64,000 nucleotides of DNA from Flavobacteriaceae bacterium (GCA_047624355.1 JBLHPQ010000003.1:31747-95746); one strand, 5' to 3'. Positions 1 to 64,000 are shown, numbered from the stretch's first letter. Program-made: numbers and translations. The notes: generated from the letters alone by a model not told the origin.

Positions 1-31
1 AAAACATCTGTAATTTCTAGGCTTTTTGCGC

Positions 32-658
32 TCATAGAAACTCAACGTTTTTAGATCGTTTTATCTGTCTTTTTTCGTAGAATTTTCGGGTGACTAGATT
101 ACTTACAAAGGCGCTTCCAGAACCTATAATTGCGCCAACAAGAACATCCGAAGGATAGTGAACACCTAAGTGCATTCTTGAATAACCTACTCCCGATGCC
201 CAAAGAAACGAGGGGACAATGACGTACCATTTTGGATAGGCGATACTTATTGAAGTTGCCGTGCTAAAGGCCATTGAGGCATGTCCGGATGGAAAAGCTG
301 GACTCCCGGCAGGAATTAAATTTTCAATCTCTTGATAGGTGACAAAAGGGCGATCTCGGTCAATTCCCCATTTCATTCCAACCATTACCACTGTACTTAG
401 GAGTAACGAACCCGTAATCATCACCCCTTTTCTCTTGATTAGTGTGTCTCCCTGAATGAATCCAATAGCTAATACCGTCACAGGTGCTGCTAGACTAATC
501 GGAGCCATTGAATGCGTAAGCACTTTATAGAATCCATCGAAATCCGTGTTCCTCTCAATATTTATTTTCCGCAATAAATCAATGTCGGAGTTTTGTGCAC
601 GCGAAAGACTGACAAAGCCAAGTAAACAACCAAAAATAATTCGGATTCTCATATTCAA
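32..658 (-). CDS. PAP2-family (phosphatidic acid phosphatase type 2) membrane phosphatase
   Basis: 208-aa ORF with a hydrophobic N-terminus. It has the three PAP2 signature motifs: KWGIDRDRP, PSGHAS and SRMHLGVHYPSD. Confidence 0.85.
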   Translation of the reverse strand: MNMRIRIIFGCLLGFVSLSRAQNSDIDLLRKINIERNTDFDGFYKVLTHSMAPISLAAPVTVLAIGFIQGDTLIKRKGVMITGSLLLSTVVMVGMKWGIDRDRPFVTYQEIENLIPAGSPAFPSGHASMAFSTATSISIAYPKWYVIVPSFLWASGVGYSRMHLGVHYPSDVLVGAIIGSGSAFVSNLVTRKFYEKRQIKRSKNVEFL

Positions 659-985
659 TTAATAAATCATCGAGCCTGATGATAAAGTTAATGAATCTTT
701 CCACGAAGCGTTAAAGATGATTGAGCAGCAAAAAGGCCCTCACTTCCAACGAAATGTGGAATGCAAAGAGCTTATTAAATGCTTCGTCTATTCGTTATTT
801 CGAGGTGAATTTTTTGAATGATTCTAACTTTACCCTTTTCGTCCAATGACTCGATAAAGGTCTTAAGACTGCGTAATGTCAATTAGTCTAGATCGCTTTA
901 GCTTCAAAAATTAGTGCGATTAGGATTCCCATATTCTAGTCGAAATTAAGGTTAAAGTCCCTGCAAGAAAGTGTAGGTTCGTATC

Positions 986-1984
986 ATGAGTAAAACGAAC
1001 TTTATCCTTATTGGACTGCTGATTTCAGTGTACATTGGTTTAATCTCGTTTGATACGCCTAAGGATGGTGAAATCGAAAAATGGGAAATGCCTGAAGTTC
1101 AGTTTCCCGAGGACAATCCGTATTCAAATGAGAGTATAGATCTAGGTGCTGCTTTATTTGGAGAGCGTTTGTTTTCTCAAGACACTACACTAAGCTGTCA
1201 ATCTTGTCACATGGTACACATGGCTTTGACGGATCAAGTGAAAGTCGGTGAAGGCGTTTTTGGTCGAAAAGTAACTCGAAATACACCCACACTCAATAAC
1301 ATTGGATTGCATCCCTATTTGATGCGAGATGGTAAATTTATCACGCTCGAAGATCAAGTGCTTGGTCCATTGAAAGATCACCGTGAATTAAATCTCGACG
1401 AAGAAGAATTATTGGAGCGTTTGAAATCCGTTTCTTATCTGGATGAGATGAGTCAAAAGGCCTATGGTTCAGCTTTGACAATAGAAATTATTCAAAAAGC
1501 CATTGCCAATTTTGAACGCATTCTAGTCTCGAAAGACACTCCTTTTGATGCGTACATGAATGGAAATAGCGAAGCCATTTCAACAAGCGCAAAAAACGGT
1601 TATGCTCTTTTCAAAAGTGACAGACTCAATTGTGTAAAATGCCATGGTGGATTCGATTTTACAGATTATTCTTTTCAAAACAACGGCACGTACAAAATTT
1701 ATATCGATTCAGGAAGAGCGCTCGTAACGAAGAACAGCGAGGACATTGGAAAGTTTAAAGTGCCTACTCTTAGAAATCTTGACTTCACTTTCCCATACAT
1801 GCACGATGGTTCGTTTGCGTCATTGGAAAAGGTCATTCTTCACTATGAAAGTGGTGGTAAAGATTCGAAAACAAAGTCCACTCATGTTAGCGGTTTTCAA
1901 TTGACAGCCAGTGAACGTAAGGACCTTCTTGAATTTTTCAGTTCGTTGACCGAGTATCGATACCTTCGTATGGATAAGGAATAA
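986..1984 (+). CDS. di-haem cytochrome c peroxidase (CCP/MauG family)
   Basis: 332 aa with an N-terminal membrane or signal segment and two CxxCH haem-c sites (CQSCH, CVKCH). Length and spacing are typical of bacterial di-haem peroxidases. Confidence 0.9.
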   Translation: MSKTNFILIGLLISVYIGLISFDTPKDGEIEKWEMPEVQFPEDNPYSNESIDLGAALFGERLFSQDTTLSCQSCHMVHMALTDQVKVGEGVFGRKVTRNTPTLNNIGLHPYLMRDGKFITLEDQVLGPLKDHRELNLDEEELLERLKSVSYLDEMSQKAYGSALTIEIIQKAIANFERILVSKDTPFDAYMNGNSEAISTSAKNGYALFKSDRLNCVKCHGGFDFTDYSFQNNGTYKIYIDSGRALVTKNSEDIGKFKVPTLRNLDFTFPYMHDGSFASLEKVILHYESGGKDSKTKSTHVSGFQLTASERKDLLEFFSSLTEYRYLRMDKE

Positions 1985-2130
1985 ATTCTAAGTTATCTGA
2001 AAGTTGAAATTCATGATGCAGTAATCTCTGGATCGCTGCAATCTAGAGAGGTCTCTTTCTTCCCATCACCGCATTTGACCGCCAAACTCCCCATCAACAA
2101 TAATCGTTTTGGCGAGCATCCGCAAAAGTT

Positions 2131-2161
2131 GTAATTTTAGTATCCTTATTTCGTCCAATAA
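2131..2161 (+). promoter_or_regulatory. candidate ECF-sigma-type promoter (GTAATTTT-N12-TCGTCCAATAA), copy A
   Basis: The 31-nt motif ends 47 nt upstream of the ATG at 2209. An almost identical motif with identical internal spacing lies at 3089-3119. GTAAT-N16-CGTCC resembles the ECF -35/-10 architecture. Confidence 0.4.
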
Positions 2162-2208
2162 TCAAATAAGATAAACGTTCTAAGCATTGACGTGAGTTTT
2201 TTATATCT

Positions 2209-2988
2209 ATGAAAAAAATTATTGCATCATTTCTACTAGCCGTTGGAGTTACATTTTCTGGAAACGCTCAACTCGCCAATGGATCAATCGCTCCCGATTT
2301 TAACCTTACAGATATAAACGGGAATACACATCATTTGTACGATTACCTGAGTCAGGGTAAGGCTGTAATTATTGAGTTATTTGCTTGTCATTGTCCTACC
2401 TGTTGGAATTATCACCTATCGGGAAGGCTTGATAGTTTAAATGAACTTTACGGACCTACGGGCACTAATCAGATTGTTACGCTGATGATAGAATATGACG
2501 CGCTAAATGGGCCGAACGAGTTCGATGGTACAGGCGGCTGGACAGCAGGAGATTGGATCACGGGTAATTCGGTTCCAATGATCAACGTTGAAGGCGCTGA
2601 TCGCGCTATTTTCGACGACTATGATTTAGCTTATTTCACACAGATCTATAAAATTTGTCCAGACAAAACCACAGAACTTATGTTCACCTACCATACCGTT
2701 TCCGACTTGTTTCAGGCCGCTGACGACTGTGATGGAGCGCTGACAATTGAAGAGGAAACAGAGATTTCGGGAACGATACATGTTGATTATTCAGGTCATC
2801 AATTAATGATAAGCGATTTTGAGAATTTATCGACCGTGACCATAACTAATTCTATGGGACAGCAGATAAAGGGAGATTATGGAAAAGGAAATCAGTCGAT
2901 TGATATTTCTATGCTGAACGCTGGAATCTACTTTGTTCAAATCGTGACATCCAATGGAACTTTGATCAAAAAGATACTCTTGCCATAA
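2209..2988 (+). CDS. secreted thioredoxin-fold (TlpA/redoxin-like) protein with T9SS C-terminal sorting domain
   Basis: 259 aa with a signal peptide. The redoxin-like stretch APDFNLTDINGNTHHLYDYL..GKAVIIELFACHCPTCW carries a CxxC (CPTC). The C-terminal beta-rich tail (..GIYFVQIVTSNGTLIKKILL) is typical of T9SS sorting domains. Confidence 0.7.
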   Translation: MKKIIASFLLAVGVTFSGNAQLANGSIAPDFNLTDINGNTHHLYDYLSQGKAVIIELFACHCPTCWNYHLSGRLDSLNELYGPTGTNQIVTLMIEYDALNGPNEFDGTGGWTAGDWITGNSVPMINVEGADRAIFDDYDLAYFTQIYKICPDKTTELMFTYHTVSDLFQAADDCDGALTIEEETEISGTIHVDYSGHQLMISDFENLSTVTITNSMGQQIKGDYGKGNQSIDISMLNAGIYFVQIVTSNGTLIKKILLP

Positions 2989-3088
2989 CTTTCACCAAAC
3001 TGCTTTGGAGTTCAGCGCTCATTGTTAACTCAGAAATTGCATTTGTCGCTTGAATTCAGCATTGCCTAAAGAAGGCAATCAAAAAAAT

Positions 3089-3119
3089 GTAATTTTTGCC
3101 AGCTTGTCTCGTCCAATAA
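3089..3119 (+). promoter_or_regulatory. candidate ECF-sigma-type promoter (GTAATTTT-N12-TCGTCCAATAA), copy B
   Basis: Same motif and spacing as 2131-2161. It ends 48 nt upstream of the ATG at 3168. Confidence 0.4.
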
Positions 3120-3167
3120 CTTTAGGAACAAGTATCTTTTAAATTTGTCAAGTAAGTCAATCTAGCG

Positions 3168-3443
3168 ATGTCGAAATTAACACATGATCATGAAGAACAT
3201 CAGTATACGCTCCATCTGCCAGATGGGAAAGAAGCGTATGTAAATTATGTGCTAGAATCCAAAATGATGAAACTCACTTATTCCTATGTTCCACCTGAAC
3301 TCAGAGGTGGCGGTGTTGGTAAAGAGTTGGTTGAGAAAACGTTTGAAATGCTCACCGAGGAAGGGTATGAAGCGGAAGCAATGTGCTCTTATATTCGCGC
3401 TGTAGCTGAGAGACATGAAAAATGGTCAACAATTATAGATTAA
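3168..3443 (+). CDS. small GNAT-like N-acetyltransferase (YjdJ-type)
   Basis: 91 aa. The pattern ..YVPPELRGGGVGKELVEKTFEMLTEEGY....CSYI matches the short single-domain GNAT family. Confidence 0.75.
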   Translation: MSKLTHDHEEHQYTLHLPDGKEAYVNYVLESKMMKLTYSYVPPELRGGGVGKELVEKTFEMLTEEGYEAEAMCSYIRAVAERHEKWSTIID

Positions 3444-3451
3444 CCTTGACT

Positions 3452-3703
3452 ATGGGACTCGATCCAAGACTTCTAAATTATCTAATTGCCTTAAATACAC
3501 GGAATTTGTCGAACGCACAAATCGCTGATCTTCTTGGCGTGAATGGTTTTGTAAGTTCAACCGGTAAAATCTACTCGATTCAACAAGTTTCAAGCATTTT
3601 ACATTCTGTCAGAAGTGTTCAACGAGCCAGAGCTCATCGTCCAACGGATCGTTGTGGCATTGATCGCGCAAAAAATCCTTGTGGTGATGCAAGCGAATAT
3701 TAG
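3452..3703 (+). CDS. hypothetical small protein with an HTH/recombinase-domain-like segment (possibly a gene remnant)
   Basis: The ATG at 3452 avoids overlap with the upstream gene. The segment LSNAQIADLLGVNGFVSSTGKIYSIQQVSSIL resembles the 'IA..LN..G..T..GK.WS...V..IL' stretch of large serine recombinases. No catalytic domain is present. Confidence 0.3.
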   Translation: MGLDPRLLNYLIALNTRNLSNAQIADLLGVNGFVSSTGKIYSIQQVSSILHSVRSVQRARAHRPTDRCGIDRAKNPCGDASEY

Positions 3704-3800
3704 ATTCTTTTCGCATTTCTAGAAAGACAATCATCACTTAAGTTGCGCTTACTTACATCGCATCTATCTCAAAATAGTACATTTAGCTAAAATTAAATAA

Positions 3801-5078
3801 ATGATCCGATCTCTCTTAATCATTGCTATCTCAACGTTAGTATCTATTTCCTACGCGCAGGATACCTATCTGCACTGTGGAAAGCTCATTGATACCGAAA
3901 ACGGTAAGGTGTTGACAGAGATGACAATTGTCGTTCACGATAACAAAATCATCAGACTAGTTAAAGGATATACAGAGGCTGAGAAGAGCGAGGACGTTAC
4001 AATTGACCTAAAGGACAAAACTGTTTTACCAGGCTTGATCGATATGCACGTTCATATGGAGTTCCAGTCAAATCCTCATTCTTACATTGAACCTTTTACA
4101 TTGGATGATGCAGATAGAGCCTTCCGTTCTGTGAAACATGCCAAATCAACACTTCTTTCTGGTTTCACTACTGTGAGAGATTTGGGCGGTACCGGCGTTA
4201 ACACCTCGCTTAGAAAAGCAATTGATGGAGGATTTATCGATGGCCCTAGAGTTTATTCAGCTGGCAAAACGATCGCTAGTACAGGTGGTCACGGAGATCC
4301 AACGAATGGATGGAAGCAAGATTTGATGGGAGATCCAGGACCGGATGAGGGAGTTGTAAATGGGATAGAAGATGCGCGTAAAGCAGTTCGACAACGTTAT
4401 AAAAATGGCGCCGACGTCATTAAGATAACTGCTACAGGCGGTGTATTAAGTGTTGCTAAGAGTAGCTCAAATCCGCAATTTACCATAGAAGAAATAGAAG
4501 CAATTTGTTCAACTGCGAAAGACTATGGAATGCACGTTGCAGCACATGCACATGGAGACGAAGGAATGCGAAGGGCGATCTTAGGGGGAGTAAAGACAAT
4601 TGAGCACGGTACTTTAATGAGTGAGGCTACGATGGATTTAATGATTGAACATGATGTGTACTTAGTCCCTACTATTACTGCAGGCAAGGAGGTAACTGCT
4701 AATGCGGAGATCGAAAATTTTTACCCCGCGATAGTTGTTCCAAAAGCACGCGAAGTAGGTCCAAAAATCCAAGGAACCTTTGGAAAAGCGTACAAAAGAG
4801 GAGTTAAGATTGCCTTTGGAACGGATGCAGGCGTGTATAATCACGGAGAAAATACTAGAGAATTTGCGTACATGGTAGAGGCAGGAATGCCACTTATGGA
4901 AGTGATTCAAGCAGCGACAATCACGAATGCAAGCATCTTAAAAAATGATATGATCGGGATAATAAAAGTTGACTTTTTAGCAGATATTATTGCTGTCGAT
5001 GGTGATCCCTTCGAGGATGTGAACGTCATGACTAAGGTGTCTTTCGTAATGAAGGATGGCGTTGTGTATAAAGATTAA
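3801..5078 (+). CDS. periplasmic metal-dependent amidohydrolase family protein
   Basis: 425 aa with a signal peptide. It has the amidohydrolase metal ligands DMHVHM, AHAHG and GTDAG. Confidence 0.85.
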   Translation: MIRSLLIIAISTLVSISYAQDTYLHCGKLIDTENGKVLTEMTIVVHDNKIIRLVKGYTEAEKSEDVTIDLKDKTVLPGLIDMHVHMEFQSNPHSYIEPFTLDDADRAFRSVKHAKSTLLSGFTTVRDLGGTGVNTSLRKAIDGGFIDGPRVYSAGKTIASTGGHGDPTNGWKQDLMGDPGPDEGVVNGIEDARKAVRQRYKNGADVIKITATGGVLSVAKSSSNPQFTIEEIEAICSTAKDYGMHVAAHAHGDEGMRRAILGGVKTIEHGTLMSEATMDLMIEHDVYLVPTITAGKEVTANAEIENFYPAIVVPKAREVGPKIQGTFGKAYKRGVKIAFGTDAGVYNHGENTREFAYMVEAGMPLMEVIQAATITNASILKNDMIGIIKVDFLADIIAVDGDPFEDVNVMTKVSFVMKDGVVYKD

Positions 5079-5247
5079 TAGGCTGAATCAATTTTAGAAT
5101 TTAATCAATGACTCTTACGGTTGAGCCTTAGTGTTCAATCGCTAACATGAAATCATCGGTCAATACTATCCAGACGTGATACTATATTACCCTATTTCTT
5201 GGTGCTTTCGTAAATATTGTGAAATTTTACACCACAATTGATCGAGT

Positions 5248-6120
5248 ATGAAAGTGCTACCATTTAAAATTCCTAAAACAGGAAGAGAATCTTTTAGAGT
5301 GCAGGTTGATCAGGCCAATTACTTTTATGATACGCTGCACAATCATGACGAGCTTCAAATCACCTTCATTGTTAAGAGCGAAGGGACACTCATCTGTGGT
5401 GATTATATCGGGAATTTTTCAGCGGGTGATTTATTCATTATTGGCTCAGGACAGCCGCATGTGCTAAGAAATAACAAGGAGTACTTTGAAGACTCAAGTA
5501 CAGGTGCTCACGCGATTTCATTGTTTTTTGATAAGCATTCGTTCGGTCATGAGTTTTTCCGGTTACCTGAATTAGAAAACTTACACGCTTTTTTGAATCG
5601 AACACAAAGAGGCTTACGATTTAGTAAGAGTGTCAGTGTTAGCATTGTTTCGCTACTGTTGACCATGGAACAACAAACAGGATTAGATAGACTCATAAAC
5701 CTTCTAAAAGTACTTCAGATAGTATCCAACACAAAGGCATACGAATACTTGGCGAGTGCTTCACAATTCGATAGTTACAACGAGAAAGAAGGGAAACGAA
5801 TGAATCAGATTTTTCAGTTTACAATGCAAGAATACCATAGGGTCATTTTATTGGACGAAGTTGCGAGCCTTGCAAATATGACGCCCAATGCCTTTTGCCG
5901 ATACTTTAAACAACGAACCAGGAAAACCTACGTGAGCTTTCTAAACGAGATCAGGATATCAAAAGCATGCGAATTAATTAAAGCCACCGAACTAACCGTG
6001 GCGCAAGCTTGCTATCAAAGTGGATTCAATAACCTTTCTCATTTCAATCGAATTTTCAAGAAAGTTAGAGGCTGTTCCCCTTCTGAATATGCAAAAAAAG
6101 CAACCCATTCATTTCAATAA
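5248..6120 (+). CDS. AraC-family transcriptional regulator (cupin N-domain plus HTH)
   Basis: 290 aa. The N-terminus is cupin-like (GDLFIIGSGQPHV). The C-terminus is an AraC double HTH (..NAFCRYFKQRT...QSGFNNLSHFNRIFKK). Confidence 0.85.
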   Translation: MKVLPFKIPKTGRESFRVQVDQANYFYDTLHNHDELQITFIVKSEGTLICGDYIGNFSAGDLFIIGSGQPHVLRNNKEYFEDSSTGAHAISLFFDKHSFGHEFFRLPELENLHAFLNRTQRGLRFSKSVSVSIVSLLLTMEQQTGLDRLINLLKVLQIVSNTKAYEYLASASQFDSYNEKEGKRMNQIFQFTMQEYHRVILLDEVASLANMTPNAFCRYFKQRTRKTYVSFLNEIRISKACELIKATELTVAQACYQSGFNNLSHFNRIFKKVRGCSPSEYAKKATHSFQ

Positions 6121-6129
6121 TTACCCGCC

Positions 6130-6738
6130 ATGAACATTATTCTTCTTCTTGATTATATAGGCGTCTTTGTCTTCGCCATGAGTGGAGTGCTCGCCGCTTC
6201 AGACAAAAAAATGGACTTATTTGGCGGTGTCATTATCGCATTTGTAACGGCCTTGGGCGGAGGAACGTTAAGAGATTTACTTCTTAATACGGAGATTGGC
6301 TGGATTAATCATACCGAATACATTTATGTCGTTCTAGGGGGCGCTACATTTGCACTATTATTCAAAAAGGTAACCAAGCCCATTCGAAATGGTATGTTTC
6401 TCTTCGACACAATTGGGATTAGCATCTTCACTATTCTAGGCGTTCAAAAAGCGCTATTCCATGATGTCCCATTAGAAGTTGCGGTAATCTTTGGCGTAAT
6501 GACCGCTACCTTTGGCGGTGTCGTAAGAGATATTTTATCTAATCAAATTCCATTAATCTTCCGGCAAGAAATTTATGCCACCGCGTGCATGTTTGGCGCA
6601 ATCGTCTATGTTTGTCTAGACAAATTGGAAATGAATGAGCCGCTAAACACCGCTATTTCTGGTGCAGTAATTATTGGTATTCGAACGCTTTCGGTGATTA
6701 AAAAATTGCGCTTACCGATAATCAACGGCCGGCTCTAG
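6130..6738 (+). CDS. trimeric intracellular cation channel-like membrane protein (UPF0126/YadS family)
   Basis: 202 aa and polytopic. It has the duplicated UPF0126 glycine motifs GGGTLRDLLL and FGGVVRDIL. Confidence 0.85.
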   Translation: MNIILLLDYIGVFVFAMSGVLAASDKKMDLFGGVIIAFVTALGGGTLRDLLLNTEIGWINHTEYIYVVLGGATFALLFKKVTKPIRNGMFLFDTIGISIFTILGVQKALFHDVPLEVAVIFGVMTATFGGVVRDILSNQIPLIFRQEIYATACMFGAIVYVCLDKLEMNEPLNTAISGAVIIGIRTLSVIKKLRLPIINGRL

Positions 6739-7028
6739 AGAAAGTACTTCCGCCATAGGGCAGATAAATCAACCTTTGTGACTATTCTGAAAAAGGCAAT
6801 CGGGTCAATCTCAGGATCTCTGTTATATCAAGTCATTCATGAAAATTATCATGGATATATAATATATCAAACTATTAACAGTTGATTTATTAAGTTGAAT
6901 TAGTTTCACTTGTAATTTTCACTATTGTGCCTGTTTTCCGTAATTTTGGAATACATTGTTGATCAACGCTCTTTTTGGAAAAACTGAAAGGCAAGTGCAC
7001 AATAGAAATCCACTGAATTGAATTCATT

Positions 7029-9410
7029 ATGATTATACGAAACCTGTATCCATATAGTCGGATCCTTCCCATAGTATCAATGTTTTTTGCGTTGATCGTA
7101 TTACTTCCGTCAAATGTTTCTGCCCAAAACCAATACACGGGCATCGTTAACGATAATACTGTAAGTTCGTTTTTGGCTTCTTACAACCCGTCTACGATAG
7201 TAGATTCGAAAACTAAATTCTCCATCAGTATTCATGGAAATTACTCTAAGATCAGTAATTTCAGTTCAAACAACTTCCTTGTCTATGGAACGGGTATCAA
7301 ATACGTAGAACCTAGAAAACCCGGTTATGTGCGGAGTCATTCAAACATCGATGCGCTCAATATCAAATATGAGTTTAACCATAAAAATGCTGGTGCGTAC
7401 TCCTTTCGAATACGCGCACTCAAAAACCTTGAAGGACTTCCTATTAGTTGGGCCAATAATGCGGCAAAGGAATACGAGGAGAACTTATTTGGAACGGTAC
7501 AGGACATGACAGGTTTTGGATTGAATTCAGTTGATTTTACAGAACACAACTTTACGTATGCAAGAACTATATTTGATCGGAATACAACCTTTTTGAAAGC
7601 CGGTATATCATTAAAAATCTTGAATGGCCTTGATGCTTCTTATGTTCAAATGAACAGTGGTCAGTATGAATTTCTAGATTCCAACTCGCAGCAAGTTGAG
7701 CTCACAAACGTCGATGCTAACTTCGGAACAAGTCAGAATAATAACCAACTTTTTTACAAACATCGCGGTCTCGCTTTTGACCTTGGTGTTACCTATGAGT
7801 TTCGTCCAGATTTTGAGGAACAATATTATGAAATGGACGGTGCGAAACGCAATGTGCGTTACGACATGAACAAGTACAAATGGAAGGTTTCTGCTTCCAT
7901 TACTGATCTTGGTTTCTTGAAATTCATGAGTGACTCGACGTCGTCTTACAACTTCACGAATCCAGCCGTAACTGCAAACGCAAATAGTCTCGTGAACTTA
8001 ACTTCGCTGAACGTTTTATCCTTCATACAATCGCCTTATGATTATGTCGATAATAACTTAGGAGCTGTGAGTACAAAGATTCCCGCAGAAGAGCCTACAA
8101 AATTTCGAATGAATTTACCTGCTTCGCTGCACGGAAACTTCGACATGAACATCTTCAGGCCTTTTCTCTATGTGAGTTACAACATGTCTGTTCCACTGCA
8201 TTTCAAGAGTGACATTACACAAGTAAAAGGATTCTTTATTCAAACATTAACGCCCCGAATTGAAAAACAAAATTGGTCGATAATGCTTCCTATCTCTCAC
8301 TTAGGAAATGGAACGATGAGCGTAGGTTGTGCTGGTCGATTTAACTTCAAAGGATTTACCGTCTTCGCTGGCTCAAACAATTTGGCCTTCTTTTACGGGC
8401 AGAAATCTTCACGAAGTCGAAATTTCTTTGCTGGAATTTCATACAACGTGCTTTACAAAGTACCTCTGGATTCTGATGGTGACAAAATCTCAGATGAATT
8501 CGACCATTGCCCATTCGATCCAGGACTCCCTGAGTTCAATGGCTGCCCAGACACAGATGGTGATGGAATCATCGATAAAGAGGACATCTGTATTTACGAC
8601 AAAGGCTCTAGAAAAACACGTGGCTGTCCTGATACCGATGGTGACGGAGTCATCGATTTTAATGATATGTGTCCAAACGAAAGTGGTCTAGCGATTCACT
8701 ACGGATGCCCTGATCGCGATAAAGATGGCGTTATTGACGCAACGGATAGATGTCCTGATGTTCCAGGAATTGAACTCAACAATGGGTGTCCGTTGGATGA
8801 TCAGCGCTGTTGCACTGATGAAGATGGCGATGGGATTTTGAATGAAATGGATAAATGCCCAACCATTCCCGGTTCGGTATACAATTCTGGTTGCCCAATC
8901 GATTCGAGCAATATTAATTCCATTAACCTGCAAGAAGAGAAAGATAAAATAGACGCGAACAACACAAGTCAGCAAGTAATAGACAATCCAGCGATTGATT
9001 TACGTGAACAATTAATCACCTCACAGGATGAACTTGACTCAGTTCTGATGGGTAAAAACATCATAAAAGATCTAACAATTTACTTCGATGTTGACGAGGC
9101 TAGTCTTACAGACAAGGAGCGCGAAAAAATGGATAAAACATTCAAGGTATTGCCAAAAAATGAACGGTATGAAGTGGTCCTTGTTGGAAATACAGATCGC
9201 GATGGTTCACTCGATTACAACTTGGAATTGTCTCGACGTAGAGCAGAAACGATTAAACGTAAACTGATCGATTACTACAAGTTTAAAGAGAATATCACTG
9301 TTTATTATTACGGTGAAACGAAGTCCATTCATAGCGGAGACTACACCAATGAATTAAAACAAGCGGATCGACGCGTTGATGTCAAATTGATCATGTTACC
9401 GAGAAAATAA
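7029..9410 (+). CDS. OmpA-family outer-membrane protein with thrombospondin type-3 (Ca-binding) repeats
   Basis: 793 aa with a signal peptide and a beta-rich N-domain. Repeats of the type CPDTDGDGIID / CPDRDKDGVID / DEDGDGILNEMDKCP follow. The C-terminal OmpA peptidoglycan-binding domain reads GNTDRDGSLDYNLELSRRRAE. Confidence 0.85.
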   Translation: MIIRNLYPYSRILPIVSMFFALIVLLPSNVSAQNQYTGIVNDNTVSSFLASYNPSTIVDSKTKFSISIHGNYSKISNFSSNNFLVYGTGIKYVEPRKPGYVRSHSNIDALNIKYEFNHKNAGAYSFRIRALKNLEGLPISWANNAAKEYEENLFGTVQDMTGFGLNSVDFTEHNFTYARTIFDRNTTFLKAGISLKILNGLDASYVQMNSGQYEFLDSNSQQVELTNVDANFGTSQNNNQLFYKHRGLAFDLGVTYEFRPDFEEQYYEMDGAKRNVRYDMNKYKWKVSASITDLGFLKFMSDSTSSYNFTNPAVTANANSLVNLTSLNVLSFIQSPYDYVDNNLGAVSTKIPAEEPTKFRMNLPASLHGNFDMNIFRPFLYVSYNMSVPLHFKSDITQVKGFFIQTLTPRIEKQNWSIMLPISHLGNGTMSVGCAGRFNFKGFTVFAGSNNLAFFYGQKSSRSRNFFAGISYNVLYKVPLDSDGDKISDEFDHCPFDPGLPEFNGCPDTDGDGIIDKEDICIYDKGSRKTRGCPDTDGDGVIDFNDMCPNESGLAIHYGCPDRDKDGVIDATDRCPDVPGIELNNGCPLDDQRCCTDEDGDGILNEMDKCPTIPGSVYNSGCPIDSSNINSINLQEEKDKIDANNTSQQVIDNPAIDLREQLITSQDELDSVLMGKNIIKDLTIYFDVDEASLTDKEREKMDKTFKVLPKNERYEVVLVGNTDRDGSLDYNLELSRRRAETIKRKLIDYYKFKENITVYYYGETKSIHSGDYTNELKQADRRVDVKLIMLPRK

Positions 9411-9433
9411 AAACGACGACAAAAGTAGAAACG

Positions 9434-11221
9434 ATGATCCGTAAGTTGATATATCTGAAAAAAACATCCCTTGCCCTACTCATTGCCTTTCTTGGCATGA
9501 GCGAGTTGAGTTCTGCTCAATACATGGAATTTGAGTGGTCTGACGAATACCGTTATACCAACAGAAAAACGGGCTTTTTTTCAGGATTTATAGGAACAAG
9601 TCATTCCTCTATTTATTTGCTTCAAAGGAATATTTCTAAAGCAAAGCCCTACGAGAAGGCAAAACTCATGTTGGTCGCACTGAATAAAAATTCACTCACT
9701 CAAGATACGATACTGCCCTTAAAAGGCTTTCCAGAAAATGAAAATCAAGCAGAGACGTTAAACTCATTGGACTATCTGACATCTGTTGTTTCTGAAGGAA
9801 GAATTTTCGTCTTTTGGAGAAAACTGATCAATACGGATTCAACTCGGCACGAAGAAATCTATGCTCAAACTTTCAAATCGGATTTGAAATCAGACTTACC
9901 GTTAAAAAAAGTGTTTGAGTTTGTCCAAAAGGTAGGTTCACAATCGTCTATTTTTGATCCATCCATGTGCGTCATTGCGTCGAATAAGGAGATGGATGTT
10001 TTCGTTCTAGGAACTGAGCACTTCGAGGAAGGTGAAATTGAGTTTCAATACATCACCCTGAATGCTCAATTAGCTTCTTCTGTTTTAAAAACGATTCCAC
10101 TCCCTCAGAAATTAAAAAAAATCCCGGGAAGAATCACCTCTGCCTATGATCTCCAAAACAATGGAAATCTCTTCATTCGATCAACTATTGAATATTCCAG
10201 GGAAGAACTTTGGGAACTACCCTCGATACAAGCAAAAACATTTCCTTCGCTCACAGTTGCGAAAATCGAAACAGCAGAATATTCCAACCTAAAAATGCAG
10301 GGCGAAAGCAAAACGATAACCGATTTCAGTTATCAGCAATTAGGAGGAAAAACAAGAGTGATCGGTTTCTTTGGTGATTTGATTAAAGACACCACCGGGG
10401 TTGACAATCAGGGCGTATTTTATGCTGACATCGATGACATTACACTATCGGCAACAGACTTAAACTATGATTATTTCGAGCGGTCCACATCGAATCGATT
10501 ATTCCCGAAAAAAAGGAGAAGAAAAAAGAATGAAGAAGCTCCATCCCAAGAGGAAATTCTCCAAACGCGCTTTGATATTGAGCATATTGAACTTATGCCC
10601 GATAGCAGTATGGTACTCTTTTTCACACGTGTTTACAGCCACGAAGAAAAGACGAGCAGAAGTAATTTGAACGGAGAAAATGTATACACTACACAATCGT
10701 TTTCTAAGAAAAATGATCTTTCCGCTCTTCGGTTTGCTGAAAAAGGGAAGGTTGTTTGGGCAAGAAGTGTAGATCGAAAAGCTTTATACGAAGGGTCTAA
10801 TGTTACAGATATCAGCGTAGTTTATAGGTACGGCAAATTCATTGTTCTCTATGGTGATGAGAATGCTGACTTAAAGCCACCACGCAGAGGAAAGAAGTAT
10901 CGCCATTTAACGGAAGAACTGGCGTATGCCACATTTGATCCAAATTCAGGGAGAGCAAAAGTGCTTGCCACGGATGTAAATGAACCAAAAACGATTAAAA
11001 AAGATAAACGCTACCTCGATCCGAATTCAGCCGTGGTAATTGATGGTCAGTTCTATTTCCACAAAATGAGAGTTCGTCTGAACCCACTTTGGACTGCAGC
11101 GAATGTGATTTTTTTCCCCACTATTTATTATTCTGTCCTTTCAGGGAACACAAAATTGGGAAAAGCTGATTTCGCCACGATGAGGGTTATGGAAGGAAAA
11201 CGACCTCGGAAAGGAAGGTAA
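9434..11221 (+). CDS. hypothetical secreted protein
   Basis: 595-aa ORF starting 23 nt after the OmpA gene. It has a signal peptide (..LGMSELSSAQ) and no motif I recognise. An internal polybasic stretch reads KKRRRKKNEE. Confidence 0.6.
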   Translation: MIRKLIYLKKTSLALLIAFLGMSELSSAQYMEFEWSDEYRYTNRKTGFFSGFIGTSHSSIYLLQRNISKAKPYEKAKLMLVALNKNSLTQDTILPLKGFPENENQAETLNSLDYLTSVVSEGRIFVFWRKLINTDSTRHEEIYAQTFKSDLKSDLPLKKVFEFVQKVGSQSSIFDPSMCVIASNKEMDVFVLGTEHFEEGEIEFQYITLNAQLASSVLKTIPLPQKLKKIPGRITSAYDLQNNGNLFIRSTIEYSREELWELPSIQAKTFPSLTVAKIETAEYSNLKMQGESKTITDFSYQQLGGKTRVIGFFGDLIKDTTGVDNQGVFYADIDDITLSATDLNYDYFERSTSNRLFPKKRRRKKNEEAPSQEEILQTRFDIEHIELMPDSSMVLFFTRVYSHEEKTSRSNLNGENVYTTQSFSKKNDLSALRFAEKGKVVWARSVDRKALYEGSNVTDISVVYRYGKFIVLYGDENADLKPPRRGKKYRHLTEELAYATFDPNSGRAKVLATDVNEPKTIKKDKRYLDPNSAVVIDGQFYFHKMRVRLNPLWTAANVIFFPTIYYSVLSGNTKLGKADFATMRVMEGKRPRKGR

Positions 11222-11424
11222 TTCACTCTTAGCGATATTGATTTGGTGCTGTTACAATTGAATTAATCTTTAATATTTTCATTCTATCGTGATTTTATTT
11301 CACACAAATACACCTTGACTTTATATATCCCGGTAACTATTTAAGTTGTTTTGCCATTATAAAGTATTTCCAATGTTCAATAATTACAATAATCGATAAC
11401 AGATCACGTTTCTCCTGCTACTCG

Positions 11425-12549
11425 ATGGAATTACAAGAAGACATATTATCTATCAGCAACATCATTGCGATTGTCGTGAGTGCATTCCTTGCGCTTCACT
11501 TTCTGTTTTTGAAGACTTCAAGCTGGAAGGCAAACATCTTCTTAGGCCTCTTTCTGCTGCTCACCTCCCTATCTGTATTTGTCTCGGAATTGGAAACACA
11601 CTATCATCAGGAGTTGAACCTTCCATTAATAGAATTCATTTTCTCTCCCATCCTGCTAAGTGTAATCCTTTTCTACTATGTATTGGCCTCTACAGATTCT
11701 CTAAAAACAAAAGGGCCCAAATACGCTTGGATGTACGTCCTATCATTTGCGTTTTCCATCCTTGATTTTTCCCTGATTTCTCTCCCAGAGAATGATTTTA
11801 TAAACCTAATCTCAGTTGTCGTTTACCTTACATCTGGACTCATTAGCCTTGTCGTTCTTCTTTTGATTATGAATGAAATTAAGGCGCACAATAAAAACAT
11901 CCTCCGCCTATTTTCTTCCATTGAGAACAAACAGCTTAATTGGCTAAAGCTATTGATCATTGTCAATATTGGCTTTGCCTGCATTTGGTTCATCGATGAT
12001 TTTTTAGTCGCCATCATTGGAGATAATTTGGTTTCAAATGGCATTTCACTATTTTCTACTTTTGCCACATTAGTCACCATTTTATGGATTGGGTTTGCAG
12101 GTCTGAGACAGAGTCCAATATTTGAATCAATCACGTTATCCCAAGACAAGGAGCCTCCACCAGTTATGGTTCTGGATGATGAACTCAGACAGAAGTACGA
12201 GGCCTTGAACACGCTAATTATTGAAAAGCGATTGTATACCGATCAAGATTTAACCCTATCAGATCTCGCAAAATTGACGGATCTTCGCCCCAAAGAACTT
12301 TCAATGCTAATAAATCAACAGTTTGAAAGTAGTTTTTATCACTTCATTAACCACCATCGTGTAGGCCATTTTAAAGAAATTTCCAATGACGCAAAGTATG
12401 ATTACCTGAGCATTGAAGGCTTATCACAAGAAGCTGGATTCAAATCAAAATCAACGTTTTATGCAGCTTTCAAACGCATTGAGGGAACGACTCCGAAAGA
12501 ATATGAATCGAGGCATAATAACGCAACAGATGTCAGTCGAACTTCTTAA
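11425..12549 (+). CDS. membrane-anchored AraC-type HTH regulator
   Basis: 374 aa. The N-terminal half has about six hydrophobic helices. The C-terminal AraC HTH reads LSDLAKLTDLRPKELS...GFKSKSTFYAAFKR. Confidence 0.75.
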   Translation: MELQEDILSISNIIAIVVSAFLALHFLFLKTSSWKANIFLGLFLLLTSLSVFVSELETHYHQELNLPLIEFIFSPILLSVILFYYVLASTDSLKTKGPKYAWMYVLSFAFSILDFSLISLPENDFINLISVVVYLTSGLISLVVLLLIMNEIKAHNKNILRLFSSIENKQLNWLKLLIIVNIGFACIWFIDDFLVAIIGDNLVSNGISLFSTFATLVTILWIGFAGLRQSPIFESITLSQDKEPPPVMVLDDELRQKYEALNTLIIEKRLYTDQDLTLSDLAKLTDLRPKELSMLINQQFESSFYHFINHHRVGHFKEISNDAKYDYLSIEGLSQEAGFKSKSTFYAAFKRIEGTTPKEYESRHNNATDVSRTS

Positions 12550-12633
12550 TCCCTTAGTTGAACTAGAGTTGACCGAACTATGTTGATCTTGTTCTAGCGA
12601 ACTAGAAATAACTATTCGCTCAAACAGCATCAC

Positions 12634-13701
12634 ATGAAAAAATTTCTCTTTATCCTTTTCTTCCCTATTTCAGCATTCGGACAAAATACTGTTTGCTTTA
12701 CAATTGAAGCAAATCCAAACCCAACGGATCCGGCACTAAGTAGCTTTACTAAATACGTCAACGTATTAGATTGCTTCGAAATCTATGGGGAGCCGACAAT
12801 TTCAGATGCAAAAGTATTGCACGCCGCTGCTGTGGCGGCAGAACTATTGGACAATGACGAAGACGGAATAGTAGACGACCTATTGATTAAAGACGAACTC
12901 GCCAACTCCAGTGCATTAATGCCGCTTTTTTCAAGTGAGGGCTCAGCTGCAGAAACAGCTTTCGATAGCAACTATACCGGAAATGGTGTTAGCGCCGTTC
13001 TCTATAATAATGAAATCGACCCTACTCAGACAGGGTATTGGGGGGCTGATGCGACCGTTGAAGAAGTCCTCCATACAATTAACCATGTCGGCCATACAAA
13101 TGTCTATCCTTCAGCATTCAGTATGTCTGCGAACTCTTCGCTAATGAGCGCTGCAATGGACTCGGCGAGAGGTGGCCAGTTTTTAACAATCCCAAGTCCA
13201 TATCCAGCCAGTGCATGGTACCATTATGATGATGTCACATGCGATTACGAGTGCATGGCAATAGAATATATCTACTGGTCAATTGTAAGCAATATGGGGA
13301 TTTTGGATGATGCTGCAACCTGTTCTGGAATTGCAAATGAATGGGAGCCATGTAGCCCGAGCCTTTTTCAATCCATAGACGTATTGATGTACGCGCTAAT
13401 TACTGACCCACAATACAAACTACCACAAATTGCTCCAGACGGGAATTACTGCCCATCCAATGTTGGGGTCAATTCAATTCCATCAACAAAATCCCTGATC
13501 TACCCTAATCCAGCAAGTGATACTTTCAACTATATAAGTTCAAGCAATTCTTTCCTCAAAATTATTGGACTTAATGGTGCAATTATATCAGAGGCGAGTC
13601 TATCAATAGGAAATAATAATATCAATGTTTCTACTATTGATAATGGTCTCTATTTAGTCATGGCAGAAGGTCAAGCTCAACGCATCCAGGTCAAACATTG
13701 A
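12634..13701 (+). CDS. secreted protein with T9SS C-terminal sorting domain
   Basis: 355 aa with a signal peptide. The C-terminal tail (IYPNPASDTFNY...GLYLVMAEGQAQRIQVKH) is typical of T9SS cargo. The passenger domain is unrecognised and contains HTINHVGH. Confidence 0.65.
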   Translation: MKKFLFILFFPISAFGQNTVCFTIEANPNPTDPALSSFTKYVNVLDCFEIYGEPTISDAKVLHAAAVAAELLDNDEDGIVDDLLIKDELANSSALMPLFSSEGSAAETAFDSNYTGNGVSAVLYNNEIDPTQTGYWGADATVEEVLHTINHVGHTNVYPSAFSMSANSSLMSAAMDSARGGQFLTIPSPYPASAWYHYDDVTCDYECMAIEYIYWSIVSNMGILDDAATCSGIANEWEPCSPSLFQSIDVLMYALITDPQYKLPQIAPDGNYCPSNVGVNSIPSTKSLIYPNPASDTFNYISSSNSFLKIIGLNGAIISEASLSIGNNNINVSTIDNGLYLVMAEGQAQRIQVKH

Positions 13702-13720
13702 AAGTTAAGGGATGATAAAA

Positions 13721-13758
13721 AGCCCCTACGGTAACAAAAGTAGGGGCTTTGTTCTTTT
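13721..13758 (+). terminator. rho-independent terminator
   Basis: Perfect 9-bp stem AGCCCCTAC/GTAGGGGCT with a 10-nt loop, followed by TTGTTCTTTT. It lies 20 nt after the stop at 13701. Confidence 0.7.
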
Positions 13759-14052
13759 AATACTATTTACTCGATAGTGAATCTCCGTTCAACACTTCCA
13801 TCACTATAGATATAAATAAGTGGCACATTGGGGATAAACTGAGTTTCTCTACCCATCAAATCAACAATTTTTAGCAATTCAATAGGTGCTCCCGTCAATA
13901 CATCAATTCCAGATTGAATAGGGCTATAGGTAACAGAAATTCGCAAATAGTAGGTCTCCTATATAGGGCAAGTTATCAAGTTGATTTATGGTTGTCGACG
14001 CACTATAAATAAGTTGGGGCAAAAATCAAACCCACCATAAAAGTCGAGAAGT

Positions 14053-14730
14053 CTATTTTTCTGATAGTATGTAGGTAAGGTCGAGCTGAACGCTAATAAT
14101 ATCTTTATTAATCTCTGCCTCTTGATTTTTTGCGCGCAACGGAAACAGAAGTGTATTGAAACTAAATGATCCTTTGAGCTTTAGGTTGGTTCCCTTAAGA
14201 ATTATAGATACTGGGAACTCTACTGTTTCTGTGTGGTCCTGGATCATCAATTCGCATTTGGCCGCGTAACTCCCAAGATCATTTTCTTCAAAAGATAAAA
14301 AGGTAAGGGTTGATGTTGGATATTCTTTGGTATCAAAAAGACCTTTTCCTTTTTCCTCAGAGAATTTGAACGTTTTCATATCGAAGAATAAATCCGCCTC
14401 ATCATAAATATCATCGATAATTTCAAATCCGCCTATGGTAGGTTTAACATCACCACTCATCTCTAATTGCACTGCATCCATTTGGATATCAACGTCAGCG
14501 CCAAAAATTTTCATTGTACGCTTCATCGATTTTTGATCCAATTTTCGCGTCCAGTCAATAGTGCTGGCCTCAACTGAAAGGTCATAGTTTTTCTTAATAA
14601 TTTCAGGTATCTTGTTTTCTTGCTCAATTGTCTTATTGGAGTCAGAACCGTTTACGCCTCCATTATCCGATTTGCACGAATAAAAGATTGTTCCTGTCGA
14701 AAAAAGTAAGATTGTTACGATCGCTTTCAT
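14053..14730 (-). CDS. YceI-like lipoprotein
   Basis: 225 aa with a lipobox-like N-terminus (..TIFYSC). The stretch LFDTKEYPTSTLTF...CELMIQDHTETVEFPV follows the YceI-domain pattern. Confidence 0.55.
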   Translation of the reverse strand: MKAIVTILLFSTGTIFYSCKSDNGGVNGSDSNKTIEQENKIPEIIKKNYDLSVEASTIDWTRKLDQKSMKRTMKIFGADVDIQMDAVQLEMSGDVKPTIGGFEIIDDIYDEADLFFDMKTFKFSEEKGKGLFDTKEYPTSTLTFLSFEENDLGSYAAKCELMIQDHTETVEFPVSIILKGTNLKLKGSFSFNTLLFPLRAKNQEAEINKDIISVQLDLTYILSEK

Positions 14731-15165
14731 TTTGCTTTGGTTTTATCTTGTAATTTCTTTGTCCTAAACTTAGCTATTCTTTTGCCATTCAACATCAACA
14801 AATCTATATGGTTATCAGACATATACAGCATACCGATGCTCGAGTGGCCAGAATGGTTGAGTAGAACGACAGATTTTCAATCTTGATGACATTAAGACTG
14901 TCGATGATCCATACATCTCTCCCTCCTTTGTTAAGGCAACTCGAGCCTATATCAATCAAGCTTTCATGACAATTTAGCAACTTCTATTTCAGTTTTCTCA
15001 ATTAATTAGTACATTAGTCATTCGGAGAAACATCTCTCCGACAGGTGATCACCCTCACTGGCTCCAACTTTCTGCCAGAAACCGCTTCATTTTTTTTTAT
15101 ATTACAATGAGCTTGCTCGAGGCAATACGAATGTGTTCTTGTCTCGATGCCTAAAACAGTTAGCA

Positions 15166-16632
15166 ATGGAAACAAAAGAAAATCTTGAAGTGGTGAAAAA
15201 CTTCATTAACGGTAAGTTTGAAAGAAATGGGCAAGAATCGCTCAACGTTGAAAGCCCTCTCGACGGGTCAGTAATTTCAACGATTCCGCTCTCGAAATAC
15301 GATGACGTAGACAAAGCTGTGCAAGCAGCCTCTGTGGCCTATAAAGGTTGGTCAGCTACTACATTGAAAGAACGTGCTCAAATATTCTTCAAGTACCGTT
15401 CTTTACTAGCGGAAAACATGCACGAATTGACAGAACTAATTGTTCTTGAAAACGGCAAGAGCTATGGCGAATCAAAAGCCGAAGTTGAGAAAAGTATGGA
15501 ACTCTGTGAATTTGCCGTTTCACTTCCACAAATTGTGAGTAACGAAGTGCAAGAAGTCAGCAAAGGGGTTGAGTGTCGCACAGAAAGAAGACCAATTGGC
15601 GTAGTTGCTTCCATCGCACCGTTTAACTTTCCGAACATGGTTCCTCATTGGACCGTTCCGAATGCATTAATGCTCGGAAATACAATGATTATGAAGCCTT
15701 CTGAACTTGTACCGCTTAGTGTCGTTCGCATGGCTGAATTATTGAAAGAAGCTGGACTTCCAGATGGTGTGTTTAACGTTGTCAACGGAGGGAAGGAAGT
15801 CGTAGAAGCAATTTGCGACCATCCTGATATTAAGGCGGTATCATTTGTCGGTTCTACACATGTTGCTAAAATTGTCTATAAACGGGCGACCTCTAATTTA
15901 AAGAGATGTGTCGCGCTTGGAGGTGCCAAAAATCATTTGATTGTATTGCCTGACGCTCACTTAGAAATGACTGCCTCGAATGTAGTTGCTTCCATGTCAG
16001 GATGTGCCGGTCAGCGTTGTATGGCTGCCTCAGTTATGGTTGGGGTTGACAAAGTTCAACACATTATTGATAAGATGGTTGAAGAAGCAAAAGCAATCGT
16101 ACCGGGTGAAAATCTGGGATCTGTGATTAGCGCCGAAGCCAAAAAGCGCATAGAAGGATATATTACAGCTGCCGAAAACGCTGGAGCCACAATTCTCGTG
16201 GACGGTAGAGGAGCAACTGTTCAAGGAAAAGAAGGAGGGTACTATGTTGGCCCTACAATAATCGATCACGTTACACCGGATATGAGTGTCGCGTCAGAAG
16301 AAATTTTTGGCCCTGTTATTTCGATCATCAGAGCAAAAGATCTAGACGAAGCTATCCAAATTGAAAACAACTCAAACTATGGAAACGCCGCTGCTGTATT
16401 TACACAGAGTGGAGGATTAGCAAAGCAAGTGATGGAGCGTGCTAGCGCTGGGATGATTGGTGTAAATATTGGTGTTCCTGTACCAAGAGAACCTTTCTCA
16501 TTTGGAGGTTGGAATGAGTCTAAATTCGGTGTTAGTGATATCACAGGAAGAAGCTCTATTGAATTTTGGACACAGAATAAAAAAACGACGATCAAGTGGA
16601 ACGCAGATGCGAAAACGAACTGGATGAGTTAG
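15166..16632 (+). CDS. mmsA: CoA-acylating (methyl)malonate-semialdehyde dehydrogenase
   Basis: Aldehyde dehydrogenase fold with the MMSDH-type catalytic segment GCAGQRCMA and N-terminus ..NFINGKF. I prefer the start at METKEN (15166) to the 15133 extension. Confidence 0.9.
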   Translation: METKENLEVVKNFINGKFERNGQESLNVESPLDGSVISTIPLSKYDDVDKAVQAASVAYKGWSATTLKERAQIFFKYRSLLAENMHELTELIVLENGKSYGESKAEVEKSMELCEFAVSLPQIVSNEVQEVSKGVECRTERRPIGVVASIAPFNFPNMVPHWTVPNALMLGNTMIMKPSELVPLSVVRMAELLKEAGLPDGVFNVVNGGKEVVEAICDHPDIKAVSFVGSTHVAKIVYKRATSNLKRCVALGGAKNHLIVLPDAHLEMTASNVVASMSGCAGQRCMAASVMVGVDKVQHIIDKMVEEAKAIVPGENLGSVISAEAKKRIEGYITAAENAGATILVDGRGATVQGKEGGYYVGPTIIDHVTPDMSVASEEIFGPVISIIRAKDLDEAIQIENNSNYGNAAAVFTQSGGLAKQVMERASAGMIGVNIGVPVPREPFSFGGWNESKFGVSDITGRSSIEFWTQNKKTTIKWNADAKTNWMS

Positions 16633-16667
16633 CATTATTTTAAATCACTACTAAGAAGACTATTACT

Positions 16668-18026
16668 ATGAGTGAATCGAACTCAACATCAAAGGAAGTA
16701 ATTCAAAATTGTATGGATTACACCTTGTTTTCATGGTCAAAACAAGGAGGGCTTAGCCCGATTCATGCAGAGCGTGCTGAAGGGGTTTATGTTTATCCGT
16801 CGAGTGGTAAACGCATCCTAGATTTTTCATCTCAGCTGATGAATGTGAACATCGGCCACGGAAACCAACGAATTACTAAGGCTGTGTCCGATCAAATGAA
16901 AAGATTATCTTTCGTTTATCCTGGCATGGCAACTGATGTTCGCGCTAAACTCGGTAAAAAGCTAGCTGAAATTACTCCGGGAAATTTGACAAAGGCATTC
17001 TTCACCGTTTCAGGCGCAGAAGGAATTGAGAATGCTATAAAGCTAGCGCGCATTTATACGGGTAGACATAAAATCATCGGACATTACCGCGCTTATCATG
17101 GTGCAACATACGGTGCTATGGCTGCAAGCGGGAGTGACCCTCGTCGGTTTCCAGTCGATGCGCAGGGCGTACCAAACTTTGTCCATGTAGAGAACCCTTA
17201 CGCGTATCGCTGCCCATGGGGAACAAATTCCGTGGAAGAATGCGGAGAAATGGCCTTGGCAAACTTGGAACGTATAATACAATTCCAAAACCCAGAAAGT
17301 GTCGCGGCAATCTTATTCGAAGGAGAATCTGGATCTTCTGGATGCATAAAGTATCCGCCAAACTACTGGAAGAAACTCCGCATCATGGCCGATAGGTACG
17401 GCATCCTATTAATTGATGATGAGGTAATGAGTGGATTCGGTAGAACGGGTAAAATGTTTGGAATTGATCATCACGACACAACACCGGACATCATGGTATT
17501 GGCTAAAGGACTTACTTCAGCTTACATTCCATTTGGTGCAATGATGGTAACGGATAAAATCGCCAAGCACTTTGATGATATTCCAATGGTTTTGGGCTTA
17601 ACATGCGCTGCGCATCCAGTTGCTTGTGCGGCCGCTATTGAAAACATCGCTGTTATCGAAGAGGGAAACCTTGTTCAAAATGCTGCCGATATGGGCAAGT
17701 ACATGGAACAAGAAGTGGCTAAGTTAATGGAAAAACATCCATCAATCGGTGATTTTAGAAACACTGGATTACTTGGTTGCATTGAGTTAGTGAAGGACCG
17801 AGAGACGAAAGAACCATTAACTCCTTGGAATGCATCTGGTGCTGATATGGAGCCAACTTTGCGTATGCAATCGAAATTGAAAGAATTAGGTATGCACACT
17901 TTTGTGCGTTGGAACTGGATCTTTATCGCGCCACCATTAATCATTACAAAAGAAGAAATAGACGAAGGAATTATCATCATTTCCCAAGTAATTGAGATAG
18001 CTGACGAATATTATACCGGAGAATGA
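16668..18026 (+). CDS. class-III (omega) aminotransferase, likely beta-alanine/beta-aminoisobutyrate transaminase
   Basis: 452 aa with the PLP-fold type I class III layout (..GHGNQRI.., DEVMSGFGRTG, PLP lysine region VLAKGLTS). Its position between mmsA and the pyrimidine genes supports the assignment. Confidence 0.8.
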   Translation: MSESNSTSKEVIQNCMDYTLFSWSKQGGLSPIHAERAEGVYVYPSSGKRILDFSSQLMNVNIGHGNQRITKAVSDQMKRLSFVYPGMATDVRAKLGKKLAEITPGNLTKAFFTVSGAEGIENAIKLARIYTGRHKIIGHYRAYHGATYGAMAASGSDPRRFPVDAQGVPNFVHVENPYAYRCPWGTNSVEECGEMALANLERIIQFQNPESVAAILFEGESGSSGCIKYPPNYWKKLRIMADRYGILLIDDEVMSGFGRTGKMFGIDHHDTTPDIMVLAKGLTSAYIPFGAMMVTDKIAKHFDDIPMVLGLTCAAHPVACAAAIENIAVIEEGNLVQNAADMGKYMEQEVAKLMEKHPSIGDFRNTGLLGCIELVKDRETKEPLTPWNASGADMEPTLRMQSKLKELGMHTFVRWNWIFIAPPLIITKEEIDEGIIIISQVIEIADEYYTGE

Positions 18027-19753
18027 AAGAGGAAGAAATTATAGCATTAACCGAGGACCTTTCCGGGTCATCACTTTATAGCGATGACCTCGCTCCTGTG
18101 TCTAAAGAAAAGCGCACATGGACAAAGTGGAGTTTGGCCGCCCTTTGGGTTGGAATGGCCGTCTGTATTCCGACCTACCTACTAGCATCTTACATGATGA
18201 AGGAGGGAATGGGTTGGTTAGAATCCCTAATTATCATTGGCGTTGCAAACCTCATTATTACCATTCCTATGGTATTGAATGGCCACGCTGGGGTAAAATA
18301 CGGCGTTCCATTTCCTGTTATTGGCAGATCGTCTTTTGGTACTAAAGGAGTGCACCTAGCATCTGTAACTCGAGGAATTGTGGCCTGTGGTTGGTTTGGA
18401 ATTCAAACATGGATTGGTGGAATGGCGATCTACGAAATTATCTATGCCTTCAGTGAAGGAGCCACACCAACCGAATTAAACTTACTCATGTTTGTCTGTT
18501 TTGGCGTGTTTTGGTTCATGAACATGTACTTCATTTGGAAAGGAACGGACAGTATTAAATGGCTGGAGGAATATTCAGCGCCTATATTAATTCTAATGGG
18601 CGTGGTTCTTATAGGTTGGGGAGCCTATAATTCTGGTGGTTTTGGGGTTGTGCTCGAACAAAGTATTCAGCTTCAAAAAGCAACTGTCGAAGTTTCGGAA
18701 ACCGATGATACATACCTAATTCAACTCAATGGCATTACCGATAAAGACGGTAAAACAAAAGCCAACAGGTACGCGTATCGAACAGTTAATGAGCGTGGTA
18801 CTGAGAATATTGAATACCATGCTTTTCCCGATGATGGAACATTTGAAATCCCAAAACAGGTCGCTGATAATGCAACGGGAAGTGTACAGTTAATCTATAA
18901 AACTGAAACAGAAAATATAGAATCAAGCTGGACGCCAATCGTTCTTGATGCCTCACCATCAGAAGCTCCAAACAAGCTCTGGCAATACATCAAATGGTTA
19001 ACGGTCATGCTCGGTTTCTGGGCGACAATGTCTTTAAGTATTTCGGATATAACACGTTATTCGCCATCACAAAAAGCGCAGAAGCAAGGACAGTTTATTG
19101 GATTACCTGGGACGATGATGTTGTATTCTTTCGTAGCAATTTTTGTAACCTGTGCTTCGGTATTAATCTTTAGTGATGTTCTAATTGCCGCTGATGCCCC
19201 CTGGGATCCAACGGCTCTACTTGGTAAATTCGATAGTCCGTGGGTAGTGATTGTCGCTCAAGTATTTATGATAATAGCCACATTAAGCACCAATATCGCA
19301 GCAAACGTCATCGCGCCATCTAACGCTTTTTCGAATTTATTTCCAAAGAAAATCAGTTTCAAAATGGGCGGGACTATTACAGGAATCTTGGGGATATTAA
19401 TCTGTCCTTGGTGGTTACTCAATGACATCGCCGGAATCTTACTCCTAGTAAGTGGCTTCCTTGGGCCTGTCCTTGGAATTATGCTCTGTGATTATTTTCT
19501 AATTCGAAGGAAACACTTGAAAATTGGAGAATTGTACAAAAGTGAGGGCGAGTATAGCTATACCAAAGGATTCAATCTGAATGCAATGCTTAGTCTTTTC
19601 CTTGGTGTCAGTGCCGCATTAGTATGGTACCTCGTCCCCTCCTTGGCTTACTTGTCTGATCTCGCCTGGTTTACTGGGTTTTTCGTCTCATTTATAGTAT
19701 ATTATCTGCTGATGGCAAAATACCGCCAGCCAAAATCACTAATTCAAAACTAA
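18023..19753 (+). CDS. NCS1-family nucleobase:cation symporter with an extra ~100-aa loop domain
   Basis: 576 aa and polytopic. NCS1-like segments include NGHAGVKYGVPFPVIGRSSFG, GWFGIQTW and SISDITRY. Its start overlaps the upstream stop (ATGA). Confidence 0.85.
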   Translation: MKEEEIIALTEDLSGSSLYSDDLAPVSKEKRTWTKWSLAALWVGMAVCIPTYLLASYMMKEGMGWLESLIIIGVANLIITIPMVLNGHAGVKYGVPFPVIGRSSFGTKGVHLASVTRGIVACGWFGIQTWIGGMAIYEIIYAFSEGATPTELNLLMFVCFGVFWFMNMYFIWKGTDSIKWLEEYSAPILILMGVVLIGWGAYNSGGFGVVLEQSIQLQKATVEVSETDDTYLIQLNGITDKDGKTKANRYAYRTVNERGTENIEYHAFPDDGTFEIPKQVADNATGSVQLIYKTETENIESSWTPIVLDASPSEAPNKLWQYIKWLTVMLGFWATMSLSISDITRYSPSQKAQKQGQFIGLPGTMMLYSFVAIFVTCASVLIFSDVLIAADAPWDPTALLGKFDSPWVVIVAQVFMIIATLSTNIAANVIAPSNAFSNLFPKKISFKMGGTITGILGILICPWWLLNDIAGILLLVSGFLGPVLGIMLCDYFLIRRKHLKIGELYKSEGEYSYTKGFNLNAMLSLFLGVSAALVWYLVPSLAYLSDLAWFTGFFVSFIVYYLLMAKYRQPKSLIQN

Positions 19754-19754
19754 T

Positions 19755-21134
19755 ATGTCTGTACTAATCAAAAACGGTAGGGTTGTCACCGCCTCTGAAG
19801 ATTACATCGCTGATGTCTATGTCGAAGGGGAAAAAATCGTTGCGATTGGACGTGATTTACCCTACAACGCAGATAAAGTAATAGATGCATCCGACAAGTT
19901 GGTTTTTCCGGGAGGAATTGACCCACATGTTCATCTCGATATGCCGTTTATGGGAACGTATTCGAGCGATGATTATGAAACTGGAACAAGGGCCGCCCTA
20001 CATGGTGGAACAACCTCTGTGATCGAATTCATCCTCCAAACGCAAGGCGATACTTTACACAATGCGCTGAAGGAATGGCAAGACAAATCGCTACATAAAG
20101 CCGTAGGAGATTTCTCCTATCACATGGCGGTGACAGACTTCAATGATGATGTTGCCAAGGAAGTTGTGCAGATGATCGAGGAAGAAGGGATTACTTCTTT
20201 CAAAACATTTATGGCCTACAAAGGAGCGCTAATGATCGATGATGGTCAGATGGTTCAATTAATGAAAGTCGTAAAAAAACACGGTGGCTTGGTTACTGTT
20301 CACGCGACAAACGGAGACATGATTGATTCATTGATCAGTAAGAATCTGGCGGAGGGAAATACGAAACCAATCTATCATTATTTATCTCAACCTGAAGTTA
20401 CAGAAGCAGAAGCATCTGGTCGATTTACAGATATGCTGCATTATACGGGTTGCCCAGGATACATCGTTCATATGACGTGTGAAGGAGCGCTCAATGCCGT
20501 TCGCAAAGCAACAATGCGCAACCAAAAAGTATTCGTTGAAACGTGTACTCAATATTTGATGCTAGATGCATCACTCTACGAGAGAGAAGATGGTGCCAAC
20601 TGGGTAATGAGTCCTCCATTACGTGAGAAAAAGGATCAAGAAGTTCTTTGGGCTGGAATTAATCAAGGGTTGGTTCAAGTAGTTGGGACGGATCATTGTC
20701 CATTTACTTTGGAGCAGAAGGCAATGGGAAAAGACAATTTTGCTAAGATTCCCAATGGTCATCCGGCGATCGAGCACCGAATGGAATTTATGTATTCCGA
20801 AGGTGTCAATAAAGGAAAAATTTCATTGAACAAATTCGTTGAAGTCACATCAACAAACGCTTCGAAGATTTTTGGAATGTACCCAACAAAAGGAACCATC
20901 GCGATTGGATCAGATGCAGATTTGGTGATTTTCGACCCGAATAAAGAACACGTGATCTCTGCTGATACGCATCATATGAACTGCGATTACTCTGGTTATG
21001 AAGGATGGAAAGTTACGGGAAAAACGGAAACCGTCTTATTAAGAGGAATGATCGCAATTGAAAACGAAGAGTGCCTTTTGAAACCTGGAGACGGGCAATT
21101 TATTAAGCGGGGGAAGAGCTCGATGGTTATATAA
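19755..21134 (+). CDS. hydA: dihydropyrimidinase (D-hydantoinase)
   Basis: 459 aa. Motifs are GGIDPHVHLDMPF and KTFMAYKG (the carboxylated-Lys region). It has cyclic amidohydrolase length and layout. Confidence 0.9.
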   Translation: MSVLIKNGRVVTASEDYIADVYVEGEKIVAIGRDLPYNADKVIDASDKLVFPGGIDPHVHLDMPFMGTYSSDDYETGTRAALHGGTTSVIEFILQTQGDTLHNALKEWQDKSLHKAVGDFSYHMAVTDFNDDVAKEVVQMIEEEGITSFKTFMAYKGALMIDDGQMVQLMKVVKKHGGLVTVHATNGDMIDSLISKNLAEGNTKPIYHYLSQPEVTEAEASGRFTDMLHYTGCPGYIVHMTCEGALNAVRKATMRNQKVFVETCTQYLMLDASLYEREDGANWVMSPPLREKKDQEVLWAGINQGLVQVVGTDHCPFTLEQKAMGKDNFAKIPNGHPAIEHRMEFMYSEGVNKGKISLNKFVEVTSTNASKIFGMYPTKGTIAIGSDADLVIFDPNKEHVISADTHHMNCDYSGYEGWKVTGKTETVLLRGMIAIENEECLLKPGDGQFIKRGKSSMVI

Positions 21135-21169
21135 ACGGGGCACGTAGCGGACGAAGAAAAAACAAAAGA

Positions 21170-21286
21170 ACGCAGATGACGCAGATAAAAATGATTAACG
21201 CGGACTGTAGATGAAAGAATTGAAGTAGAAGAAATAACCTTAAATGCAGCTATCATTTTGATCATACAAATCAGCGTTATCTGCGT
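21170..21286. repeat. long imperfect inverted repeat / hairpin preceding the GxxExxY gene
   Basis: ACGCAGATGACGCAGAT (21170-21186) pairs with ATCAGCGTTATCTGCGT (21270-21286) over 17 positions, with one mismatch and one G-T pair. AAAATGAT (21188-21195) pairs with ATCATTTT (21252-21259). ACGCAGAT is also directly repeated. Confidence 0.6.
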
Positions 21287-21303
21287 ACAAGAGAAAGAGG
21301 AAC

Positions 21304-21708
21304 ATGAACGATAATAATTACAAGCACGCGGAAATGACTGAGCAGGTCATAAAGGCTTTTTATAAAGTCTACAATGTGCTCGGTTATGGGTTTTTGGAGA
21401 AAGTTTATGAAAATGCACTGTGTATAGAGTTAAAAAAACTAGGGTTTGATGTTGAAAAACAGCAGCCAATCGAAGTGTATTACGAAGACATTATAGTTGG
21501 TAAGTACTATGCTGATCTTATTGTAAATGATATCGTGATACTAGAGTTAAAGGCTGCAAAAAACATCAGCTACGAACACGAGTCTCAACTTGTTAATTAC
21601 CTAAAAGCAACGGATATCGAAGTAGGTCTACTGTTAAACTTTGGAGAATCTCCTCAAGTGAAGCGGAAGGTTTATTCAAATGGACCGCGAATAAACTTAA
21701 TAGATTAA
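21304..21708 (+). CDS. GxxExxY-family protein (PD-(D/E)xK nuclease-like fold)
   Basis: 134 aa with the signature GYGFLEKVYENAL (GxxExxY) and a D...ELK motif (ADLIVNDIVILELK). Confidence 0.85.
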   Translation: MNDNNYKHAEMTEQVIKAFYKVYNVLGYGFLEKVYENALCIELKKLGFDVEKQQPIEVYYEDIIVGKYYADLIVNDIVILELKAAKNISYEHESQLVNYLKATDIEVGLLLNFGESPQVKRKVYSNGPRINLID

Positions 21709-21767
21709 TTAAATCAAATTGAACATGTTGACCACAAAATCAGCATCGTCAATTTTAAAAACAAATT

Positions 21768-22634
21768 ATGGCAAGAATAGTAAAATCAGGATTAATACAA
21801 ATGAGCCTTCCAATGACAGAGGGTGAAGGTACAATACAGGAAATTTGCAGTGCGATGTACGACAAACATATCCCGTATATTGAGGAAGCTGGAAAGCAAG
21901 GTGTTCAAATCTTATGCCTACAAGAGATCTTCAATACTCCCTACTTTTGTCCTGGTCAAGACAACAAATGGTACGCTTCAGCAGAAGCTATTCCTGGACC
22001 AACCACAGACAAACTCGCGGTGATTGCGAAGAAATATGACATGGTGATTATTGCTTCATTGTACGAGCGTGAACAAGCTGGAGTCCTTTACAATACAGCA
22101 GCCGTAATAGATGCTGACGGAACGTACCTTGGAAAATATAGAAAGAACCATATTCCTCACACGAACGGGTTCTGGGAGAAGTACTTTTTCAAACCAGGAA
22201 ACTTGGGCTATCCCGTTTTTCAAACAAAATATGCCAAAATTGGGGTGTACATCTGCTACGATCGTCATTTCCCAGACGGAGCTAGAGCACTTGGTCTTAA
22301 TGGTGCTGAAATTGTCTATAATCCTTCCGCAACCGTTGCTGGATTAAGCGAGTACTTATGGAAATTAGAACAACCGGCGCATGCTGCTGCAAATGGCTAT
22401 TTCATGGGATGTATTAATCGTGTTGGGGAAGAGAAACCTTGGAACCTTGGGAAGTTTTACGGACAATCTTATTTCGTCGATCCTCGAGGGCAAATTTTTT
22501 CTGAAGCTTCTCGTGATAACGATGAATTACTAATTGCTGAGTTTGATTTAGACCTCATCGAAGAAGTGCGTTCAACATGGCAATTCTTTAGAGATCGTCG
22601 ACCTGAAACGTATGGCGATTTGACAAAACTTTAA
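21768..22634 (+). CDS. beta-ureidopropionase (N-carbamoyl-beta-alanine amidohydrolase, nitrilase superfamily)
   Basis: 288 aa. The carbon-nitrogen hydrolase E-K-C triad context is present (CLQEIF, YRKNHIP, GVYICYDRHFP). The pathway context fits. Confidence 0.8.
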   Translation: MARIVKSGLIQMSLPMTEGEGTIQEICSAMYDKHIPYIEEAGKQGVQILCLQEIFNTPYFCPGQDNKWYASAEAIPGPTTDKLAVIAKKYDMVIIASLYEREQAGVLYNTAAVIDADGTYLGKYRKNHIPHTNGFWEKYFFKPGNLGYPVFQTKYAKIGVYICYDRHFPDGARALGLNGAEIVYNPSATVAGLSEYLWKLEQPAHAAANGYFMGCINRVGEEKPWNLGKFYGQSYFVDPRGQIFSEASRDNDELLIAEFDLDLIEEVRSTWQFFRDRRPETYGDLTKL

Positions 22635-22704
22635 TCGAAACACATTAACTCACGAGTGACATCAGCTTGATAACAACACCAAGTTCACTATAAAAACTGA
22701 TCGT

Positions 22705-24033
22705 ATGGCAGAATACAAACGTCCGGCAAATGAGCAGGATTTCAAGGAAAATTTCAAACAGAAAAAACCCTTGATGAACGATACACAGGCACATTATGAA
22801 AGTTCTCGTTGCTTGTTTTGTTACGATGCTCCGTGCATGGATGCATGTCCAACAGGAATAGATATACCGCTTTTTATTAAACAGATTCAGACTGGAAATA
22901 CTGATGGCGCCGCGAAAACCATTTACGACTCAAATTGGATGGGAAATGCATGTGGGACGATCTGTCCAACCGGTGTTTTATGCGAAGGTGCTTGCGTTTA
23001 CAACAACCAAGACGTTGCTCCTCTGCTCATCGGAAGATTGCAAAATTACGCGACACACTCGGTGATCGAATCTGGAAAACAATTGTATTATCCAGGAGAT
23101 GAAAACGGTAAAAAAGTGGCGATAATTGGCGCTGGACCTGCAGGAATAGCCTGTGCTTGTGAACTTCGAACGCTTGGTTATGAAGTTGATATTTACGAGG
23201 CCAAATCACAACCTTCAGGATTAACCGTTCACGGAATAGCTCCTTACAAAATTTCCAATGAAGAGGTGATCGCAGAAATGGACTATTTGCAAAATCAACT
23301 TGGCTATAACATCATTTACAATCACCCGATTTCAACCAAAGATCAACTTTCAGAATTGGAGTCGAACTACTCAGCGATTTTTATCGGCGTTGGACTTGGT
23401 GTCACAGCCTCGCTCAATATGACAGGAGAAAATCTCACAGGTGTTCGTGGGGCCGTTGAGTTTATCGAGGAGTTAAGAATGAATCATTCGGATATTAAAA
23501 TTGCCGATCGAGTTGTCGTTATTGGTGGCGGAAATACGGCAATGGACGCAGCATCTGGATCAGCTAGATTAGGTGCAGAAGAAGTAACGCTTGCCTATAG
23601 AAGAGACAAAAACGGTATGGGTGCTTATGGTTTCGAATACGATTTGGCCATTGGGGCAGGTGTGAATGGATTATTCAATGCCGCTCCGTTAGAAATTATT
23701 GGCAGCGATAAGGTAGAGGGCGTTCGCTTCATTAAAACAGAATTGTCTAATGGAAAACTTACCAATATCGAAGGGTCCGAGTTTACAATCGCCTGTGATA
23801 TGGTCATTAAAGCGACTGGTCAGGCAAAACAAGGGTCATTCTTAAGTTTAATCGAAGGATTGGATGTAGATGATCGTACAAGGATTGTTGTAAACGCAGA
23901 AACCAACCAAACAACGAACGAAATGTATTTCGCTGGTGGTGATGCTATCAATGGAGGTGCCGAAGTTGTTAATGGCGCATACGATGGCAAACTTGCTGCA
24001 AACGGAATTCACGAATGGCTAACGCAAAACTAA
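22705..24033 (+). CDS. preT: NAD-dependent dihydropyrimidine dehydrogenase subunit PreT
   Basis: 442 aa. It has an N-terminal Fe-S Cys cluster (CLFCYDAPCMDACP) and a GltD-like dinucleotide fold (VAIIGAGPAGIACA). Confidence 0.85.
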   Translation: MAEYKRPANEQDFKENFKQKKPLMNDTQAHYESSRCLFCYDAPCMDACPTGIDIPLFIKQIQTGNTDGAAKTIYDSNWMGNACGTICPTGVLCEGACVYNNQDVAPLLIGRLQNYATHSVIESGKQLYYPGDENGKKVAIIGAGPAGIACACELRTLGYEVDIYEAKSQPSGLTVHGIAPYKISNEEVIAEMDYLQNQLGYNIIYNHPISTKDQLSELESNYSAIFIGVGLGVTASLNMTGENLTGVRGAVEFIEELRMNHSDIKIADRVVVIGGGNTAMDAASGSARLGAEEVTLAYRRDKNGMGAYGFEYDLAIGAGVNGLFNAAPLEIIGSDKVEGVRFIKTELSNGKLTNIEGSEFTIACDMVIKATGQAKQGSFLSLIEGLDVDDRTRIVVNAETNQTTNEMYFAGGDAINGGAEVVNGAYDGKLAANGIHEWLTQN

Positions 24034-24037
24034 AGAC

Positions 24038-25408
24038 ATGAGCAAAAAAGATAAAATTGATTTATCCGTAAATTTTGCAGGAATTAAAGCTCCAAATCCC
24101 TTTTGGCTAGCCTCTGCACCACCCACTAATACAGGATATCAAATAATGAAAGCCTTTGATGCTGGCTGGGGCGGAGCGGTATGGAAGACACTGGGAATGC
24201 CAACAATTAACGTATCAAGTCGGTACGGGTCGACGAACTATCGCGATACGCGAATGGCTGGATTCAGTAATATTGAGTTGATCAGTGATCGTCCGCTTGA
24301 AGATAATTTACGCGAGATGGCTGAGGTGAAAAAACACTTCCCTGATCATGCGGTAATTGCCTCTTTAATGGTGGATACTCGCCAAGAGTGGGAAGACATT
24401 ATCAAACAGGTAGAAGATGCAGGCGCTGATGGAATTGAATTAAATTTTGGCTGTCCACATGGTATGTGTGAGCGTGGAATGGGCTCTGCAGTTGGACAAG
24501 AACCAGAGGTCTTAAAAACGATTGTTGAATGGGTTATGGAAGCCGCAAACATCCCTGTGATCACGAAACTTTCCCCAAACATATCACACATTGTAGATCC
24601 GGGATTAGCAGCAGTTCAAGGAAAGACAGATGCGATTTCGCTTATCAATACCGTTAAAAGTATTGTTGGGATTGACCTCGATAGCTATGCTCCCTACCCT
24701 GTTGTTGATGGAAAGGGGACCAATGGTGGATATTGCGGTCCTGCAGTGAAACCAATTGCTTTGCACATGTTGAAAGACTTGATGCAGCATCCAGAAATTA
24801 AAAACACTCCAATTAGTGGAATTGGTGGGATAGAAACGTGGCGAGATGTCGTTGAATTTATTCTACTCGGTGCTACTTCAGTTCAAGTTTGTACTGCTGT
24901 GATGCACTACGGCTTTGGAATTGTACGTGAATTGGAATCTGGGTTGATTAATTTCATGGAGGATAAAGGCTATACGACTATCTACGATTTTGCTGGAAAA
25001 GCACTTCCAAACGTTACAGATTGGAAACATTTGAACTTGAAAAGTGAGGTCAAAGCTAAAATCAACGAAGATAAATGTATCGGCTGTGATTTATGTTATA
25101 TTGCATGTGACGATGGCGCTCACCAAGCAATTGCGCTACCTACAGATGGAAGTCGAATTCCTACAATCATCGAGGAAAACTGCGTCGGATGCAACCTGTG
25201 TTCATTAGTTTGTCCTGTGGAAGATTGCATCACAATGGAGAAGTTTGATGACGGAAAAGAGCACGAAACTTGGCATGAATTAACCGAATCAGACAGAATT
25301 CCGAATACTTGGAATGATGACCGTGCCGGTGGAAAAGGACACTATGTTCCTGAACCTGCTGAAGCGTTAAAAACGAAGCGAAAAGACAAATCTGGTTGGA
25401 AAAAATAA
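24038..25408 (+). CDS. preA: NAD-dependent dihydropyrimidine dehydrogenase subunit PreA
   Basis: 456 aa. A DHODH-like TIM barrel (GIELNFGCPHGM) is followed by two C-terminal 4Fe-4S ferredoxin motifs (CIGCDLCYIAC, CVGCNLCSLVCP). Confidence 0.9.
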   Translation: MSKKDKIDLSVNFAGIKAPNPFWLASAPPTNTGYQIMKAFDAGWGGAVWKTLGMPTINVSSRYGSTNYRDTRMAGFSNIELISDRPLEDNLREMAEVKKHFPDHAVIASLMVDTRQEWEDIIKQVEDAGADGIELNFGCPHGMCERGMGSAVGQEPEVLKTIVEWVMEAANIPVITKLSPNISHIVDPGLAAVQGKTDAISLINTVKSIVGIDLDSYAPYPVVDGKGTNGGYCGPAVKPIALHMLKDLMQHPEIKNTPISGIGGIETWRDVVEFILLGATSVQVCTAVMHYGFGIVRELESGLINFMEDKGYTTIYDFAGKALPNVTDWKHLNLKSEVKAKINEDKCIGCDLCYIACDDGAHQAIALPTDGSRIPTIIEENCVGCNLCSLVCPVEDCITMEKFDDGKEHETWHELTESDRIPNTWNDDRAGGKGHYVPEPAEALKTKRKDKSGWKK

Positions 25409-25413
25409 AAGTA

Positions 25414-25845
25414 ATGGACAAATTCATGCGTATCGCTATTGACGAAGCGAAGAAAGGGCTTTCAGAAGGAGGGATTCCAATTGGATCTGCGTTAGTAAAG
25501 AACGGAAAACTCGTTGCGAGTGGAAGAAATAAACGTGTTCAGGAGCAAAATCCGATTTTACATGGAGAGATGGATTGCATGAATAACGCTGGACGCATTG
25601 GTTCGTACAAAGACACCGTAATGTACTCAACACTGATGCCCTGTTATATGTGCGCGGGGACGATCGTTCAGTTCAAGATTCCAAAAGTAATTGTTGGTGA
25701 GTCTAAGACATTTCCTGGTGCACGAGAATTTATGGAAAGTCATGGGGTCGAAGTCATTGACCTTAATAACACTGAATGTGTTGAAATGATGGAAAGCTTT
25801 ATCAAGGAAAAACCCGAACTTTGGAATGAGGATATTGGGGAGTAG
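25414..25845 (+). CDS. cytosine/nucleoside deaminase (CDA-fold, FCY1-type)
   Basis: It has the zinc-deaminase motifs HGEMDC and PCYMCAG. The start is ambiguous (25396, 25414 or 25426). Confidence 0.8.
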   Translation: MDKFMRIAIDEAKKGLSEGGIPIGSALVKNGKLVASGRNKRVQEQNPILHGEMDCMNNAGRIGSYKDTVMYSTLMPCYMCAGTIVQFKIPKVIVGESKTFPGAREFMESHGVEVIDLNNTECVEMMESFIKEKPELWNEDIGE

Positions 25846-25921
25846 TCACACTGAATATCTATACCTAAACAGTACTTGGCTCGAATCTTGATTATGAGCT
25901 TCTATAACAATATACCCTCTT

Positions 25922-26743
25922 ATGATCTTTAAACTCTTCACCGTTTTTGCCTTGCTTTTACCGTCTGTAGCCAGTTCCCAGTCCCAGGACACGCGTATCT
26001 TAAATGAACGTTACGAATTTGAGGAAGGCGCAACAGAAATGCTCTATGGAGATAATGTTGTACTCAGAAAAAAGCCGTCAATAGATTCCAGAGCGTTGGA
26101 TACCCTAGCAATCATGGAAGAAGTGAAAATTGTAAAGCAAACTGAAGAAATTTCCGAGATAAATGGTTTGGATTCGTACTGGTATAAAGTCAAACATGGA
26201 GCTCGAACAGGATATATTTTAGGCGGACTAATCGCAATGGATCATGCCCTAATAGGCGAAGACACTTATTTGGTGATAATGTCTGGCTTGGCTGATCAAC
26301 GTTATGTGAGAACCCGTGTAGTTTCTGCCGCCAAAGAATTTTATGGTCATGAGACGCAATTAAATACATACACCTTCTATATTGAAGGATTTCATAACAG
26401 AGGCGTAAAAGGAATTGAAAATATGCTTGCCATCAACCTTTATGCCGATGCGTGTGGCGTAGATGATGGACTGACTTACCTTTTTAATGATGGCGCACAA
26501 CTCATAGAGGCGATTAGCTTATCATCCGTATCGGACGCTGGTGCATTTTGGTTCGTCGAGAGTCTTATATTTCCGGAAGATGAGGGTGGATATGATGACA
26601 TCGTTTTTTACGAACGTGAATTTGGTGAACCCAAAGATGAAGAGCTAAACTGGTCACGATCAATCGTACATAACATCACACTCCGATGGGAAGACGGTGA
26701 ATTTTCTCCTAATGTTGATGAATTAGATTTTCAAGAACCTTAG
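25922..26743 (+). CDS. hypothetical secreted protein with SH3b-like segment
   Basis: 273 aa with a signal peptide. The stretch VVLRKKPSIDSRALDTLAIMEEVKIV...YWYKVKHGARTGYILGG resembles bacterial SH3 domains. Confidence 0.5.
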   Translation: MIFKLFTVFALLLPSVASSQSQDTRILNERYEFEEGATEMLYGDNVVLRKKPSIDSRALDTLAIMEEVKIVKQTEEISEINGLDSYWYKVKHGARTGYILGGLIAMDHALIGEDTYLVIMSGLADQRYVRTRVVSAAKEFYGHETQLNTYTFYIEGFHNRGVKGIENMLAINLYADACGVDDGLTYLFNDGAQLIEAISLSSVSDAGAFWFVESLIFPEDEGGYDDIVFYEREFGEPKDEELNWSRSIVHNITLRWEDGEFSPNVDELDFQEP

Positions 26744-27364
26744 CGTTTGTAAGACATAGGTTGAAGAACCGAGAACTTCGAGAGCCTAGTCTTCGGTTAA
26801 GTTTCAGTTTCATAGAGGCTATAAAGGTTGATTGTTATTGGTTTAAACATGGACAGGACAATGAACGGTTCGCACTAGGGGTAGCAGCGGCATCCTTTGA
26901 TAAACGAAGGCTGAGGCTATCGAAGTCTGTCGTTATTAAAGATAAAGCGAATAACCCGACCTCCCGATTGCTCTCGGGATGGAAGTGCCCAAAATCACAT
27001 AAAAACATGCATTTTTCGTAAAAATCAATTGAATTTTACGGTAAATCAACTTTAGAAAGCTTCGTTGGTAATCAATCTTTATTCCAAATCCGTACGGACT
27101 CCGATTTTAAAAAACCCGTTACTTCGAGTGATTTTTCGAAGTAAGTCGATGCTATTACATCGGCTTATGCTCTTTTGCTGCGCAGCGCAATTCCGAACGA
27201 TGACTTGCTATCACTGTCAAAAACTTCAGTGGAATATTGATCGGTTTTGCTCTGAAAACAACGCACAATCAGCGGTGAGTACACCATTATTTGAGTTAAT
27301 CAACTTATTTCGACTATACTTGTTTACATTACAATTTTATCGACATCTATAGTAAAGCGATAGC

Positions 27365-27895
27365 ATGAATATAGCCAACAGCCATACATCTAATATTGAT
27401 GATCTATTAAAGGACTTATATACGAAATGGCCTGATGTTAAACTATTAATGAAAAAGATTGGTTGCTCCAATTCTGACGCGGAAGATCTATTCCAAGAAG
27501 CACTTCTCATTTTTATGCGTAAGATGGAAGATCCTACTTTTGAGCTTACAGTAGCACCTTTTCATTATGTGAAAAACACATGTAAGTTGCTTTGGTACAA
27601 TCAAGCACGAAAGGAGAAGAAACTACCTAAGTCAGATTTGCCAGAGGAAGTCGCTCAGCAAGACGACGACTGGTTCCAAAATGAACTTCTTCTACAAAAG
27701 GTCGAAAAAGCGATTTCAGAAATTGGTCAGAAATGTCAAGATCTATTGAAGCTGTTTTATGGATTAGGTCAGAGTATGGTTGATATTGCAAAAAAGCTCG
27801 GTTTTCGAAATGACAATGTTGCCAAGGCACAGAAATATCGCTGTATTAATAAAGTGAAGGACATCCTCCGTTCACAAGAATCTCACTCCATTTAA
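27365..27895 (+). CDS. ECF-type sigma-70 family RNA polymerase sigma factor
   Basis: 176 aa. Region 2-like sequence is DAEDLFQEALLIFMRKM. The region 4 HTH is MVDIAKKLGFRNDNVAKAQKYRCINKV. Confidence 0.8.
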   Translation: MNIANSHTSNIDDLLKDLYTKWPDVKLLMKKIGCSNSDAEDLFQEALLIFMRKMEDPTFELTVAPFHYVKNTCKLLWYNQARKEKKLPKSDLPEEVAQQDDDWFQNELLLQKVEKAISEIGQKCQDLLKLFYGLGQSMVDIAKKLGFRNDNVAKAQKYRCINKVKDILRSQESHSI

Positions 27896-27905
27896 TCCAG
27901 ACGAC

Positions 27906-30272
27906 ATGAACGAGCAAATCACAAAAATTATAGAGCAATACCTATCTAACGAGCTTTCTGCTGAAGATAAAAAGGCATTCGAAAGTCGACTAAAAACGAA
28001 TCCTAAATTACAAACCGAACTTGCTCTGCAAAAGAAGGTTCATGCAGGAGCAAAACGAGCTTCTCAGCGCGTCAAAGTTCAAAAACTTAAGAAAGGTTAC
28101 CACACAAAGAAGTTTCTAAAAAAGGGCGCTATTGTTACACTAATAGCTGCAGCAATTGCTCTAACTGTTTATCTAATCGCGAGTGGAATAACGCCAATCA
28201 CAACTGAACTAAAGGAAAGAATGGACCAAGAAGCGCAGGTCGAGAACCTTGATATTCAATATTTTCAAATTGCCAAAGAAGGAGGTGTTGTACTATCAGC
28301 AGAAGGTGTATTAATCTCTATCCCGAAGAATGCTTTTCTAAAAGATGGAAAGCCATTTACTGGAAAGACCATCCTACAATTTCAAGAAGCAATGGACGCT
28401 TCTGATATCCTCAAAAGTGGATTAAACACAATGTCTGGTGATCGTTTGCTGGAGACACAAGGAATGTTTGGGGTCACTGGTTTTACCGAAGAAGGTGAAG
28501 CTCTTGAACTGAATCCTAAAATAGGCGTTTATGTGCAAGTTCCCGTAGATGATTACAAAGAAGGAATGCAACTCTTTGATGGCGTGAAGGATGCGAATGG
28601 TACTATCGATTGGCAAACCCCTGTTCCTCTGGCAAAAATTCCTGTTACTACTGATATGAGCGAGCTCAATTTCTATCCATCAGAATACGAGCCTTATTTG
28701 GATCGAAAGAAATGGAAAAAAGACAAACCCTCGCGAGATAGTTTGTACTTGAGCTTTGAAGATTGGGGAAGAAGCGAGGTTGCAAGTGAAAGTGAATATA
28801 TTGATGGCGAAGGTTTATTTTGGAGCAAATGTGCTACATGCCATAATATAGATAGAAACGGAACTGGACCAAAATTAAGACATGTGCGCTCTAAGTGGGA
28901 AGAATACAGCACCGTCGAAGGATCCATTTATCAATGGGTTCGTAACTGGATAACAGCAGTAAAAAATGATCCCTACGCAGAGGAAATAGCAAGGCTCAAA
29001 CCAACTGCTTCTGATAATTTTCCGGAACTAAGTAACGCCCAAATTGATGCTATCTTTAATTATATAGACGACAGTCCTGATGCTTCTGAAGCGCTCACCT
29101 CACTTGGTGGCTCCGAACTTGATTCGACTTCGTACTATGATGAAACCTATTATGAAATTGGGCCAAATGCCAATTCAGCAGGAGCAGGAGAGGCTGCGTA
29201 CAATGACTTTGTAAGCCCATCAAAAGTTCTCGGCTTCTGGAAGGATAAATTTAACGAAACCAACCTATCCACACGCGCCTTTGAAAACAGAATGCGCGCT
29301 ATTCATGAAACATGCTCAGATGCAGTACTTGAAAAATATACAGGACAACTTACCAAATCGCTCTCCGCGATTGATAAGCAAGTGGTAGCAATGGGACATC
29401 CTCAATTCCAGCGTTTCGCAGATGAAAACTTAGCAGCCGTTAACCCAAACAATCCACACTTGAAAAACCTACAGACTTTCTATGAGAAAAGCATTTCGCA
29501 ACTCAAGGATAAGGGTCGACGAACACAGAGAAAAGAGCAAAATAAAGAAGAAAAATGGGACAAAAGTGTTGCCAAATCGCGTGATTTAGAAACCAAACGG
29601 AGTGATTACAGAGAGACTCAGGCATTGAAAGAAGAGTACGAGTTCAACATGGCCAGTGTTGAGAAACAAATTGGGCCATCTGTAGGCTTTACCCTATCCC
29701 ATGGAGGTGGAACGGTCGTAAATATTGATGCCTACGTCATGGAAGCAACAATTGCCCGTAAATCTGCGACCATCACAGATCCATTTACAGGAAAAACCGC
29801 TGAGATTGTCTACAATGACTTCAATTTTGAAGTGCCAAACGCAGACAAGTACATTAAGCTCTTTGCTTACGTCTTTCCACACGAATTAAACAGTTATCAA
29901 CGTATCGAAGGAGATCAGGGCAAATTTGATTATCCGCTAAATAATGAAATCATCTACGATATTGCGGTTGTGGGTATCACTGAGGATGGATATGAGTATT
30001 ATCAAAAGCAGAGCTTTAAAAGTGGCGAGCTTGGAGCCATTACGATGAGGCGTGTTTCCGAGGAGAAGCTTGAAGCATCCATTGAACAGTTAAATGGAAA
30101 AAGGATTTCAAAACCCGTGCGAATTAAAGAGGAAGTCAAATGGCTGATGCAAGAACGGAAAGATTATCAGGAACAGAAGAAACGGAAGGATATGAATAGG
30201 TTTAGACGTGAGATCGCCCAATCGCTATTTCCATGTCTTAGAGGTATTGAAAGGTATTACAGTTATAAATAA
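27906..30272 (+). CDS. membrane anti-sigma-like protein with a periplasmic c-type cytochrome domain
   Basis: 788 aa, starting 10 nt after the sigma gene. The short N-terminal cytoplasmic segment (YLSNELSAEDKKAFESRL) is followed by one TM helix (AIVTLIAAAIALTVYLIA). The CxxCH site CATCH is encoded at 28830-28844. Confidence 0.6.
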   Translation: MNEQITKIIEQYLSNELSAEDKKAFESRLKTNPKLQTELALQKKVHAGAKRASQRVKVQKLKKGYHTKKFLKKGAIVTLIAAAIALTVYLIASGITPITTELKERMDQEAQVENLDIQYFQIAKEGGVVLSAEGVLISIPKNAFLKDGKPFTGKTILQFQEAMDASDILKSGLNTMSGDRLLETQGMFGVTGFTEEGEALELNPKIGVYVQVPVDDYKEGMQLFDGVKDANGTIDWQTPVPLAKIPVTTDMSELNFYPSEYEPYLDRKKWKKDKPSRDSLYLSFEDWGRSEVASESEYIDGEGLFWSKCATCHNIDRNGTGPKLRHVRSKWEEYSTVEGSIYQWVRNWITAVKNDPYAEEIARLKPTASDNFPELSNAQIDAIFNYIDDSPDASEALTSLGGSELDSTSYYDETYYEIGPNANSAGAGEAAYNDFVSPSKVLGFWKDKFNETNLSTRAFENRMRAIHETCSDAVLEKYTGQLTKSLSAIDKQVVAMGHPQFQRFADENLAAVNPNNPHLKNLQTFYEKSISQLKDKGRRTQRKEQNKEEKWDKSVAKSRDLETKRSDYRETQALKEEYEFNMASVEKQIGPSVGFTLSHGGGTVVNIDAYVMEATIARKSATITDPFTGKTAEIVYNDFNFEVPNADKYIKLFAYVFPHELNSYQRIEGDQGKFDYPLNNEIIYDIAVVGITEDGYEYYQKQSFKSGELGAITMRRVSEEKLEASIEQLNGKRISKPVRIKEEVKWLMQERKDYQEQKKRKDMNRFRREIAQSLFPCLRGIERYYSYK

Positions 30273-30454
30273 AATAGTCGTCCCTTTTTAATAGAAATTT
30301 CTCTTTGCCGCGAACATTGAAGCAAGAACAAGGCTTTTTATCTCACATCGCGTCTTGAAATACTCATTTATTAGAATTTCATTCCGTTAAAGTATGCAAA
30401 GCAATAGTTGTTGCTCTGGTTATTTGATTATTTTTAATCTTCAACCTATTCAAC

Positions 30455-31582
30455 ATGAAAAAGTTTTACAGTCTTCCAGGCCTTGTTCTTTCGCTGGTGT
30501 TTTTAATCGGATCGTTTGTCCTTATTGATAAATCAGTTGAAGCATCGCATGAATTTAAAGATGAGAAGAATAAAATCTCGGAGATTCTAAACTTCAATGA
30601 TCGCTTGTTGTCCCTGAGAGATTGGGTCTTTAGTGAGTCTGCATGGCAAGAGCGAAAAGTGAAATACGACGCTGTTCTCCTGAAATCTGAGGAGCATTAT
30701 CAGCAAGCAGTAACTTATGGTAATTACATCCTCTTTGCTGCATTGGGGTTCTTCGCTTTGATGCTGGTTCTTTATGCTAAAAAACGCATTTATTTCGGGG
30801 CGACGCTCGGCTTAGCCGTCATTGCAATCGTAATGCTTGTGCAAGGAATAATGAACCCCGTTCTGGAAATGGGCGCATTTGAAGAAGACATGACTTTTCA
30901 AATGTATGTCAAGCCGAGCGACATCCCATATTACGGAGAAGCAATTGAGAAAATTGAAGACTGGGGAGGACTTGCAGACCACATTGAAATCATTCCGTTC
31001 TTTGGAGAATCACTGGCGAGCGCCGCCGGATCTGGAGTTGATGAGCTCACAGATTACATGAAAGATAATGCCGACGAACCTTTTGGTACAGAAGTAGTCT
31101 TCAAAGGGAGAACGTATTTCTATTATCAAAATAAAGGGATCATGGACGTGATTTCTCTGCTCTGGAACAACAATAACAAACCTGTCGCCATGGCCATCGG
31201 GACGTTTAGTGTCATTGTTCCGCTAATAAAATTATTGTTCACCTTGTTTATTTTGCTCTTTCCAGTTACAAACGCAAAACGACTTAGGAAATTCTTGAGT
31301 TTCATCGCTAAATGGAGTATGGCGGATGTATTTGTCGTTTCCCTATTCTTGGCCTACCTGAGTTTTGCGAATATGAGTCCTGGTGTTCAAATGGAATCAA
31401 ATGCGCTGTATGGATTGTACTTCTTTGGAGGCTACGTGCTCATCTCGGTTATTTTGGGAATGATGCTAAACTTGAGTATGAAGGAGAAAGTTAAAATCAT
31501 GGAGGAAGAAGAAGCTTTGGCGCTTGTGCCGATCACTCCAGATGATGATTCATCTGAGCAATTACTGGATCAGGGCGAGTAA
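30455..31582 (+). CDS. PqiA-family (paraquat-inducible protein A-like) integral membrane protein
   Basis: 375 aa and polytopic. The PqiA-like segment is FSVIVPLIKLLFTLFILLF....AKWSMADVFVVSLFLAYL. Confidence 0.65.
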   Translation: MKKFYSLPGLVLSLVFLIGSFVLIDKSVEASHEFKDEKNKISEILNFNDRLLSLRDWVFSESAWQERKVKYDAVLLKSEEHYQQAVTYGNYILFAALGFFALMLVLYAKKRIYFGATLGLAVIAIVMLVQGIMNPVLEMGAFEEDMTFQMYVKPSDIPYYGEAIEKIEDWGGLADHIEIIPFFGESLASAAGSGVDELTDYMKDNADEPFGTEVVFKGRTYFYYQNKGIMDVISLLWNNNNKPVAMAIGTFSVIVPLIKLLFTLFILLFPVTNAKRLRKFLSFIAKWSMADVFVVSLFLAYLSFANMSPGVQMESNALYGLYFFGGYVLISVILGMMLNLSMKEKVKIMEEEEALALVPITPDDDSSEQLLDQGE

Positions 31583-31639
31583 AAGGATGATTAACTGTTT
31601 TCATTCCTAATCGATCGACTGCTACGCAAACACTAATAA

Positions 31640-31976
31640 ATGATTAGAAAGCATACTCCATCAGACTTAAATGACATCATGCTCATTTAGGATAAAGCTT
31701 CCACGATGGCTCATCCCTTTTTAAAGGAATCGTTTGTATAGCAAGTCAAGAAAGACATGCGGGATCTCTATATCCCTGGGTCCAATACATGGCTTTACGA
31801 AAGTAATAATCAAGTGCTTGGTTTTGTTAAGTATGATAGGCAATGAGATAGGAGGACTATTCGTTTTACCCGGTCATCATTCAAAAGGGATCGGAAAGAA
31901 GCTCGTTGATTTCGTAGCGCAAATGCATGAAGCGTTGGAAGTAGAGGTTTTCAAAAAGAACAAATTACTTCGTTAA
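31640..31976 (+). pseudogene. decayed GNAT acetyltransferase gene
   Basis: Reading from the ATG at 31640 gives MIRKHTPSDLNDIMLI*DKAS..SFV*QVKK...VLGFV. There are in-frame TAG stops at 31688-31690 and 31739-31741. A frameshift near 31825-31835 leads into ..IGGLFVLPGHHSKGIGKKLVDF.., and the C-terminus is truncated. Confidence 0.7.
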
Positions 31977-32006
31977 TCAGTTAGTTTGGCAAGAAAAAAG
32001 GGGCGA

Positions 32007-33302
32007 TTACTCTTTAACCCAAGTGGAAATATCGGTATTACTTTCCTGAGTAACGCGCACCAAATAGCTTCCAGCCGCTAGGTTTTCAATAGATCTTGAC
32101 CAATTTCCTTCTACGCTTTGATCAACAATCAGTACTCTTCCTTCCATGGAAATTAGTTCAATTCGACGCGTTCCAATAGTCTCAAATTGAATGGTTATTT
32201 CAGTGCTTCCGGGATTAGGATATACTACAAATCCACTCGAATCTTCCTCCTTCTGTGAAACAAGGCATGTTGGACTAGAACCTGACGTTTCAAAGAGAAC
32301 ACCATTATCAATGTACCAATGCCGCCAAATGCCGCCCGTTCCTGTACTCCAATCTGTGAGGTCGAATGTATTTGAGCCTGTTTGATTTCCCTTCACCTGA
32401 TATACCTTTGCCGCTTCTCCCCCTAAATTCCACGTTAAAGGCATTCCTGGTTGACATTGCTCTGCACCTGTACCGAACACCTCACAATTGACTTGCAAGA
32501 AATAGGCATTGTCGTCGTAGGTTGGGTGACCGCCAAAAACCCTTGCCAGTCCATTCTCGTCAACACAAACAGCCGTATATTCATCACATGCGATTCCCTT
32601 TGCAATAACACCTGTTCCTTGTGACATGCGCACTAGAAAAACCATATGGCGCCCTTTCCGATCTGGATCATCGTAATGTGTATCAGTAATGAGGTTTGTC
32701 ATGTATTCATTTTGTAAAAATGGCGTATTATCCACTGTGACCAATGCATTGTACGGGTTCGCCATTGCAGTAGCAGAAGTAACCGTTCCATTCTCTGCTG
32801 AAAAGTAAGCACTTCCCATAATGGCCATTCCTGCACTCGTACCTCCTATTACTATGTTTCTGTTCGCCAAGCCGTCATTAATAAGACTATCAATTGGCGT
32901 GTTTCTCCAGTATGAGATATAATTCCATTGATCTCCACCAGCAAACCAAATCGCCTCGGCCTCCATAATTCGTTGATGGATGTATGGATCATTTGCCGCA
33001 GATGCGCTATTGAACACAATCGTTTCAACCGAATTTAAAGTAATCCCCAACCCAGAGTACATGTAATCGTTATAGCCATCAGAACCACTTGTTCTTAACA
33101 CCAAAACGTCTCCACCATCGGCACGTTCCAAGAACCACTTCATGGCTTCGTCCTCCTCAGTTGCTCCACCCATTAAACACAATCCACCTGTTGGTGAAGT
33201 AATTAGGTCGTTCGTATTTCCTGTAAAATACGATGTGTGCGTTTGACTTATTCCAACAATGGGTATTCCTATGAGGGCAATTATTAATAAGACTTTATTC
33301 AT
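32007..33302 (-). CDS. S51-family (cyanophycinase-like) peptidase with T9SS C-terminal sorting domain
   Basis: 431 aa with a signal peptide. Motifs AIWFAGGDQWNY and the nucleophile elbow GGTSAGMAIMG are present. The C-terminal sorting domain reads VYPNPGSTEITIQF...GSYLVRV. Confidence 0.75.
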   Translation of the reverse strand: MNKVLLIIALIGIPIVGISQTHTSYFTGNTNDLITSPTGGLCLMGGATEEDEAMKWFLERADGGDVLVLRTSGSDGYNDYMYSGLGITLNSVETIVFNSASAANDPYIHQRIMEAEAIWFAGGDQWNYISYWRNTPIDSLINDGLANRNIVIGGTSAGMAIMGSAYFSAENGTVTSATAMANPYNALVTVDNTPFLQNEYMTNLITDTHYDDPDRKGRHMVFLVRMSQGTGVIAKGIACDEYTAVCVDENGLARVFGGHPTYDDNAYFLQVNCEVFGTGAEQCQPGMPLTWNLGGEAAKVYQVKGNQTGSNTFDLTDWSTGTGGIWRHWYIDNGVLFETSGSSPTCLVSQKEEDSSGFVVYPNPGSTEITIQFETIGTRRIELISMEGRVLIVDQSVEGNWSRSIENLAAGSYLVRVTQESNTDISTWVKE

Positions 33303-33471
33303 TCGTGTCGTTCTTTAAAATCATCCTAAAATAGTGGTTTTAAGCTAGAAACAACTGCTATGAAAGCCGAAATGATTTGTTATTTTTACGTTAACTGGTG
33401 TTTTTTGGCATCCCTTTTGAAAACAAGTGAGATGAAACTAACTGGTAACCAAAACGCAAACAAATCAAGTC

Positions 33472-34695
33472 ATGAAAAAATTACTACTATCGATTACCTT
33501 CTTAAGTATCGTGGGAGCATCATTCAGTCAGACGATTAATGATAATAAAGTCTCATTCCGCTATACCCAATTACCTTATTTTAAGATTAACAACGCGTTT
33601 ACAACCTATGACGTAAAAGTGATTCATGGATATACTCAGGCCAACGCCGATAGTTTAGCCTTATATGAATCAAACAAAGCACTCGCTATGAGCTTGTTTG
33701 AAAGCGCAATGAGCACCTATCAAACGAGCAAGGATTCTGTAGATCGCATTTACCTCCTTGGAATGTCCAAATGGGAGAAGGACGTAAACGCTGGAGTCAC
33801 AGCCGATAATGGACTCGCATTGCCCCAACCAATACAACCGACATATGCACCATTTCCAGCTTTTCCATCTTTGGAGGCACCAAGAATGCATTCTCCTTAC
33901 GATGAGAATAACGTAATTAATGCAACCAATATCGAGGGATACACAAAAGGGCTCGGTGGATTTATTGTGACAGTTAACCTCTTGCCTATTACTGATATCG
34001 TGATCAAAGAATCTAAAAAAGGAGCAGCGGCCACAACAAAATATACCTATACCGCGAATTACAGACTCCCAATTGAATTAACGGTTGAAAGTCCTACGGA
34101 TGGGAAGCTAATTTTTCAGCGCATCGTAGAAGGGGTAAAAAGCTTTAAAATTGGAGAATACGCGAGTAAGTATGATTATCAATTATACATGTTATTGAGC
34201 GAAGACCTGTTCAGAAATAACCTTGAGACCTCAGCCCGTCAAAAGGCCATTGCTGAAACGAATGGTTATTTAAATGATCAAGTAGGGTTCATGATTAAAA
34301 ACCGTAGCGTTGAACTGTATTCGGTAAAGAAATTCAAGAACTACGATTACTCTGATGTAACACAAGCCTATTCGACCTCCGTCGCGGCGCTTCAATTAGT
34401 CGCAGCCGATCGAGATCGAGATGGCGCTATTGACAAGATTGACGAGGCACTTGCACAATGGGCGGAAATAATGACCGAAAGCAATACATTTGATAAGAAG
34501 GCGCGTATTAATGACAAAATTACAGGAATGGTTCAAGTGAACATGGCTGAATTAATGCTCTGGAAAGCAGATTTCGCCAACACCGACTTGAACACAACAC
34601 TTGCGATTAATGGCGGTGGAAAATTCAAGCGTCATGCAAACAGCGTAAAAGGATTTTACGCCGATCAAAAAAAGCGTTGGAACGTACACTATTAA
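33472..34695 (+). CDS. hypothetical secreted protein
   Basis: 407-aa ORF with a signal peptide (..VGASFSQ). No recognisable motif. Confidence 0.55.
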   Translation: MKKLLLSITFLSIVGASFSQTINDNKVSFRYTQLPYFKINNAFTTYDVKVIHGYTQANADSLALYESNKALAMSLFESAMSTYQTSKDSVDRIYLLGMSKWEKDVNAGVTADNGLALPQPIQPTYAPFPAFPSLEAPRMHSPYDENNVINATNIEGYTKGLGGFIVTVNLLPITDIVIKESKKGAAATTKYTYTANYRLPIELTVESPTDGKLIFQRIVEGVKSFKIGEYASKYDYQLYMLLSEDLFRNNLETSARQKAIAETNGYLNDQVGFMIKNRSVELYSVKKFKNYDYSDVTQAYSTSVAALQLVAADRDRDGAIDKIDEALAQWAEIMTESNTFDKKARINDKITGMVQVNMAELMLWKADFANTDLNTTLAINGGGKFKRHANSVKGFYADQKKRWNVHY

Positions 34696-34710
34696 GCGTC
34701 TAAAAGATAA

Positions 34711-35259
34711 ATGAAACAGAATACAGTAGCTAAACCAAAAGCAATCTATTACGAGCAGGCGAGCAATCGTCTGCTTTTTCGCAAAATGACCCTTGAGGAC
34801 CATTCAGCATGGCTTGAATTCTTCGCTGAAGAAGATGATTACCATCGGTTTCTAGGACAGGATCTTACCATTGCCAAAAAGACGCGCGCTAAAATTTGGA
34901 TCGAAAGACAAATCCAACGCATGGATGAAAAGCACTATGGACAACTCGCCATTTTAGAGCAATCATCAGGAAATCTTATTGGGTTGGGAGGAATTATCAT
35001 GCGTGAGATGAACGGCACCATTGAATACGAAGTAACCTATTCGCTTATTCCCCGTTATTGGGGGAAAGGATATGCAACGGAACTGGCTCAACATTTTAGT
35101 GGCTACGCCCGAGAACACTTAGAGATTGACAGCGTTATTTCAATGATTCACCCTGAGAATATAGCTTCGATTAAAGTTGCACAAAGAAACAACATGACCC
35201 TCGACGGAGAATTCTTTATTTTTGGGATGAATCTGGCCGTTTACCGTCAAGTTTTTTAG
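34711..35259 (+). CDS. GNAT-family N-acetyltransferase (RimJ/RimL-like)
   Basis: 182 aa. The motif YWGKGYATELAQ and the overall layout match RimJ/L-type acetyltransferases. Confidence 0.8.
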   Translation: MKQNTVAKPKAIYYEQASNRLLFRKMTLEDHSAWLEFFAEEDDYHRFLGQDLTIAKKTRAKIWIERQIQRMDEKHYGQLAILEQSSGNLIGLGGIIMREMNGTIEYEVTYSLIPRYWGKGYATELAQHFSGYAREHLEIDSVISMIHPENIASIKVAQRNNMTLDGEFFIFGMNLAVYRQVF

Positions 35260-35359
35260 TCCGATACACTAATTTCCAAGCTCCTACAAAATTTAATTTT
35301 TTTAGTCTCGCAATAATGTTTTACTTTTGCGGTTCTATAAAGTACAAAACCAGTTGATT

Positions 35360-35566
35360 ATGAAATTATTTTTGACAGCCGTTCTTTTATCATTCTCTAC
35401 ATTAGGGATGGCAAATGACGCAACGCTTAATACTACCGCAACAACGAACATTGAAGCATTTATTGGTTCAGATAGAGGTAATAAGAAAGCGAGACGCAAA
35501 AAGCGTGCTAACAAAAAGCGTAAGAAAAGATGTGCAAGTGCAGCGCGTCGTAATTTCGCAGGATAA
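35360..35566 (+). CDS. small secreted peptide with a polybasic C-terminus
   Basis: 68 aa from the ATG at 35360. A signal peptide (MKLFLTAVLLSFSTLGMA) is followed by a T/N-rich stretch and then KKARRKKRANKKRKKRCASAARR. A TAnnTTTG-type -7 element (TACTTTTG) lies at 35322-35329. Confidence 0.45.
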   Translation: MKLFLTAVLLSFSTLGMANDATLNTTATTNIEAFIGSDRGNKKARRKKRANKKRKKRCASAARRNFAG

Positions 35567-35730
35567 TCACTCTTTAGCGAACGCAATTAGCGCTTCACGC
35601 ATAAAGAATTTCCGTTTATTTAACGCAATTTAATGAGCTCAGATGCATGAGGCATTTATAATAAGTCCTGATTTTCGTATATCCGTAAATAGACCGATAG
35701 CATCTTTTGAGCAGAATTAATAAGGAGAGA

Positions 35731-36093
35731 TTATGAATTCTTCAACTTAATCAGTTCAATAAGCGCATCCAGCTCAGTTTTGACAACCATCATTGGAGGA
35801 ATTGGTAATTTCTTTCCATAAATATGAACTGTTCTCGACTTTGCATCCACGGTTAGCTCATCTTTCCCAAGCACAATCGTTTTCACTGTGATACCCAGGG
35901 GGTTTTTAATTATTACTTTCTCATCATCGTACACTGCCGCTGGATTGAAAAGATAGAGCACTCCTAGTAAAGTCAAAAGACCACCCGATATTAAAGGAGC
36001 GAGTGTATCTATTCTAAAACCAACATAAATCATAAACCCTCCAACTGCCAATAGAATTAGTGCAGCTCCCTTTTTGTACGTTACTTTTTTCAT
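35731..36093 (-). CDS. hypothetical two-TM membrane protein
   Basis: I prefer the start at MKKVTYKKG (36093). Two hydrophobic helices are followed by a small soluble domain. No recognisable family. Confidence 0.5.
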   Translation of the reverse strand: MKKVTYKKGAALILLAVGGFMIYVGFRIDTLAPLISGGLLTLLGVLYLFNPAAVYDDEKVIIKNPLGITVKTIVLGKDELTVDAKSRTVHIYGKKLPIPPMMVVKTELDALIELIKLKNS

Positions 36094-36293
36094 CACAATT
36101 TCGGTTTTCTTCTTCGAAGTTAGCTTTTCGAAGCAAATTACACGTAACCGCTCTCTATTTAGTCTTCCCCTCGTTGCCATCTTCAAGCCGCTGATAATCC
36201 GATCAAGAGATGGAAATTAATATTTAGCATTATCTCCTAAAGGTGGTGTCGAAACGATTCAAACATTTTATCTTTAGGCTATAAATTTTCTAA

Positions 36294-37655
36294 ATGGCGA
36301 AGGTAAAATCAGCTTTTTTCTGTCAAAATTGTGGACACGAGACATCTAAGTGGCTCGGTAAATGTCCTTCCTGCAATGAATGGAACACTTTTGTTGAAGA
36401 ACTCATTCACAAACAAGTTCCACAGGTTGTTGCCTTTTCTAAATCGGAACAAAGTTCAAAACCACAGGTCCTTCAAGAAATAAAAAAGCAAGAACACGCA
36501 AGAATTACGCTTGCTGATGAAGAACTGAACCGCGTTCTAGGAGGTGGATTAGTTGCTGGCTCACTGGTTTTATTTGGCGGTGAACCGGGAATCGGAAAAT
36601 CGACACTCTTACTTCAAATTGCCGTAACCACTGAAAACTTAAAGGTCCTCTACGTTTCTGGAGAGGAAAGTGATCAACAGATAAAAATGCGTTCTGAGCG
36701 AATTGGTGCTCAAAACAACAATTGCTTTATTCTAACGGAAACAAATGTCCAAAATATATTCAAACATGCGGAAGATATACAACCTGAATTATTGGTTATA
36801 GATTCAATTCAGACCTTGTACTCTTCGCAGATTGAAAGCTCGCCCGGGAGTATTTCTCAAGTACGTGAGAGCACAGCACAATTGCTGCGTTATGCAAAAC
36901 AAACGAACGTTCCCGTATTTCTAATTGGCCACATTACCAAGGATGGATCTATTGCTGGGCCGAAAGTATTGGAACACATGGTGGATACCGTTCTTCAATT
37001 TGAAGGCGATCGAAATCATATTTATCGCTTGCTCCGCTCGATTAAAAACCGTTTTGGAAGTACCAATGAACTCGGTATTTACGAAATGAGTGGATCTGGC
37101 TTACGACAGGTTAAAAATCCATCAGAAATTCTAATTACAAGTTCTGACGGAAATTTAAGTGGCGTTTCTATTGCTGCCACCATGGAAGGAATGCGCCCGA
37201 TGCTGGTTGAAGTTCAAGCGTTAGTTAGCACGGCAGCCTATGGAACTCCTCAACGCTCATCAACTGGTTTCGATGCAAAGCGACTCAACATGCTCCTGGC
37301 TGTTATGGAAAAACGCTGTGGATTTAAACTCGGCGCCAAGGATGTTTTCCTAAATATCGCTGGTGGAATCCGAGTCGACGATCCCGCAATCGATTTAGCC
37401 GTTGTCGCTGCAGTCTTATCTTCCAATGCAGACATCTCCATCGAGAAAAACATTGCTCTCTCGGCTGAAGTTGGTCTTTCCGGAGAAGTTCGCCCCGTAA
37501 ATCGGGTTGATCAACGGATCTATGAAGCAGAGAAGTTAGGCTTTGAGAAGATCATTGTCTCCAAATACAACAAGGGAATTTCTCAGAAAGACTTTGGCAT
37601 TGAACTGATTCAATGTGGGAAGATTACAGAGGTTGTTAAGGCGCTGTTTACATAG
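36294..37655 (+). CDS. radA: DNA repair protein RadA/Sms
   Basis: It has a zinc finger (CQNCGHETSKWLGKCPSCNEW), a Walker A motif (GEPGIGKST), the KNRFG motif and a Lon-like C-domain. Confidence 0.95.
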   Translation: MAKVKSAFFCQNCGHETSKWLGKCPSCNEWNTFVEELIHKQVPQVVAFSKSEQSSKPQVLQEIKKQEHARITLADEELNRVLGGGLVAGSLVLFGGEPGIGKSTLLLQIAVTTENLKVLYVSGEESDQQIKMRSERIGAQNNNCFILTETNVQNIFKHAEDIQPELLVIDSIQTLYSSQIESSPGSISQVRESTAQLLRYAKQTNVPVFLIGHITKDGSIAGPKVLEHMVDTVLQFEGDRNHIYRLLRSIKNRFGSTNELGIYEMSGSGLRQVKNPSEILITSSDGNLSGVSIAATMEGMRPMLVEVQALVSTAAYGTPQRSSTGFDAKRLNMLLAVMEKRCGFKLGAKDVFLNIAGGIRVDDPAIDLAVVAAVLSSNADISIEKNIALSAEVGLSGEVRPVNRVDQRIYEAEKLGFEKIIVSKYNKGISQKDFGIELIQCGKITEVVKALFT

Positions 37656-37869
37656 TTTTTACTACTCGAATTCAGTGCATTCTCTAATGTTCATTCTCTG
37701 AGCACTCGAACCTTTTTGAATCATATGATTTCGGAGGAATAAAATCTTCTGTCGATATTTCTAAATTCGGGACGGGATAACGTTTTCATAGCTTAATCCA
37801 TTTTTTGACAAGAATTTTGAGCTCAAAGACATCTTTATTTGGAATGATGTTAACTATTTCTAACACAAA

Positions 37870-39126
37870 TTAAAGTTTCATAATCTTCTTTGTCACTGCT
37901 CCGTCACCAGTAAAAATCTTTACAATATATGTCCCTGGTGAAATATTGGATAAGTCAACCTTCGTTTGAAAAGCGCTTAAAACTATCTGTTGTAGTTGGC
38001 GTCCGCTTCCATCATAGAGTAGAATTTTTGTAATCAGCTGTTCAGAAGTAATGACAACCTGATCACTTGTGGGATTAGGATAAATTTCGACTATTGTATT
38101 TGTTAACTCAGTATTTCCAAGCCATCCAAGACCACAACTTCCCACGCTTAAAACATGTAAATAAGATCTATCAACCACCCATAAATTATCGCAGGGGTCA
38201 ACCTCTATTGCTTTCGATGTAGGGATAGAATAATTCATAGGAGTATTGCTAGAGTCATAGATTGTCCATTCATTCGTAGAACGATCCAGGTAGCCAAAAG
38301 ATTTTGTGGGATATGAAGCCCCCATATTAGCTCCAAAAGAGACCCAAATATTATCTTGACTATCAAATTCAATTTCCACTACTGGTAGTGTTGGCATGCC
38401 TATAGTGTTATACGGTGTTATAGTATCTACGAATACTTTATTTAACGCTACCGACATACCAGAATCACTGGCAACATAAAACCGATTATCATTGGGAGAA
38501 AAGCTAAGATCATGAATTGTACCTCCAAGAAAATAATCTGTAGAATCAGCCGTGATAATTTGATATGTACTATCAATAAGCACTTTAACCGCAGTGCCAC
38601 CTGCACCTAACCATAATTCACCATTTTTAGATTCTACTACAGTGGAGTAAGAACCGTAAGGATCATAAGTAATAAAGGCCGGATATATTATTTGAAAAGA
38701 ACCACCTGTTCTTCCCATCCACACAGTATCCACATCTGAAGACAAAAACAAACCGTTATCTACAGGAAAAATATTTGTAAAGGTATTTCCATCAAACTCA
38801 AACAAACCATCAGAATCACTACAGATATAAGTTTTATCACTAGTAAAGGTTATACTTCTAAAATCGGTATAATAATCAAACTCAGGATGATCCAACTCAC
38901 CATATCGATGAAAATTACCGTCACTATCAAAATGAAAAAGATAGTCTGCATATCCCATCCATATTGATGAATCCGCGTGATTTATCTTAAAAGCTCTTTT
39001 AGAATGTTGATGCCCAACCATAAAATAAGTAGATTCCAAATAGTCCTCGGCATGTAGTGTTTGCCATGTTTGACTGAAGCCAATGAATGAGAGCGACAAG
39101 AATATTGTTACTATTATCGTTTTCAT
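37870..39126 (-). CDS. secreted beta-propeller-like protein with T9SS C-terminal sorting domain
   Basis: The start is at MKTIIV. A signal peptide is followed by repeated aromatic/Gly-rich blades. The C-terminal sorting domain reads IYPNPTSDQVVI...GTYIVKIFTGDGAVTKKIMKL. Confidence 0.7.
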   Translation of the reverse strand: MKTIIVTIFLSLSFIGFSQTWQTLHAEDYLESTYFMVGHQHSKRAFKINHADSSIWMGYADYLFHFDSDGNFHRYGELDHPEFDYYTDFRSITFTSDKTYICSDSDGLFEFDGNTFTNIFPVDNGLFLSSDVDTVWMGRTGGSFQIIYPAFITYDPYGSYSTVVESKNGELWLGAGGTAVKVLIDSTYQIITADSTDYFLGGTIHDLSFSPNDNRFYVASDSGMSVALNKVFVDTITPYNTIGMPTLPVVEIEFDSQDNIWVSFGANMGASYPTKSFGYLDRSTNEWTIYDSSNTPMNYSIPTSKAIEVDPCDNLWVVDRSYLHVLSVGSCGLGWLGNTELTNTIVEIYPNPTSDQVVITSEQLITKILLYDGSGRQLQQIVLSAFQTKVDLSNISPGTYIVKIFTGDGAVTKKIMKL

Positions 39127-39554
39127 AATTTCATCCATTTTTTGGACATCGATTCAATAGTAGAATCCGCCTCTAAATTTACAAAATATAACCCTGGTTT
39201 CAAGTGCTCTACGCTCAATTCATACTCCACTTTACCCAATAGTATGGCTCCTTCATCCACATTTTCTCCAATTACCACGTGCAACGTTTCAGAACCGGGG
39301 TTGGGATAGATTTCAAAATTCAAAGTTTCATTCTCTAAAACACTCCAAGTCCAAGTCTCTAAAGAATCATACCGGTTAAAGGGTGGGTCACAAGGGAAAT
39401 CACATATTTTTAGCAAAAGACTATCACGTAAATGGATCGAGTACGCCATACGAATTGTACCTTCTGTAGGATCAACGGGGTACCAAAAATCTACTGTGTT
39501 TAAGTGACTGTAGATGGAGAACCCACACCCTAAGCATTGCCTATCAAACACCAA
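39123..39554 (-). CDS. T9SS sorting-domain ORF lacking a signal peptide (probably a 5'-truncated remnant)
   Basis: The 143-aa ORF opens with GTG and has no ATG or signal peptide. Its C-terminal half is a T9SS sorting domain (IYPNPGSETLHVVI...GLYFVNLEAD). Confidence 0.4.
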   Translation of the reverse strand: MVFDRQCLGCGFSIYSHLNTVDFWYPVDPTEGTIRMAYSIHLRDSLLLKICDFPCDPPFNRYDSLETWTWSVLENETLNFEIYPNPGSETLHVVIGENVDEGAILLGKVEYELSVEHLKPGLYFVNLEADSTIESMSKKWMKL

Positions 39555-39631
39555 ATAAATTCTGATGTTTCCTTGTAAGCTCTGGAATCCTTCTTCTTGA
39601 ATAAATATTTAATCCAACTCATCAATAAAGA

Positions 39632-39805
39632 TCACCTCTTTTTAAACGCTCCTCCAAATGAAACGAGTGCCAATGGCAATGGGATCCACCAATAATCTTT
39701 AAGTTCAGAAAGATGGCTAGAATCACTCCCAACGACATACATCGTGATGGCAGCGCCGATACATACGATTCCAAGTAGTAACAATAGAATTTGATTGGTT
39801 TTCAT
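39632..39805 (-). CDS. hypothetical small membrane protein (57 aa)
   Basis: Not in the ORF track because it is shorter than 60 aa. ATG at 39805, TGA at 39632-39634. The product MKTNQILLLLLGIVCIGAAITMYVV...WWIPLPLALVSFGGAFKKR has two hydrophobic segments. Confidence 0.4.
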   Translation of the reverse strand: MKTNQILLLLLGIVCIGAAITMYVVGSDSSHLSELKDYWWIPLPLALVSFGGAFKKR

Positions 39806-39865
39806 AGTGTCGATCTTTGGTTCAATAATGAAATATACATAATTAATCCATTCATCTTAAAAGCT

Positions 39866-40183
39866 TTAAGCAATCCATAGACAATCCAAATAATCTGTGA
39901 GCATGTGCAACAGCAATGCGATTCCAACGATACGCGTTTCCTTAATAACACTCATTCCGGCATAAACGCCAATCGCTATTGGCCCATGAAGTGGATGAAA
40001 ATTAATGCTGCAGCGACTCGGATCAAAGATTGGATTGGCCAGCAAATGATCTAGATCAACGAGCATCGTTAAAAGCATAATCAGCCAAACCTTTTTCCAA
40101 CGAGAGCGAAAGAAAACCCATGCTATTATTCCCGGTGCGATCAGGTGTAGACTATAATGCTGAAGCTCTTGCGTGATTTCCAT
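39866..40183 (-). CDS. small membrane protein (DUF6122/YdjM-like, tentative)
   Basis: 105 aa with hydrophobic helices. The His/Asp-rich motif is MLVDLDHLLANPIFDPSRCSINFHPLH. Confidence 0.5.
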   Translation of the reverse strand: MEITQELQHYSLHLIAPGIIAWVFFRSRWKKVWLIMLLTMLVDLDHLLANPIFDPSRCSINFHPLHGPIAIGVYAGMSVIKETRIVGIALLLHMLTDYLDCLWIA

Positions 40184-40184
40184 C

Positions 40185-41060
40185 TTAGATTAAGAAATAG
40201 CTAATTCCCAGCAGCGTGATCGCTCCATCAATACCACCAGCGCAATAAATATCGCCTTTCTGCTCGTTCATGAATAATGCAAGCAAGGCTTGAACAGCAA
40301 CGGCCAGATAAAACATCCAATTGTATTGAAGTTCGGGGATCTGCCAAATCATTAGTCCAGTAAAAATGAGCAATAACCCAATTGATGAAACTTTTGCCCA
40401 TCCTTGTCCTACAACCTGCGGAATCGTCATTTGCGAACCTTTGTCGAACTTCAAATCACGGATATCGAATGGTATCGTAACCGCTATGATGTATAAATAA
40501 TGCGCAAGTGTAATCCACACCAATGATTCAGAGAACAAGCCCTCATTTAACGCTGGAAAAAGTATGAGCACCGTTACCCATGAAAAGGCGATTAAGTGAA
40601 TCTTTAAGTAGGCAATCTCGCGCATATTCACGCCCTTGACACGCACGACATAGAAGAAACTGATGATTCCAGAAATTCCCAACCACGCTGCAGCCGCAAA
40701 ACTAATTTTTGCGATGAAAATCAGTGATCCAAGGGTGCCAAGAATAGCGAGTACAATTCCAAAAAGGAGTAATTTTTCATTGCGTTTCACCCAAACCAAC
40801 CAAGGTGTTTCCGTCGGTTGTGCAGACTTAATCAAGCGTTGACCATTGTATACTGTGAATGTGGCGAAGAACGCGAAGAAACCATAATACAACCAGGTTT
40901 CAATCTGCAATGTATAGGTAAAACTTGCACAAAGCACGCCAGTTGCTATTGCTACAACACTGTTCGAATAGACAATATGAAGGACTAATTTTCCGATGGT
41001 GGAAGTTACGCAATTTCGTTGAGCACGGTTGCTACTGAGATCTGCTGAATGCAATCGCAC
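40185..41060 (-). CDS. polytopic membrane protein (UbiA-prenyltransferase-like, tentative)
   Basis: 291 aa with about eight hydrophobic helices and the Asp-rich segment IPFDIRDLKFD. The only ATG gives a 55-nt overlap with the upstream gene. Confidence 0.5.
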   Translation of the reverse strand: MRLHSADLSSNRAQRNCVTSTIGKLVLHIVYSNSVVAIATGVLCASFTYTLQIETWLYYGFFAFFATFTVYNGQRLIKSAQPTETPWLVWVKRNEKLLLFGIVLAILGTLGSLIFIAKISFAAAAWLGISGIISFFYVVRVKGVNMREIAYLKIHLIAFSWVTVLILFPALNEGLFSESLVWITLAHYLYIIAVTIPFDIRDLKFDKGSQMTIPQVVGQGWAKVSSIGLLLIFTGLMIWQIPELQYNWMFYLAVAVQALLALFMNEQKGDIYCAGGIDGAITLLGISYFLI

Positions 41061-42022
41061 TCACCTTTTTTCGCGCATTTCTCACAGGCCGCATCGTTGA
41101 CAAGAATCGTGACGTTAGGACCAAGTGCTTTCCATCTTCCCGGATGAATTGGTCGTTTTGGCGCATAAAACCCGAGTGTATTCACTCCTAAATAACCTGC
41201 AATATGTAAGGGTCCTGTTGAACAGGCGAGTAGGTAATCAACCCGACTAATGAAGTAAATCAACTCAAGCAAAGTCAATTTTCCAGTAGTATCCATCAAA
41301 CGCTCATGAGTCGGCAAGCGTTCTCTAAATTGAGCGCCCTCGCTTTCAGTTCCCGTATAGAATACCGTGTGTCCTTTCGCTAAAAGTTCCTCGGTGAGTT
41401 CTAAGTACTTTTCCATCGGCCATTCTTTCGCACTTCCCTGCGACTTGGGATGCAACACGATGCATTTAGAGCCGTTGATAATCGCTTTCTCGATTTGAGC
41501 AGGTAATTCGGTCTCCGAAGCAACAAAGCTCGTTGTGGACGCTATTATCTCCTCTAGCGATGGGATTATAGTCAAACCAAATGGTCGTAGTAATTCATGA
41601 TTCAATTGCGCCTCATGTAGCTCAGATCGTTTGCGTGTAAAATTTGGTCGATGCGTACAGGTAAGCAAGTGATAAGAACGATGTGAAGTCCCAACACGCA
41701 CCGAGATTTTTGTCTTTTTGCAAAGTGAAGCAAGTTCTTTATTTGGAAAAACATGAACGATAACATCTGCGTTTAGCGAGCTCATCCAATCGAGTTGAAC
41801 TGGCTTTGATAAATCGGCGTAATCTGCCCAGTCCTCAAATTGATCTACTAATTCATAGGCCTCAACTACTGCGCGTGTATATCCCTTCCCAAGGAAAATT
41901 AGTGTCGCTGACGGAAATTTAGCTTTAATCCACGCGCACAATGGCAGCGTCAACATAACATCTCCAATGCTGTCTGTACGACTAATAATGACGCGTTTAT
42001 TTGAGAGATCAACTGTTTTCAC
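41006..42022 (-). CDS. glycosyltransferase family 9 (LPS heptosyltransferase-like)
   Basis: 338 aa. N-terminus RTDSIGDVMLTLP, C-terminal TGPLHIAG. Confidence 0.85.
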   Translation of the reverse strand: MKTVDLSNKRVIISRTDSIGDVMLTLPLCAWIKAKFPSATLIFLGKGYTRAVVEAYELVDQFEDWADYADLSKPVQLDWMSSLNADVIVHVFPNKELASLCKKTKISVRVGTSHRSYHLLTCTHRPNFTRKRSELHEAQLNHELLRPFGLTIIPSLEEIIASTTSFVASETELPAQIEKAIINGSKCIVLHPKSQGSAKEWPMEKYLELTEELLAKGHTVFYTGTESEGAQFRERLPTHERLMDTTGKLTLLELIYFISRVDYLLACSTGPLHIAGYLGVNTLGFYAPKRPIHPGRWKALGPNVTILVNDAACEKCAKKGECDCIQQISVATVLNEIA

Positions 42023-42764
42023 GGTGTAGTCTGATTAATTCTTTATACTTGAAGACGTTCGATTGTGCGCTGATCTGTGCAATCTTAAATCCCATTTTTC
42101 CATCTAGAAATCCTGCTTTGATGAAATACATCGCAAAAAATCTCCCGACAGCACTCACGTAAGGTTTCAAAGCAGAAGCTTTCTTCCCTTTATGAAACAT
42201 TTTTTGTGCGGTTAACGCAGAGTATTTATCGGCTCTTGCCCTATGATCCTTATAAGAATAATAGGAATAATGCGCCAAATGACCTTTTAGCTGAATCGTT
42301 AATAAATCTGTCGGATGCACGAGTTCTTCATGTACGAATTCGCCTTCCCAAAAGCTCCCTTCTTTTGGAAATAAACGTGTTTTCACATCCGGGTACCAAC
42401 CAGAGTGACGAATCCATTTACCGCAATAATTAGTCAATCGATTGACACTGTAGACCTGAGGGTCAGCATCATTTTTAATCGCTTTAAATGCTTCTGACAG
42501 TTCATCATCTAATGCTTCATCTGCATCGATGGAAAGAATGTAATCGTGAGAGGCAAGTGCGTTCAAGTAATTCTTACTTTCTGAATATCCTCCCCATTTG
42601 CGTTGTTCGAATCGAATACCGGCAGTTCTGCAAATTTCCTCCGTTTTATCGGTAGAAAAGGAATCGAGCACAATAATTTCATCGGCAACGCTCCTTAATG
42701 ATTGGATGCATCGTTCAATGTTTCGCTCTTCATTTAGCGTAATTATTGTTGCGGTAATTTTCAT
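42009..42764 (-). CDS. glycosyltransferase family 2 (LPS core type)
   Basis: 251 aa. N-terminus ITATIITLNEERNIERC and DxD context SIDADE. Confidence 0.85.
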   Translation of the reverse strand: MKITATIITLNEERNIERCIQSLRSVADEIIVLDSFSTDKTEEICRTAGIRFEQRKWGGYSESKNYLNALASHDYILSIDADEALDDELSEAFKAIKNDADPQVYSVNRLTNYCGKWIRHSGWYPDVKTRLFPKEGSFWEGEFVHEELVHPTDLLTIQLKGHLAHYSYYSYKDHRARADKYSALTAQKMFHKGKKASALKPYVSAVGRFFAMYFIKAGFLDGKMGFKIAQISAQSNVFKYKELIRLHRENS

Positions 42765-43834
42765 GGTAACAACTCAACACTTCTAATGACAGCCTGAATT
42801 TCTCTCAAGGGATGCGTCCAGCTTGTCGTTGGTGGTGCATCAACATATCCGCTCACGCACATCAATTTTTTCTTCTTAGGGTCGATGAAATGAAACGCCC
42901 AAAACGCTCCTCCCGTTCCGGCTTTGTTATTCCCGGTAAACTTGAAAAGTCCACGCATTTCGTAACCACCAATCTTGCCTGACGCATTGTTCACCTCGTT
43001 TCCTTCAGGATATACATAATCAACATACTGCGTTCCCATGTACATGCCTTCTACTTCAGAGGGTACATTGTATCGAAGCATCGTGTCTCTTGCTTTCAAC
43101 AAATTTCTAATGTCAAACTGCGCAGAATCGGAATAGTCGTACTGGTAGACCATTATTCCAGAGAAGATCGTTCCCGCATCTTGTCCACCTGGGCCAAAAT
43201 CAATCGGTCGGGATGATCTAGGAAACTCTATTCGGACGAAATTTTTCCGGTCATGAACAACTGTAGCACCATCGGGTAACGCCAAGCTAATTCCAAAATT
43301 CTTTTTCAATGCTTTATCAGGATTGGTGTTTACCTGATAAGCAAAGTTATCCATGAGTCGACTCCAATCACGTCGTTCAAATTTTTTGTGTACTTCACCG
43401 AGACCCTTTTGACACGTTTCGAGTACTTGCTTAAGGTCTTTTCCTGTAATATCAATGACGATCTGAGATTCCGCCCAAACACCATCTCGTTGTTCGATAG
43501 TACCATATTCCCCTTTGAAATCAGGATCAATGTTTACGAAGAGAATGTTTCTGAATCTTTTGATGCCATCTTCAAACTTATTCGGTGTTCTGTGCACCAG
43601 CTCGAATGTAACAACATCTGGTAGATAGGGTAGGATGAATTGCGTCAATCCTGTATCTAATTCGTTTTTAACTTCAGAATTCCAAATGTCTGTTTCACAA
43701 ACAACAAGGATTTCTCCAACCTTACCGGTCACTGTTAAACCTCGAGATCCAGTAGTACTGGTTGTGCAGCTCGCCCATATAAATAATAGCGCTACTACTC
43801 CACTACTGAACAAAATTCCTACTAATCGTTTCAT
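42761..43834 (-). CDS. hypothetical lipoprotein (possibly DUF4837-like)
   Basis: 357 aa with a lipobox (..LFIWASC). No catalytic motif recognised. Confidence 0.55.
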   Translation of the reverse strand: MKRLVGILFSSGVVALLFIWASCTTSTTGSRGLTVTGKVGEILVVCETDIWNSEVKNELDTGLTQFILPYLPDVVTFELVHRTPNKFEDGIKRFRNILFVNIDPDFKGEYGTIEQRDGVWAESQIVIDITGKDLKQVLETCQKGLGEVHKKFERRDWSRLMDNFAYQVNTNPDKALKKNFGISLALPDGATVVHDRKNFVRIEFPRSSRPIDFGPGGQDAGTIFSGIMVYQYDYSDSAQFDIRNLLKARDTMLRYNVPSEVEGMYMGTQYVDYVYPEGNEVNNASGKIGGYEMRGLFKFTGNNKAGTGGAFWAFHFIDPKKKKLMCVSGYVDAPPTTSWTHPLREIQAVIRSVELLP

Positions 43835-43961
43835 AAATATAGTTTCTGGATTTACAGCAAAAATCGCACCGCTAGTTCCTGATGGTATCCCTATCGTCGA
43901 GTTACTTATTCATCCGTAGAACTAAAGTAACCATTTATGTCTTCGAGCTATTCTTCTGAAT

Positions 43962-45431
43962 CTATCGAACCCGAATTTTCTGGCCAATACTGAGTCGATC
44001 AATGTTCACGCTTGGGTTCAAACGTTTCAACTGACTGATTGTTTTATTGTGTCGTTGTGCAATTTTGCCAAAAGTATCGCCAGAACGAACGCTATAATAT
44101 TTCGCTGCGGTCGTGTTCGCTGGCGTTGTTGTTGTTGTTGTTCCTCCAGCACTCTTTTTCACCTTCAAACGTTGTCCTACATATATTCGCGTAGAGCTCA
44201 ATCCATTCAATCTTTGTATTGCTCCAACCGTAGTTCTGTAACGCTCGGAAATTGTCCCTAAAGTTTCACCGCTTTTTACTTTATGATATTGGTAGCTTCC
44301 GGCAGGCGCATTTGTGGTGGCCGTTGTATTCGTCGTTTGCACCGGCGTATTTTGCACAGGTTTTTGATAGGTCGAATACTCAATCGCGTAAAGACTGTCT
44401 TCCTTAGAAACAAGTTGCCCTATCAATTCCAATGGAAGATAAACACATTGTCTCGGCTCCGTCTTTGGAATATAATCTCGTTTGTAAATTGGGTTCAATC
44501 GCTTAACTTCTTCCTCATCGATGCCTAAAAGCTTACTTATTGAAGAGAAATGAACTCCTTTAGATAGACACATCGTGTCCAATTGGCTATAGCTAACAGT
44601 TGCTTCTGCAGGAACGATGTTATGTTCTGCATGATAGGTAAGTAAATAAGCGGCAGCGATAAAGTTAGGCACATATCCTTGTGTTTCACGCGGCAAGAAT
44701 GGACGAATTTCCCAGTAAGTTAGCTTGTTTCCAGAACGACGAATCGCCTTGTTCACGTTTCCAGGTCCTGCGTTGTAGGCAGCAAGAGCGATATTCCAAT
44801 CGCCATAAATACCGTATAATTTTTTCAAATAGCGACATGCCGCATCTGTTGCCAATTCAGGATCCATGCGTTCATCAACGTAAGAATTCTCATTCAATCC
44901 GTACATTCTACCAGTGCGGTACATGAATTGCCAAAGTCCTAGTGCGCCTGCTCGAGACTTTACTTGCGGACGTAATCCACTTTCAATTACCGCTAAATAC
45001 TTCAACTCGATTGGTAAGCCATGTTCTGTCAGCTTCTCTTCGAACATGTCGAAATAAAGCTTAGATCGGCCGAGAACAACGCGTGCGAAACCGCGTCGCT
45101 TCCGAGTGAAAAACTTGAGTGTTTTTAGGGTGTGCTCATTACAATCTAAATGAAACGGGCTCATTTCATTCATTACGTTCAAGCGTTCACAGTATATTGA
45201 ATCCGAGAATTCCGGAACATCCGTTGTTTCGTAATTCAGTGCATCAATGATAGAATCATAATTGCTTTCAGAAGATCCTTCAGCGTAATAAAGGTTCAGA
45301 CTTTCCTCAATTGTTCGGATCATCCGAGCATTGTCAGTAGTATCGTCCACGGTCAGAGGAGTTGTTCCACTGTATTGCGCATTGGCAAATCCTACTCCTA
45401 AACAAAACGTTATTGTTATCCAACTTCTCAT
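43962..45431 (-). CDS. lytic murein transglycosylase (MltD-like) with two LysM domains
   Basis: The SLT catalytic region is AVIESGLRP....GALGLWQFM. Two C-terminal LysM repeats are present (YHKVKSGETLGTIS.., YYSVRSGDTFGKIA..). Confidence 0.85.
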   Translation of the reverse strand: MRSWITITFCLGVGFANAQYSGTTPLTVDDTTDNARMIRTIEESLNLYYAEGSSESNYDSIIDALNYETTDVPEFSDSIYCERLNVMNEMSPFHLDCNEHTLKTLKFFTRKRRGFARVVLGRSKLYFDMFEEKLTEHGLPIELKYLAVIESGLRPQVKSRAGALGLWQFMYRTGRMYGLNENSYVDERMDPELATDAACRYLKKLYGIYGDWNIALAAYNAGPGNVNKAIRRSGNKLTYWEIRPFLPRETQGYVPNFIAAAYLLTYHAEHNIVPAEATVSYSQLDTMCLSKGVHFSSISKLLGIDEEEVKRLNPIYKRDYIPKTEPRQCVYLPLELIGQLVSKEDSLYAIEYSTYQKPVQNTPVQTTNTTATTNAPAGSYQYHKVKSGETLGTISERYRTTVGAIQRLNGLSSTRIYVGQRLKVKKSAGGTTTTTTPANTTAAKYYSVRSGDTFGKIAQRHNKTISQLKRLNPSVNIDRLSIGQKIRVR

Positions 45432-46852
45432 GCCGTCTCTCCTATTTTTTCGAGTTGCTTCGAGAAGTTAAACATTCTCTTTTCCTCGAAGTGATTCGCA
45501 ATTACTTGCATCCCGAAAGGCAAACCATTGCTATGCTCACCAATCGGAATTGAGATCGCTGGATTGCCCGTTAAGTTTGCGTGTACCGTAAAAATATCTT
45601 GCAGATACATTGAAATTGGATCACTTACCGAATCAATTTCAAATGCTGTGGACGGCGTTGTAGGAAGCATGATAAAATCAAACTTCTTAAAAATTTCATC
45701 CGTTTTATCTTGTAGAACACGTCGAACTTTCTGTCCTTTCGTGTAGTATGCATCGTAATATCCATGAGATAGAATAAACGTTCCCGCCATAATTCTACGT
45801 TTCACTTCTGGACCAAAACCAATGCTTCTTGACTTCTTGTAGGTATCTTCTACCCCTTTTGCGTCATTATTTCTATAGCCATAATGTACACCGTCAAACC
45901 TCGAAAGGTTTGATGAAGCCTCTGCTGTAGTGAGAACATAGTAGGTTGGCACCATGTAATCCAAATAAGGGAAAGAGACGTATTCAACTTCATGACCGTC
46001 TTCGATCAATTGATTCGTTACTTCTTTCATTCGCTCCTTAACTTCAGGATCAATTCCCTCCATTTCATAGCTCTCCTTTATGACTGCAATTTTTAAATTC
46101 TTTTCTTGCGTGTAGGACGTATAATTATCCACCTCTAGAGAAGCGGCGGTAGAATCATAGTCATCTGCCCCTGCCATGACTTCCAATAACAATGCGGCAT
46201 CTTCCACGTTAGTTGTGAACGGGCCAATTTGATCAAAGGAAGAAGCGTAAGCAATTAAGCCATGTCGGCTAATACGTCCATAGGTTGGTTTGAACCCAAC
46301 AGTTCCGGTAAAGCTTGCAGGTTGACGAATTGAGCCTCCTGTATCGCTTCCTAGCGCTGCTGTGCACATTCCAGCGGCAACAGCTGTGGCAGAACCACCA
46401 GATGAACCACCAGGAACACGGTTTTCCCCTCTCGGGTTAATTACGGGACCAAATGCAGAGTTTTCGTTTGAGCTCCCCATTGCGAATTCATCACAGTTCA
46501 ATCGCCCTATGATAATTGCATCCTCATCAATTAAGCGTTGTACTGCTGTACCTGTAAAAAGGGACTCAAAATTTTCTAATATATGTGATGCTGCAGACAC
46601 CTTATGTCCACTGTAGCAGAGATTATCTTTTAATCCGATAACCATTCCAGCTAATTTACCAGCTGTACCTGTTTTGATTTTTTCGTCGACAATTTTGGCC
46701 TGTTCTTTGGCTGTCAGTTCGAAGACTTCAAGAAATGCGTTAAGGTTCTTATTGGCTTCGATACAGTCCAAGTATCCTTGAAGAATTTGGACAACCGAAT
46801 CACCCGAAGCAAGAGCATTCCTTACTTCAGCATAGCTGCGAAAAGTGCGCAT
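45428..46852 (-). CDS. gatA: Asp-tRNA(Asn)/Glu-tRNA(Gln) amidotransferase subunit A
   Basis: 474 aa with the amidase signature GGSSGGSATAVAAG. Confidence 0.95.
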   Translation of the reverse strand: MRTFRSYAEVRNALASGDSVVQILQGYLDCIEANKNLNAFLEVFELTAKEQAKIVDEKIKTGTAGKLAGMVIGLKDNLCYSGHKVSAASHILENFESLFTGTAVQRLIDEDAIIIGRLNCDEFAMGSSNENSAFGPVINPRGENRVPGGSSGGSATAVAAGMCTAALGSDTGGSIRQPASFTGTVGFKPTYGRISRHGLIAYASSFDQIGPFTTNVEDAALLLEVMAGADDYDSTAASLEVDNYTSYTQEKNLKIAVIKESYEMEGIDPEVKERMKEVTNQLIEDGHEVEYVSFPYLDYMVPTYYVLTTAEASSNLSRFDGVHYGYRNNDAKGVEDTYKKSRSIGFGPEVKRRIMAGTFILSHGYYDAYYTKGQKVRRVLQDKTDEIFKKFDFIMLPTTPSTAFEIDSVSDPISMYLQDIFTVHANLTGNPAISIPIGEHSNGLPFGMQVIANHFEEKRMFNFSKQLEKIGETA

Positions 46853-46858
46853 GCTCGA

Positions 46859-47050
46859 CTATTTTTCTTCTGAATCCGTAGTAGATGCAGTTTTTGCTGC
46901 GTCTTCTGGCTTTGAAGCTTCCTTGAAATCTTTCATTCCTTTTCCAAGGCCTTTCAAAAGTTCAGGGATTTTTTTCCCACCAAACAACAATAATGCTACA
47001 ACTAAAATGGCTATCACTTGCCAAGGACCGAAAACTCCTAAAATCATCAT
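46859..47050 (-). CDS. tatA: twin-arginine translocase TatA/E-family subunit
   Basis: 63 aa. A TM helix plus amphipathic helix are present (GPWQVIAILVVALLLFGGKKIPELLKGLGKGMKDFK). Confidence 0.85.
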   Translation of the reverse strand: MMILGVFGPWQVIAILVVALLLFGGKKIPELLKGLGKGMKDFKEASKPEDAAKTASTTDSEEK

Positions 47051-47152
47051 TTCTAATTTGTTTTGGATACAAAGTTACTTAATATGACCGAGACACTCGA
47101 CTTTTTGGATAAAAGCCTTGGTAAACGGTCTATAAAAGATGTTAAATCCTGG

Positions 47153-49978
47153 TTACTTCAATTTACGTGCAACTTCAACTTCTTCATATGCTTCGATGAC
47201 ATCGCCTTCTTGCATATCGTCGAATTTGTCAACATTCAATCCACATTCGTAGTTATTTTTCACTTCTTTCACGTCGTCTTTGAATCGTTTTAATGATCCT
47301 AGCGTTCCAGTGTGAACTACAATTCCATCTCGAATTACACGAATCTTAGATGAGCGTTTGATCGTACCACTTAGTACAAAGCAACCTGCAATTGTACCTA
47401 CTTTAGTGATATTGAAGACCTCTCTAATTTCAGCAGAACCTAATATTTTCTCCTCAATATCTGGAGAAAGCATTCCTTCCATTGCCGCTTTAATTTCATC
47501 AATTGCCTTGTAGATAACTGAATAAAGACGAACATCAATTTGCTCTGAATCCGCTAATCGACGTGCACCTAGTGTAGGCCGAACTTGGAAACCAAGAATT
47601 ACAGCATCAGATGCTGATGCCAAGTTGACATCTGCTTCAGAAATTGCCCCAACTCCCTTGTGAATAATATTCACTTGGATTTCCTCCGTTGATAAGTTCA
47701 ATAATGAATCAGCAAGTGCTTCAATAGATCCATCAACATCACCTTTTACGATTACATTCAACTCCTTGAAGTTTCCGATTGCCAAACGACGACCGATCTC
47801 ATCAAGGGTAATATGTTTAGTAGTTCGAAGACCTTGCTCACGATAGAGTTGCTCTCTTTTCACTGCAATAGACTTCGCTTCACGCTCATCATCTAAGATA
47901 TAAAACTTATCTCCTGCTGATGGTGCTCCGTTTATACCAAGTATAGATACCGGCATTGATGGAAGTACGACATCCAATGATTTTCCATGCTCATCATGCA
48001 TTGCTCGAACCTTACCACTGTATCTACCTGCCAAGATCACATCTCCCACTTTCATGGTTCCTGATTCAACAAGTACATTCGTAAGGTATCCTTTTCCTTT
48101 ATCCAAAGAAGATTCAAGAACAGTTCCCAATGCACTCTTGTTTGGGTTTGCTTTTAAATCAAGCATTTCTGCCTCTAACAATACCTTATCCAAGAGGAGG
48201 TCGATATTTTGATTCATTTTCGCTGAAATCTCTTGGCACTGGTATTTACCACCCCATTCTTCAACGAGTATATTCATTGCTGAAAGTTGCTCTTTGATTT
48301 TATCAGCGCTAGCTCCTGGTTTATCTATCTTATTGATAGCGAAAATCATAGGAACGCCTGCCGCTTGAGCATGTGATATTGCCTCTTTTGTCTGCGGCAT
48401 CACATCATCATCCGCTGCGACAATAATAATTGCAACATCTGTTACTTGAGCACCACGTGCACGCATTGCAGTAAAGGCTTCATGACCTGGAGTATCAAGG
48501 AATGTCATGTTTCTTCCATCCTTCAATACAACATTGTATGCTCCAATATGCTGTGTGATTCCACCGGCCTCACCTTCCGTAACGTTTGCATCTCTAATTC
48601 TATCGAGCAGAGAAGTCTTACCGTGATCGACATGTCCCATTACGGTAATAATTGCCGATCTAGGCAATAAATCTTCTTCTCTATCCTCTTCAATTGGAAT
48701 AGACTCTTGTACTTCAGCACTTACAAATTCAGTCTCATAACCGAATTCTTCTGCAATAATTTGAATCGTTTCAGCATCCAATCGTTGATTGATCGATGCA
48801 AAGATTCCTAGTGTCATACAGGCAGAAATAATCTCTGTTGAACTTGCGTTCATCATTGTTCCCAGCTCAGAAACCGTAACGAATTCTGTAAGCTTCAACA
48901 CTTTATCCTCGTATGCAGCTGCGATTTCCTCAGCCTCTCTACGCAACGCACCTGTTTCTCTCTTAGAACGACGGTTTTTCGAAGCTTTCGATTTACCACC
49001 TTTATTAGAAAGTCGTGCGAGTGTATCTTTAATTTCTTTTTGAATATCCGCCTCAGTAATTTCAGGCTTATCTGCTCTACTAACTGGCTTCTTAGTCGGG
49101 TTATTTCGTCCTCTTGGTCCCTTTCCGTTCCCAGCATTACTGTTAGGTGTAGTTGGAGATTGTTTCGCAGGATCAATTTTGCGAACTCGTTTTCGTTTCT
49201 TTCTATCAGCGTTCGAGACTCTAGGCTTTTCAACTGGAAGTACAATTTTCCCAATTACATTAGGTCCAGCAAGCTTAGCGCGTTGTACACGAATCGTTTC
49301 TGTCACCTCCTTTGGCTTATCTACAGGCTTTTTCTCAACCTTCTCTTCCGATTTAGGAGCTTCAACCTTTACAGCCGCTTTCACAACAACTGCAGGTTTA
49401 GCTTCAACCTTAGGTGCTTTTGCCTTCTTATCAGGACGTGTCTTAGTATTAATCGAATCAAGATCGATTTTACCTAAAACTTTAACTCCTTTATCATCTT
49501 TCGCAACCGGAGTTGCTTTTTCTTTCTCTTCTGTAGCTGGCGCTTCAACAACTGGGGTTTCAACAACTGGGGTTTCAACAACTGGAGTTTCAACAACTGG
49601 AGTTTCAACAACTGGGGTTTCAACAACTGGAGTTTCAACAACAGCAGGCGCTTCCGCCACAACGACAGGAGCTACAACGACAGGAGCTACAACAGGAGTT
49701 GCTTCCGGCTCCTCTGGAGTTTCTTCAGTTGTTTCCTTGTTATCTCTTAATGAGATTGTTTCTCTTTTTTCTCGAGCAACCGGCTTTTGCTTGGTTTTCT
49801 CTTTTAGGTCGTGGTCTGCAGCAAACTCAGTACTCAACATTTCATATTGTTCCTGCGTCAACTTTAGGTTTGGTGACGGATCAATGTTAACTCCATTGTT
49901 CTCTAGGAACTCTACAATGGTAGTAATACCAACGTTGAATTCTCCTGCTGCTTTTCCTAATCTTACTGGTTTCGCCAT
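47153..49978 (-). CDS. infB: translation initiation factor IF-2
   Basis: The G-domain motif is [13 protein letters not shown] prefer the start at MAKPVRLGK (49978), because the 50167 start would run into nusA. The N-terminal region is low-complexity and Pro/Val/Glu/Lys-rich. Confidence 0.95.
49544..49648. repeat. 15-bp tandem repeat (6 full units plus 1 degenerate) inside infB
   Basis: TTCAACAACTGG(G/A)GT is repeated head to tail. On the coding strand it encodes (VETPV)n. Confidence 0.9.
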
Positions 49979-50045
49979 AATCGCTTTGTGCGCCTCTCGG
50001 TTATTGTTACTCTTAGCGTGTCTAAATATACTGTTTTGTCCTGAT

Positions 50046-51281
50046 TTACTCGAACTCGGATCGTAGTATTTTAAACACTTCTTTGATGGTTTCCTCTTCG
50101 AGATCTGTTCTCTTTTCAAGTTCTGCCGCCGTAATTTCCAATACTGATTTCGCAGTATCGCATCCAATAGTTTTCAATTCGTCAATGATCCATGATTCGA
50201 TTTCATCTGCAAATTCTTCCAAATCAACATCTTCTATATCAACTTCACCTTCACGATAAACATCCAATTCATATCCTGTCAATCGACCACCCAACTTAAT
50301 GTTGTGACCTCCTTTACCAATCGCAAGTGACACTTGGTCTGGCTTCAAGAATACTTTCGCACGACCTGTTTCTTCATTGATCTCGATAGACGTAATTTTT
50401 GCCGGAGACAATGCACGTTGAATAAACAACTGTGGGTTACTCGTGTAGTTAATTACATCAATATTCTCGTTTCTCAACTCACGAACAATTCCATGAATTC
50501 TAGATCCTTTCATACCAACACAAGCCCCAACTGGATCTACTCTGTCATCGTATGATTCAACAGCTACTTTTGCACGCTCACCTGGTTCACGAACAATACG
50601 TTTGATTGTAATCAATCCGTCAAACACCTCAGGAACTTCAAGTTCAAATAAGCGTTCTAAGAATTCACCAGCAGTTCTAGAAAGAATAATTACTGGGCTG
50701 CTATTACGCATATCAACCTTAGCAACTACCGCACGAATAGATTCGCCTTTCTTAAAGTAATCTGAAGGAATTTGTTCTGATTTAGGAAGCAAAAGTTCAT
50801 TTCCTTCATCATCCAAAACCATGATTTCTTTCTTCCAAACCTGGTAAACTTCACCAGTGATAATGTCACCAATACGTTCCTTGTACAATTTATACAAGTG
50901 ATCTTTCTCAAGCTCCATGATACGAGAGATCAAGTTCTGACGAAGCGAAAGAATATTTCTTCGGCCGAAATCGTTGAACTTAAATTCTTCTGTTACTTCC
51001 TCGCCGATTTCAAAATCAGGTTCAATTTTAATTGCATCATCGTAGGCGATTTCAGTATTTACGTCTTCCACTTCACCGTTATCAACGATTTCTTTATTAA
51101 GGAAGATTTGAACATCACCTTTATCAATGTTTACAATCACATCAATGTGCTCATCTGTGTTGAATTTTTTCTTAAGCATGGCACGAAACACATCCTCAAG
51201 GACGTGCTGCATCGTTTGCTTATCAATATTCTTCAGCTCCTTGAACTCCGAAAATGATTCGATCAATTCTAAACTGTCCAT
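50046..51281 (-). CDS. nusA: transcription termination/antitermination factor NusA
   Basis: 411 aa with S1 and KH domain layout. It sits between rimP and infB. Confidence 0.95.
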
Positions 51282-51326
51282 CTTTCTACTGTTTTTTGTT
51301 CGCTTAAATACTTCAAAGTCTCGTTA

Positions 51327-51806
51327 TCACTTAAATGATAAAACAATCTTTGTTTGTCTTATGTCTGCCATTGGAATGATATGATCTTCCACAATGGTTT
51401 CCTTTTTCTTCTTTCCTTCTATTTTTTCCTTCCGCGTCGTCTGAACGGTAATCTGTTCTTCTGTTGCGGCAATCATGGTTCCTTCAATCTTTCCTGAACC
51501 TTCGATCAACTTAACTTTTACGTCACGGCCGATATTTTTTTGGTATTGTGGAAAAACGCGTAAACCTCTATCTAATCCTGCAGACGTAACTGTTAATTCA
51601 AAATCCTCTTCTTCTCGATCCAAGTTGTGTTCCACATTTCGAGAAACGCGAATACAGTCGTCAACAGAAACATTCCCCTCGTACTTGTCAAGCTCTACCT
51701 GGATTACGTTCGCTGGTGAAATGTTTAATTCCACGACAAACAAGCCGTTTCCGAGCTCTTCAATGCGCTCATCAATGAGCCTTAATACTTTCTTTCTACC
51801 TATCAT
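51327..51806 (-). CDS. rimP: ribosome maturation factor RimP
   Basis: 159 aa and first gene of the conserved rimP-nusA-infB operon. Confidence 0.9.
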   Translation of the reverse strand: MIGRKKVLRLIDERIEELGNGLFVVELNISPANVIQVELDKYEGNVSVDDCIRVSRNVEHNLDREEEDFELTVTSAGLDRGLRVFPQYQKNIGRDVKVKLIEGSGKIEGTMIAATEEQITVQTTRKEKIEGKKKKETIVEDHIIPMADIRQTKIVLSFK

Positions 51807-51812
51807 CAGTTA

Positions 51813-51838
51813 CAAAAAGAGGGGACTTCCGTCCCCTC
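51813..51838 (-). terminator. leader hairpin plus U-tract immediately upstream of rimP (candidate attenuator)
   Basis: On the minus strand the sequence reads GAGGGGAC-GGAA-GTCCCCTC, a perfect 8-bp stem, followed by TTTTTGT. The T-run ends 7 nt before the rimP ATG. Confidence 0.5.
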
Positions 51839-51977
51839 ATTCGTTAAATTCTGTATTGAATCCGTGCAAATATACGGGTTTTTTTCAATTTAACAAGTTG
51901 GTTTGCTCATCGTTCTCAATTGCTATGTTTAGATAATCCAAATTGTTTTCCAACCTTTGCATTATAAAACCATTTTG

Positions 51978-52562
51978 ATGTTGATTGAAGTAGAAGATAG
52001 AATTGTCTCCACCCAAATATTTGATCGGAAATTTGTTTGTGATCTCAGCGCCTGCAAAGGCGCCTGCTGTATTCAAGGCGATGCCGGCGCCCCATTATCA
52101 TTAGAAGAGGTATCAATTCTTGAAGATAGTCTGGAAGAAATTAAGCCTTACATGCGCAAGGAAGGTCTGGAGGCAGTTGAAAGCACTGGTGTTTTTTATA
52201 TGGATCAAGACAATGAACCTGTGACTACTTTAGTAAATGATGCAGAATGTGCTTTTGTCTATTTTGATGATCAAGGCAGTACTAAGTGTTCTGTAGAGCA
52301 GGCCCATAGGGAAGGAAAGATTGACTTTAAGAAGCCTATTTCCTGTCATCTTTACCCGATTCGGGTTAAAGAATACACGAAATTTACTGCTTTGAATTAT
52401 GACGAATGGGATATTTGCGCTCCCGCTTGTGCTTGTGGCGACAAATTGGATGTCCCAGTATACAAGTTTCTCAAAGAACCTTTAATCAGGGCATTCGGAG
52501 CTCCTTTTTTCGCAGAGTTAGACGTTGTTGCAGCGGAGCTTAAGAAGCGTGAAGAAAAATAA
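51978..52562 (+). CDS. DUF3109-family Cys-rich protein
   Basis: The start is at MLIEVEDRIVSTQIFDRKFVCDLSACKGACC, the conserved N-terminal Cys motif of this family. Confidence 0.7.
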   Translation: MLIEVEDRIVSTQIFDRKFVCDLSACKGACCIQGDAGAPLSLEEVSILEDSLEEIKPYMRKEGLEAVESTGVFYMDQDNEPVTTLVNDAECAFVYFDDQGSTKCSVEQAHREGKIDFKKPISCHLYPIRVKEYTKFTALNYDEWDICAPACACGDKLDVPVYKFLKEPLIRAFGAPFFAELDVVAAELKKREEK

Positions 52563-52921
52563 AATCCAGAAATTGAGCAAATTGCGACGAGTAGTCATGA
52601 TTTCTTACGCATATTAATTAAGTGTGCCAATTAATATCACTCCAAGAAAGCTAATGGGAAGGCCGTATGCGGGATTGCTGACTGAGGTGATAGCTTGATG
52701 TATTCATCAGTCATTTATGACCCCCACTAACACCCATTCCATACAACATAGCACTGTATTTATGCCTTCAATTTCCACCGTATATTGCCCGGCTAATACC
52801 AACTACTCGGCGTAGTTAGGTGAATCAAGAAGCCGGCTAAGTATCGCTCCGAAAAAGTATGTTCTTCAATTTCAGGATTAAGAGTCACAAATCCCACCGT
52901 TTGTCAGTTTCATCTAAACAC

Positions 52922-52947
52922 AAAAAATCCCCGCAAATGATGCGAGG
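52922..52947 (-). terminator. rho-independent terminator downstream of nrdA
   Basis: On the minus strand the sequence reads CCTCGCA-TCATT-TGCGGGG, a 7-bp stem with one G-U pair, followed by ATTTTTTG. It lies about 30 nt after the nrdA stop. Confidence 0.55.
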
Positions 52948-52978
52948 ACTTTCCATACAATTTAGTTATTAAAAGTTC

Positions 52979-55375
52979 TTAGCTTCCACAAGCTTCACAA
53001 TCTTCTCCGTTCTCAATTGAGCAAGCTGCTATTGCATCTTGTTCAATTTGCTCATGAGTTCTTGCGTCAACGAGTGCTTCAACTTCTTCCTCTTCAACTG
53101 TTTCAACAATTGCTTCTTTATCAATTGTGAACTTAATAGCATCAGTTGCTGCTTTAGTTCTAAGGTAATACATTCCCGTTTTCAATCCTTTTTCCCATCC
53201 GTAGAAGTGCATAGAAGTCAGTTTCCCGAAGTTTGCATTCTCCATGAAGATGTTCAACGATTGAGACTGGCAGATAAATGCTCCACGGTCAGACGCTAAG
53301 TCAATGATTGCTTTTTGTGAAATTTCCCATGCAGTTTTGTATAGGTCTTTCAAGCGTTGAGGAACTTCTTTGATATTTTGAACAGATCCATTTGCCGCCA
53401 TAATCTTCTGACGCATAGTTCCATTCCATAATCCTTCTTTTACCAAATCTTTCAATAAGTGCTTGTTCACGATAATGAATTCACCTGAAAGTACACGTCG
53501 AGTATAAATGTTCGATGTATATGGTTCGAAGCACTCATTGTTTCCAAGAATCTGTGCAGTAGATGCCGTAGGCATTGGAGCAACTAATAATGAATTACGA
53601 ACACCGTGTTCTTTCACTTCCTCTTTCAATACATCCCATTCCCAACGACTTGATGGAGTAACGTTCCACATGTCGAACTGGAAAATTCCTTTTGACACTG
53701 GCGATCCTTTAATCGACTCGTACGGCCCATCTTTTTTCGCAAGATCTTTTGATGCTGTCATTGACGCATAATAGATCGTTTCGAAAATTTCGCTGTTCAG
53801 TTTTCTTGCTTCAGGCGATTCGAAAGGAAGTCCCATTGTAATGAACGTATCTGCCAAACCTTGAACACCTAAACCGATTGGGCGGTGACGCATGTTAGAG
53901 TTACGTGCTTCTTCCACAGGGTAGAAGTTACCGTCAATAATTTTATTTAAGTTCAATGTAGCTTCATACGTTACATCGAAGAGTTTATCGTGATCAAAGG
54001 TCTTGTCCTCAGCTACATATTTAGGAAGTGCCAACGATGCCAAGTTACATACTGCAACCTCATCTGGGGCAGTATATTCAATGATCTCAGTACATAAGTT
54101 CGAAGACTTAATTGTCCCCAAGTTTTGTTGATTCGATTTTGAGTTTGCAGCATCTTTGTACAACATGTACGGTGTCCCTGTCTCAATTTGAGATTCCAAA
54201 ATCTTGAACCAAAGGTCTTGTGCTTTGATCGTTTTTCTTCCTTTTCCTTCGTTTTCGTACTTCGTATACAATGCCTCAAACTCTGCGCCATGAGTATCAG
54301 ACAAACCTTTACATTCGTGTGGGCACATCAATGTCCAATCACCGTTTTCTTTCACACGTTTCATGAATAAATCTGGAACCCAAAGAGCATAAAATAAATC
54401 ACGTGCACGTTGCTCTTCTTTCCCATGATTCTTTTTCAAATCGAGGAAGTCGAATACATCAGCATGCCAGGGTTCGATATAGATTGCGAAAGAACCTTTA
54501 CGTTTTCCGCCACCCTGATCTACGTAACGTGCAGTATCATTAAACACACGAAGCATTGGTACAATACCATTTGATTCGCCGTTTGTTCCTTTGATATAAG
54601 ACCCTTTAGCACGGATATCGTGAATAGCCAAGCCAATTCCTCCAGCAGACTGAGATATTTGCGCACATGATTTCAATGTATCGTAGATACCTTCAATGCT
54701 GTCTTCTTTAGCTGTCAATAGGAAGCAAGATGACATTTGTGGTTTAGGCGTTCCAGAGTTGAATAACGTTGGGGTTGCATGCGTAAACCAACCTTCTGAC
54801 ATCAAGTTGTATGTCTTAATCGCTGCATCGATATCACGCTTGTGAATTCCAACAGAAACACGCATTAGCATGTGCTGTGGACGCTCAGCTATTTGACCTT
54901 CCATTTTTAGTAGGTACGAGCGTGTCAATGTTTTGAATCCGAAATAATCGTAACGGAAATCACGATCATAAATGATGCTAGAATCAAGTCGTTCTTTGTT
55001 CTCCTTAATAATTTGGTAAACCTCATCACTAATTAAAGCAGCTGCCTCATCAGTTTTAGGATCGATGTAGTTGTACATATCTTCAACAACATCTGACCAA
55101 GTTTTCTTTGTTTCCTTGTGCAAATTAGATACCGCGATACGCGACGCAAGCAATGCATAATCTGGGTGATCTATTGTTTTTGCTGCAGCTACTTCGGCTG
55201 CGAGGTTATCTAACTGAGTCGTAGTAACTCCATCAAATAGTCCCTCTATTACTTTCATTGCTACCGCTTCGGGTGATACTAATGGATCTAATCCATAGCA
55301 CATCTTTGCGATACGTGCTGTAATTTTGTCAAATTTTACTGCCTCTTTTCTTCCGTCTCTTTTTACTACGTACAT
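52979..55375 (-). CDS. nrdA: class Ia ribonucleoside-diphosphate reductase alpha subunit
   Basis: 798 aa with an N-terminal ATP-cone ([16 protein letters not shown]), a catalytic core (SNLCTEI) and a C-terminal CxxC tail (CEACGS). Confidence 0.95.
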
Positions 55376-55467
55376 TGGCGCTTGCGTGTTTTTTTGATTT
55401 TGGTCTTGTTTCGCTTCTATTATTTCTTGTCTTAATACTTCCGATAGTTATCGGAAAGCATCGGCTT

Positions 55468-56442
55468 TTAAAAGTCTTCGTCTAGTGAGAAGTTTTGAGC
55501 TCCGTCGTTATTCAATACTCCTGCTTTTTGGTATTCACCCACTCTCTTTTCAAAGAAGTTCGTTTTCCCTTGGATAGATATCATTTCCATGAAATCGAAA
55601 GGATTAGCGGCATTAAATACTTTAGGGTTTCCAAGCTCCATTAGCAATCGATCCGCAACAAATTCGATGTATTGCGCCATCAAATCGCTGTTCATGCCTA
55701 TCAATTTCACTGGTAATGCTTCAAGAATAAATTCCTTTTCAATCTCAACCGCGTCCAGAATGATCTTCTGCACCTGTTCTTTTGGTAATTTATTCACCAC
55801 GTGTTCGTTGTACAATAAACAAGCGAAATCGCAGTGCAATCCTTCGTCTCTTGAAATCAACTCGTTTGAGAAAGCTAACCCTGGCATTAAGCCACGTTTC
55901 TTTAACCAGAAGATTGAACAGAAAGATCCTGAAAAGAAAATTCCCTCAACAGCAGCGAAAGCAACAAGTCGCTCAGCAAAAGAACCTTCATCAATCCAAC
56001 GTAAGGCCCAATCAGCTTTCACCTTTACGCAGTCCATTGTGTCGAGCGCATTGAACAAGCCTTTCTTCTCTTGGGTATCTTTGATATATGTATCAATCAG
56101 TAACGAATATGTTTCCGAGTGAATGTTTTCAACAGTAATTTGGAATCCATAAAAGAACTTCGCTTCCGTGTACTGAACCTCAGCAAGAAAGTTCTCAGCA
56201 AGGTTTTCGTTTACAATTCCATCAGATGCGGCAAAAAATGCAAGAACGTGTTTTATGAAGTGGCGTTCGTTATCATTCAGCTTATTTTCCCAATCGATAA
56301 GGTCTGGTTGAAGGTCAATTTCTTCAGCCGTCCAGAAGCTTGCTTCCGCTCTTTTGTAAAATGACCAAATGTCATCGTGCTGTATAGGAAAAAGAACAAA
56401 CCGGTTGTTGTTTTCCTCCAAGATTGGTTCTGCTACTGCCAT
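55468..56442 (-). CDS. nrdB: class Ia ribonucleoside-diphosphate reductase beta subunit
   Basis: 324 aa. It has the di-iron ligand motifs ([14 protein letters not shown]) and a C-terminal acidic tail. Confidence 0.95.
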
Positions 56443-56895
56443 TGTTTTTAAATTTTTAACTGTATCTATCCCTTTCGAAAAACGTCTTTTCCCGATTTTT
56501 TTTGCTTCGTAAAGTTTATGTTTCCCCTACTTCGAAAACCAGAAATAATACCCGGTCTGTTTCTTCCATTAGAGGTCTACAAAAATTGTCAAAAATCTTA
56601 GGTTAAACAACCTAATTAAATCCACAATTACGCAACGTTATTAACATTCGGATTCTGTATCCCTTTGAGATCAACCTTCCACGCATTTATCAACAGCCTA
56701 ATAAAGATATTCACAGTCTATGGAAGTAGCTTTGTCGATAAATTCAACTCATTCGTCTTTACTCCCTTGTAATCAGCCCTTCATAAAGCGTTCTATAAAA
56801 ATAACGCATTTTACCCCTTGTGTTAACGTGCTTATTTTGCTATTTTCAACACTGCTATGTTGATAGCGTTACCATTAACAGACCAATTCATCACC

Positions 56896-57609
56896 ATGAA
56901 AGAAAACACTTGTTTAAATCGGTTTAGTTTTTTCGGAGATTTAGCCCATTTGGTCTTTCCTCAGGTGTGCATTTCATGCTCAAAAGAGCTCAGTATTTCC
57001 GAAAAAAACATTTGTTCGATTTGTACATCTGAACTTTTGGAAACGAATTTTCACCTTTCCATTGAGCCAACTTCTATGGACAAACTCTTCTGGGGAAGGT
57101 TCGACGTCCATAAAACGTATGCTCATCTCTTTTTTGAGAAGGAAAAATCCTCTCAGCATGTGTTATTTTCACTGAAATATCAAAACAACCCGAACATAGG
57201 ATACTACTTTGGAACAACTATAGGTCGACGTTTGAAAACAATAAGCGCCTTTGATGACATTGATGTGTTTATTCCTGCGCCGCTTCACCCGAAAAAGGAG
57301 TTCTTACGCGGATACAATCAAAGTGAATCTATTGCGAAAGGAATTGGAGACGCCATGAGTATACCTGTGGATCTCAACTCTGTACTACGTTCTAAGCATG
57401 GTTCAACACAAACTAAAAAGAGCAGATTTGAACGATGGGATAACGTACAATCAACCTTTAAGACAAAAAAAACGATCAAAGCATATAAACACATCGTGTT
57501 GGTAGATGACGTTATAACCACTGGCTCTACATTAGAATCCATAGCGCAATCAATTCGCGCCATTCACCCTGAAGTGCGCATTAGTATAGTAACTTTGGCG
57601 ATAAGCTAA
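56896..57609 (+). CDS. comF: ComF-family phosphoribosyltransferase-domain protein
   Basis: The N-terminus carries Cys pairs (CISCSKE..CSIC). The PRTase motif is VLVDDVITTGSTL. I prefer the start at MKENTC. Confidence 0.8.
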   Translation: MKENTCLNRFSFFGDLAHLVFPQVCISCSKELSISEKNICSICTSELLETNFHLSIEPTSMDKLFWGRFDVHKTYAHLFFEKEKSSQHVLFSLKYQNNPNIGYYFGTTIGRRLKTISAFDDIDVFIPAPLHPKKEFLRGYNQSESIAKGIGDAMSIPVDLNSVLRSKHGSTQTKKSRFERWDNVQSTFKTKKTIKAYKHIVLVDDVITTGSTLESIAQSIRAIHPEVRISIVTLAIS

Positions 57610-57620
57610 AAGATCAAGTA

Positions 57621-58667
57621 ATGTCAGAAAAGCGTAAATTTCTAATCGTTGGGGCCGGTCTATCCGGATTAAGTGTTGCACTGCAGCTAATCCGAAAAGG
57701 AGCAGAAGTCACTGTCATTGACAATCAAATTAATCACAGCTCACTCGTTGCGGCCGGAATGATGAATCCTTTGGTGTTTAAACGGATGACAAAGGGTTGG
57801 AGGGTTGATGACTTCATTCCTTATTTGAAAACTTTTTACTCCTCCATCGAAGAAGAAACCAATTCGAGTTTTTTCAGACCAATTCCTATTCGACGAATGT
57901 TTTCCGCTGAAAATGAACGAGAAATGTGGCTCGAACGACAAACTGACAATCGTTTTACGGCCTATATGGAAACGGTGACTGAAGAAGATGAAACGTATGA
58001 TAAAGTGAAAAACGACTTTGGCTCAGGACGGCTAAAGAACACCTATGTTGTAGACGCTGCGGCATTTTTAGCTGCTAGTAAACTATTAGTCGAGCGTCAG
58101 GGAACACTCTTGAATGAGTCGTTTTCATACCAGAATTTAGTCGGCACTACTTATAATAAGGAGCTTTATACAGATGTCATCTTTTGTGAAGGGTATTTGG
58201 GAATCAACAATCCTTGGTTTGATTTTTTACCCTTAGATCCAACAAAGGGGGAACTCTTAACGATTCGTTCGGCACAGCTACCAGAAGATGAATCAATCAA
58301 TCGAAAATGCTTTAATCTTCCAATTGGAAATGGTCAATTCAAAGTTGGTTCTACGATCGATTGGGGAAATCAAACAACGCATACTACGGAAGAAGGGAAG
58401 AAGAAGATACTGAAAAAACTATCTGTTTTGATCGATGAAAAGGTTGAAGTCATTGAGCATCAAGCTGGAGTGCGGCCAGGCTCGAAAGATCGCCGGCCAT
58501 TTATTGGCAGTCACCCTCAACATACTTCTTACCATATTTTTAATGGTTTAGGCTCTAAAGGATATATGCTTGCTCCTCTCTTGTCCGCTGAGTTCGCTAG
58601 TTATCTTCTTGAAGATAGTGTGCTCGATTCAGAAGTTGATCTTTCACGCTTCTACCCGGGCATATAA
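57621..58667 (+). CDS. FAD-dependent oxidoreductase (DAO family)
   Basis: 348 aa with an N-terminal Rossmann motif (FLIVGAGLSGLSVA). Confidence 0.75.
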   Translation: MSEKRKFLIVGAGLSGLSVALQLIRKGAEVTVIDNQINHSSLVAAGMMNPLVFKRMTKGWRVDDFIPYLKTFYSSIEEETNSSFFRPIPIRRMFSAENEREMWLERQTDNRFTAYMETVTEEDETYDKVKNDFGSGRLKNTYVVDAAAFLAASKLLVERQGTLLNESFSYQNLVGTTYNKELYTDVIFCEGYLGINNPWFDFLPLDPTKGELLTIRSAQLPEDESINRKCFNLPIGNGQFKVGSTIDWGNQTTHTTEEGKKKILKKLSVLIDEKVEVIEHQAGVRPGSKDRRPFIGSHPQHTSYHIFNGLGSKGYMLAPLLSAEFASYLLEDSVLDSEVDLSRFYPGI

Positions 58668-58704
58668 TTCGTATATTTGTAATGAATCTAAATAAGATAA
58701 CAAT

Positions 58705-59121
58705 ATGTACCCACCAGAATTAGTACAACCGATGAAAGAGGACCTCACGAGCGCTGGATTCAGCCAGTTGACTTCTCCTTCAGATGTTGATAACATGATA
58801 AATAGCGCAGAAGGAACACTTCTTTTAGTAGTGAATTCAGTTTGCGGATGTGCCGCAGGAAATATGCGTCCAGGTGTAAAACTTTCACTCAACAATGATG
58901 CATCACCAGGTTCGCTTGGAACTGTATTTGCTGGAGTTGACGGCGAAGCAACTGCTCAAGCACGAAAGCATTTTTTACCATACCCTCCTTCCTCACCATC
59001 AATTGGTTTGTTTAAGGATGGAAAATTGGTGCACTTTTTAGAAAGACATCATATTGAAGGCGGAACTGCGCAAATGATTGCTGATAATTTAGCAGAAGCA
59101 TACAAAGAGTATTGTAACTAG
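58705..59121 (+). CDS. BrxA/BrxB-family bacilliredoxin
   Basis: 138 aa. N-terminus MYPPELVQPMKEDLT and the active-site CGC motif (NSVCGCAAG). Confidence 0.85.
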   Translation: MYPPELVQPMKEDLTSAGFSQLTSPSDVDNMINSAEGTLLLVVNSVCGCAAGNMRPGVKLSLNNDASPGSLGTVFAGVDGEATAQARKHFLPYPPSSPSIGLFKDGKLVHFLERHHIEGGTAQMIADNLAEAYKEYCN

Positions 59122-59182
59122 ATACGGCTTCGCCTTAGGGCTCAGTACTTAAGGCTAAAAGTATAGCGAAATAACTTTTATG

Positions 59183-59212
59183 AAAGGATCTCCACATGGA
59201 GATCCTTTTTTT
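59183..59212. terminator. bidirectional rho-independent terminator between convergent genes
   Basis: The palindrome GGATCTCCA-CA-TGGAGATCC is flanked by AAA upstream and TTTTTTT downstream. Confidence 0.75.
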
Positions 59213-59462
59213 ATTGTCCAATAATTAGATCGACTTTCTTTGTCCAATCGTGATCGGTGTCGGTGATCGTATTTCCTGCATCATGCGTGCAGATAGCCAG
59301 CCGAACCTTCCTCCATTGGTAGATTGTTATGTCGGCATGATGATTTAGTTCATCAGAAAGCCGAGCGACTTTGAGCACAAATTCAGCTGCTTCCGTTTGA
59401 TTTGAACACACTAATTCCAATATAAGTTCTCCGTTGATTTCATTCCATGTTCCTACTTCCAT
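59211..59462 (-). CDS. phhB: 4a-hydroxytetrahydrobiopterin (pterin-4-alpha-carbinolamine) dehydratase
   Basis: 83 aa. The motif is ELNHHADITIYQWRKVRLAICTHD. It overlaps phhA by 10 nt. Confidence 0.85.
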   Translation of the reverse strand: MEVGTWNEINGELILELVCSNQTEAAEFVLKVARLSDELNHHADITIYQWRKVRLAICTHDAGNTITDTDHDWTKKVDLIIGQ

Positions 59463-60226
59463 CGTTCTTTCAATGTTAAGATTGAATTGTATAATTCTTC
59501 AAAGCTATTAATGACAAAGTACTTAACTTGAAGCTTATCTGTTTCAAAAGACGTTTGCAAAACCTCATCAAGCTCAAAAGGAACGCGCCTGACTCCTTCC
59601 CCTAAAGAAGAAATTGATTCACCATAAGACGATGCAATACCTGCCCCGTAGACCTTTGGCCCATTTTGCTCTATCAAACCAAACTCGATGGTAAACCAAT
59701 ATAAGCGCTGAAGTTGCAGGAGTCGTTCTTCATTCTCAATGTTTGCCTTACCGAGTTTACCAAATTCGTAAATAAACTGAGAAAACACTTCATTAGAGAG
59801 GAGGGGAATATGCCCAAACACGTCGTGAAACATATCCGGTTCTTCCAAATAGTCCAGCTGATCCATTGAACGCAGCCAAGTTGAGGAACAAAACTTCTTA
59901 TCCGCGAGTAACTCAAAGAATTCGTCAACGGGAATTAACCCAGGTACGCATTGAATTTTCCAACCGCTCTCGTTTTTGAACCAACTATCAAGCTGAGAAA
60001 ACTCTGCTACTCTATCAGAATACAAGACAGTTTTCATCTTCCCAAGTGCTTCTAGGTATTCACTGCACGACTTATCTTGCAGGTTAATTACTTGTCGGTC
60101 GAAGAGTGTTTTCCAGACGTCAAAATCCTCTTGTTTGTATTGATCAAATTGTTGTTTCATGGTAAAATTTGGCATTAAAAAACCCGGTTCGTTAAGAACC
60201 AGGACGTAATATAAATGTTTGGACAT
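59453..60226 (-). CDS. phhA: phenylalanine 4-monooxygenase
   Basis: 257 aa with the iron-binding region EPDMFHDVFGHIPLL. Confidence 0.9.
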   Translation of the reverse strand: MSKHLYYVLVLNEPGFLMPNFTMKQQFDQYKQEDFDVWKTLFDRQVINLQDKSCSEYLEALGKMKTVLYSDRVAEFSQLDSWFKNESGWKIQCVPGLIPVDEFFELLADKKFCSSTWLRSMDQLDYLEEPDMFHDVFGHIPLLSNEVFSQFIYEFGKLGKANIENEERLLQLQRLYWFTIEFGLIEQNGPKVYGAGIASSYGESISSLGEGVRRVPFELDEVLQTSFETDKLQVKYFVINSFEELYNSILTLKERWK

Positions 60227-60475
60227 ATTACTGAGCTAGCCTATCGTTTACGAAGCTTGGATACCAATAATATGTTGTTTGTACATTCATTATTAATCAA
60301 ATATAATGAAGTCTAGTAATACATCACCATATTAAACTAAAATTGAGTACTATTTCCAATCATCTTCGCACTCTATACTTGTTTTTTCTAAAAAAAACTG
60401 ACAACTTGAGTCATCCTTTTAAAACAAAGCTGTTAAACGATTACTTTAATCACTTTCTTTATATTTGGTACCCAC

Positions 60476-62569
60476 ATGAAAAATATCCTTTTATCCTTGA
60501 TTTTGTTTCTTAGCTGGAGTGTGGCGACGTATGCACAGGTCCAGAGTATAGATGTCTCGAATCAAGTTACAACGCCCAATCACTATATTATTCCAAAAGT
60601 AATTGGGGGAATTCCAATAGACGGTATTGCTGAAGAAGTTTGGGAGAAATCAGAATTTACGCAGGAATTTGTAGACATTGAAGGTCAGAAAGCTGTTGCC
60701 TATTCTACCAAAATAAAGATGCTGTGGGATGTCAATTACCTCTATGTATATGCCGAGCTTGAAGATCCACATATATGGGGAGATATTACTAAACGCGATG
60801 CCATTATCTATTATAATAATGATTTCGAAGTGTTCGTAGATCCTTCTGGAAAAGGTGAGGTCTATGGCGAAATCGAAATGAATGCACTCAATACTGTTTG
60901 GGATTTACTCTTGAATAAACCCTACCGTTCGGGTGGTTTCGCAAATTTTCATTGGGATTTAGATAGTCTTATAACCGCTGTTCACGTCGACGGATCGTTA
61001 AATAACCCGTCAGATGTAGACAAGCGTTGGACCTTAGAAATGGCGATCCCGATGAAGGCATTAATCGAATTAAAAAATGACCATCGCATGCCAATTAAGG
61101 AAGGGGATCAATGGAGAATGAACTTCTCTCGGGTTCAATGGGAACACGATTTGGTTGATGGATCATACACACGTAAAAAAATAAACGGGGCCTTCCAGCC
61201 TGAGCAAAATTGGGTATGGAGCGAACAGACAGCTATCAACATGCACCTCCCTGAAATGTGGGGAACCGTTCAGTTTACCCATAGGCAATCAGGTGATGGT
61301 GTCGTTTTCAATGCTGATCCCGATCAATCGATAAAGCAAGTCCTGTATGCTTTGTATAGAAAGGTTAGAATTAGCGCTGGATCAAAGATAATCCCCAATG
61401 AAGTTGGTCAGGAAGTTGAAATAACTGCCCGATACAGCGCGAACGACTCAGTGTTAGTCAAGCTTGTGAAAACACACTTCGGATATGAATTAAGCGCTTT
61501 GAGTTCGTCAACCAGTCTAATTCACATCGTGAATGAAAAAGGGGAACGTACTCAATTCCTAAATAAACCACAGCTAGAAAAACCGTTCACGCTTTCTACT
61601 TGGTCACATGGATCAAAGGATATGGACAGCGCGATTTGGCTTGCTAAACTCGATGAATATGCTTCAATGGGCATTTCAGAAGTATTAGTTGGCGGGAGCC
61701 CTGAATTTTTGGCAGATTTAGTTCAGCTAGCGAAGCCAAAAAACATCAAGATTCATGCATGGATGTGGACCTTAAATAGGCCTAATGACACCATTGCAAA
61801 TAAGCATCCTGAATGGTACGCGGTGAATCGAAATGGTGAAAACTCCTTAGATTACAGAGCGTATGTTGATTACTATCAATGGCTTAGTCCGTTTAGCGAA
61901 GACGCGAGAGAATATATAAAGAACAATGTAAAAAAGTTGCTCGCCGTGGAAGGATTGGCATCCATACACTTAGATTACGTCAGGTATGTAGATGTCATTC
62001 TAGGTGCTGATTTACAACCCAAATATAATTTAGTGCAAACGGAAGAAATGCCAGAATACGACTATGGTTATCACCCAAATGCCCTCTCTGGATATGAAGA
62101 TTTGTTCGGAATAAATCCGATAGAAATGGAGCATCCTGAATTGAGTACAGAGTGGAGGCAGTATCGATTAAATGCGGTTACATCACTCGTGAATGAAATT
62201 GCTGAGATGGTACACACGAAAGATCAACTGTTAACAGCTGCTGTGTTTCCTTTCCCGGAAATGTCGCGGCAGATGGTTCGTCAAGCTTGGGACGATTGGG
62301 ATTTAGATGCTGCATACCCTATGATTTATCACAATTTTTACCGCCAAAACATCAATTGGGTTGGCTACGCGACGGAACAAGGCGTGAAGGATGTAGATTT
62401 TCCAATTAATACTGGGCTTTATATCCCTGGTTTTAACAATGCAGAAGAATTTGAAGAGGCAATTCTACTTGCTAGGGCTAAAGGTGCAGTAGGTGTTTCC
62501 ATTTTCACGGCAGATGGACTGAAGCAAGAGTTCAAGGATGTTCTAAAAAAACTTCATTCGTTGAAGTAG
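60476..62569 (+). CDS. secreted two-domain protein: CBM9-like carbohydrate-binding module plus glycoside-hydrolase-like (GHL10/DUF187-type) TIM barrel
   Basis: 697 aa with a signal peptide. The N-terminal part (..DGIAEEVWEKS...NDFEVFVDP...WRMNFSRVQW) resembles CBM9. The C-terminal part (HAWMWTLN...IHLDYVRY) resembles GHL10. Confidence 0.6.
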   Translation: MKNILLSLILFLSWSVATYAQVQSIDVSNQVTTPNHYIIPKVIGGIPIDGIAEEVWEKSEFTQEFVDIEGQKAVAYSTKIKMLWDVNYLYVYAELEDPHIWGDITKRDAIIYYNNDFEVFVDPSGKGEVYGEIEMNALNTVWDLLLNKPYRSGGFANFHWDLDSLITAVHVDGSLNNPSDVDKRWTLEMAIPMKALIELKNDHRMPIKEGDQWRMNFSRVQWEHDLVDGSYTRKKINGAFQPEQNWVWSEQTAINMHLPEMWGTVQFTHRQSGDGVVFNADPDQSIKQVLYALYRKVRISAGSKIIPNEVGQEVEITARYSANDSVLVKLVKTHFGYELSALSSSTSLIHIVNEKGERTQFLNKPQLEKPFTLSTWSHGSKDMDSAIWLAKLDEYASMGISEVLVGGSPEFLADLVQLAKPKNIKIHAWMWTLNRPNDTIANKHPEWYAVNRNGENSLDYRAYVDYYQWLSPFSEDAREYIKNNVKKLLAVEGLASIHLDYVRYVDVILGADLQPKYNLVQTEEMPEYDYGYHPNALSGYEDLFGINPIEMEHPELSTEWRQYRLNAVTSLVNEIAEMVHTKDQLLTAAVFPFPEMSRQMVRQAWDDWDLDAAYPMIYHNFYRQNINWVGYATEQGVKDVDFPINTGLYIPGFNNAEEFEEAILLARAKGAVGVSIFTADGLKQEFKDVLKKLHSLK

Positions 62570-62596
62570 CAGTCTTTAGAAGACGTCGTGAAAGTT

Positions 62597-64000
62597 TCAT
62601 TTCGCAGTTTGAGCTAAACAATATCCCCCCCCTTGATCCCCGCTTCCTGGCCCCAAAGAAACAACATGATTCGCACTTCCAATCAAAGTTTCGTTGTGTT
62701 CGATAAACACAATCGTATGCCCATTAGACACGATGTTGTTGAATAATTCTATAAGTTTCAACACATCAAAATAATGCAACCCTGTACTTGGTTCATCAAA
62801 TAAATAAAGTTTCCTTCCTTCTCGCTTATCCATAAGCGTTTTCGCGAGTTTTAAACGTTGTCCCTCACCTCCAGAAAGTGTGTTTCCGCTTTGTCCAAGT
62901 TGCACATGCCCCACGCCAACTTCTTGAAGAATCTTTAAATCGCGCTGAATGTCTTTTCCTATAAAAAACTCAGTAGCTTCATTTACCGTCATTTGAAGTA
63001 CATCGCCTAATGATTTACCATTCATTGTACACGAAAGAACCAACTCAGAGTAGCGTAAGCCGTCGCATTCCGTGCAGGGTAGCCAGATATCGCCTAAGAA
63101 ATCTAGACTCGTTTTTTCTTTCCCATATCCCGAGCATGTTGGACATTTTCCAAGCTTACTTTGATAACTAAAATCAGCTCTTTTCAAGCCCATTTTCCTT
63201 GCTTCCTCCAGTTTAGAATAGAGCGATTTCAACTGATCCATCAAGTTCGTGTAAGTAGCAGGAGTATTCAGTGCACTCGCAAAAAAGGGCTCCTGATTGA
63301 TTAAGTGAACCTCATCAAATTGCGCGAAACCAAAAATTGAGCTACAACCAACCGCTTTTTTCGACTGCCAGGATTTGTAGAGAACATCCTCAATCAAGGT
63401 TGATTTTCCACTTCCGGAAACACCTGTAATTGCTGTAATTCTCGCTGAATTCAACGCGAGATCAATGTCCTTTAGGTTGTTCTTATGCGCTCCAACAATT
63501 CCAAAGCTGTTGGTGGGAGAGGTAAACTTCTTTGCTCTTTGATCAGTAGTTGATTTCAACAATTTATTCGTCAGCGTATTTGGGTGTTTCGAAATCTCGG
63601 AGCGAGCTCCTTGAAACATTATTTCTCCTCCTCCCTTTCCGGCAAGCGGACCCAATTCAATCAGATAATCAGCGCTTTCAATGAAACCTTTATCGTGTTC
63701 CACAACTACGACAGTATTTCCATTGGAGATGACTTTTCTCAGGACGTCGATCAATGCGCGAACATGTTTACTATCCAGACCGATCGTTGGCTCATCTAGA
63801 ATGTACGTCACTCCATAAAGTTGCGTTGATAATTGACCGGCAAGCGCTACCCGCTGTCGTTCGCCTCCAGAAAGTGTTTTCATCGCACGACTGACACCTA
63901 AATAACCCAACCCTAAAGCTATCAAGTTACCAAGCGTGGAAATCACTCCGGGCAAAACAACCTTGCTGATTGCTCTCATTTCAGGACTTTCTTGTTCCGA
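62597..64000 (-). CDS. UvrA-like ABC ATPase (partial; N-terminus lies beyond the window end)
   Basis: The reading frame is open to the window edge. It has an ABC signature (LSGGERQRV), a second Walker A (GVSGSGKST), a zinc finger (CPTCSGYGKE...CTECDG) and a second signature (LSGGEGQRL). Confidence 0.85.
   Translation of the reverse strand, partial: SEQESPEMRAISKVVLPGVISTLGNLIALGLGYLGVSRAMKTLSGGERQRVALAGQLSTQLYGVTYILDEPTIGLDSKHVRALIDVLRKVISNGNTVVVVEHDKGFIESADYLIELGPLAGKGGGEIMFQGARSEISKHPNTLTNKLLKSTTDQRAKKFTSPTNSFGIVGAHKNNLKDIDLALNSARITAITGVSGSGKSTLIEDVLYKSWQSKKAVGCSSIFGFAQFDEVHLINQEPFFASALNTPATYTNLMDQLKSLYSKLEEARKMGLKRADFSYQSKLGKCPTCSGYGKEKTSLDFLGDIWLPCTECDGLRYSELVLSCTMNGKSLGDVLQMTVNEATEFFIGKDIQRDLKILQEVGVGHVQLGQSGNTLSGGEGQRLKLAKTLMDKREGRKLYLFDEPSTGLHYFDVLKLIELFNNIVSNGHTIVFIEHNETLIGSANHVVSLGPGSGDQGGGYCLAQTAK

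What the first reader, a model, noticed from the sequence alone, without database searches (positions are those of the whole stretch)
27365..30272. ECF sigma factor paired with a giant anti-sigma-like membrane protein whose haem-c domain lacks the axial methionine
Seen in sequence:
- The sigma gene stops at 27895 and the next ATG is at 27906, which suggests co-transcription.
- The 788-aa product has a short cytoplasmic N-terminus of the kind found in sigma partners (YLSNELSAEDKKAFESRL), one TM helix, and then about 690 extracytoplasmic residues.
- Nucleotides 28830-28844 encode CATCH (CxxCH). It sits in a roughly 90-aa stretch that looks like a class-I/cbb3-type cytochrome c fold (GEGLFWSKCATCHNIDRNGTGPKL ... 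FPELSNAQIDAIFNYI).
- No Met occurs anywhere between the CxxCH and the end of that stretch.
- Where related domains, as I recall them, carry the axial Met just before the F-P, this protein has SDNFP.

Inference: a covalently bound haem with an open or non-Met sixth ligand on an anti-sigma ectodomain is better suited to ligand or redox sensing (O2, NO, H2O2, sulfide) than to electron transfer.

The protein is not FecR-like. It has no HxxxCxxC zinc anti-sigma motif. The remaining roughly 500 ectodomain residues, including a charged coiled-coil-like stretch (KDKGRRTQRKEQNKEEKWDK), match nothing I recognise.
Basis: partly seen in the sequence, partly recalled or inferred. Interest (0 to 1): 0.7.

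Follow-up and report, generated by a model that had tools for sequence, protein, structure and literature searches.

The report
Sigma/anti-sigma pair with haem sensor cassette
A small sigma-factor gene is followed by its membrane-bound partner, whose outer part carries a haem-binding cytochrome c domain that has lost its usual methionine ligand; relatives show this domain is one of several swappable redox-type cassettes, so it is a plausible but untested redox or gas sensor.

Summary
The ORFs, the 10-nt gap, CATCH at 28830-28844 and the lack of any Met in the domain are all there, and Pfam Cytochrom_C scores above its cut-off.

The pairing is strongly supported. A homologue of this ECF-type sigma lies immediately upstream in 75 of 75 informative loci. 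A conserved promoter-like motif (TGTTTACC-N14-ACAT) sits 44 nt before the sigma ATG.

The protein belongs to an uncharacterised family, mostly from Crocinitomicaceae: 720 clusters at 50% identity. It has a zinc-less anti-sigma-like N-terminus, one TM helix, and two conserved periplasmic domains with no Pfam or PDB match. These flank a variable cassette site.

Across 288 relatives, the cassette holds a cytochrome c domain in 113. Others have nothing, a DsbD_N-like domain or TonB_C.

The column aligned with Ser369 is Met in 69% of haem-bearing relatives and in the solved F. johnsoniae ActA domain. Met is the inferred ancestral state. Ser, His and Gln arose repeatedly while CxxCH is always kept.

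So the "unusual ligation" is a lineage-specific switch on a normally His/Met haem, not a family trait. A sensing role is plausible but untested. I class it as a new variant of a known kind, of moderate interest.

The parts
27321..27347 (+). Promoter-like motif TGTTTACATTACAATTTTATCGACATC. It has a -35-like TGTTTAC and a -10-like ACATC, and starts 44 nt before the sigma ATG.
   Evidence: The same motif (GTTTACC-N14-ACAT) sits at a fixed distance, about -44, in 48 of 61 upstream regions of homologous sigma genes. It occurs once per locus and only there; L016 has two copies and also two gene pairs. It is the only match in the 64-kb window, but one such match is expected by chance in 31 of 100 shuffles. 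The case therefore rests on the cross-locus conservation.
27365..27895 (+). ECF-type (group IV) sigma-70 factor, 176 aa
   Evidence: It scores 50 bits on TIGR02937 sigma70-ECF (cut-off 42.9), covering aa 22-166. No NCBIfam subfamily model comes near its cut-off. Pfam Sigma70_r2 scores 21.6 bits, below its gathering score of 24.
27906..30272 (+). Single-pass membrane protein of 788 aa, the putative anti-sigma factor (coordinates include the stop codon)
   Evidence: The AF2 model has pLDDT 82.3.
27906..28085 (+). Cytoplasmic N-terminal helices (aa 1-60): an anti-sigma-domain-like segment without zinc ligands
   Evidence: The family consensus is MNPxxTKIIEQYLxxELSxEDKxAFExRLxxNxxLQxEV. Helices are predicted at aa 3-13, 19-31 and 33 onward. 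Only weak sequence hits exist: NF052375 'anti-sigma factor' at E 0.015, zf-HC2 at E 0.0014-0.0022 in a few members, and RsrA at E 0.3.
28125..28193 (+). Transmembrane helix, about aa 74-96
   Evidence: This is the only strongly hydrophobic 19-residue window (Kyte-Doolittle 2.39, starting at aa 74). A Lys/Arg-rich segment precedes it.
28233..28790 (+). Conserved N-proximal periplasmic domain (aa about 110-295): a beta domain (aa 117-241) plus helices, ending in RDSLYLSFE
   Evidence: It has many invariant columns and pLDDT of about 85-94. None of 60 members hits a Pfam family here.
28800..29090 (+). Mono-haem class I-type cytochrome c domain (aa about 299-395), sitting in the variable cassette site
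   Evidence: PF00034 scores 34.1 bits against a gathering score of 21.3. It aligns with 6btm_A residues 54-141 at E 8.4e-10. Low-confidence linkers flank it at aa 292-298 and 400-430.
28830..28844 (+). CATCH haem-attachment motif (Cys309, Cys312, His313)
   Evidence: CxxCH is present in 88 of 88 cassette-bearing relatives.
29010..29012 (+). Ser369 codon (TCT), at the column that holds the presumed axial Met in relatives
29211..30245 (+). Conserved C-terminal periplasmic domain (aa 436-780): a helical bundle, a 70-residue helix, a beta-sandwich and terminal helices
   Evidence: It has 57 invariant columns among 13 sequences. The domain-only model has pLDDT 85.7. No PDB match reaches E<=0.001. 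A profile search finds 720 clusters, nearly always at the C-terminal end of proteins of about 700-950 aa.
29313..29315 (+). Cys470, one of a nearly invariant Cys pair
   Evidence: It is Cys in 173 of 177 relatives.
30234..30236 (+). Cys777, the other member of the nearly invariant Cys pair
   Evidence: It is Cys in 175 of 177 relatives.

Best explanation
This is a self-contained, probably autoregulated, two-gene ECF sigma / anti-sigma module.

Proposed architecture:
- The 788-aa protein holds the sigma factor through its cytoplasmic N-terminal helices. These resemble a zinc-less class I anti-sigma domain.
- It crosses the inner membrane once and exposes about 690 residues to the periplasm.
- The periplasmic part has two family-specific conserved domains. 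They flank a flexible cassette site, which here carries a covalently haem-binding class I-type cytochrome c domain.

The haem domain:
- The ancestral haem in the family is ordinary His/Met.
- In this lineage the Met has become Ser. The haem should then be five-coordinate, water-ligated or otherwise weakly ligated, with a shifted potential.

Proposed mechanism (inferred, not shown):
- The redox or ligation state of the cassette changes the conformation or protease sensitivity of the ectodomain.
- The anti-sigma factor is then inactivated and the sigma factor is released.
- The sigma factor transcribes its own operon from the TGTTTAC-N15-ACATC promoter, plus an unknown regulon.

Status of each step:
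- Shown: gene order and its conservation, the domain architecture, the intact haem motif, the missing Met, and the variability of the cassette.
- Inferred: sigma binding, haem attachment, the sensing role and autoregulation.
For: Pairing:
- A homologous sigma gene lies immediately upstream on the same strand in 75 of 75 informative loci.
- The gap between the two genes is most often 3 nt, and 68 of 72 lie between -41 and +18.
- No third gene is conserved nearby: 15 or fewer of 81 loci share any other neighbour.

Promoter:
- The motif is conserved in sequence and in position, and is unique to the sigma upstream region.

Topology:
- There is one TM helix with a positively charged stretch on its N-terminal side.
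- This places the CxxCH motif in the periplasm, where c-type haem is attached.
- The window also encodes a di-haem cytochrome c peroxidase, consistent with the organism maturing c-type cytochromes.

Haem domain:
- The Pfam score is above the gathering score.
- It is homologous to the solved ActA haem domain.
- CxxCH is kept in 88 of 88 relatives that carry the domain.
- Met-less domains score almost as well as Met domains against a Met-domain HMM with the axial column removed. The Ser group has a median of 129.5 bits, this protein 128.2 and the Met group 138.6. The domain is therefore not decaying.

Axial column:
- The counts are Met 78, His 14, Ser 13 and Gln 5 of 113.
- Parsimony puts Met at the root, with at least 6 changes involving Ser and at least 5 involving His.
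- Neither Ser nor His is one nucleotide step from ATG (genetic code). Repeated replacement looks selected, as expected if a set-point is being tuned.

Cassette site:
- In relatives the same site holds a DsbD_N-like domain. It is found in 35 of 177 members, and 17 of these carry a C-x5-C pair. Pfam PF11412 matches 10 of 19 members tested, with a best E of 1.9e-6.
- Other relatives have TonB_C there, or nothing.
- Paralogues within one genome differ in their cassette.
- This pattern is typical of input modules on a common signalling chassis.
Against: - Sigma binding by the N-terminus is not shown. Sequence matches to anti-sigma models are weak (E 0.0014 to 0.3).
- The cassette is absent from half or more of the family. 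The chassis therefore works without it, and the haem may be accessory.
- Most haem-bearing relatives have a standard His/Met site. That fits electron transfer as well as it fits sensing.
- In this protein only one sequence carries Ser, with no close relatives: the next hit is 57% identical and has Met. Selection on Ser369 itself cannot be assessed.
- Another residue or a partner protein could supply the sixth ligand.
- No regulon member was found. The motif occurs only once in the window, and that single match is within chance expectation.
Confidence: 0.55

Rival explanations
1. The sigma/anti-sigma module is real, but the haem cassette is functionally neutral here. The domain is dispensable in the family, and Met-to-Ser marks the start of its decay. 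Signalling would run through the two conserved periplasmic domains only.
For: The cassette is absent in 89 of 177 close relatives and 86 of 111 more distant representatives. On the tree its presence and absence are interleaved, which implies many losses or gains. The conserved N- and C-terminal ectodomains are far better conserved than the cassette.
Against: CxxCH and the rest of the domain are intact. The domain scores 128 bits against the Met-domain HMM, where the Met group median is 139. Ser and His recur independently at this one column, although each needs two or three nucleotide changes. The Ser state persists across a diverged clade with different architectures (P0042 at 772 aa, P0050 at 931 aa).
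Confidence: 0.2
2. The haem domain is an electron-transfer module, not a sensor. The ectodomain would be a periplasmic redox protein, for example passing electrons to or from the conserved Cys pair or a partner. The N-terminal anchor would merely couple its abundance to the sigma factor.
For: His/Met is the ancestral and majority state. The closest solved homologue is a respiratory ACIII haem domain. In paralogues, DsbD_N-like domains with C-x5-C pairs sit at the same site and sometimes in tandem with the haem. Cys470 and Cys777 are nearly invariant.
Against: No redox-enzyme domain or partner gene is conserved nearby. Half the family has no redox cassette at all. Strict linkage to an ECF sigma gene, together with an anti-sigma-like topology, points to signalling. 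This protein lacks the Met that electron carriers of this class normally keep.
Confidence: 0.15
3. The haem is six-coordinate after all. Another side chain would take the place of Met. Candidates are His326, Lys366, Asp370 or Asn371, or a residue from a neighbouring domain or a second subunit. The site would then be a variant low-spin haem rather than an open one.
For: In 14 of 113 relatives the same column is His, a standard ligand. Ser-type and His-type members often have Asp or Asn two residues on (seen by eye, no statistics). From my own knowledge, class I-like cytochromes with Asn or Lys ligation exist, for example the Sphaeroides haem protein and alkaline cytochrome c.
Against: His326 is not conserved among the other Ser-type members, which have N or A there. 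No coordinates were available to measure distances in the model.
Confidence: 0.25
4. The 788-aa protein is not an anti-sigma factor. It would be the main co-transcribed target of the sigma factor, with the true regulator elsewhere or absent.
For: No anti-sigma model reaches significance.
Against: Adjacency holds in 75 of 75 loci, with gaps that suggest translational coupling. The N-terminal 60 residues are among the best conserved parts, although they lie in the cytoplasm. The YLxxELSxxDxxxFExRL pattern is in register with the class I anti-sigma motif. The N-in single-pass topology also fits.
Confidence: 0.08

Closest known systems
Canonical ECF sigma / single-pass class I anti-sigma pairs (RseA, RsiW, RslA, ChrR, RsrA types)
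   Same: A small sigma-2/sigma-4 protein is followed by a co-transcribed partner. The partner has an N-terminal cytoplasmic helical segment, one TM helix and an extracytoplasmic part. A conserved motif upstream of the operon suggests autoregulation.
   Different: There are no zinc ligands. Only weak sequence similarity to any anti-sigma model was found. The ectodomain is about 690 aa and consists of two domains with no Pfam or PDB relatives, plus a swappable cassette.
Mono-haem class I-type cytochrome c domains. The closest solved one is residues 54-141 of Flavobacterium johnsoniae alternative complex III subunit ActA (6btm_A).
   Same: CxxCH, the GTGPxL turn, the FPxLS...ID.I..Y C-terminal helix and the overall length all match. 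E is 8.4e-10.
   Different: The Met of 6btm_A (KAVMTSFPQLS) aligns with Ser369. The domain is an insert in a signalling protein rather than part of a respiratory complex.
Periplasmic c-type haem sensor domains: the Geobacter GSU0582/GSU0935 PAS-like chemoreceptor domains (PMC3460858) and haem-containing Cache domains (preprint PMC12889525)
   Same: A covalently bound haem c on the periplasmic input side of a transmembrane signalling protein. Variable distal ligation is linked to NO or redox sensing.
   Different: Those domains have PAS-like or Cache folds and feed chemoreceptors, kinases or cyclases. This one is predicted to have a complete class I cytochrome c fold and sits on an anti-sigma-type protein.
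[quoted passage not shown]
   Same: A lineage-specific family of large, unconventional anti-sigma factors in the phylum Bacteroidota. Members have an N-terminal sigma-binding part, one TM helix and several paralogues per genome.
   Different: Dma proteins end in an eight-stranded outer-membrane beta-barrel after a disordered linker. This family has folded helical and beta-sandwich domains, and no barrel was predicted or matched.
FecR-type anti-sigma factors of cell-surface signalling
   Same: A single-pass anti-sigma factor with a large periplasmic part. Some relatives of this family carry a TonB_C domain, which hints at contact with outer-membrane receptors.
   Different: No member has a FecR domain (PF04773) and no TonB-dependent receptor gene is linked.

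Membership tests
ECF (group IV) sigma-70 factors | Only sigma-2 and sigma-4 regions, about 170-200 aa, matching the ECF superfamily model | tested here: met
   TIGR02937 scores 50 bits (cut-off 42.9) over aa 22-166 of 176. Pfam Sigma70_r2 is just below its gathering score, at 21.6 against 24.
ECF (group IV) sigma-70 factors | Assignment to a described ECF subgroup | tested here: not met
   All NCBIfam subfamily and equivalog models score far below their cut-offs. The best is TIGR02989, with 32 bits against a cut-off of 124.6. The ECF Hub group models were not available.
ECF (group IV) sigma-70 factors | Autoregulated promoter upstream of the sigma operon | tested here: inconclusive
   A motif conserved in sequence and position is found in 48 of 61 loci and occurs only there. 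Dependence on the sigma factor was not tested.
Class I anti-sigma factors (anti-sigma domain) | N-terminal helical anti-sigma domain recognisable by sequence or profile | tested here: inconclusive
   NF052375 at E 0.015. zf-HC2 at E 0.0014-0.0022 in 3 members only. A family N-terminal profile against the PDB gives RsrA at E 0.3. Helices are predicted at aa 3-13, 19-31 and 33 onward.
Class I anti-sigma factors (anti-sigma domain) | Encoded next to, and co-transcribed with, its sigma factor | tested here: met
   75 of 75 loci. The gap is most often 3 nt, and is 10 nt in the window.
Class I anti-sigma factors (anti-sigma domain) | Physical binding of the sigma factor | not testable with these tools
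   No complex prediction or experiment was possible.
Zinc-binding anti-sigma factors (ZAS) | HxxxCxxC zinc motif | tested here: not met
   By eye the aligned positions are R28, N32 and L35. The protein has no Cys before residue 309.
Class I c-type cytochromes (Pfam PF00034) | CxxCH motif and a profile match above the curated threshold | tested here: met
   CATCH at aa 309-313. PF00034 scores 34.1 bits against a gathering score of 21.3. 6btm_A matches at E 8.4e-10.
Class I c-type cytochromes (Pfam PF00034) | Axial Met as sixth ligand before the C-terminal helix | tested here: not met
   Ser369 occupies the column that is Met in 78 of 113 relatives and in 6btm_A. There is no Met anywhere in aa 252-462.
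Class I c-type cytochromes (Pfam PF00034) | Covalent haem attachment in an extracytoplasmic compartment | not testable with these tools
   The topology places the domain in the periplasm. Attachment itself needs a haem stain or mass spectrometry.
FecR-like anti-sigma factors | FecR periplasmic domain (PF04773) and a linked TonB-dependent receptor | tested here: not met
   No such Pfam hit was found in the protein or in 60 relatives. No conserved neighbouring gene was found.
[quoted passage not shown] | C-terminal eight-stranded outer-membrane beta-barrel after a disordered linker (PMC10927553) | tested here: not met
   The predicted C-terminal part is a helical bundle, a long helix, a beta-sandwich and terminal helices. 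There is no OMP barrel Pfam hit.
Haem-c PAS-like / Cache sensor domains | PAS or Cache fold carrying the CxxCH motif | tested here: not met
   The domain matches cytochrome c families only. The best structural match is the cytochrome c domain 2l4d.

The most novel reading that the evidence does not exclude
The Met-less cytochrome c cassette is a true small-ligand or oxidant sensor (NO, O2, CO, H2O2 or sulfide) that directly gates an ECF sigma factor. This would be the first haem-c-based anti-sigma factor. Across the family, repeated switching of the axial ligand (Met, His, Ser, Gln) and swapping of redox cassettes (cytochrome c, DsbD_N-like dithiol) would retune what each paralogue senses in the periplasm.
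Probability: 0.22. Interest if true: 0.75.

Novelty: new variant of a known kind. Interest (0 to 1): 0.55.

Why it matters
ECF sigma/anti-sigma pairs are the third major mode of bacterial signalling, yet the input signal is unknown for most of them.

This family gives a concrete, testable handle. A covalent haem is easy to detect and to probe by spectroscopy. It sits on the sensing side of an anti-sigma-type protein. Natural variants at the axial-ligand column (Met, His, Ser, Gln) and natural cassette swaps form a ready-made mutational series.

If the haem does gate the sigma factor, haem-c sensing would extend from chemoreceptors and kinases to ECF signalling. It would also give a periplasmic redox or gas input for Flavobacteriales, where such regulation is poorly known.

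Two conserved periplasmic domains have no Pfam or PDB relative, so they are candidates for new domain families.

If the haem turns out to be accessory, the finding is just one more uncharacterised ECF pair.

Tried and rejected
1. Structure search. Foldseek against the PDB found nothing with E<=0.001, either for the full-length model or for the C-terminal domain model. Beyond the cytochrome c domain there were only weak beta-sandwich hits (CBM20, cholesterol-dependent cytolysin domain 4). I did not take these as evidence of carbohydrate binding.

2. Sequence profiles of the whole family against the PDB and Pfam hit only the cytochrome c region.

3. An N-terminal family profile against the PDB, meant to prove an anti-sigma domain, gave RsrA only at E 0.3. 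That is inconclusive.

4. A profile of the DsbD_N-like cassette against the PDB found no nDsbD structure. That assignment rests on Pfam alone (10 of 19 members, best E 1.9e-6).

5. Search for regulon members. The promoter motif occurs once in the window and once per related locus, so no targets were identified. A whole-genome scan was not possible.

6. Conserved neighbours were searched for and none was found. The PqiA-like gene downstream and the pyrimidine-catabolism genes upstream are not linked in relatives.

7. The generic sigma-70 promoter and terminator scan gave counts at or below chance. Rfam and tRNA scans of the window were empty.

8. Eight apparent 'cytochrome c without CxxCH' hits among distant representatives were spurious alignments to other regions and were discarded.

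9. Literature searches found no described anti-sigma factor with a cytochrome c domain. The library is open-access only, and the supplement of the ECF classification paper was not held.

10. I could not confirm from a paper that the aligned Met of 6btm_A is the haem ligand. That step rests on general knowledge of class I cytochromes and on the Met/His pattern in the family.

11. The parsimony counts come from a quick NJ tree built on a fast alignment and are rough. This applies especially to the 45 presence/absence changes.


Full report
**Observation.**
- The sigma ORF (27365-27895, 176 aa) is followed after 10 nt by a 788-aa ORF (27906-30272).
- The sigma protein passes the NCBIfam ECF superfamily model: TIGR02937, 50 bits against a cut-off of 42.9. 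No subfamily model comes close.
- Nucleotides 28830-28844 encode CATCH.
- Pfam Cytochrom_C (PF00034) matches aa 300-388 with 34.1 bits, above its gathering score of 21.3.
- No Met lies between residues 251 and 463. The only His in the domain other than the CxxCH His is H326.
- The residue in KPTASDNFPE is Ser369, codon TCT at 29010-29012. It differs from ATG at all three positions, so it is not a single-base error.
- The identical protein is recorded on four contigs from NCBI, JGI and Logan.
- There is a single strongly hydrophobic segment, at about aa 74-96, preceded by a Lys/Arg-rich stretch. This gives an N-in topology with about 690 periplasmic residues.

**What family it belongs to.**
- The protein has hundreds of relatives, nearly all from Crocinitomicaceae: Fluviicola, Taishania and unnamed MAGs. 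Annotations read 'hypothetical protein', 'cytochrome c' or 'c-type cytochrome'.
- A scan of one genome per species found 223 encoding loci.
- A profile of the C-terminal domain found 720 clusters at 50% identity (315 with E<=1e-30). The domain nearly always sits at the C-terminal end of proteins of about 700-950 aa.
- Alignment shows four parts:
  - a very well conserved cytoplasmic N-terminus (MNPxxTKIIEQYLxxELSxEDKxAFExRLxxNxxLQxEV);
  - a TM helix;
  - a conserved periplasmic domain that ends in RDSLYLSFE;
  - a second conserved domain that starts at PSKVLAFW and runs to the C-terminus.
- Between the two motifs lies a region that varies in length and content.
- AlphaFold2 models are confident. 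The full-length model has pLDDT 82.3 and the C-terminal domain alone 85.7.
  - The N-terminal periplasmic domain is a beta domain plus helices.
  - The cytochrome domain is held between low-confidence linkers (aa 292-298 and 400-430).
- Neither conserved domain matches any Pfam family in any of 60 members.
- Neither matches any PDB structure at E<=0.001.

**Is it a sigma/anti-sigma pair?**
- I took every locus where the N-terminus of the large protein and at least 600 nt upstream were available.
- In all of them a homologue of the window's sigma factor lies immediately upstream on the same strand: 75 of 75.
- The distance from the sigma stop to the start of the large gene is most often 3 nt. 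It lies between -41 and +18 in 68 of 72 loci.
- No other neighbouring gene is shared by more than 15 of 81 loci. The pair is a self-contained module.
- Upstream of the sigma gene there is a motif conserved in both sequence and position. GTTTACC-N14-ACAT starts about 44 nt before the ATG in 48 of 61 non-identical upstream regions.
- The motif occurs once per 14-kb locus, always at that place. The exception is L016, which has two copies and two tandem gene pairs.
- The window copy is TGTTTACATTACAATTTTATCGACATC at 27321-27347. It is the only match in 64 kb.
- I read this as the ECF-dependent autoregulatory promoter. That is an inference.
- Direct sequence evidence that the N-terminus is an anti-sigma domain is weak:
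  - NF052375 at E 0.015;
  - zf-HC2 at E 0.0014-0.0022 in three members;
  - RsrA at E 0.3 with a family profile.
- By eye, the segment FESRLKTNPKLQTE is in register with the hExHLxxCxxCxxE motif, with the zinc ligands replaced by R, N and L.
- Taken together, synteny, coupling, topology and the high conservation of a cytoplasmic 60-residue head make the anti-sigma reading very likely. Binding remains unproven.

**The haem domain and the missing Met.**
- I aligned the domains from all relatives that have CxxCH. The consensus is ...KPTAMxxFPELxxxEIDAIFDYID.
- Among 177 distinct close relatives, 89 have no cytochrome domain at all. In the other 88, the column aligned with Ser369 is Met 57, Ser 12, His 11, Gln 5, Val 2 and Thr 1.
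- Among 111 further, more distant full-length representatives, 25 have the domain: Met 21, His 3 and Ser 1.
- The window's domain aligns to residues 54-141 of the solved Flavobacterium johnsoniae ACIII subunit ActA at E 8.4e-10. Ser369 falls opposite the Met of KAVMTSFPQLS.
- I could not confirm from a paper that this Met ligates the haem. Three things make it the axial-ligand column: its position just before the C-terminal helix, the Met majority, and the fact that the commonest alternative is His.
- Deep-branching members at 27-29% identity have the domain with Met. Parsimony on a tree of the conserved core puts Met at the root.
- The closest relative of the window protein, P0002 (57% identity), has Met.
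- The Met-less state is therefore a derived, lineage-specific substitution on an ordinary His/Met haem. It is not a property of the family.

**The domain is not decaying.**
- CxxCH is retained in all 88 domains.
- I built an HMM from the Met-type domains with the axial column removed. Ser-type domains score a median of 129.5 bits and the window's domain 128.2, against 138.6 for the Met type.
- Changes to Ser are needed at least 6 times and to His at least 5 times on the tree. These are rough counts from a quick NJ tree.
- Neither Ser nor His is one nucleotide step from ATG (genetic code).
- The Ser state persists across a diverged clade that includes different architectures (P0042 at 772 aa, P0050 at 931 aa).
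- Repeated replacement at this one column on an otherwise conserved domain looks like tuning of haem ligation or potential rather than loss of function.

**The cassette site.** The same site between RDSLYLSFE and PSKVLAFW carries other modules in relatives.
- A beta domain is found in 35 of 177 members, and 17 of these have a C-x5-C pair followed by a Pro-rich turn (most often PP).
- Ten of 19 such domains match Pfam DsbD_N (best E 1.9e-6). No PDB nDsbD structure was recovered, so the assignment is moderate.
- This domain can stand alone or in tandem with the cytochrome domain, in either order.
- Other members have a TonB_C domain at the site (E 5e-19 in L065) or at the C-terminus. Others carry a module marked by ERDYLYGDN, or almost nothing.
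- Paralogues in one genome differ in their cassettes:
  - CP170456.1 has a cytochrome c version (L027) and a DsbD_N-like version (L080).
  - CP121319.1 has a cassette-less version (L046) and a DsbD_N-like version (L058).
- A conserved chassis with swappable periplasmic modules, two of them redox-type, is the pattern expected of input domains. It is the best indirect support for a sensing role.
- The conserved C-terminal domain also carries a nearly invariant Cys pair: Cys470 in 173 of 177 members and Cys777 in 175 of 177.

**Most likely mechanism.**
- The pair works like a canonical ECF system. The anti-sigma-like head sequesters the sigma factor at the membrane.
- A periplasmic event alters the ectodomain and leads to inactivation of the anti-sigma factor. 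By analogy with other single-pass anti-sigma factors, this is probably regulated proteolysis.
- The released sigma factor then drives its own promoter and an unknown regulon.
- In this protein the periplasmic input most likely includes the redox or ligation state of the haem.
- With Ser in place of Met, the haem is expected to be weakly ligated or open. It could then bind small ligands or react with oxidants.
- Shown here: architecture, linkage, an intact haem motif, loss of Met and modularity of the cassette.
- Inferred: sigma binding, haem attachment, the sensing role, proteolysis and autoregulation.
- Rivals:
  - the cassette is accessory or neutral here, since half the family lacks it;
  - it is an electron-transfer module;
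  - another residue supplies the sixth ligand;
  - least likely, the large protein is a target of the sigma factor rather than its regulator.

**Comparison with what is known.**
- It works like a class I single-pass anti-sigma system. It cannot be filed as ZAS (no zinc motif), FecR-like (no FecR domain, no linked receptor) or Dma (no outer-membrane barrel; PMC10927553).
- The haem domain is a member of the class I cytochrome c superfamily by profile. It fails the axial-Met feature.
- Known periplasmic haem-c sensors use PAS-like or Cache folds and feed chemoreceptors, kinases or cyclases (PMC3460858, PMC12889525). This one is a complete cytochrome c fold on an anti-sigma-type protein.
- I found no paper describing an anti-sigma factor with a cytochrome c domain. 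The library is limited to open-access text, and the ECF Hub group tables could not be consulted.

**Context in the window.** The flanking genes are not conserved next to homologues and appear unrelated.
- Upstream lies a probable reductive pyrimidine-catabolism cluster. It contains an aldehyde dehydrogenase, an aminotransferase, a cytosine/uracil permease and an amidohydrolase. PreT/PreA-like and deaminase ORFs were recognised by eye.
- An SH3-domain protein also lies upstream.
- Downstream are a PqiA-like membrane protein and an S51 peptidase with a type IX secretion tail.
- A di-haem cytochrome c peroxidase at 986-1984 is consistent with the organism maturing c-type cytochromes.

**Verdict.**
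- The sigma/anti-sigma reading is well supported.
- The 'haem without Met' is real but is a derived variant within a family whose default is His/Met and in which the haem cassette is optional.
- The sensing hypothesis is reasonable, directly testable and unproven.
- It is a new variant of a known kind of system. It sits in an uncharacterised protein family with two apparently new periplasmic domains.
- Interest is moderate (0.55).

Noticed in passing
window 29313-29315 and 30234-30236: Cys470 and Cys777 of the 788-aa protein are kept in 173 of 177 and 175 of 177 family members. They are the only Cys residues outside the haem motif. They probably form a periplasmic disulfide, structural or redox-active, in the conserved C-terminal domain.
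   Followed up: partly
L016, L022, L042, L048, L054, L057, L063 and L076, and proteins P0035, P0107 and P0117 (cassette site, about aa 320-540 of each protein): Many relatives carry a DsbD_N-like beta domain at the same site as the cytochrome c domain, sometimes in tandem with it. It is present in 35 of 177 members, and 17 of these have a C-x5-C pair followed by a Pro-rich turn (most often PP). Pfam PF11412 matches 10 of 19 members tested (best E 1.9e-6). No PDB nDsbD hit was found.
   Followed up: partly
L065 (protein aa 349-428); L081 and the upstream pair of L016 (C-terminal 80 aa): A TonB_C domain (PF03544, E 5e-19 and 6e-12) is found in some relatives, either at the cassette site or at the C-terminus. 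L065 also ends in a CHU_C type IX secretion domain.
   Followed up: no
L016 1804-5382 and 5405-8358; CP170456.1 (L027, L080); CP121319.1 (L046, L058): Several genomes hold two or more paralogous sigma/anti-sigma pairs with different cassettes. L016 has two pairs in tandem, each with its own copy of the promoter motif.
   Followed up: partly
upstream regions of the sigma genes in L001-L083 (about -44 to -17 from the ATG): The -35-like TGTTTACC is nearly universal. The -10-like element splits by clade into GACATCT and AACACAAC. This may insulate paralogous sigma factors from each other.
   Followed up: no
window 15133-25845: Probable reductive pyrimidine-catabolism cluster. It contains an aldehyde dehydrogenase, a class III aminotransferase, a cytosine/uracil permease and an amidohydrolase (all by Pfam). 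PreT/PreA-like dihydropyrimidine dehydrogenase ORFs and a deaminase ORF were recognised by eye only. The cluster is not linked to the sigma pair in relatives.
   Followed up: partly
window 986-1984: Di-haem cytochrome c peroxidase (CCP_MauG, E 1e-42) with two CxxCH motifs. It is the only other CxxCH-bearing long ORF in the window.
   Followed up: no
window 26744-27364: About 620 nt between the SH3-domain gene and the sigma gene has no convincing ORF, Rfam family or tRNA. Only the last 44 nt are explained, by the promoter-like motif.
   Followed up: partly
window 30455-31582: The gene downstream of the pair encodes a 375-aa membrane protein. Only its C-terminal part matches PqiA (PF04403, E 1e-17), as a single copy of the repeat found in PqiA. 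It is not conserved next to homologues of the pair.
   Followed up: no
window 7029-9410: A 793-aa protein combines DUF5723, thrombospondin type 3 repeats and a C-terminal OmpA domain.
   Followed up: no
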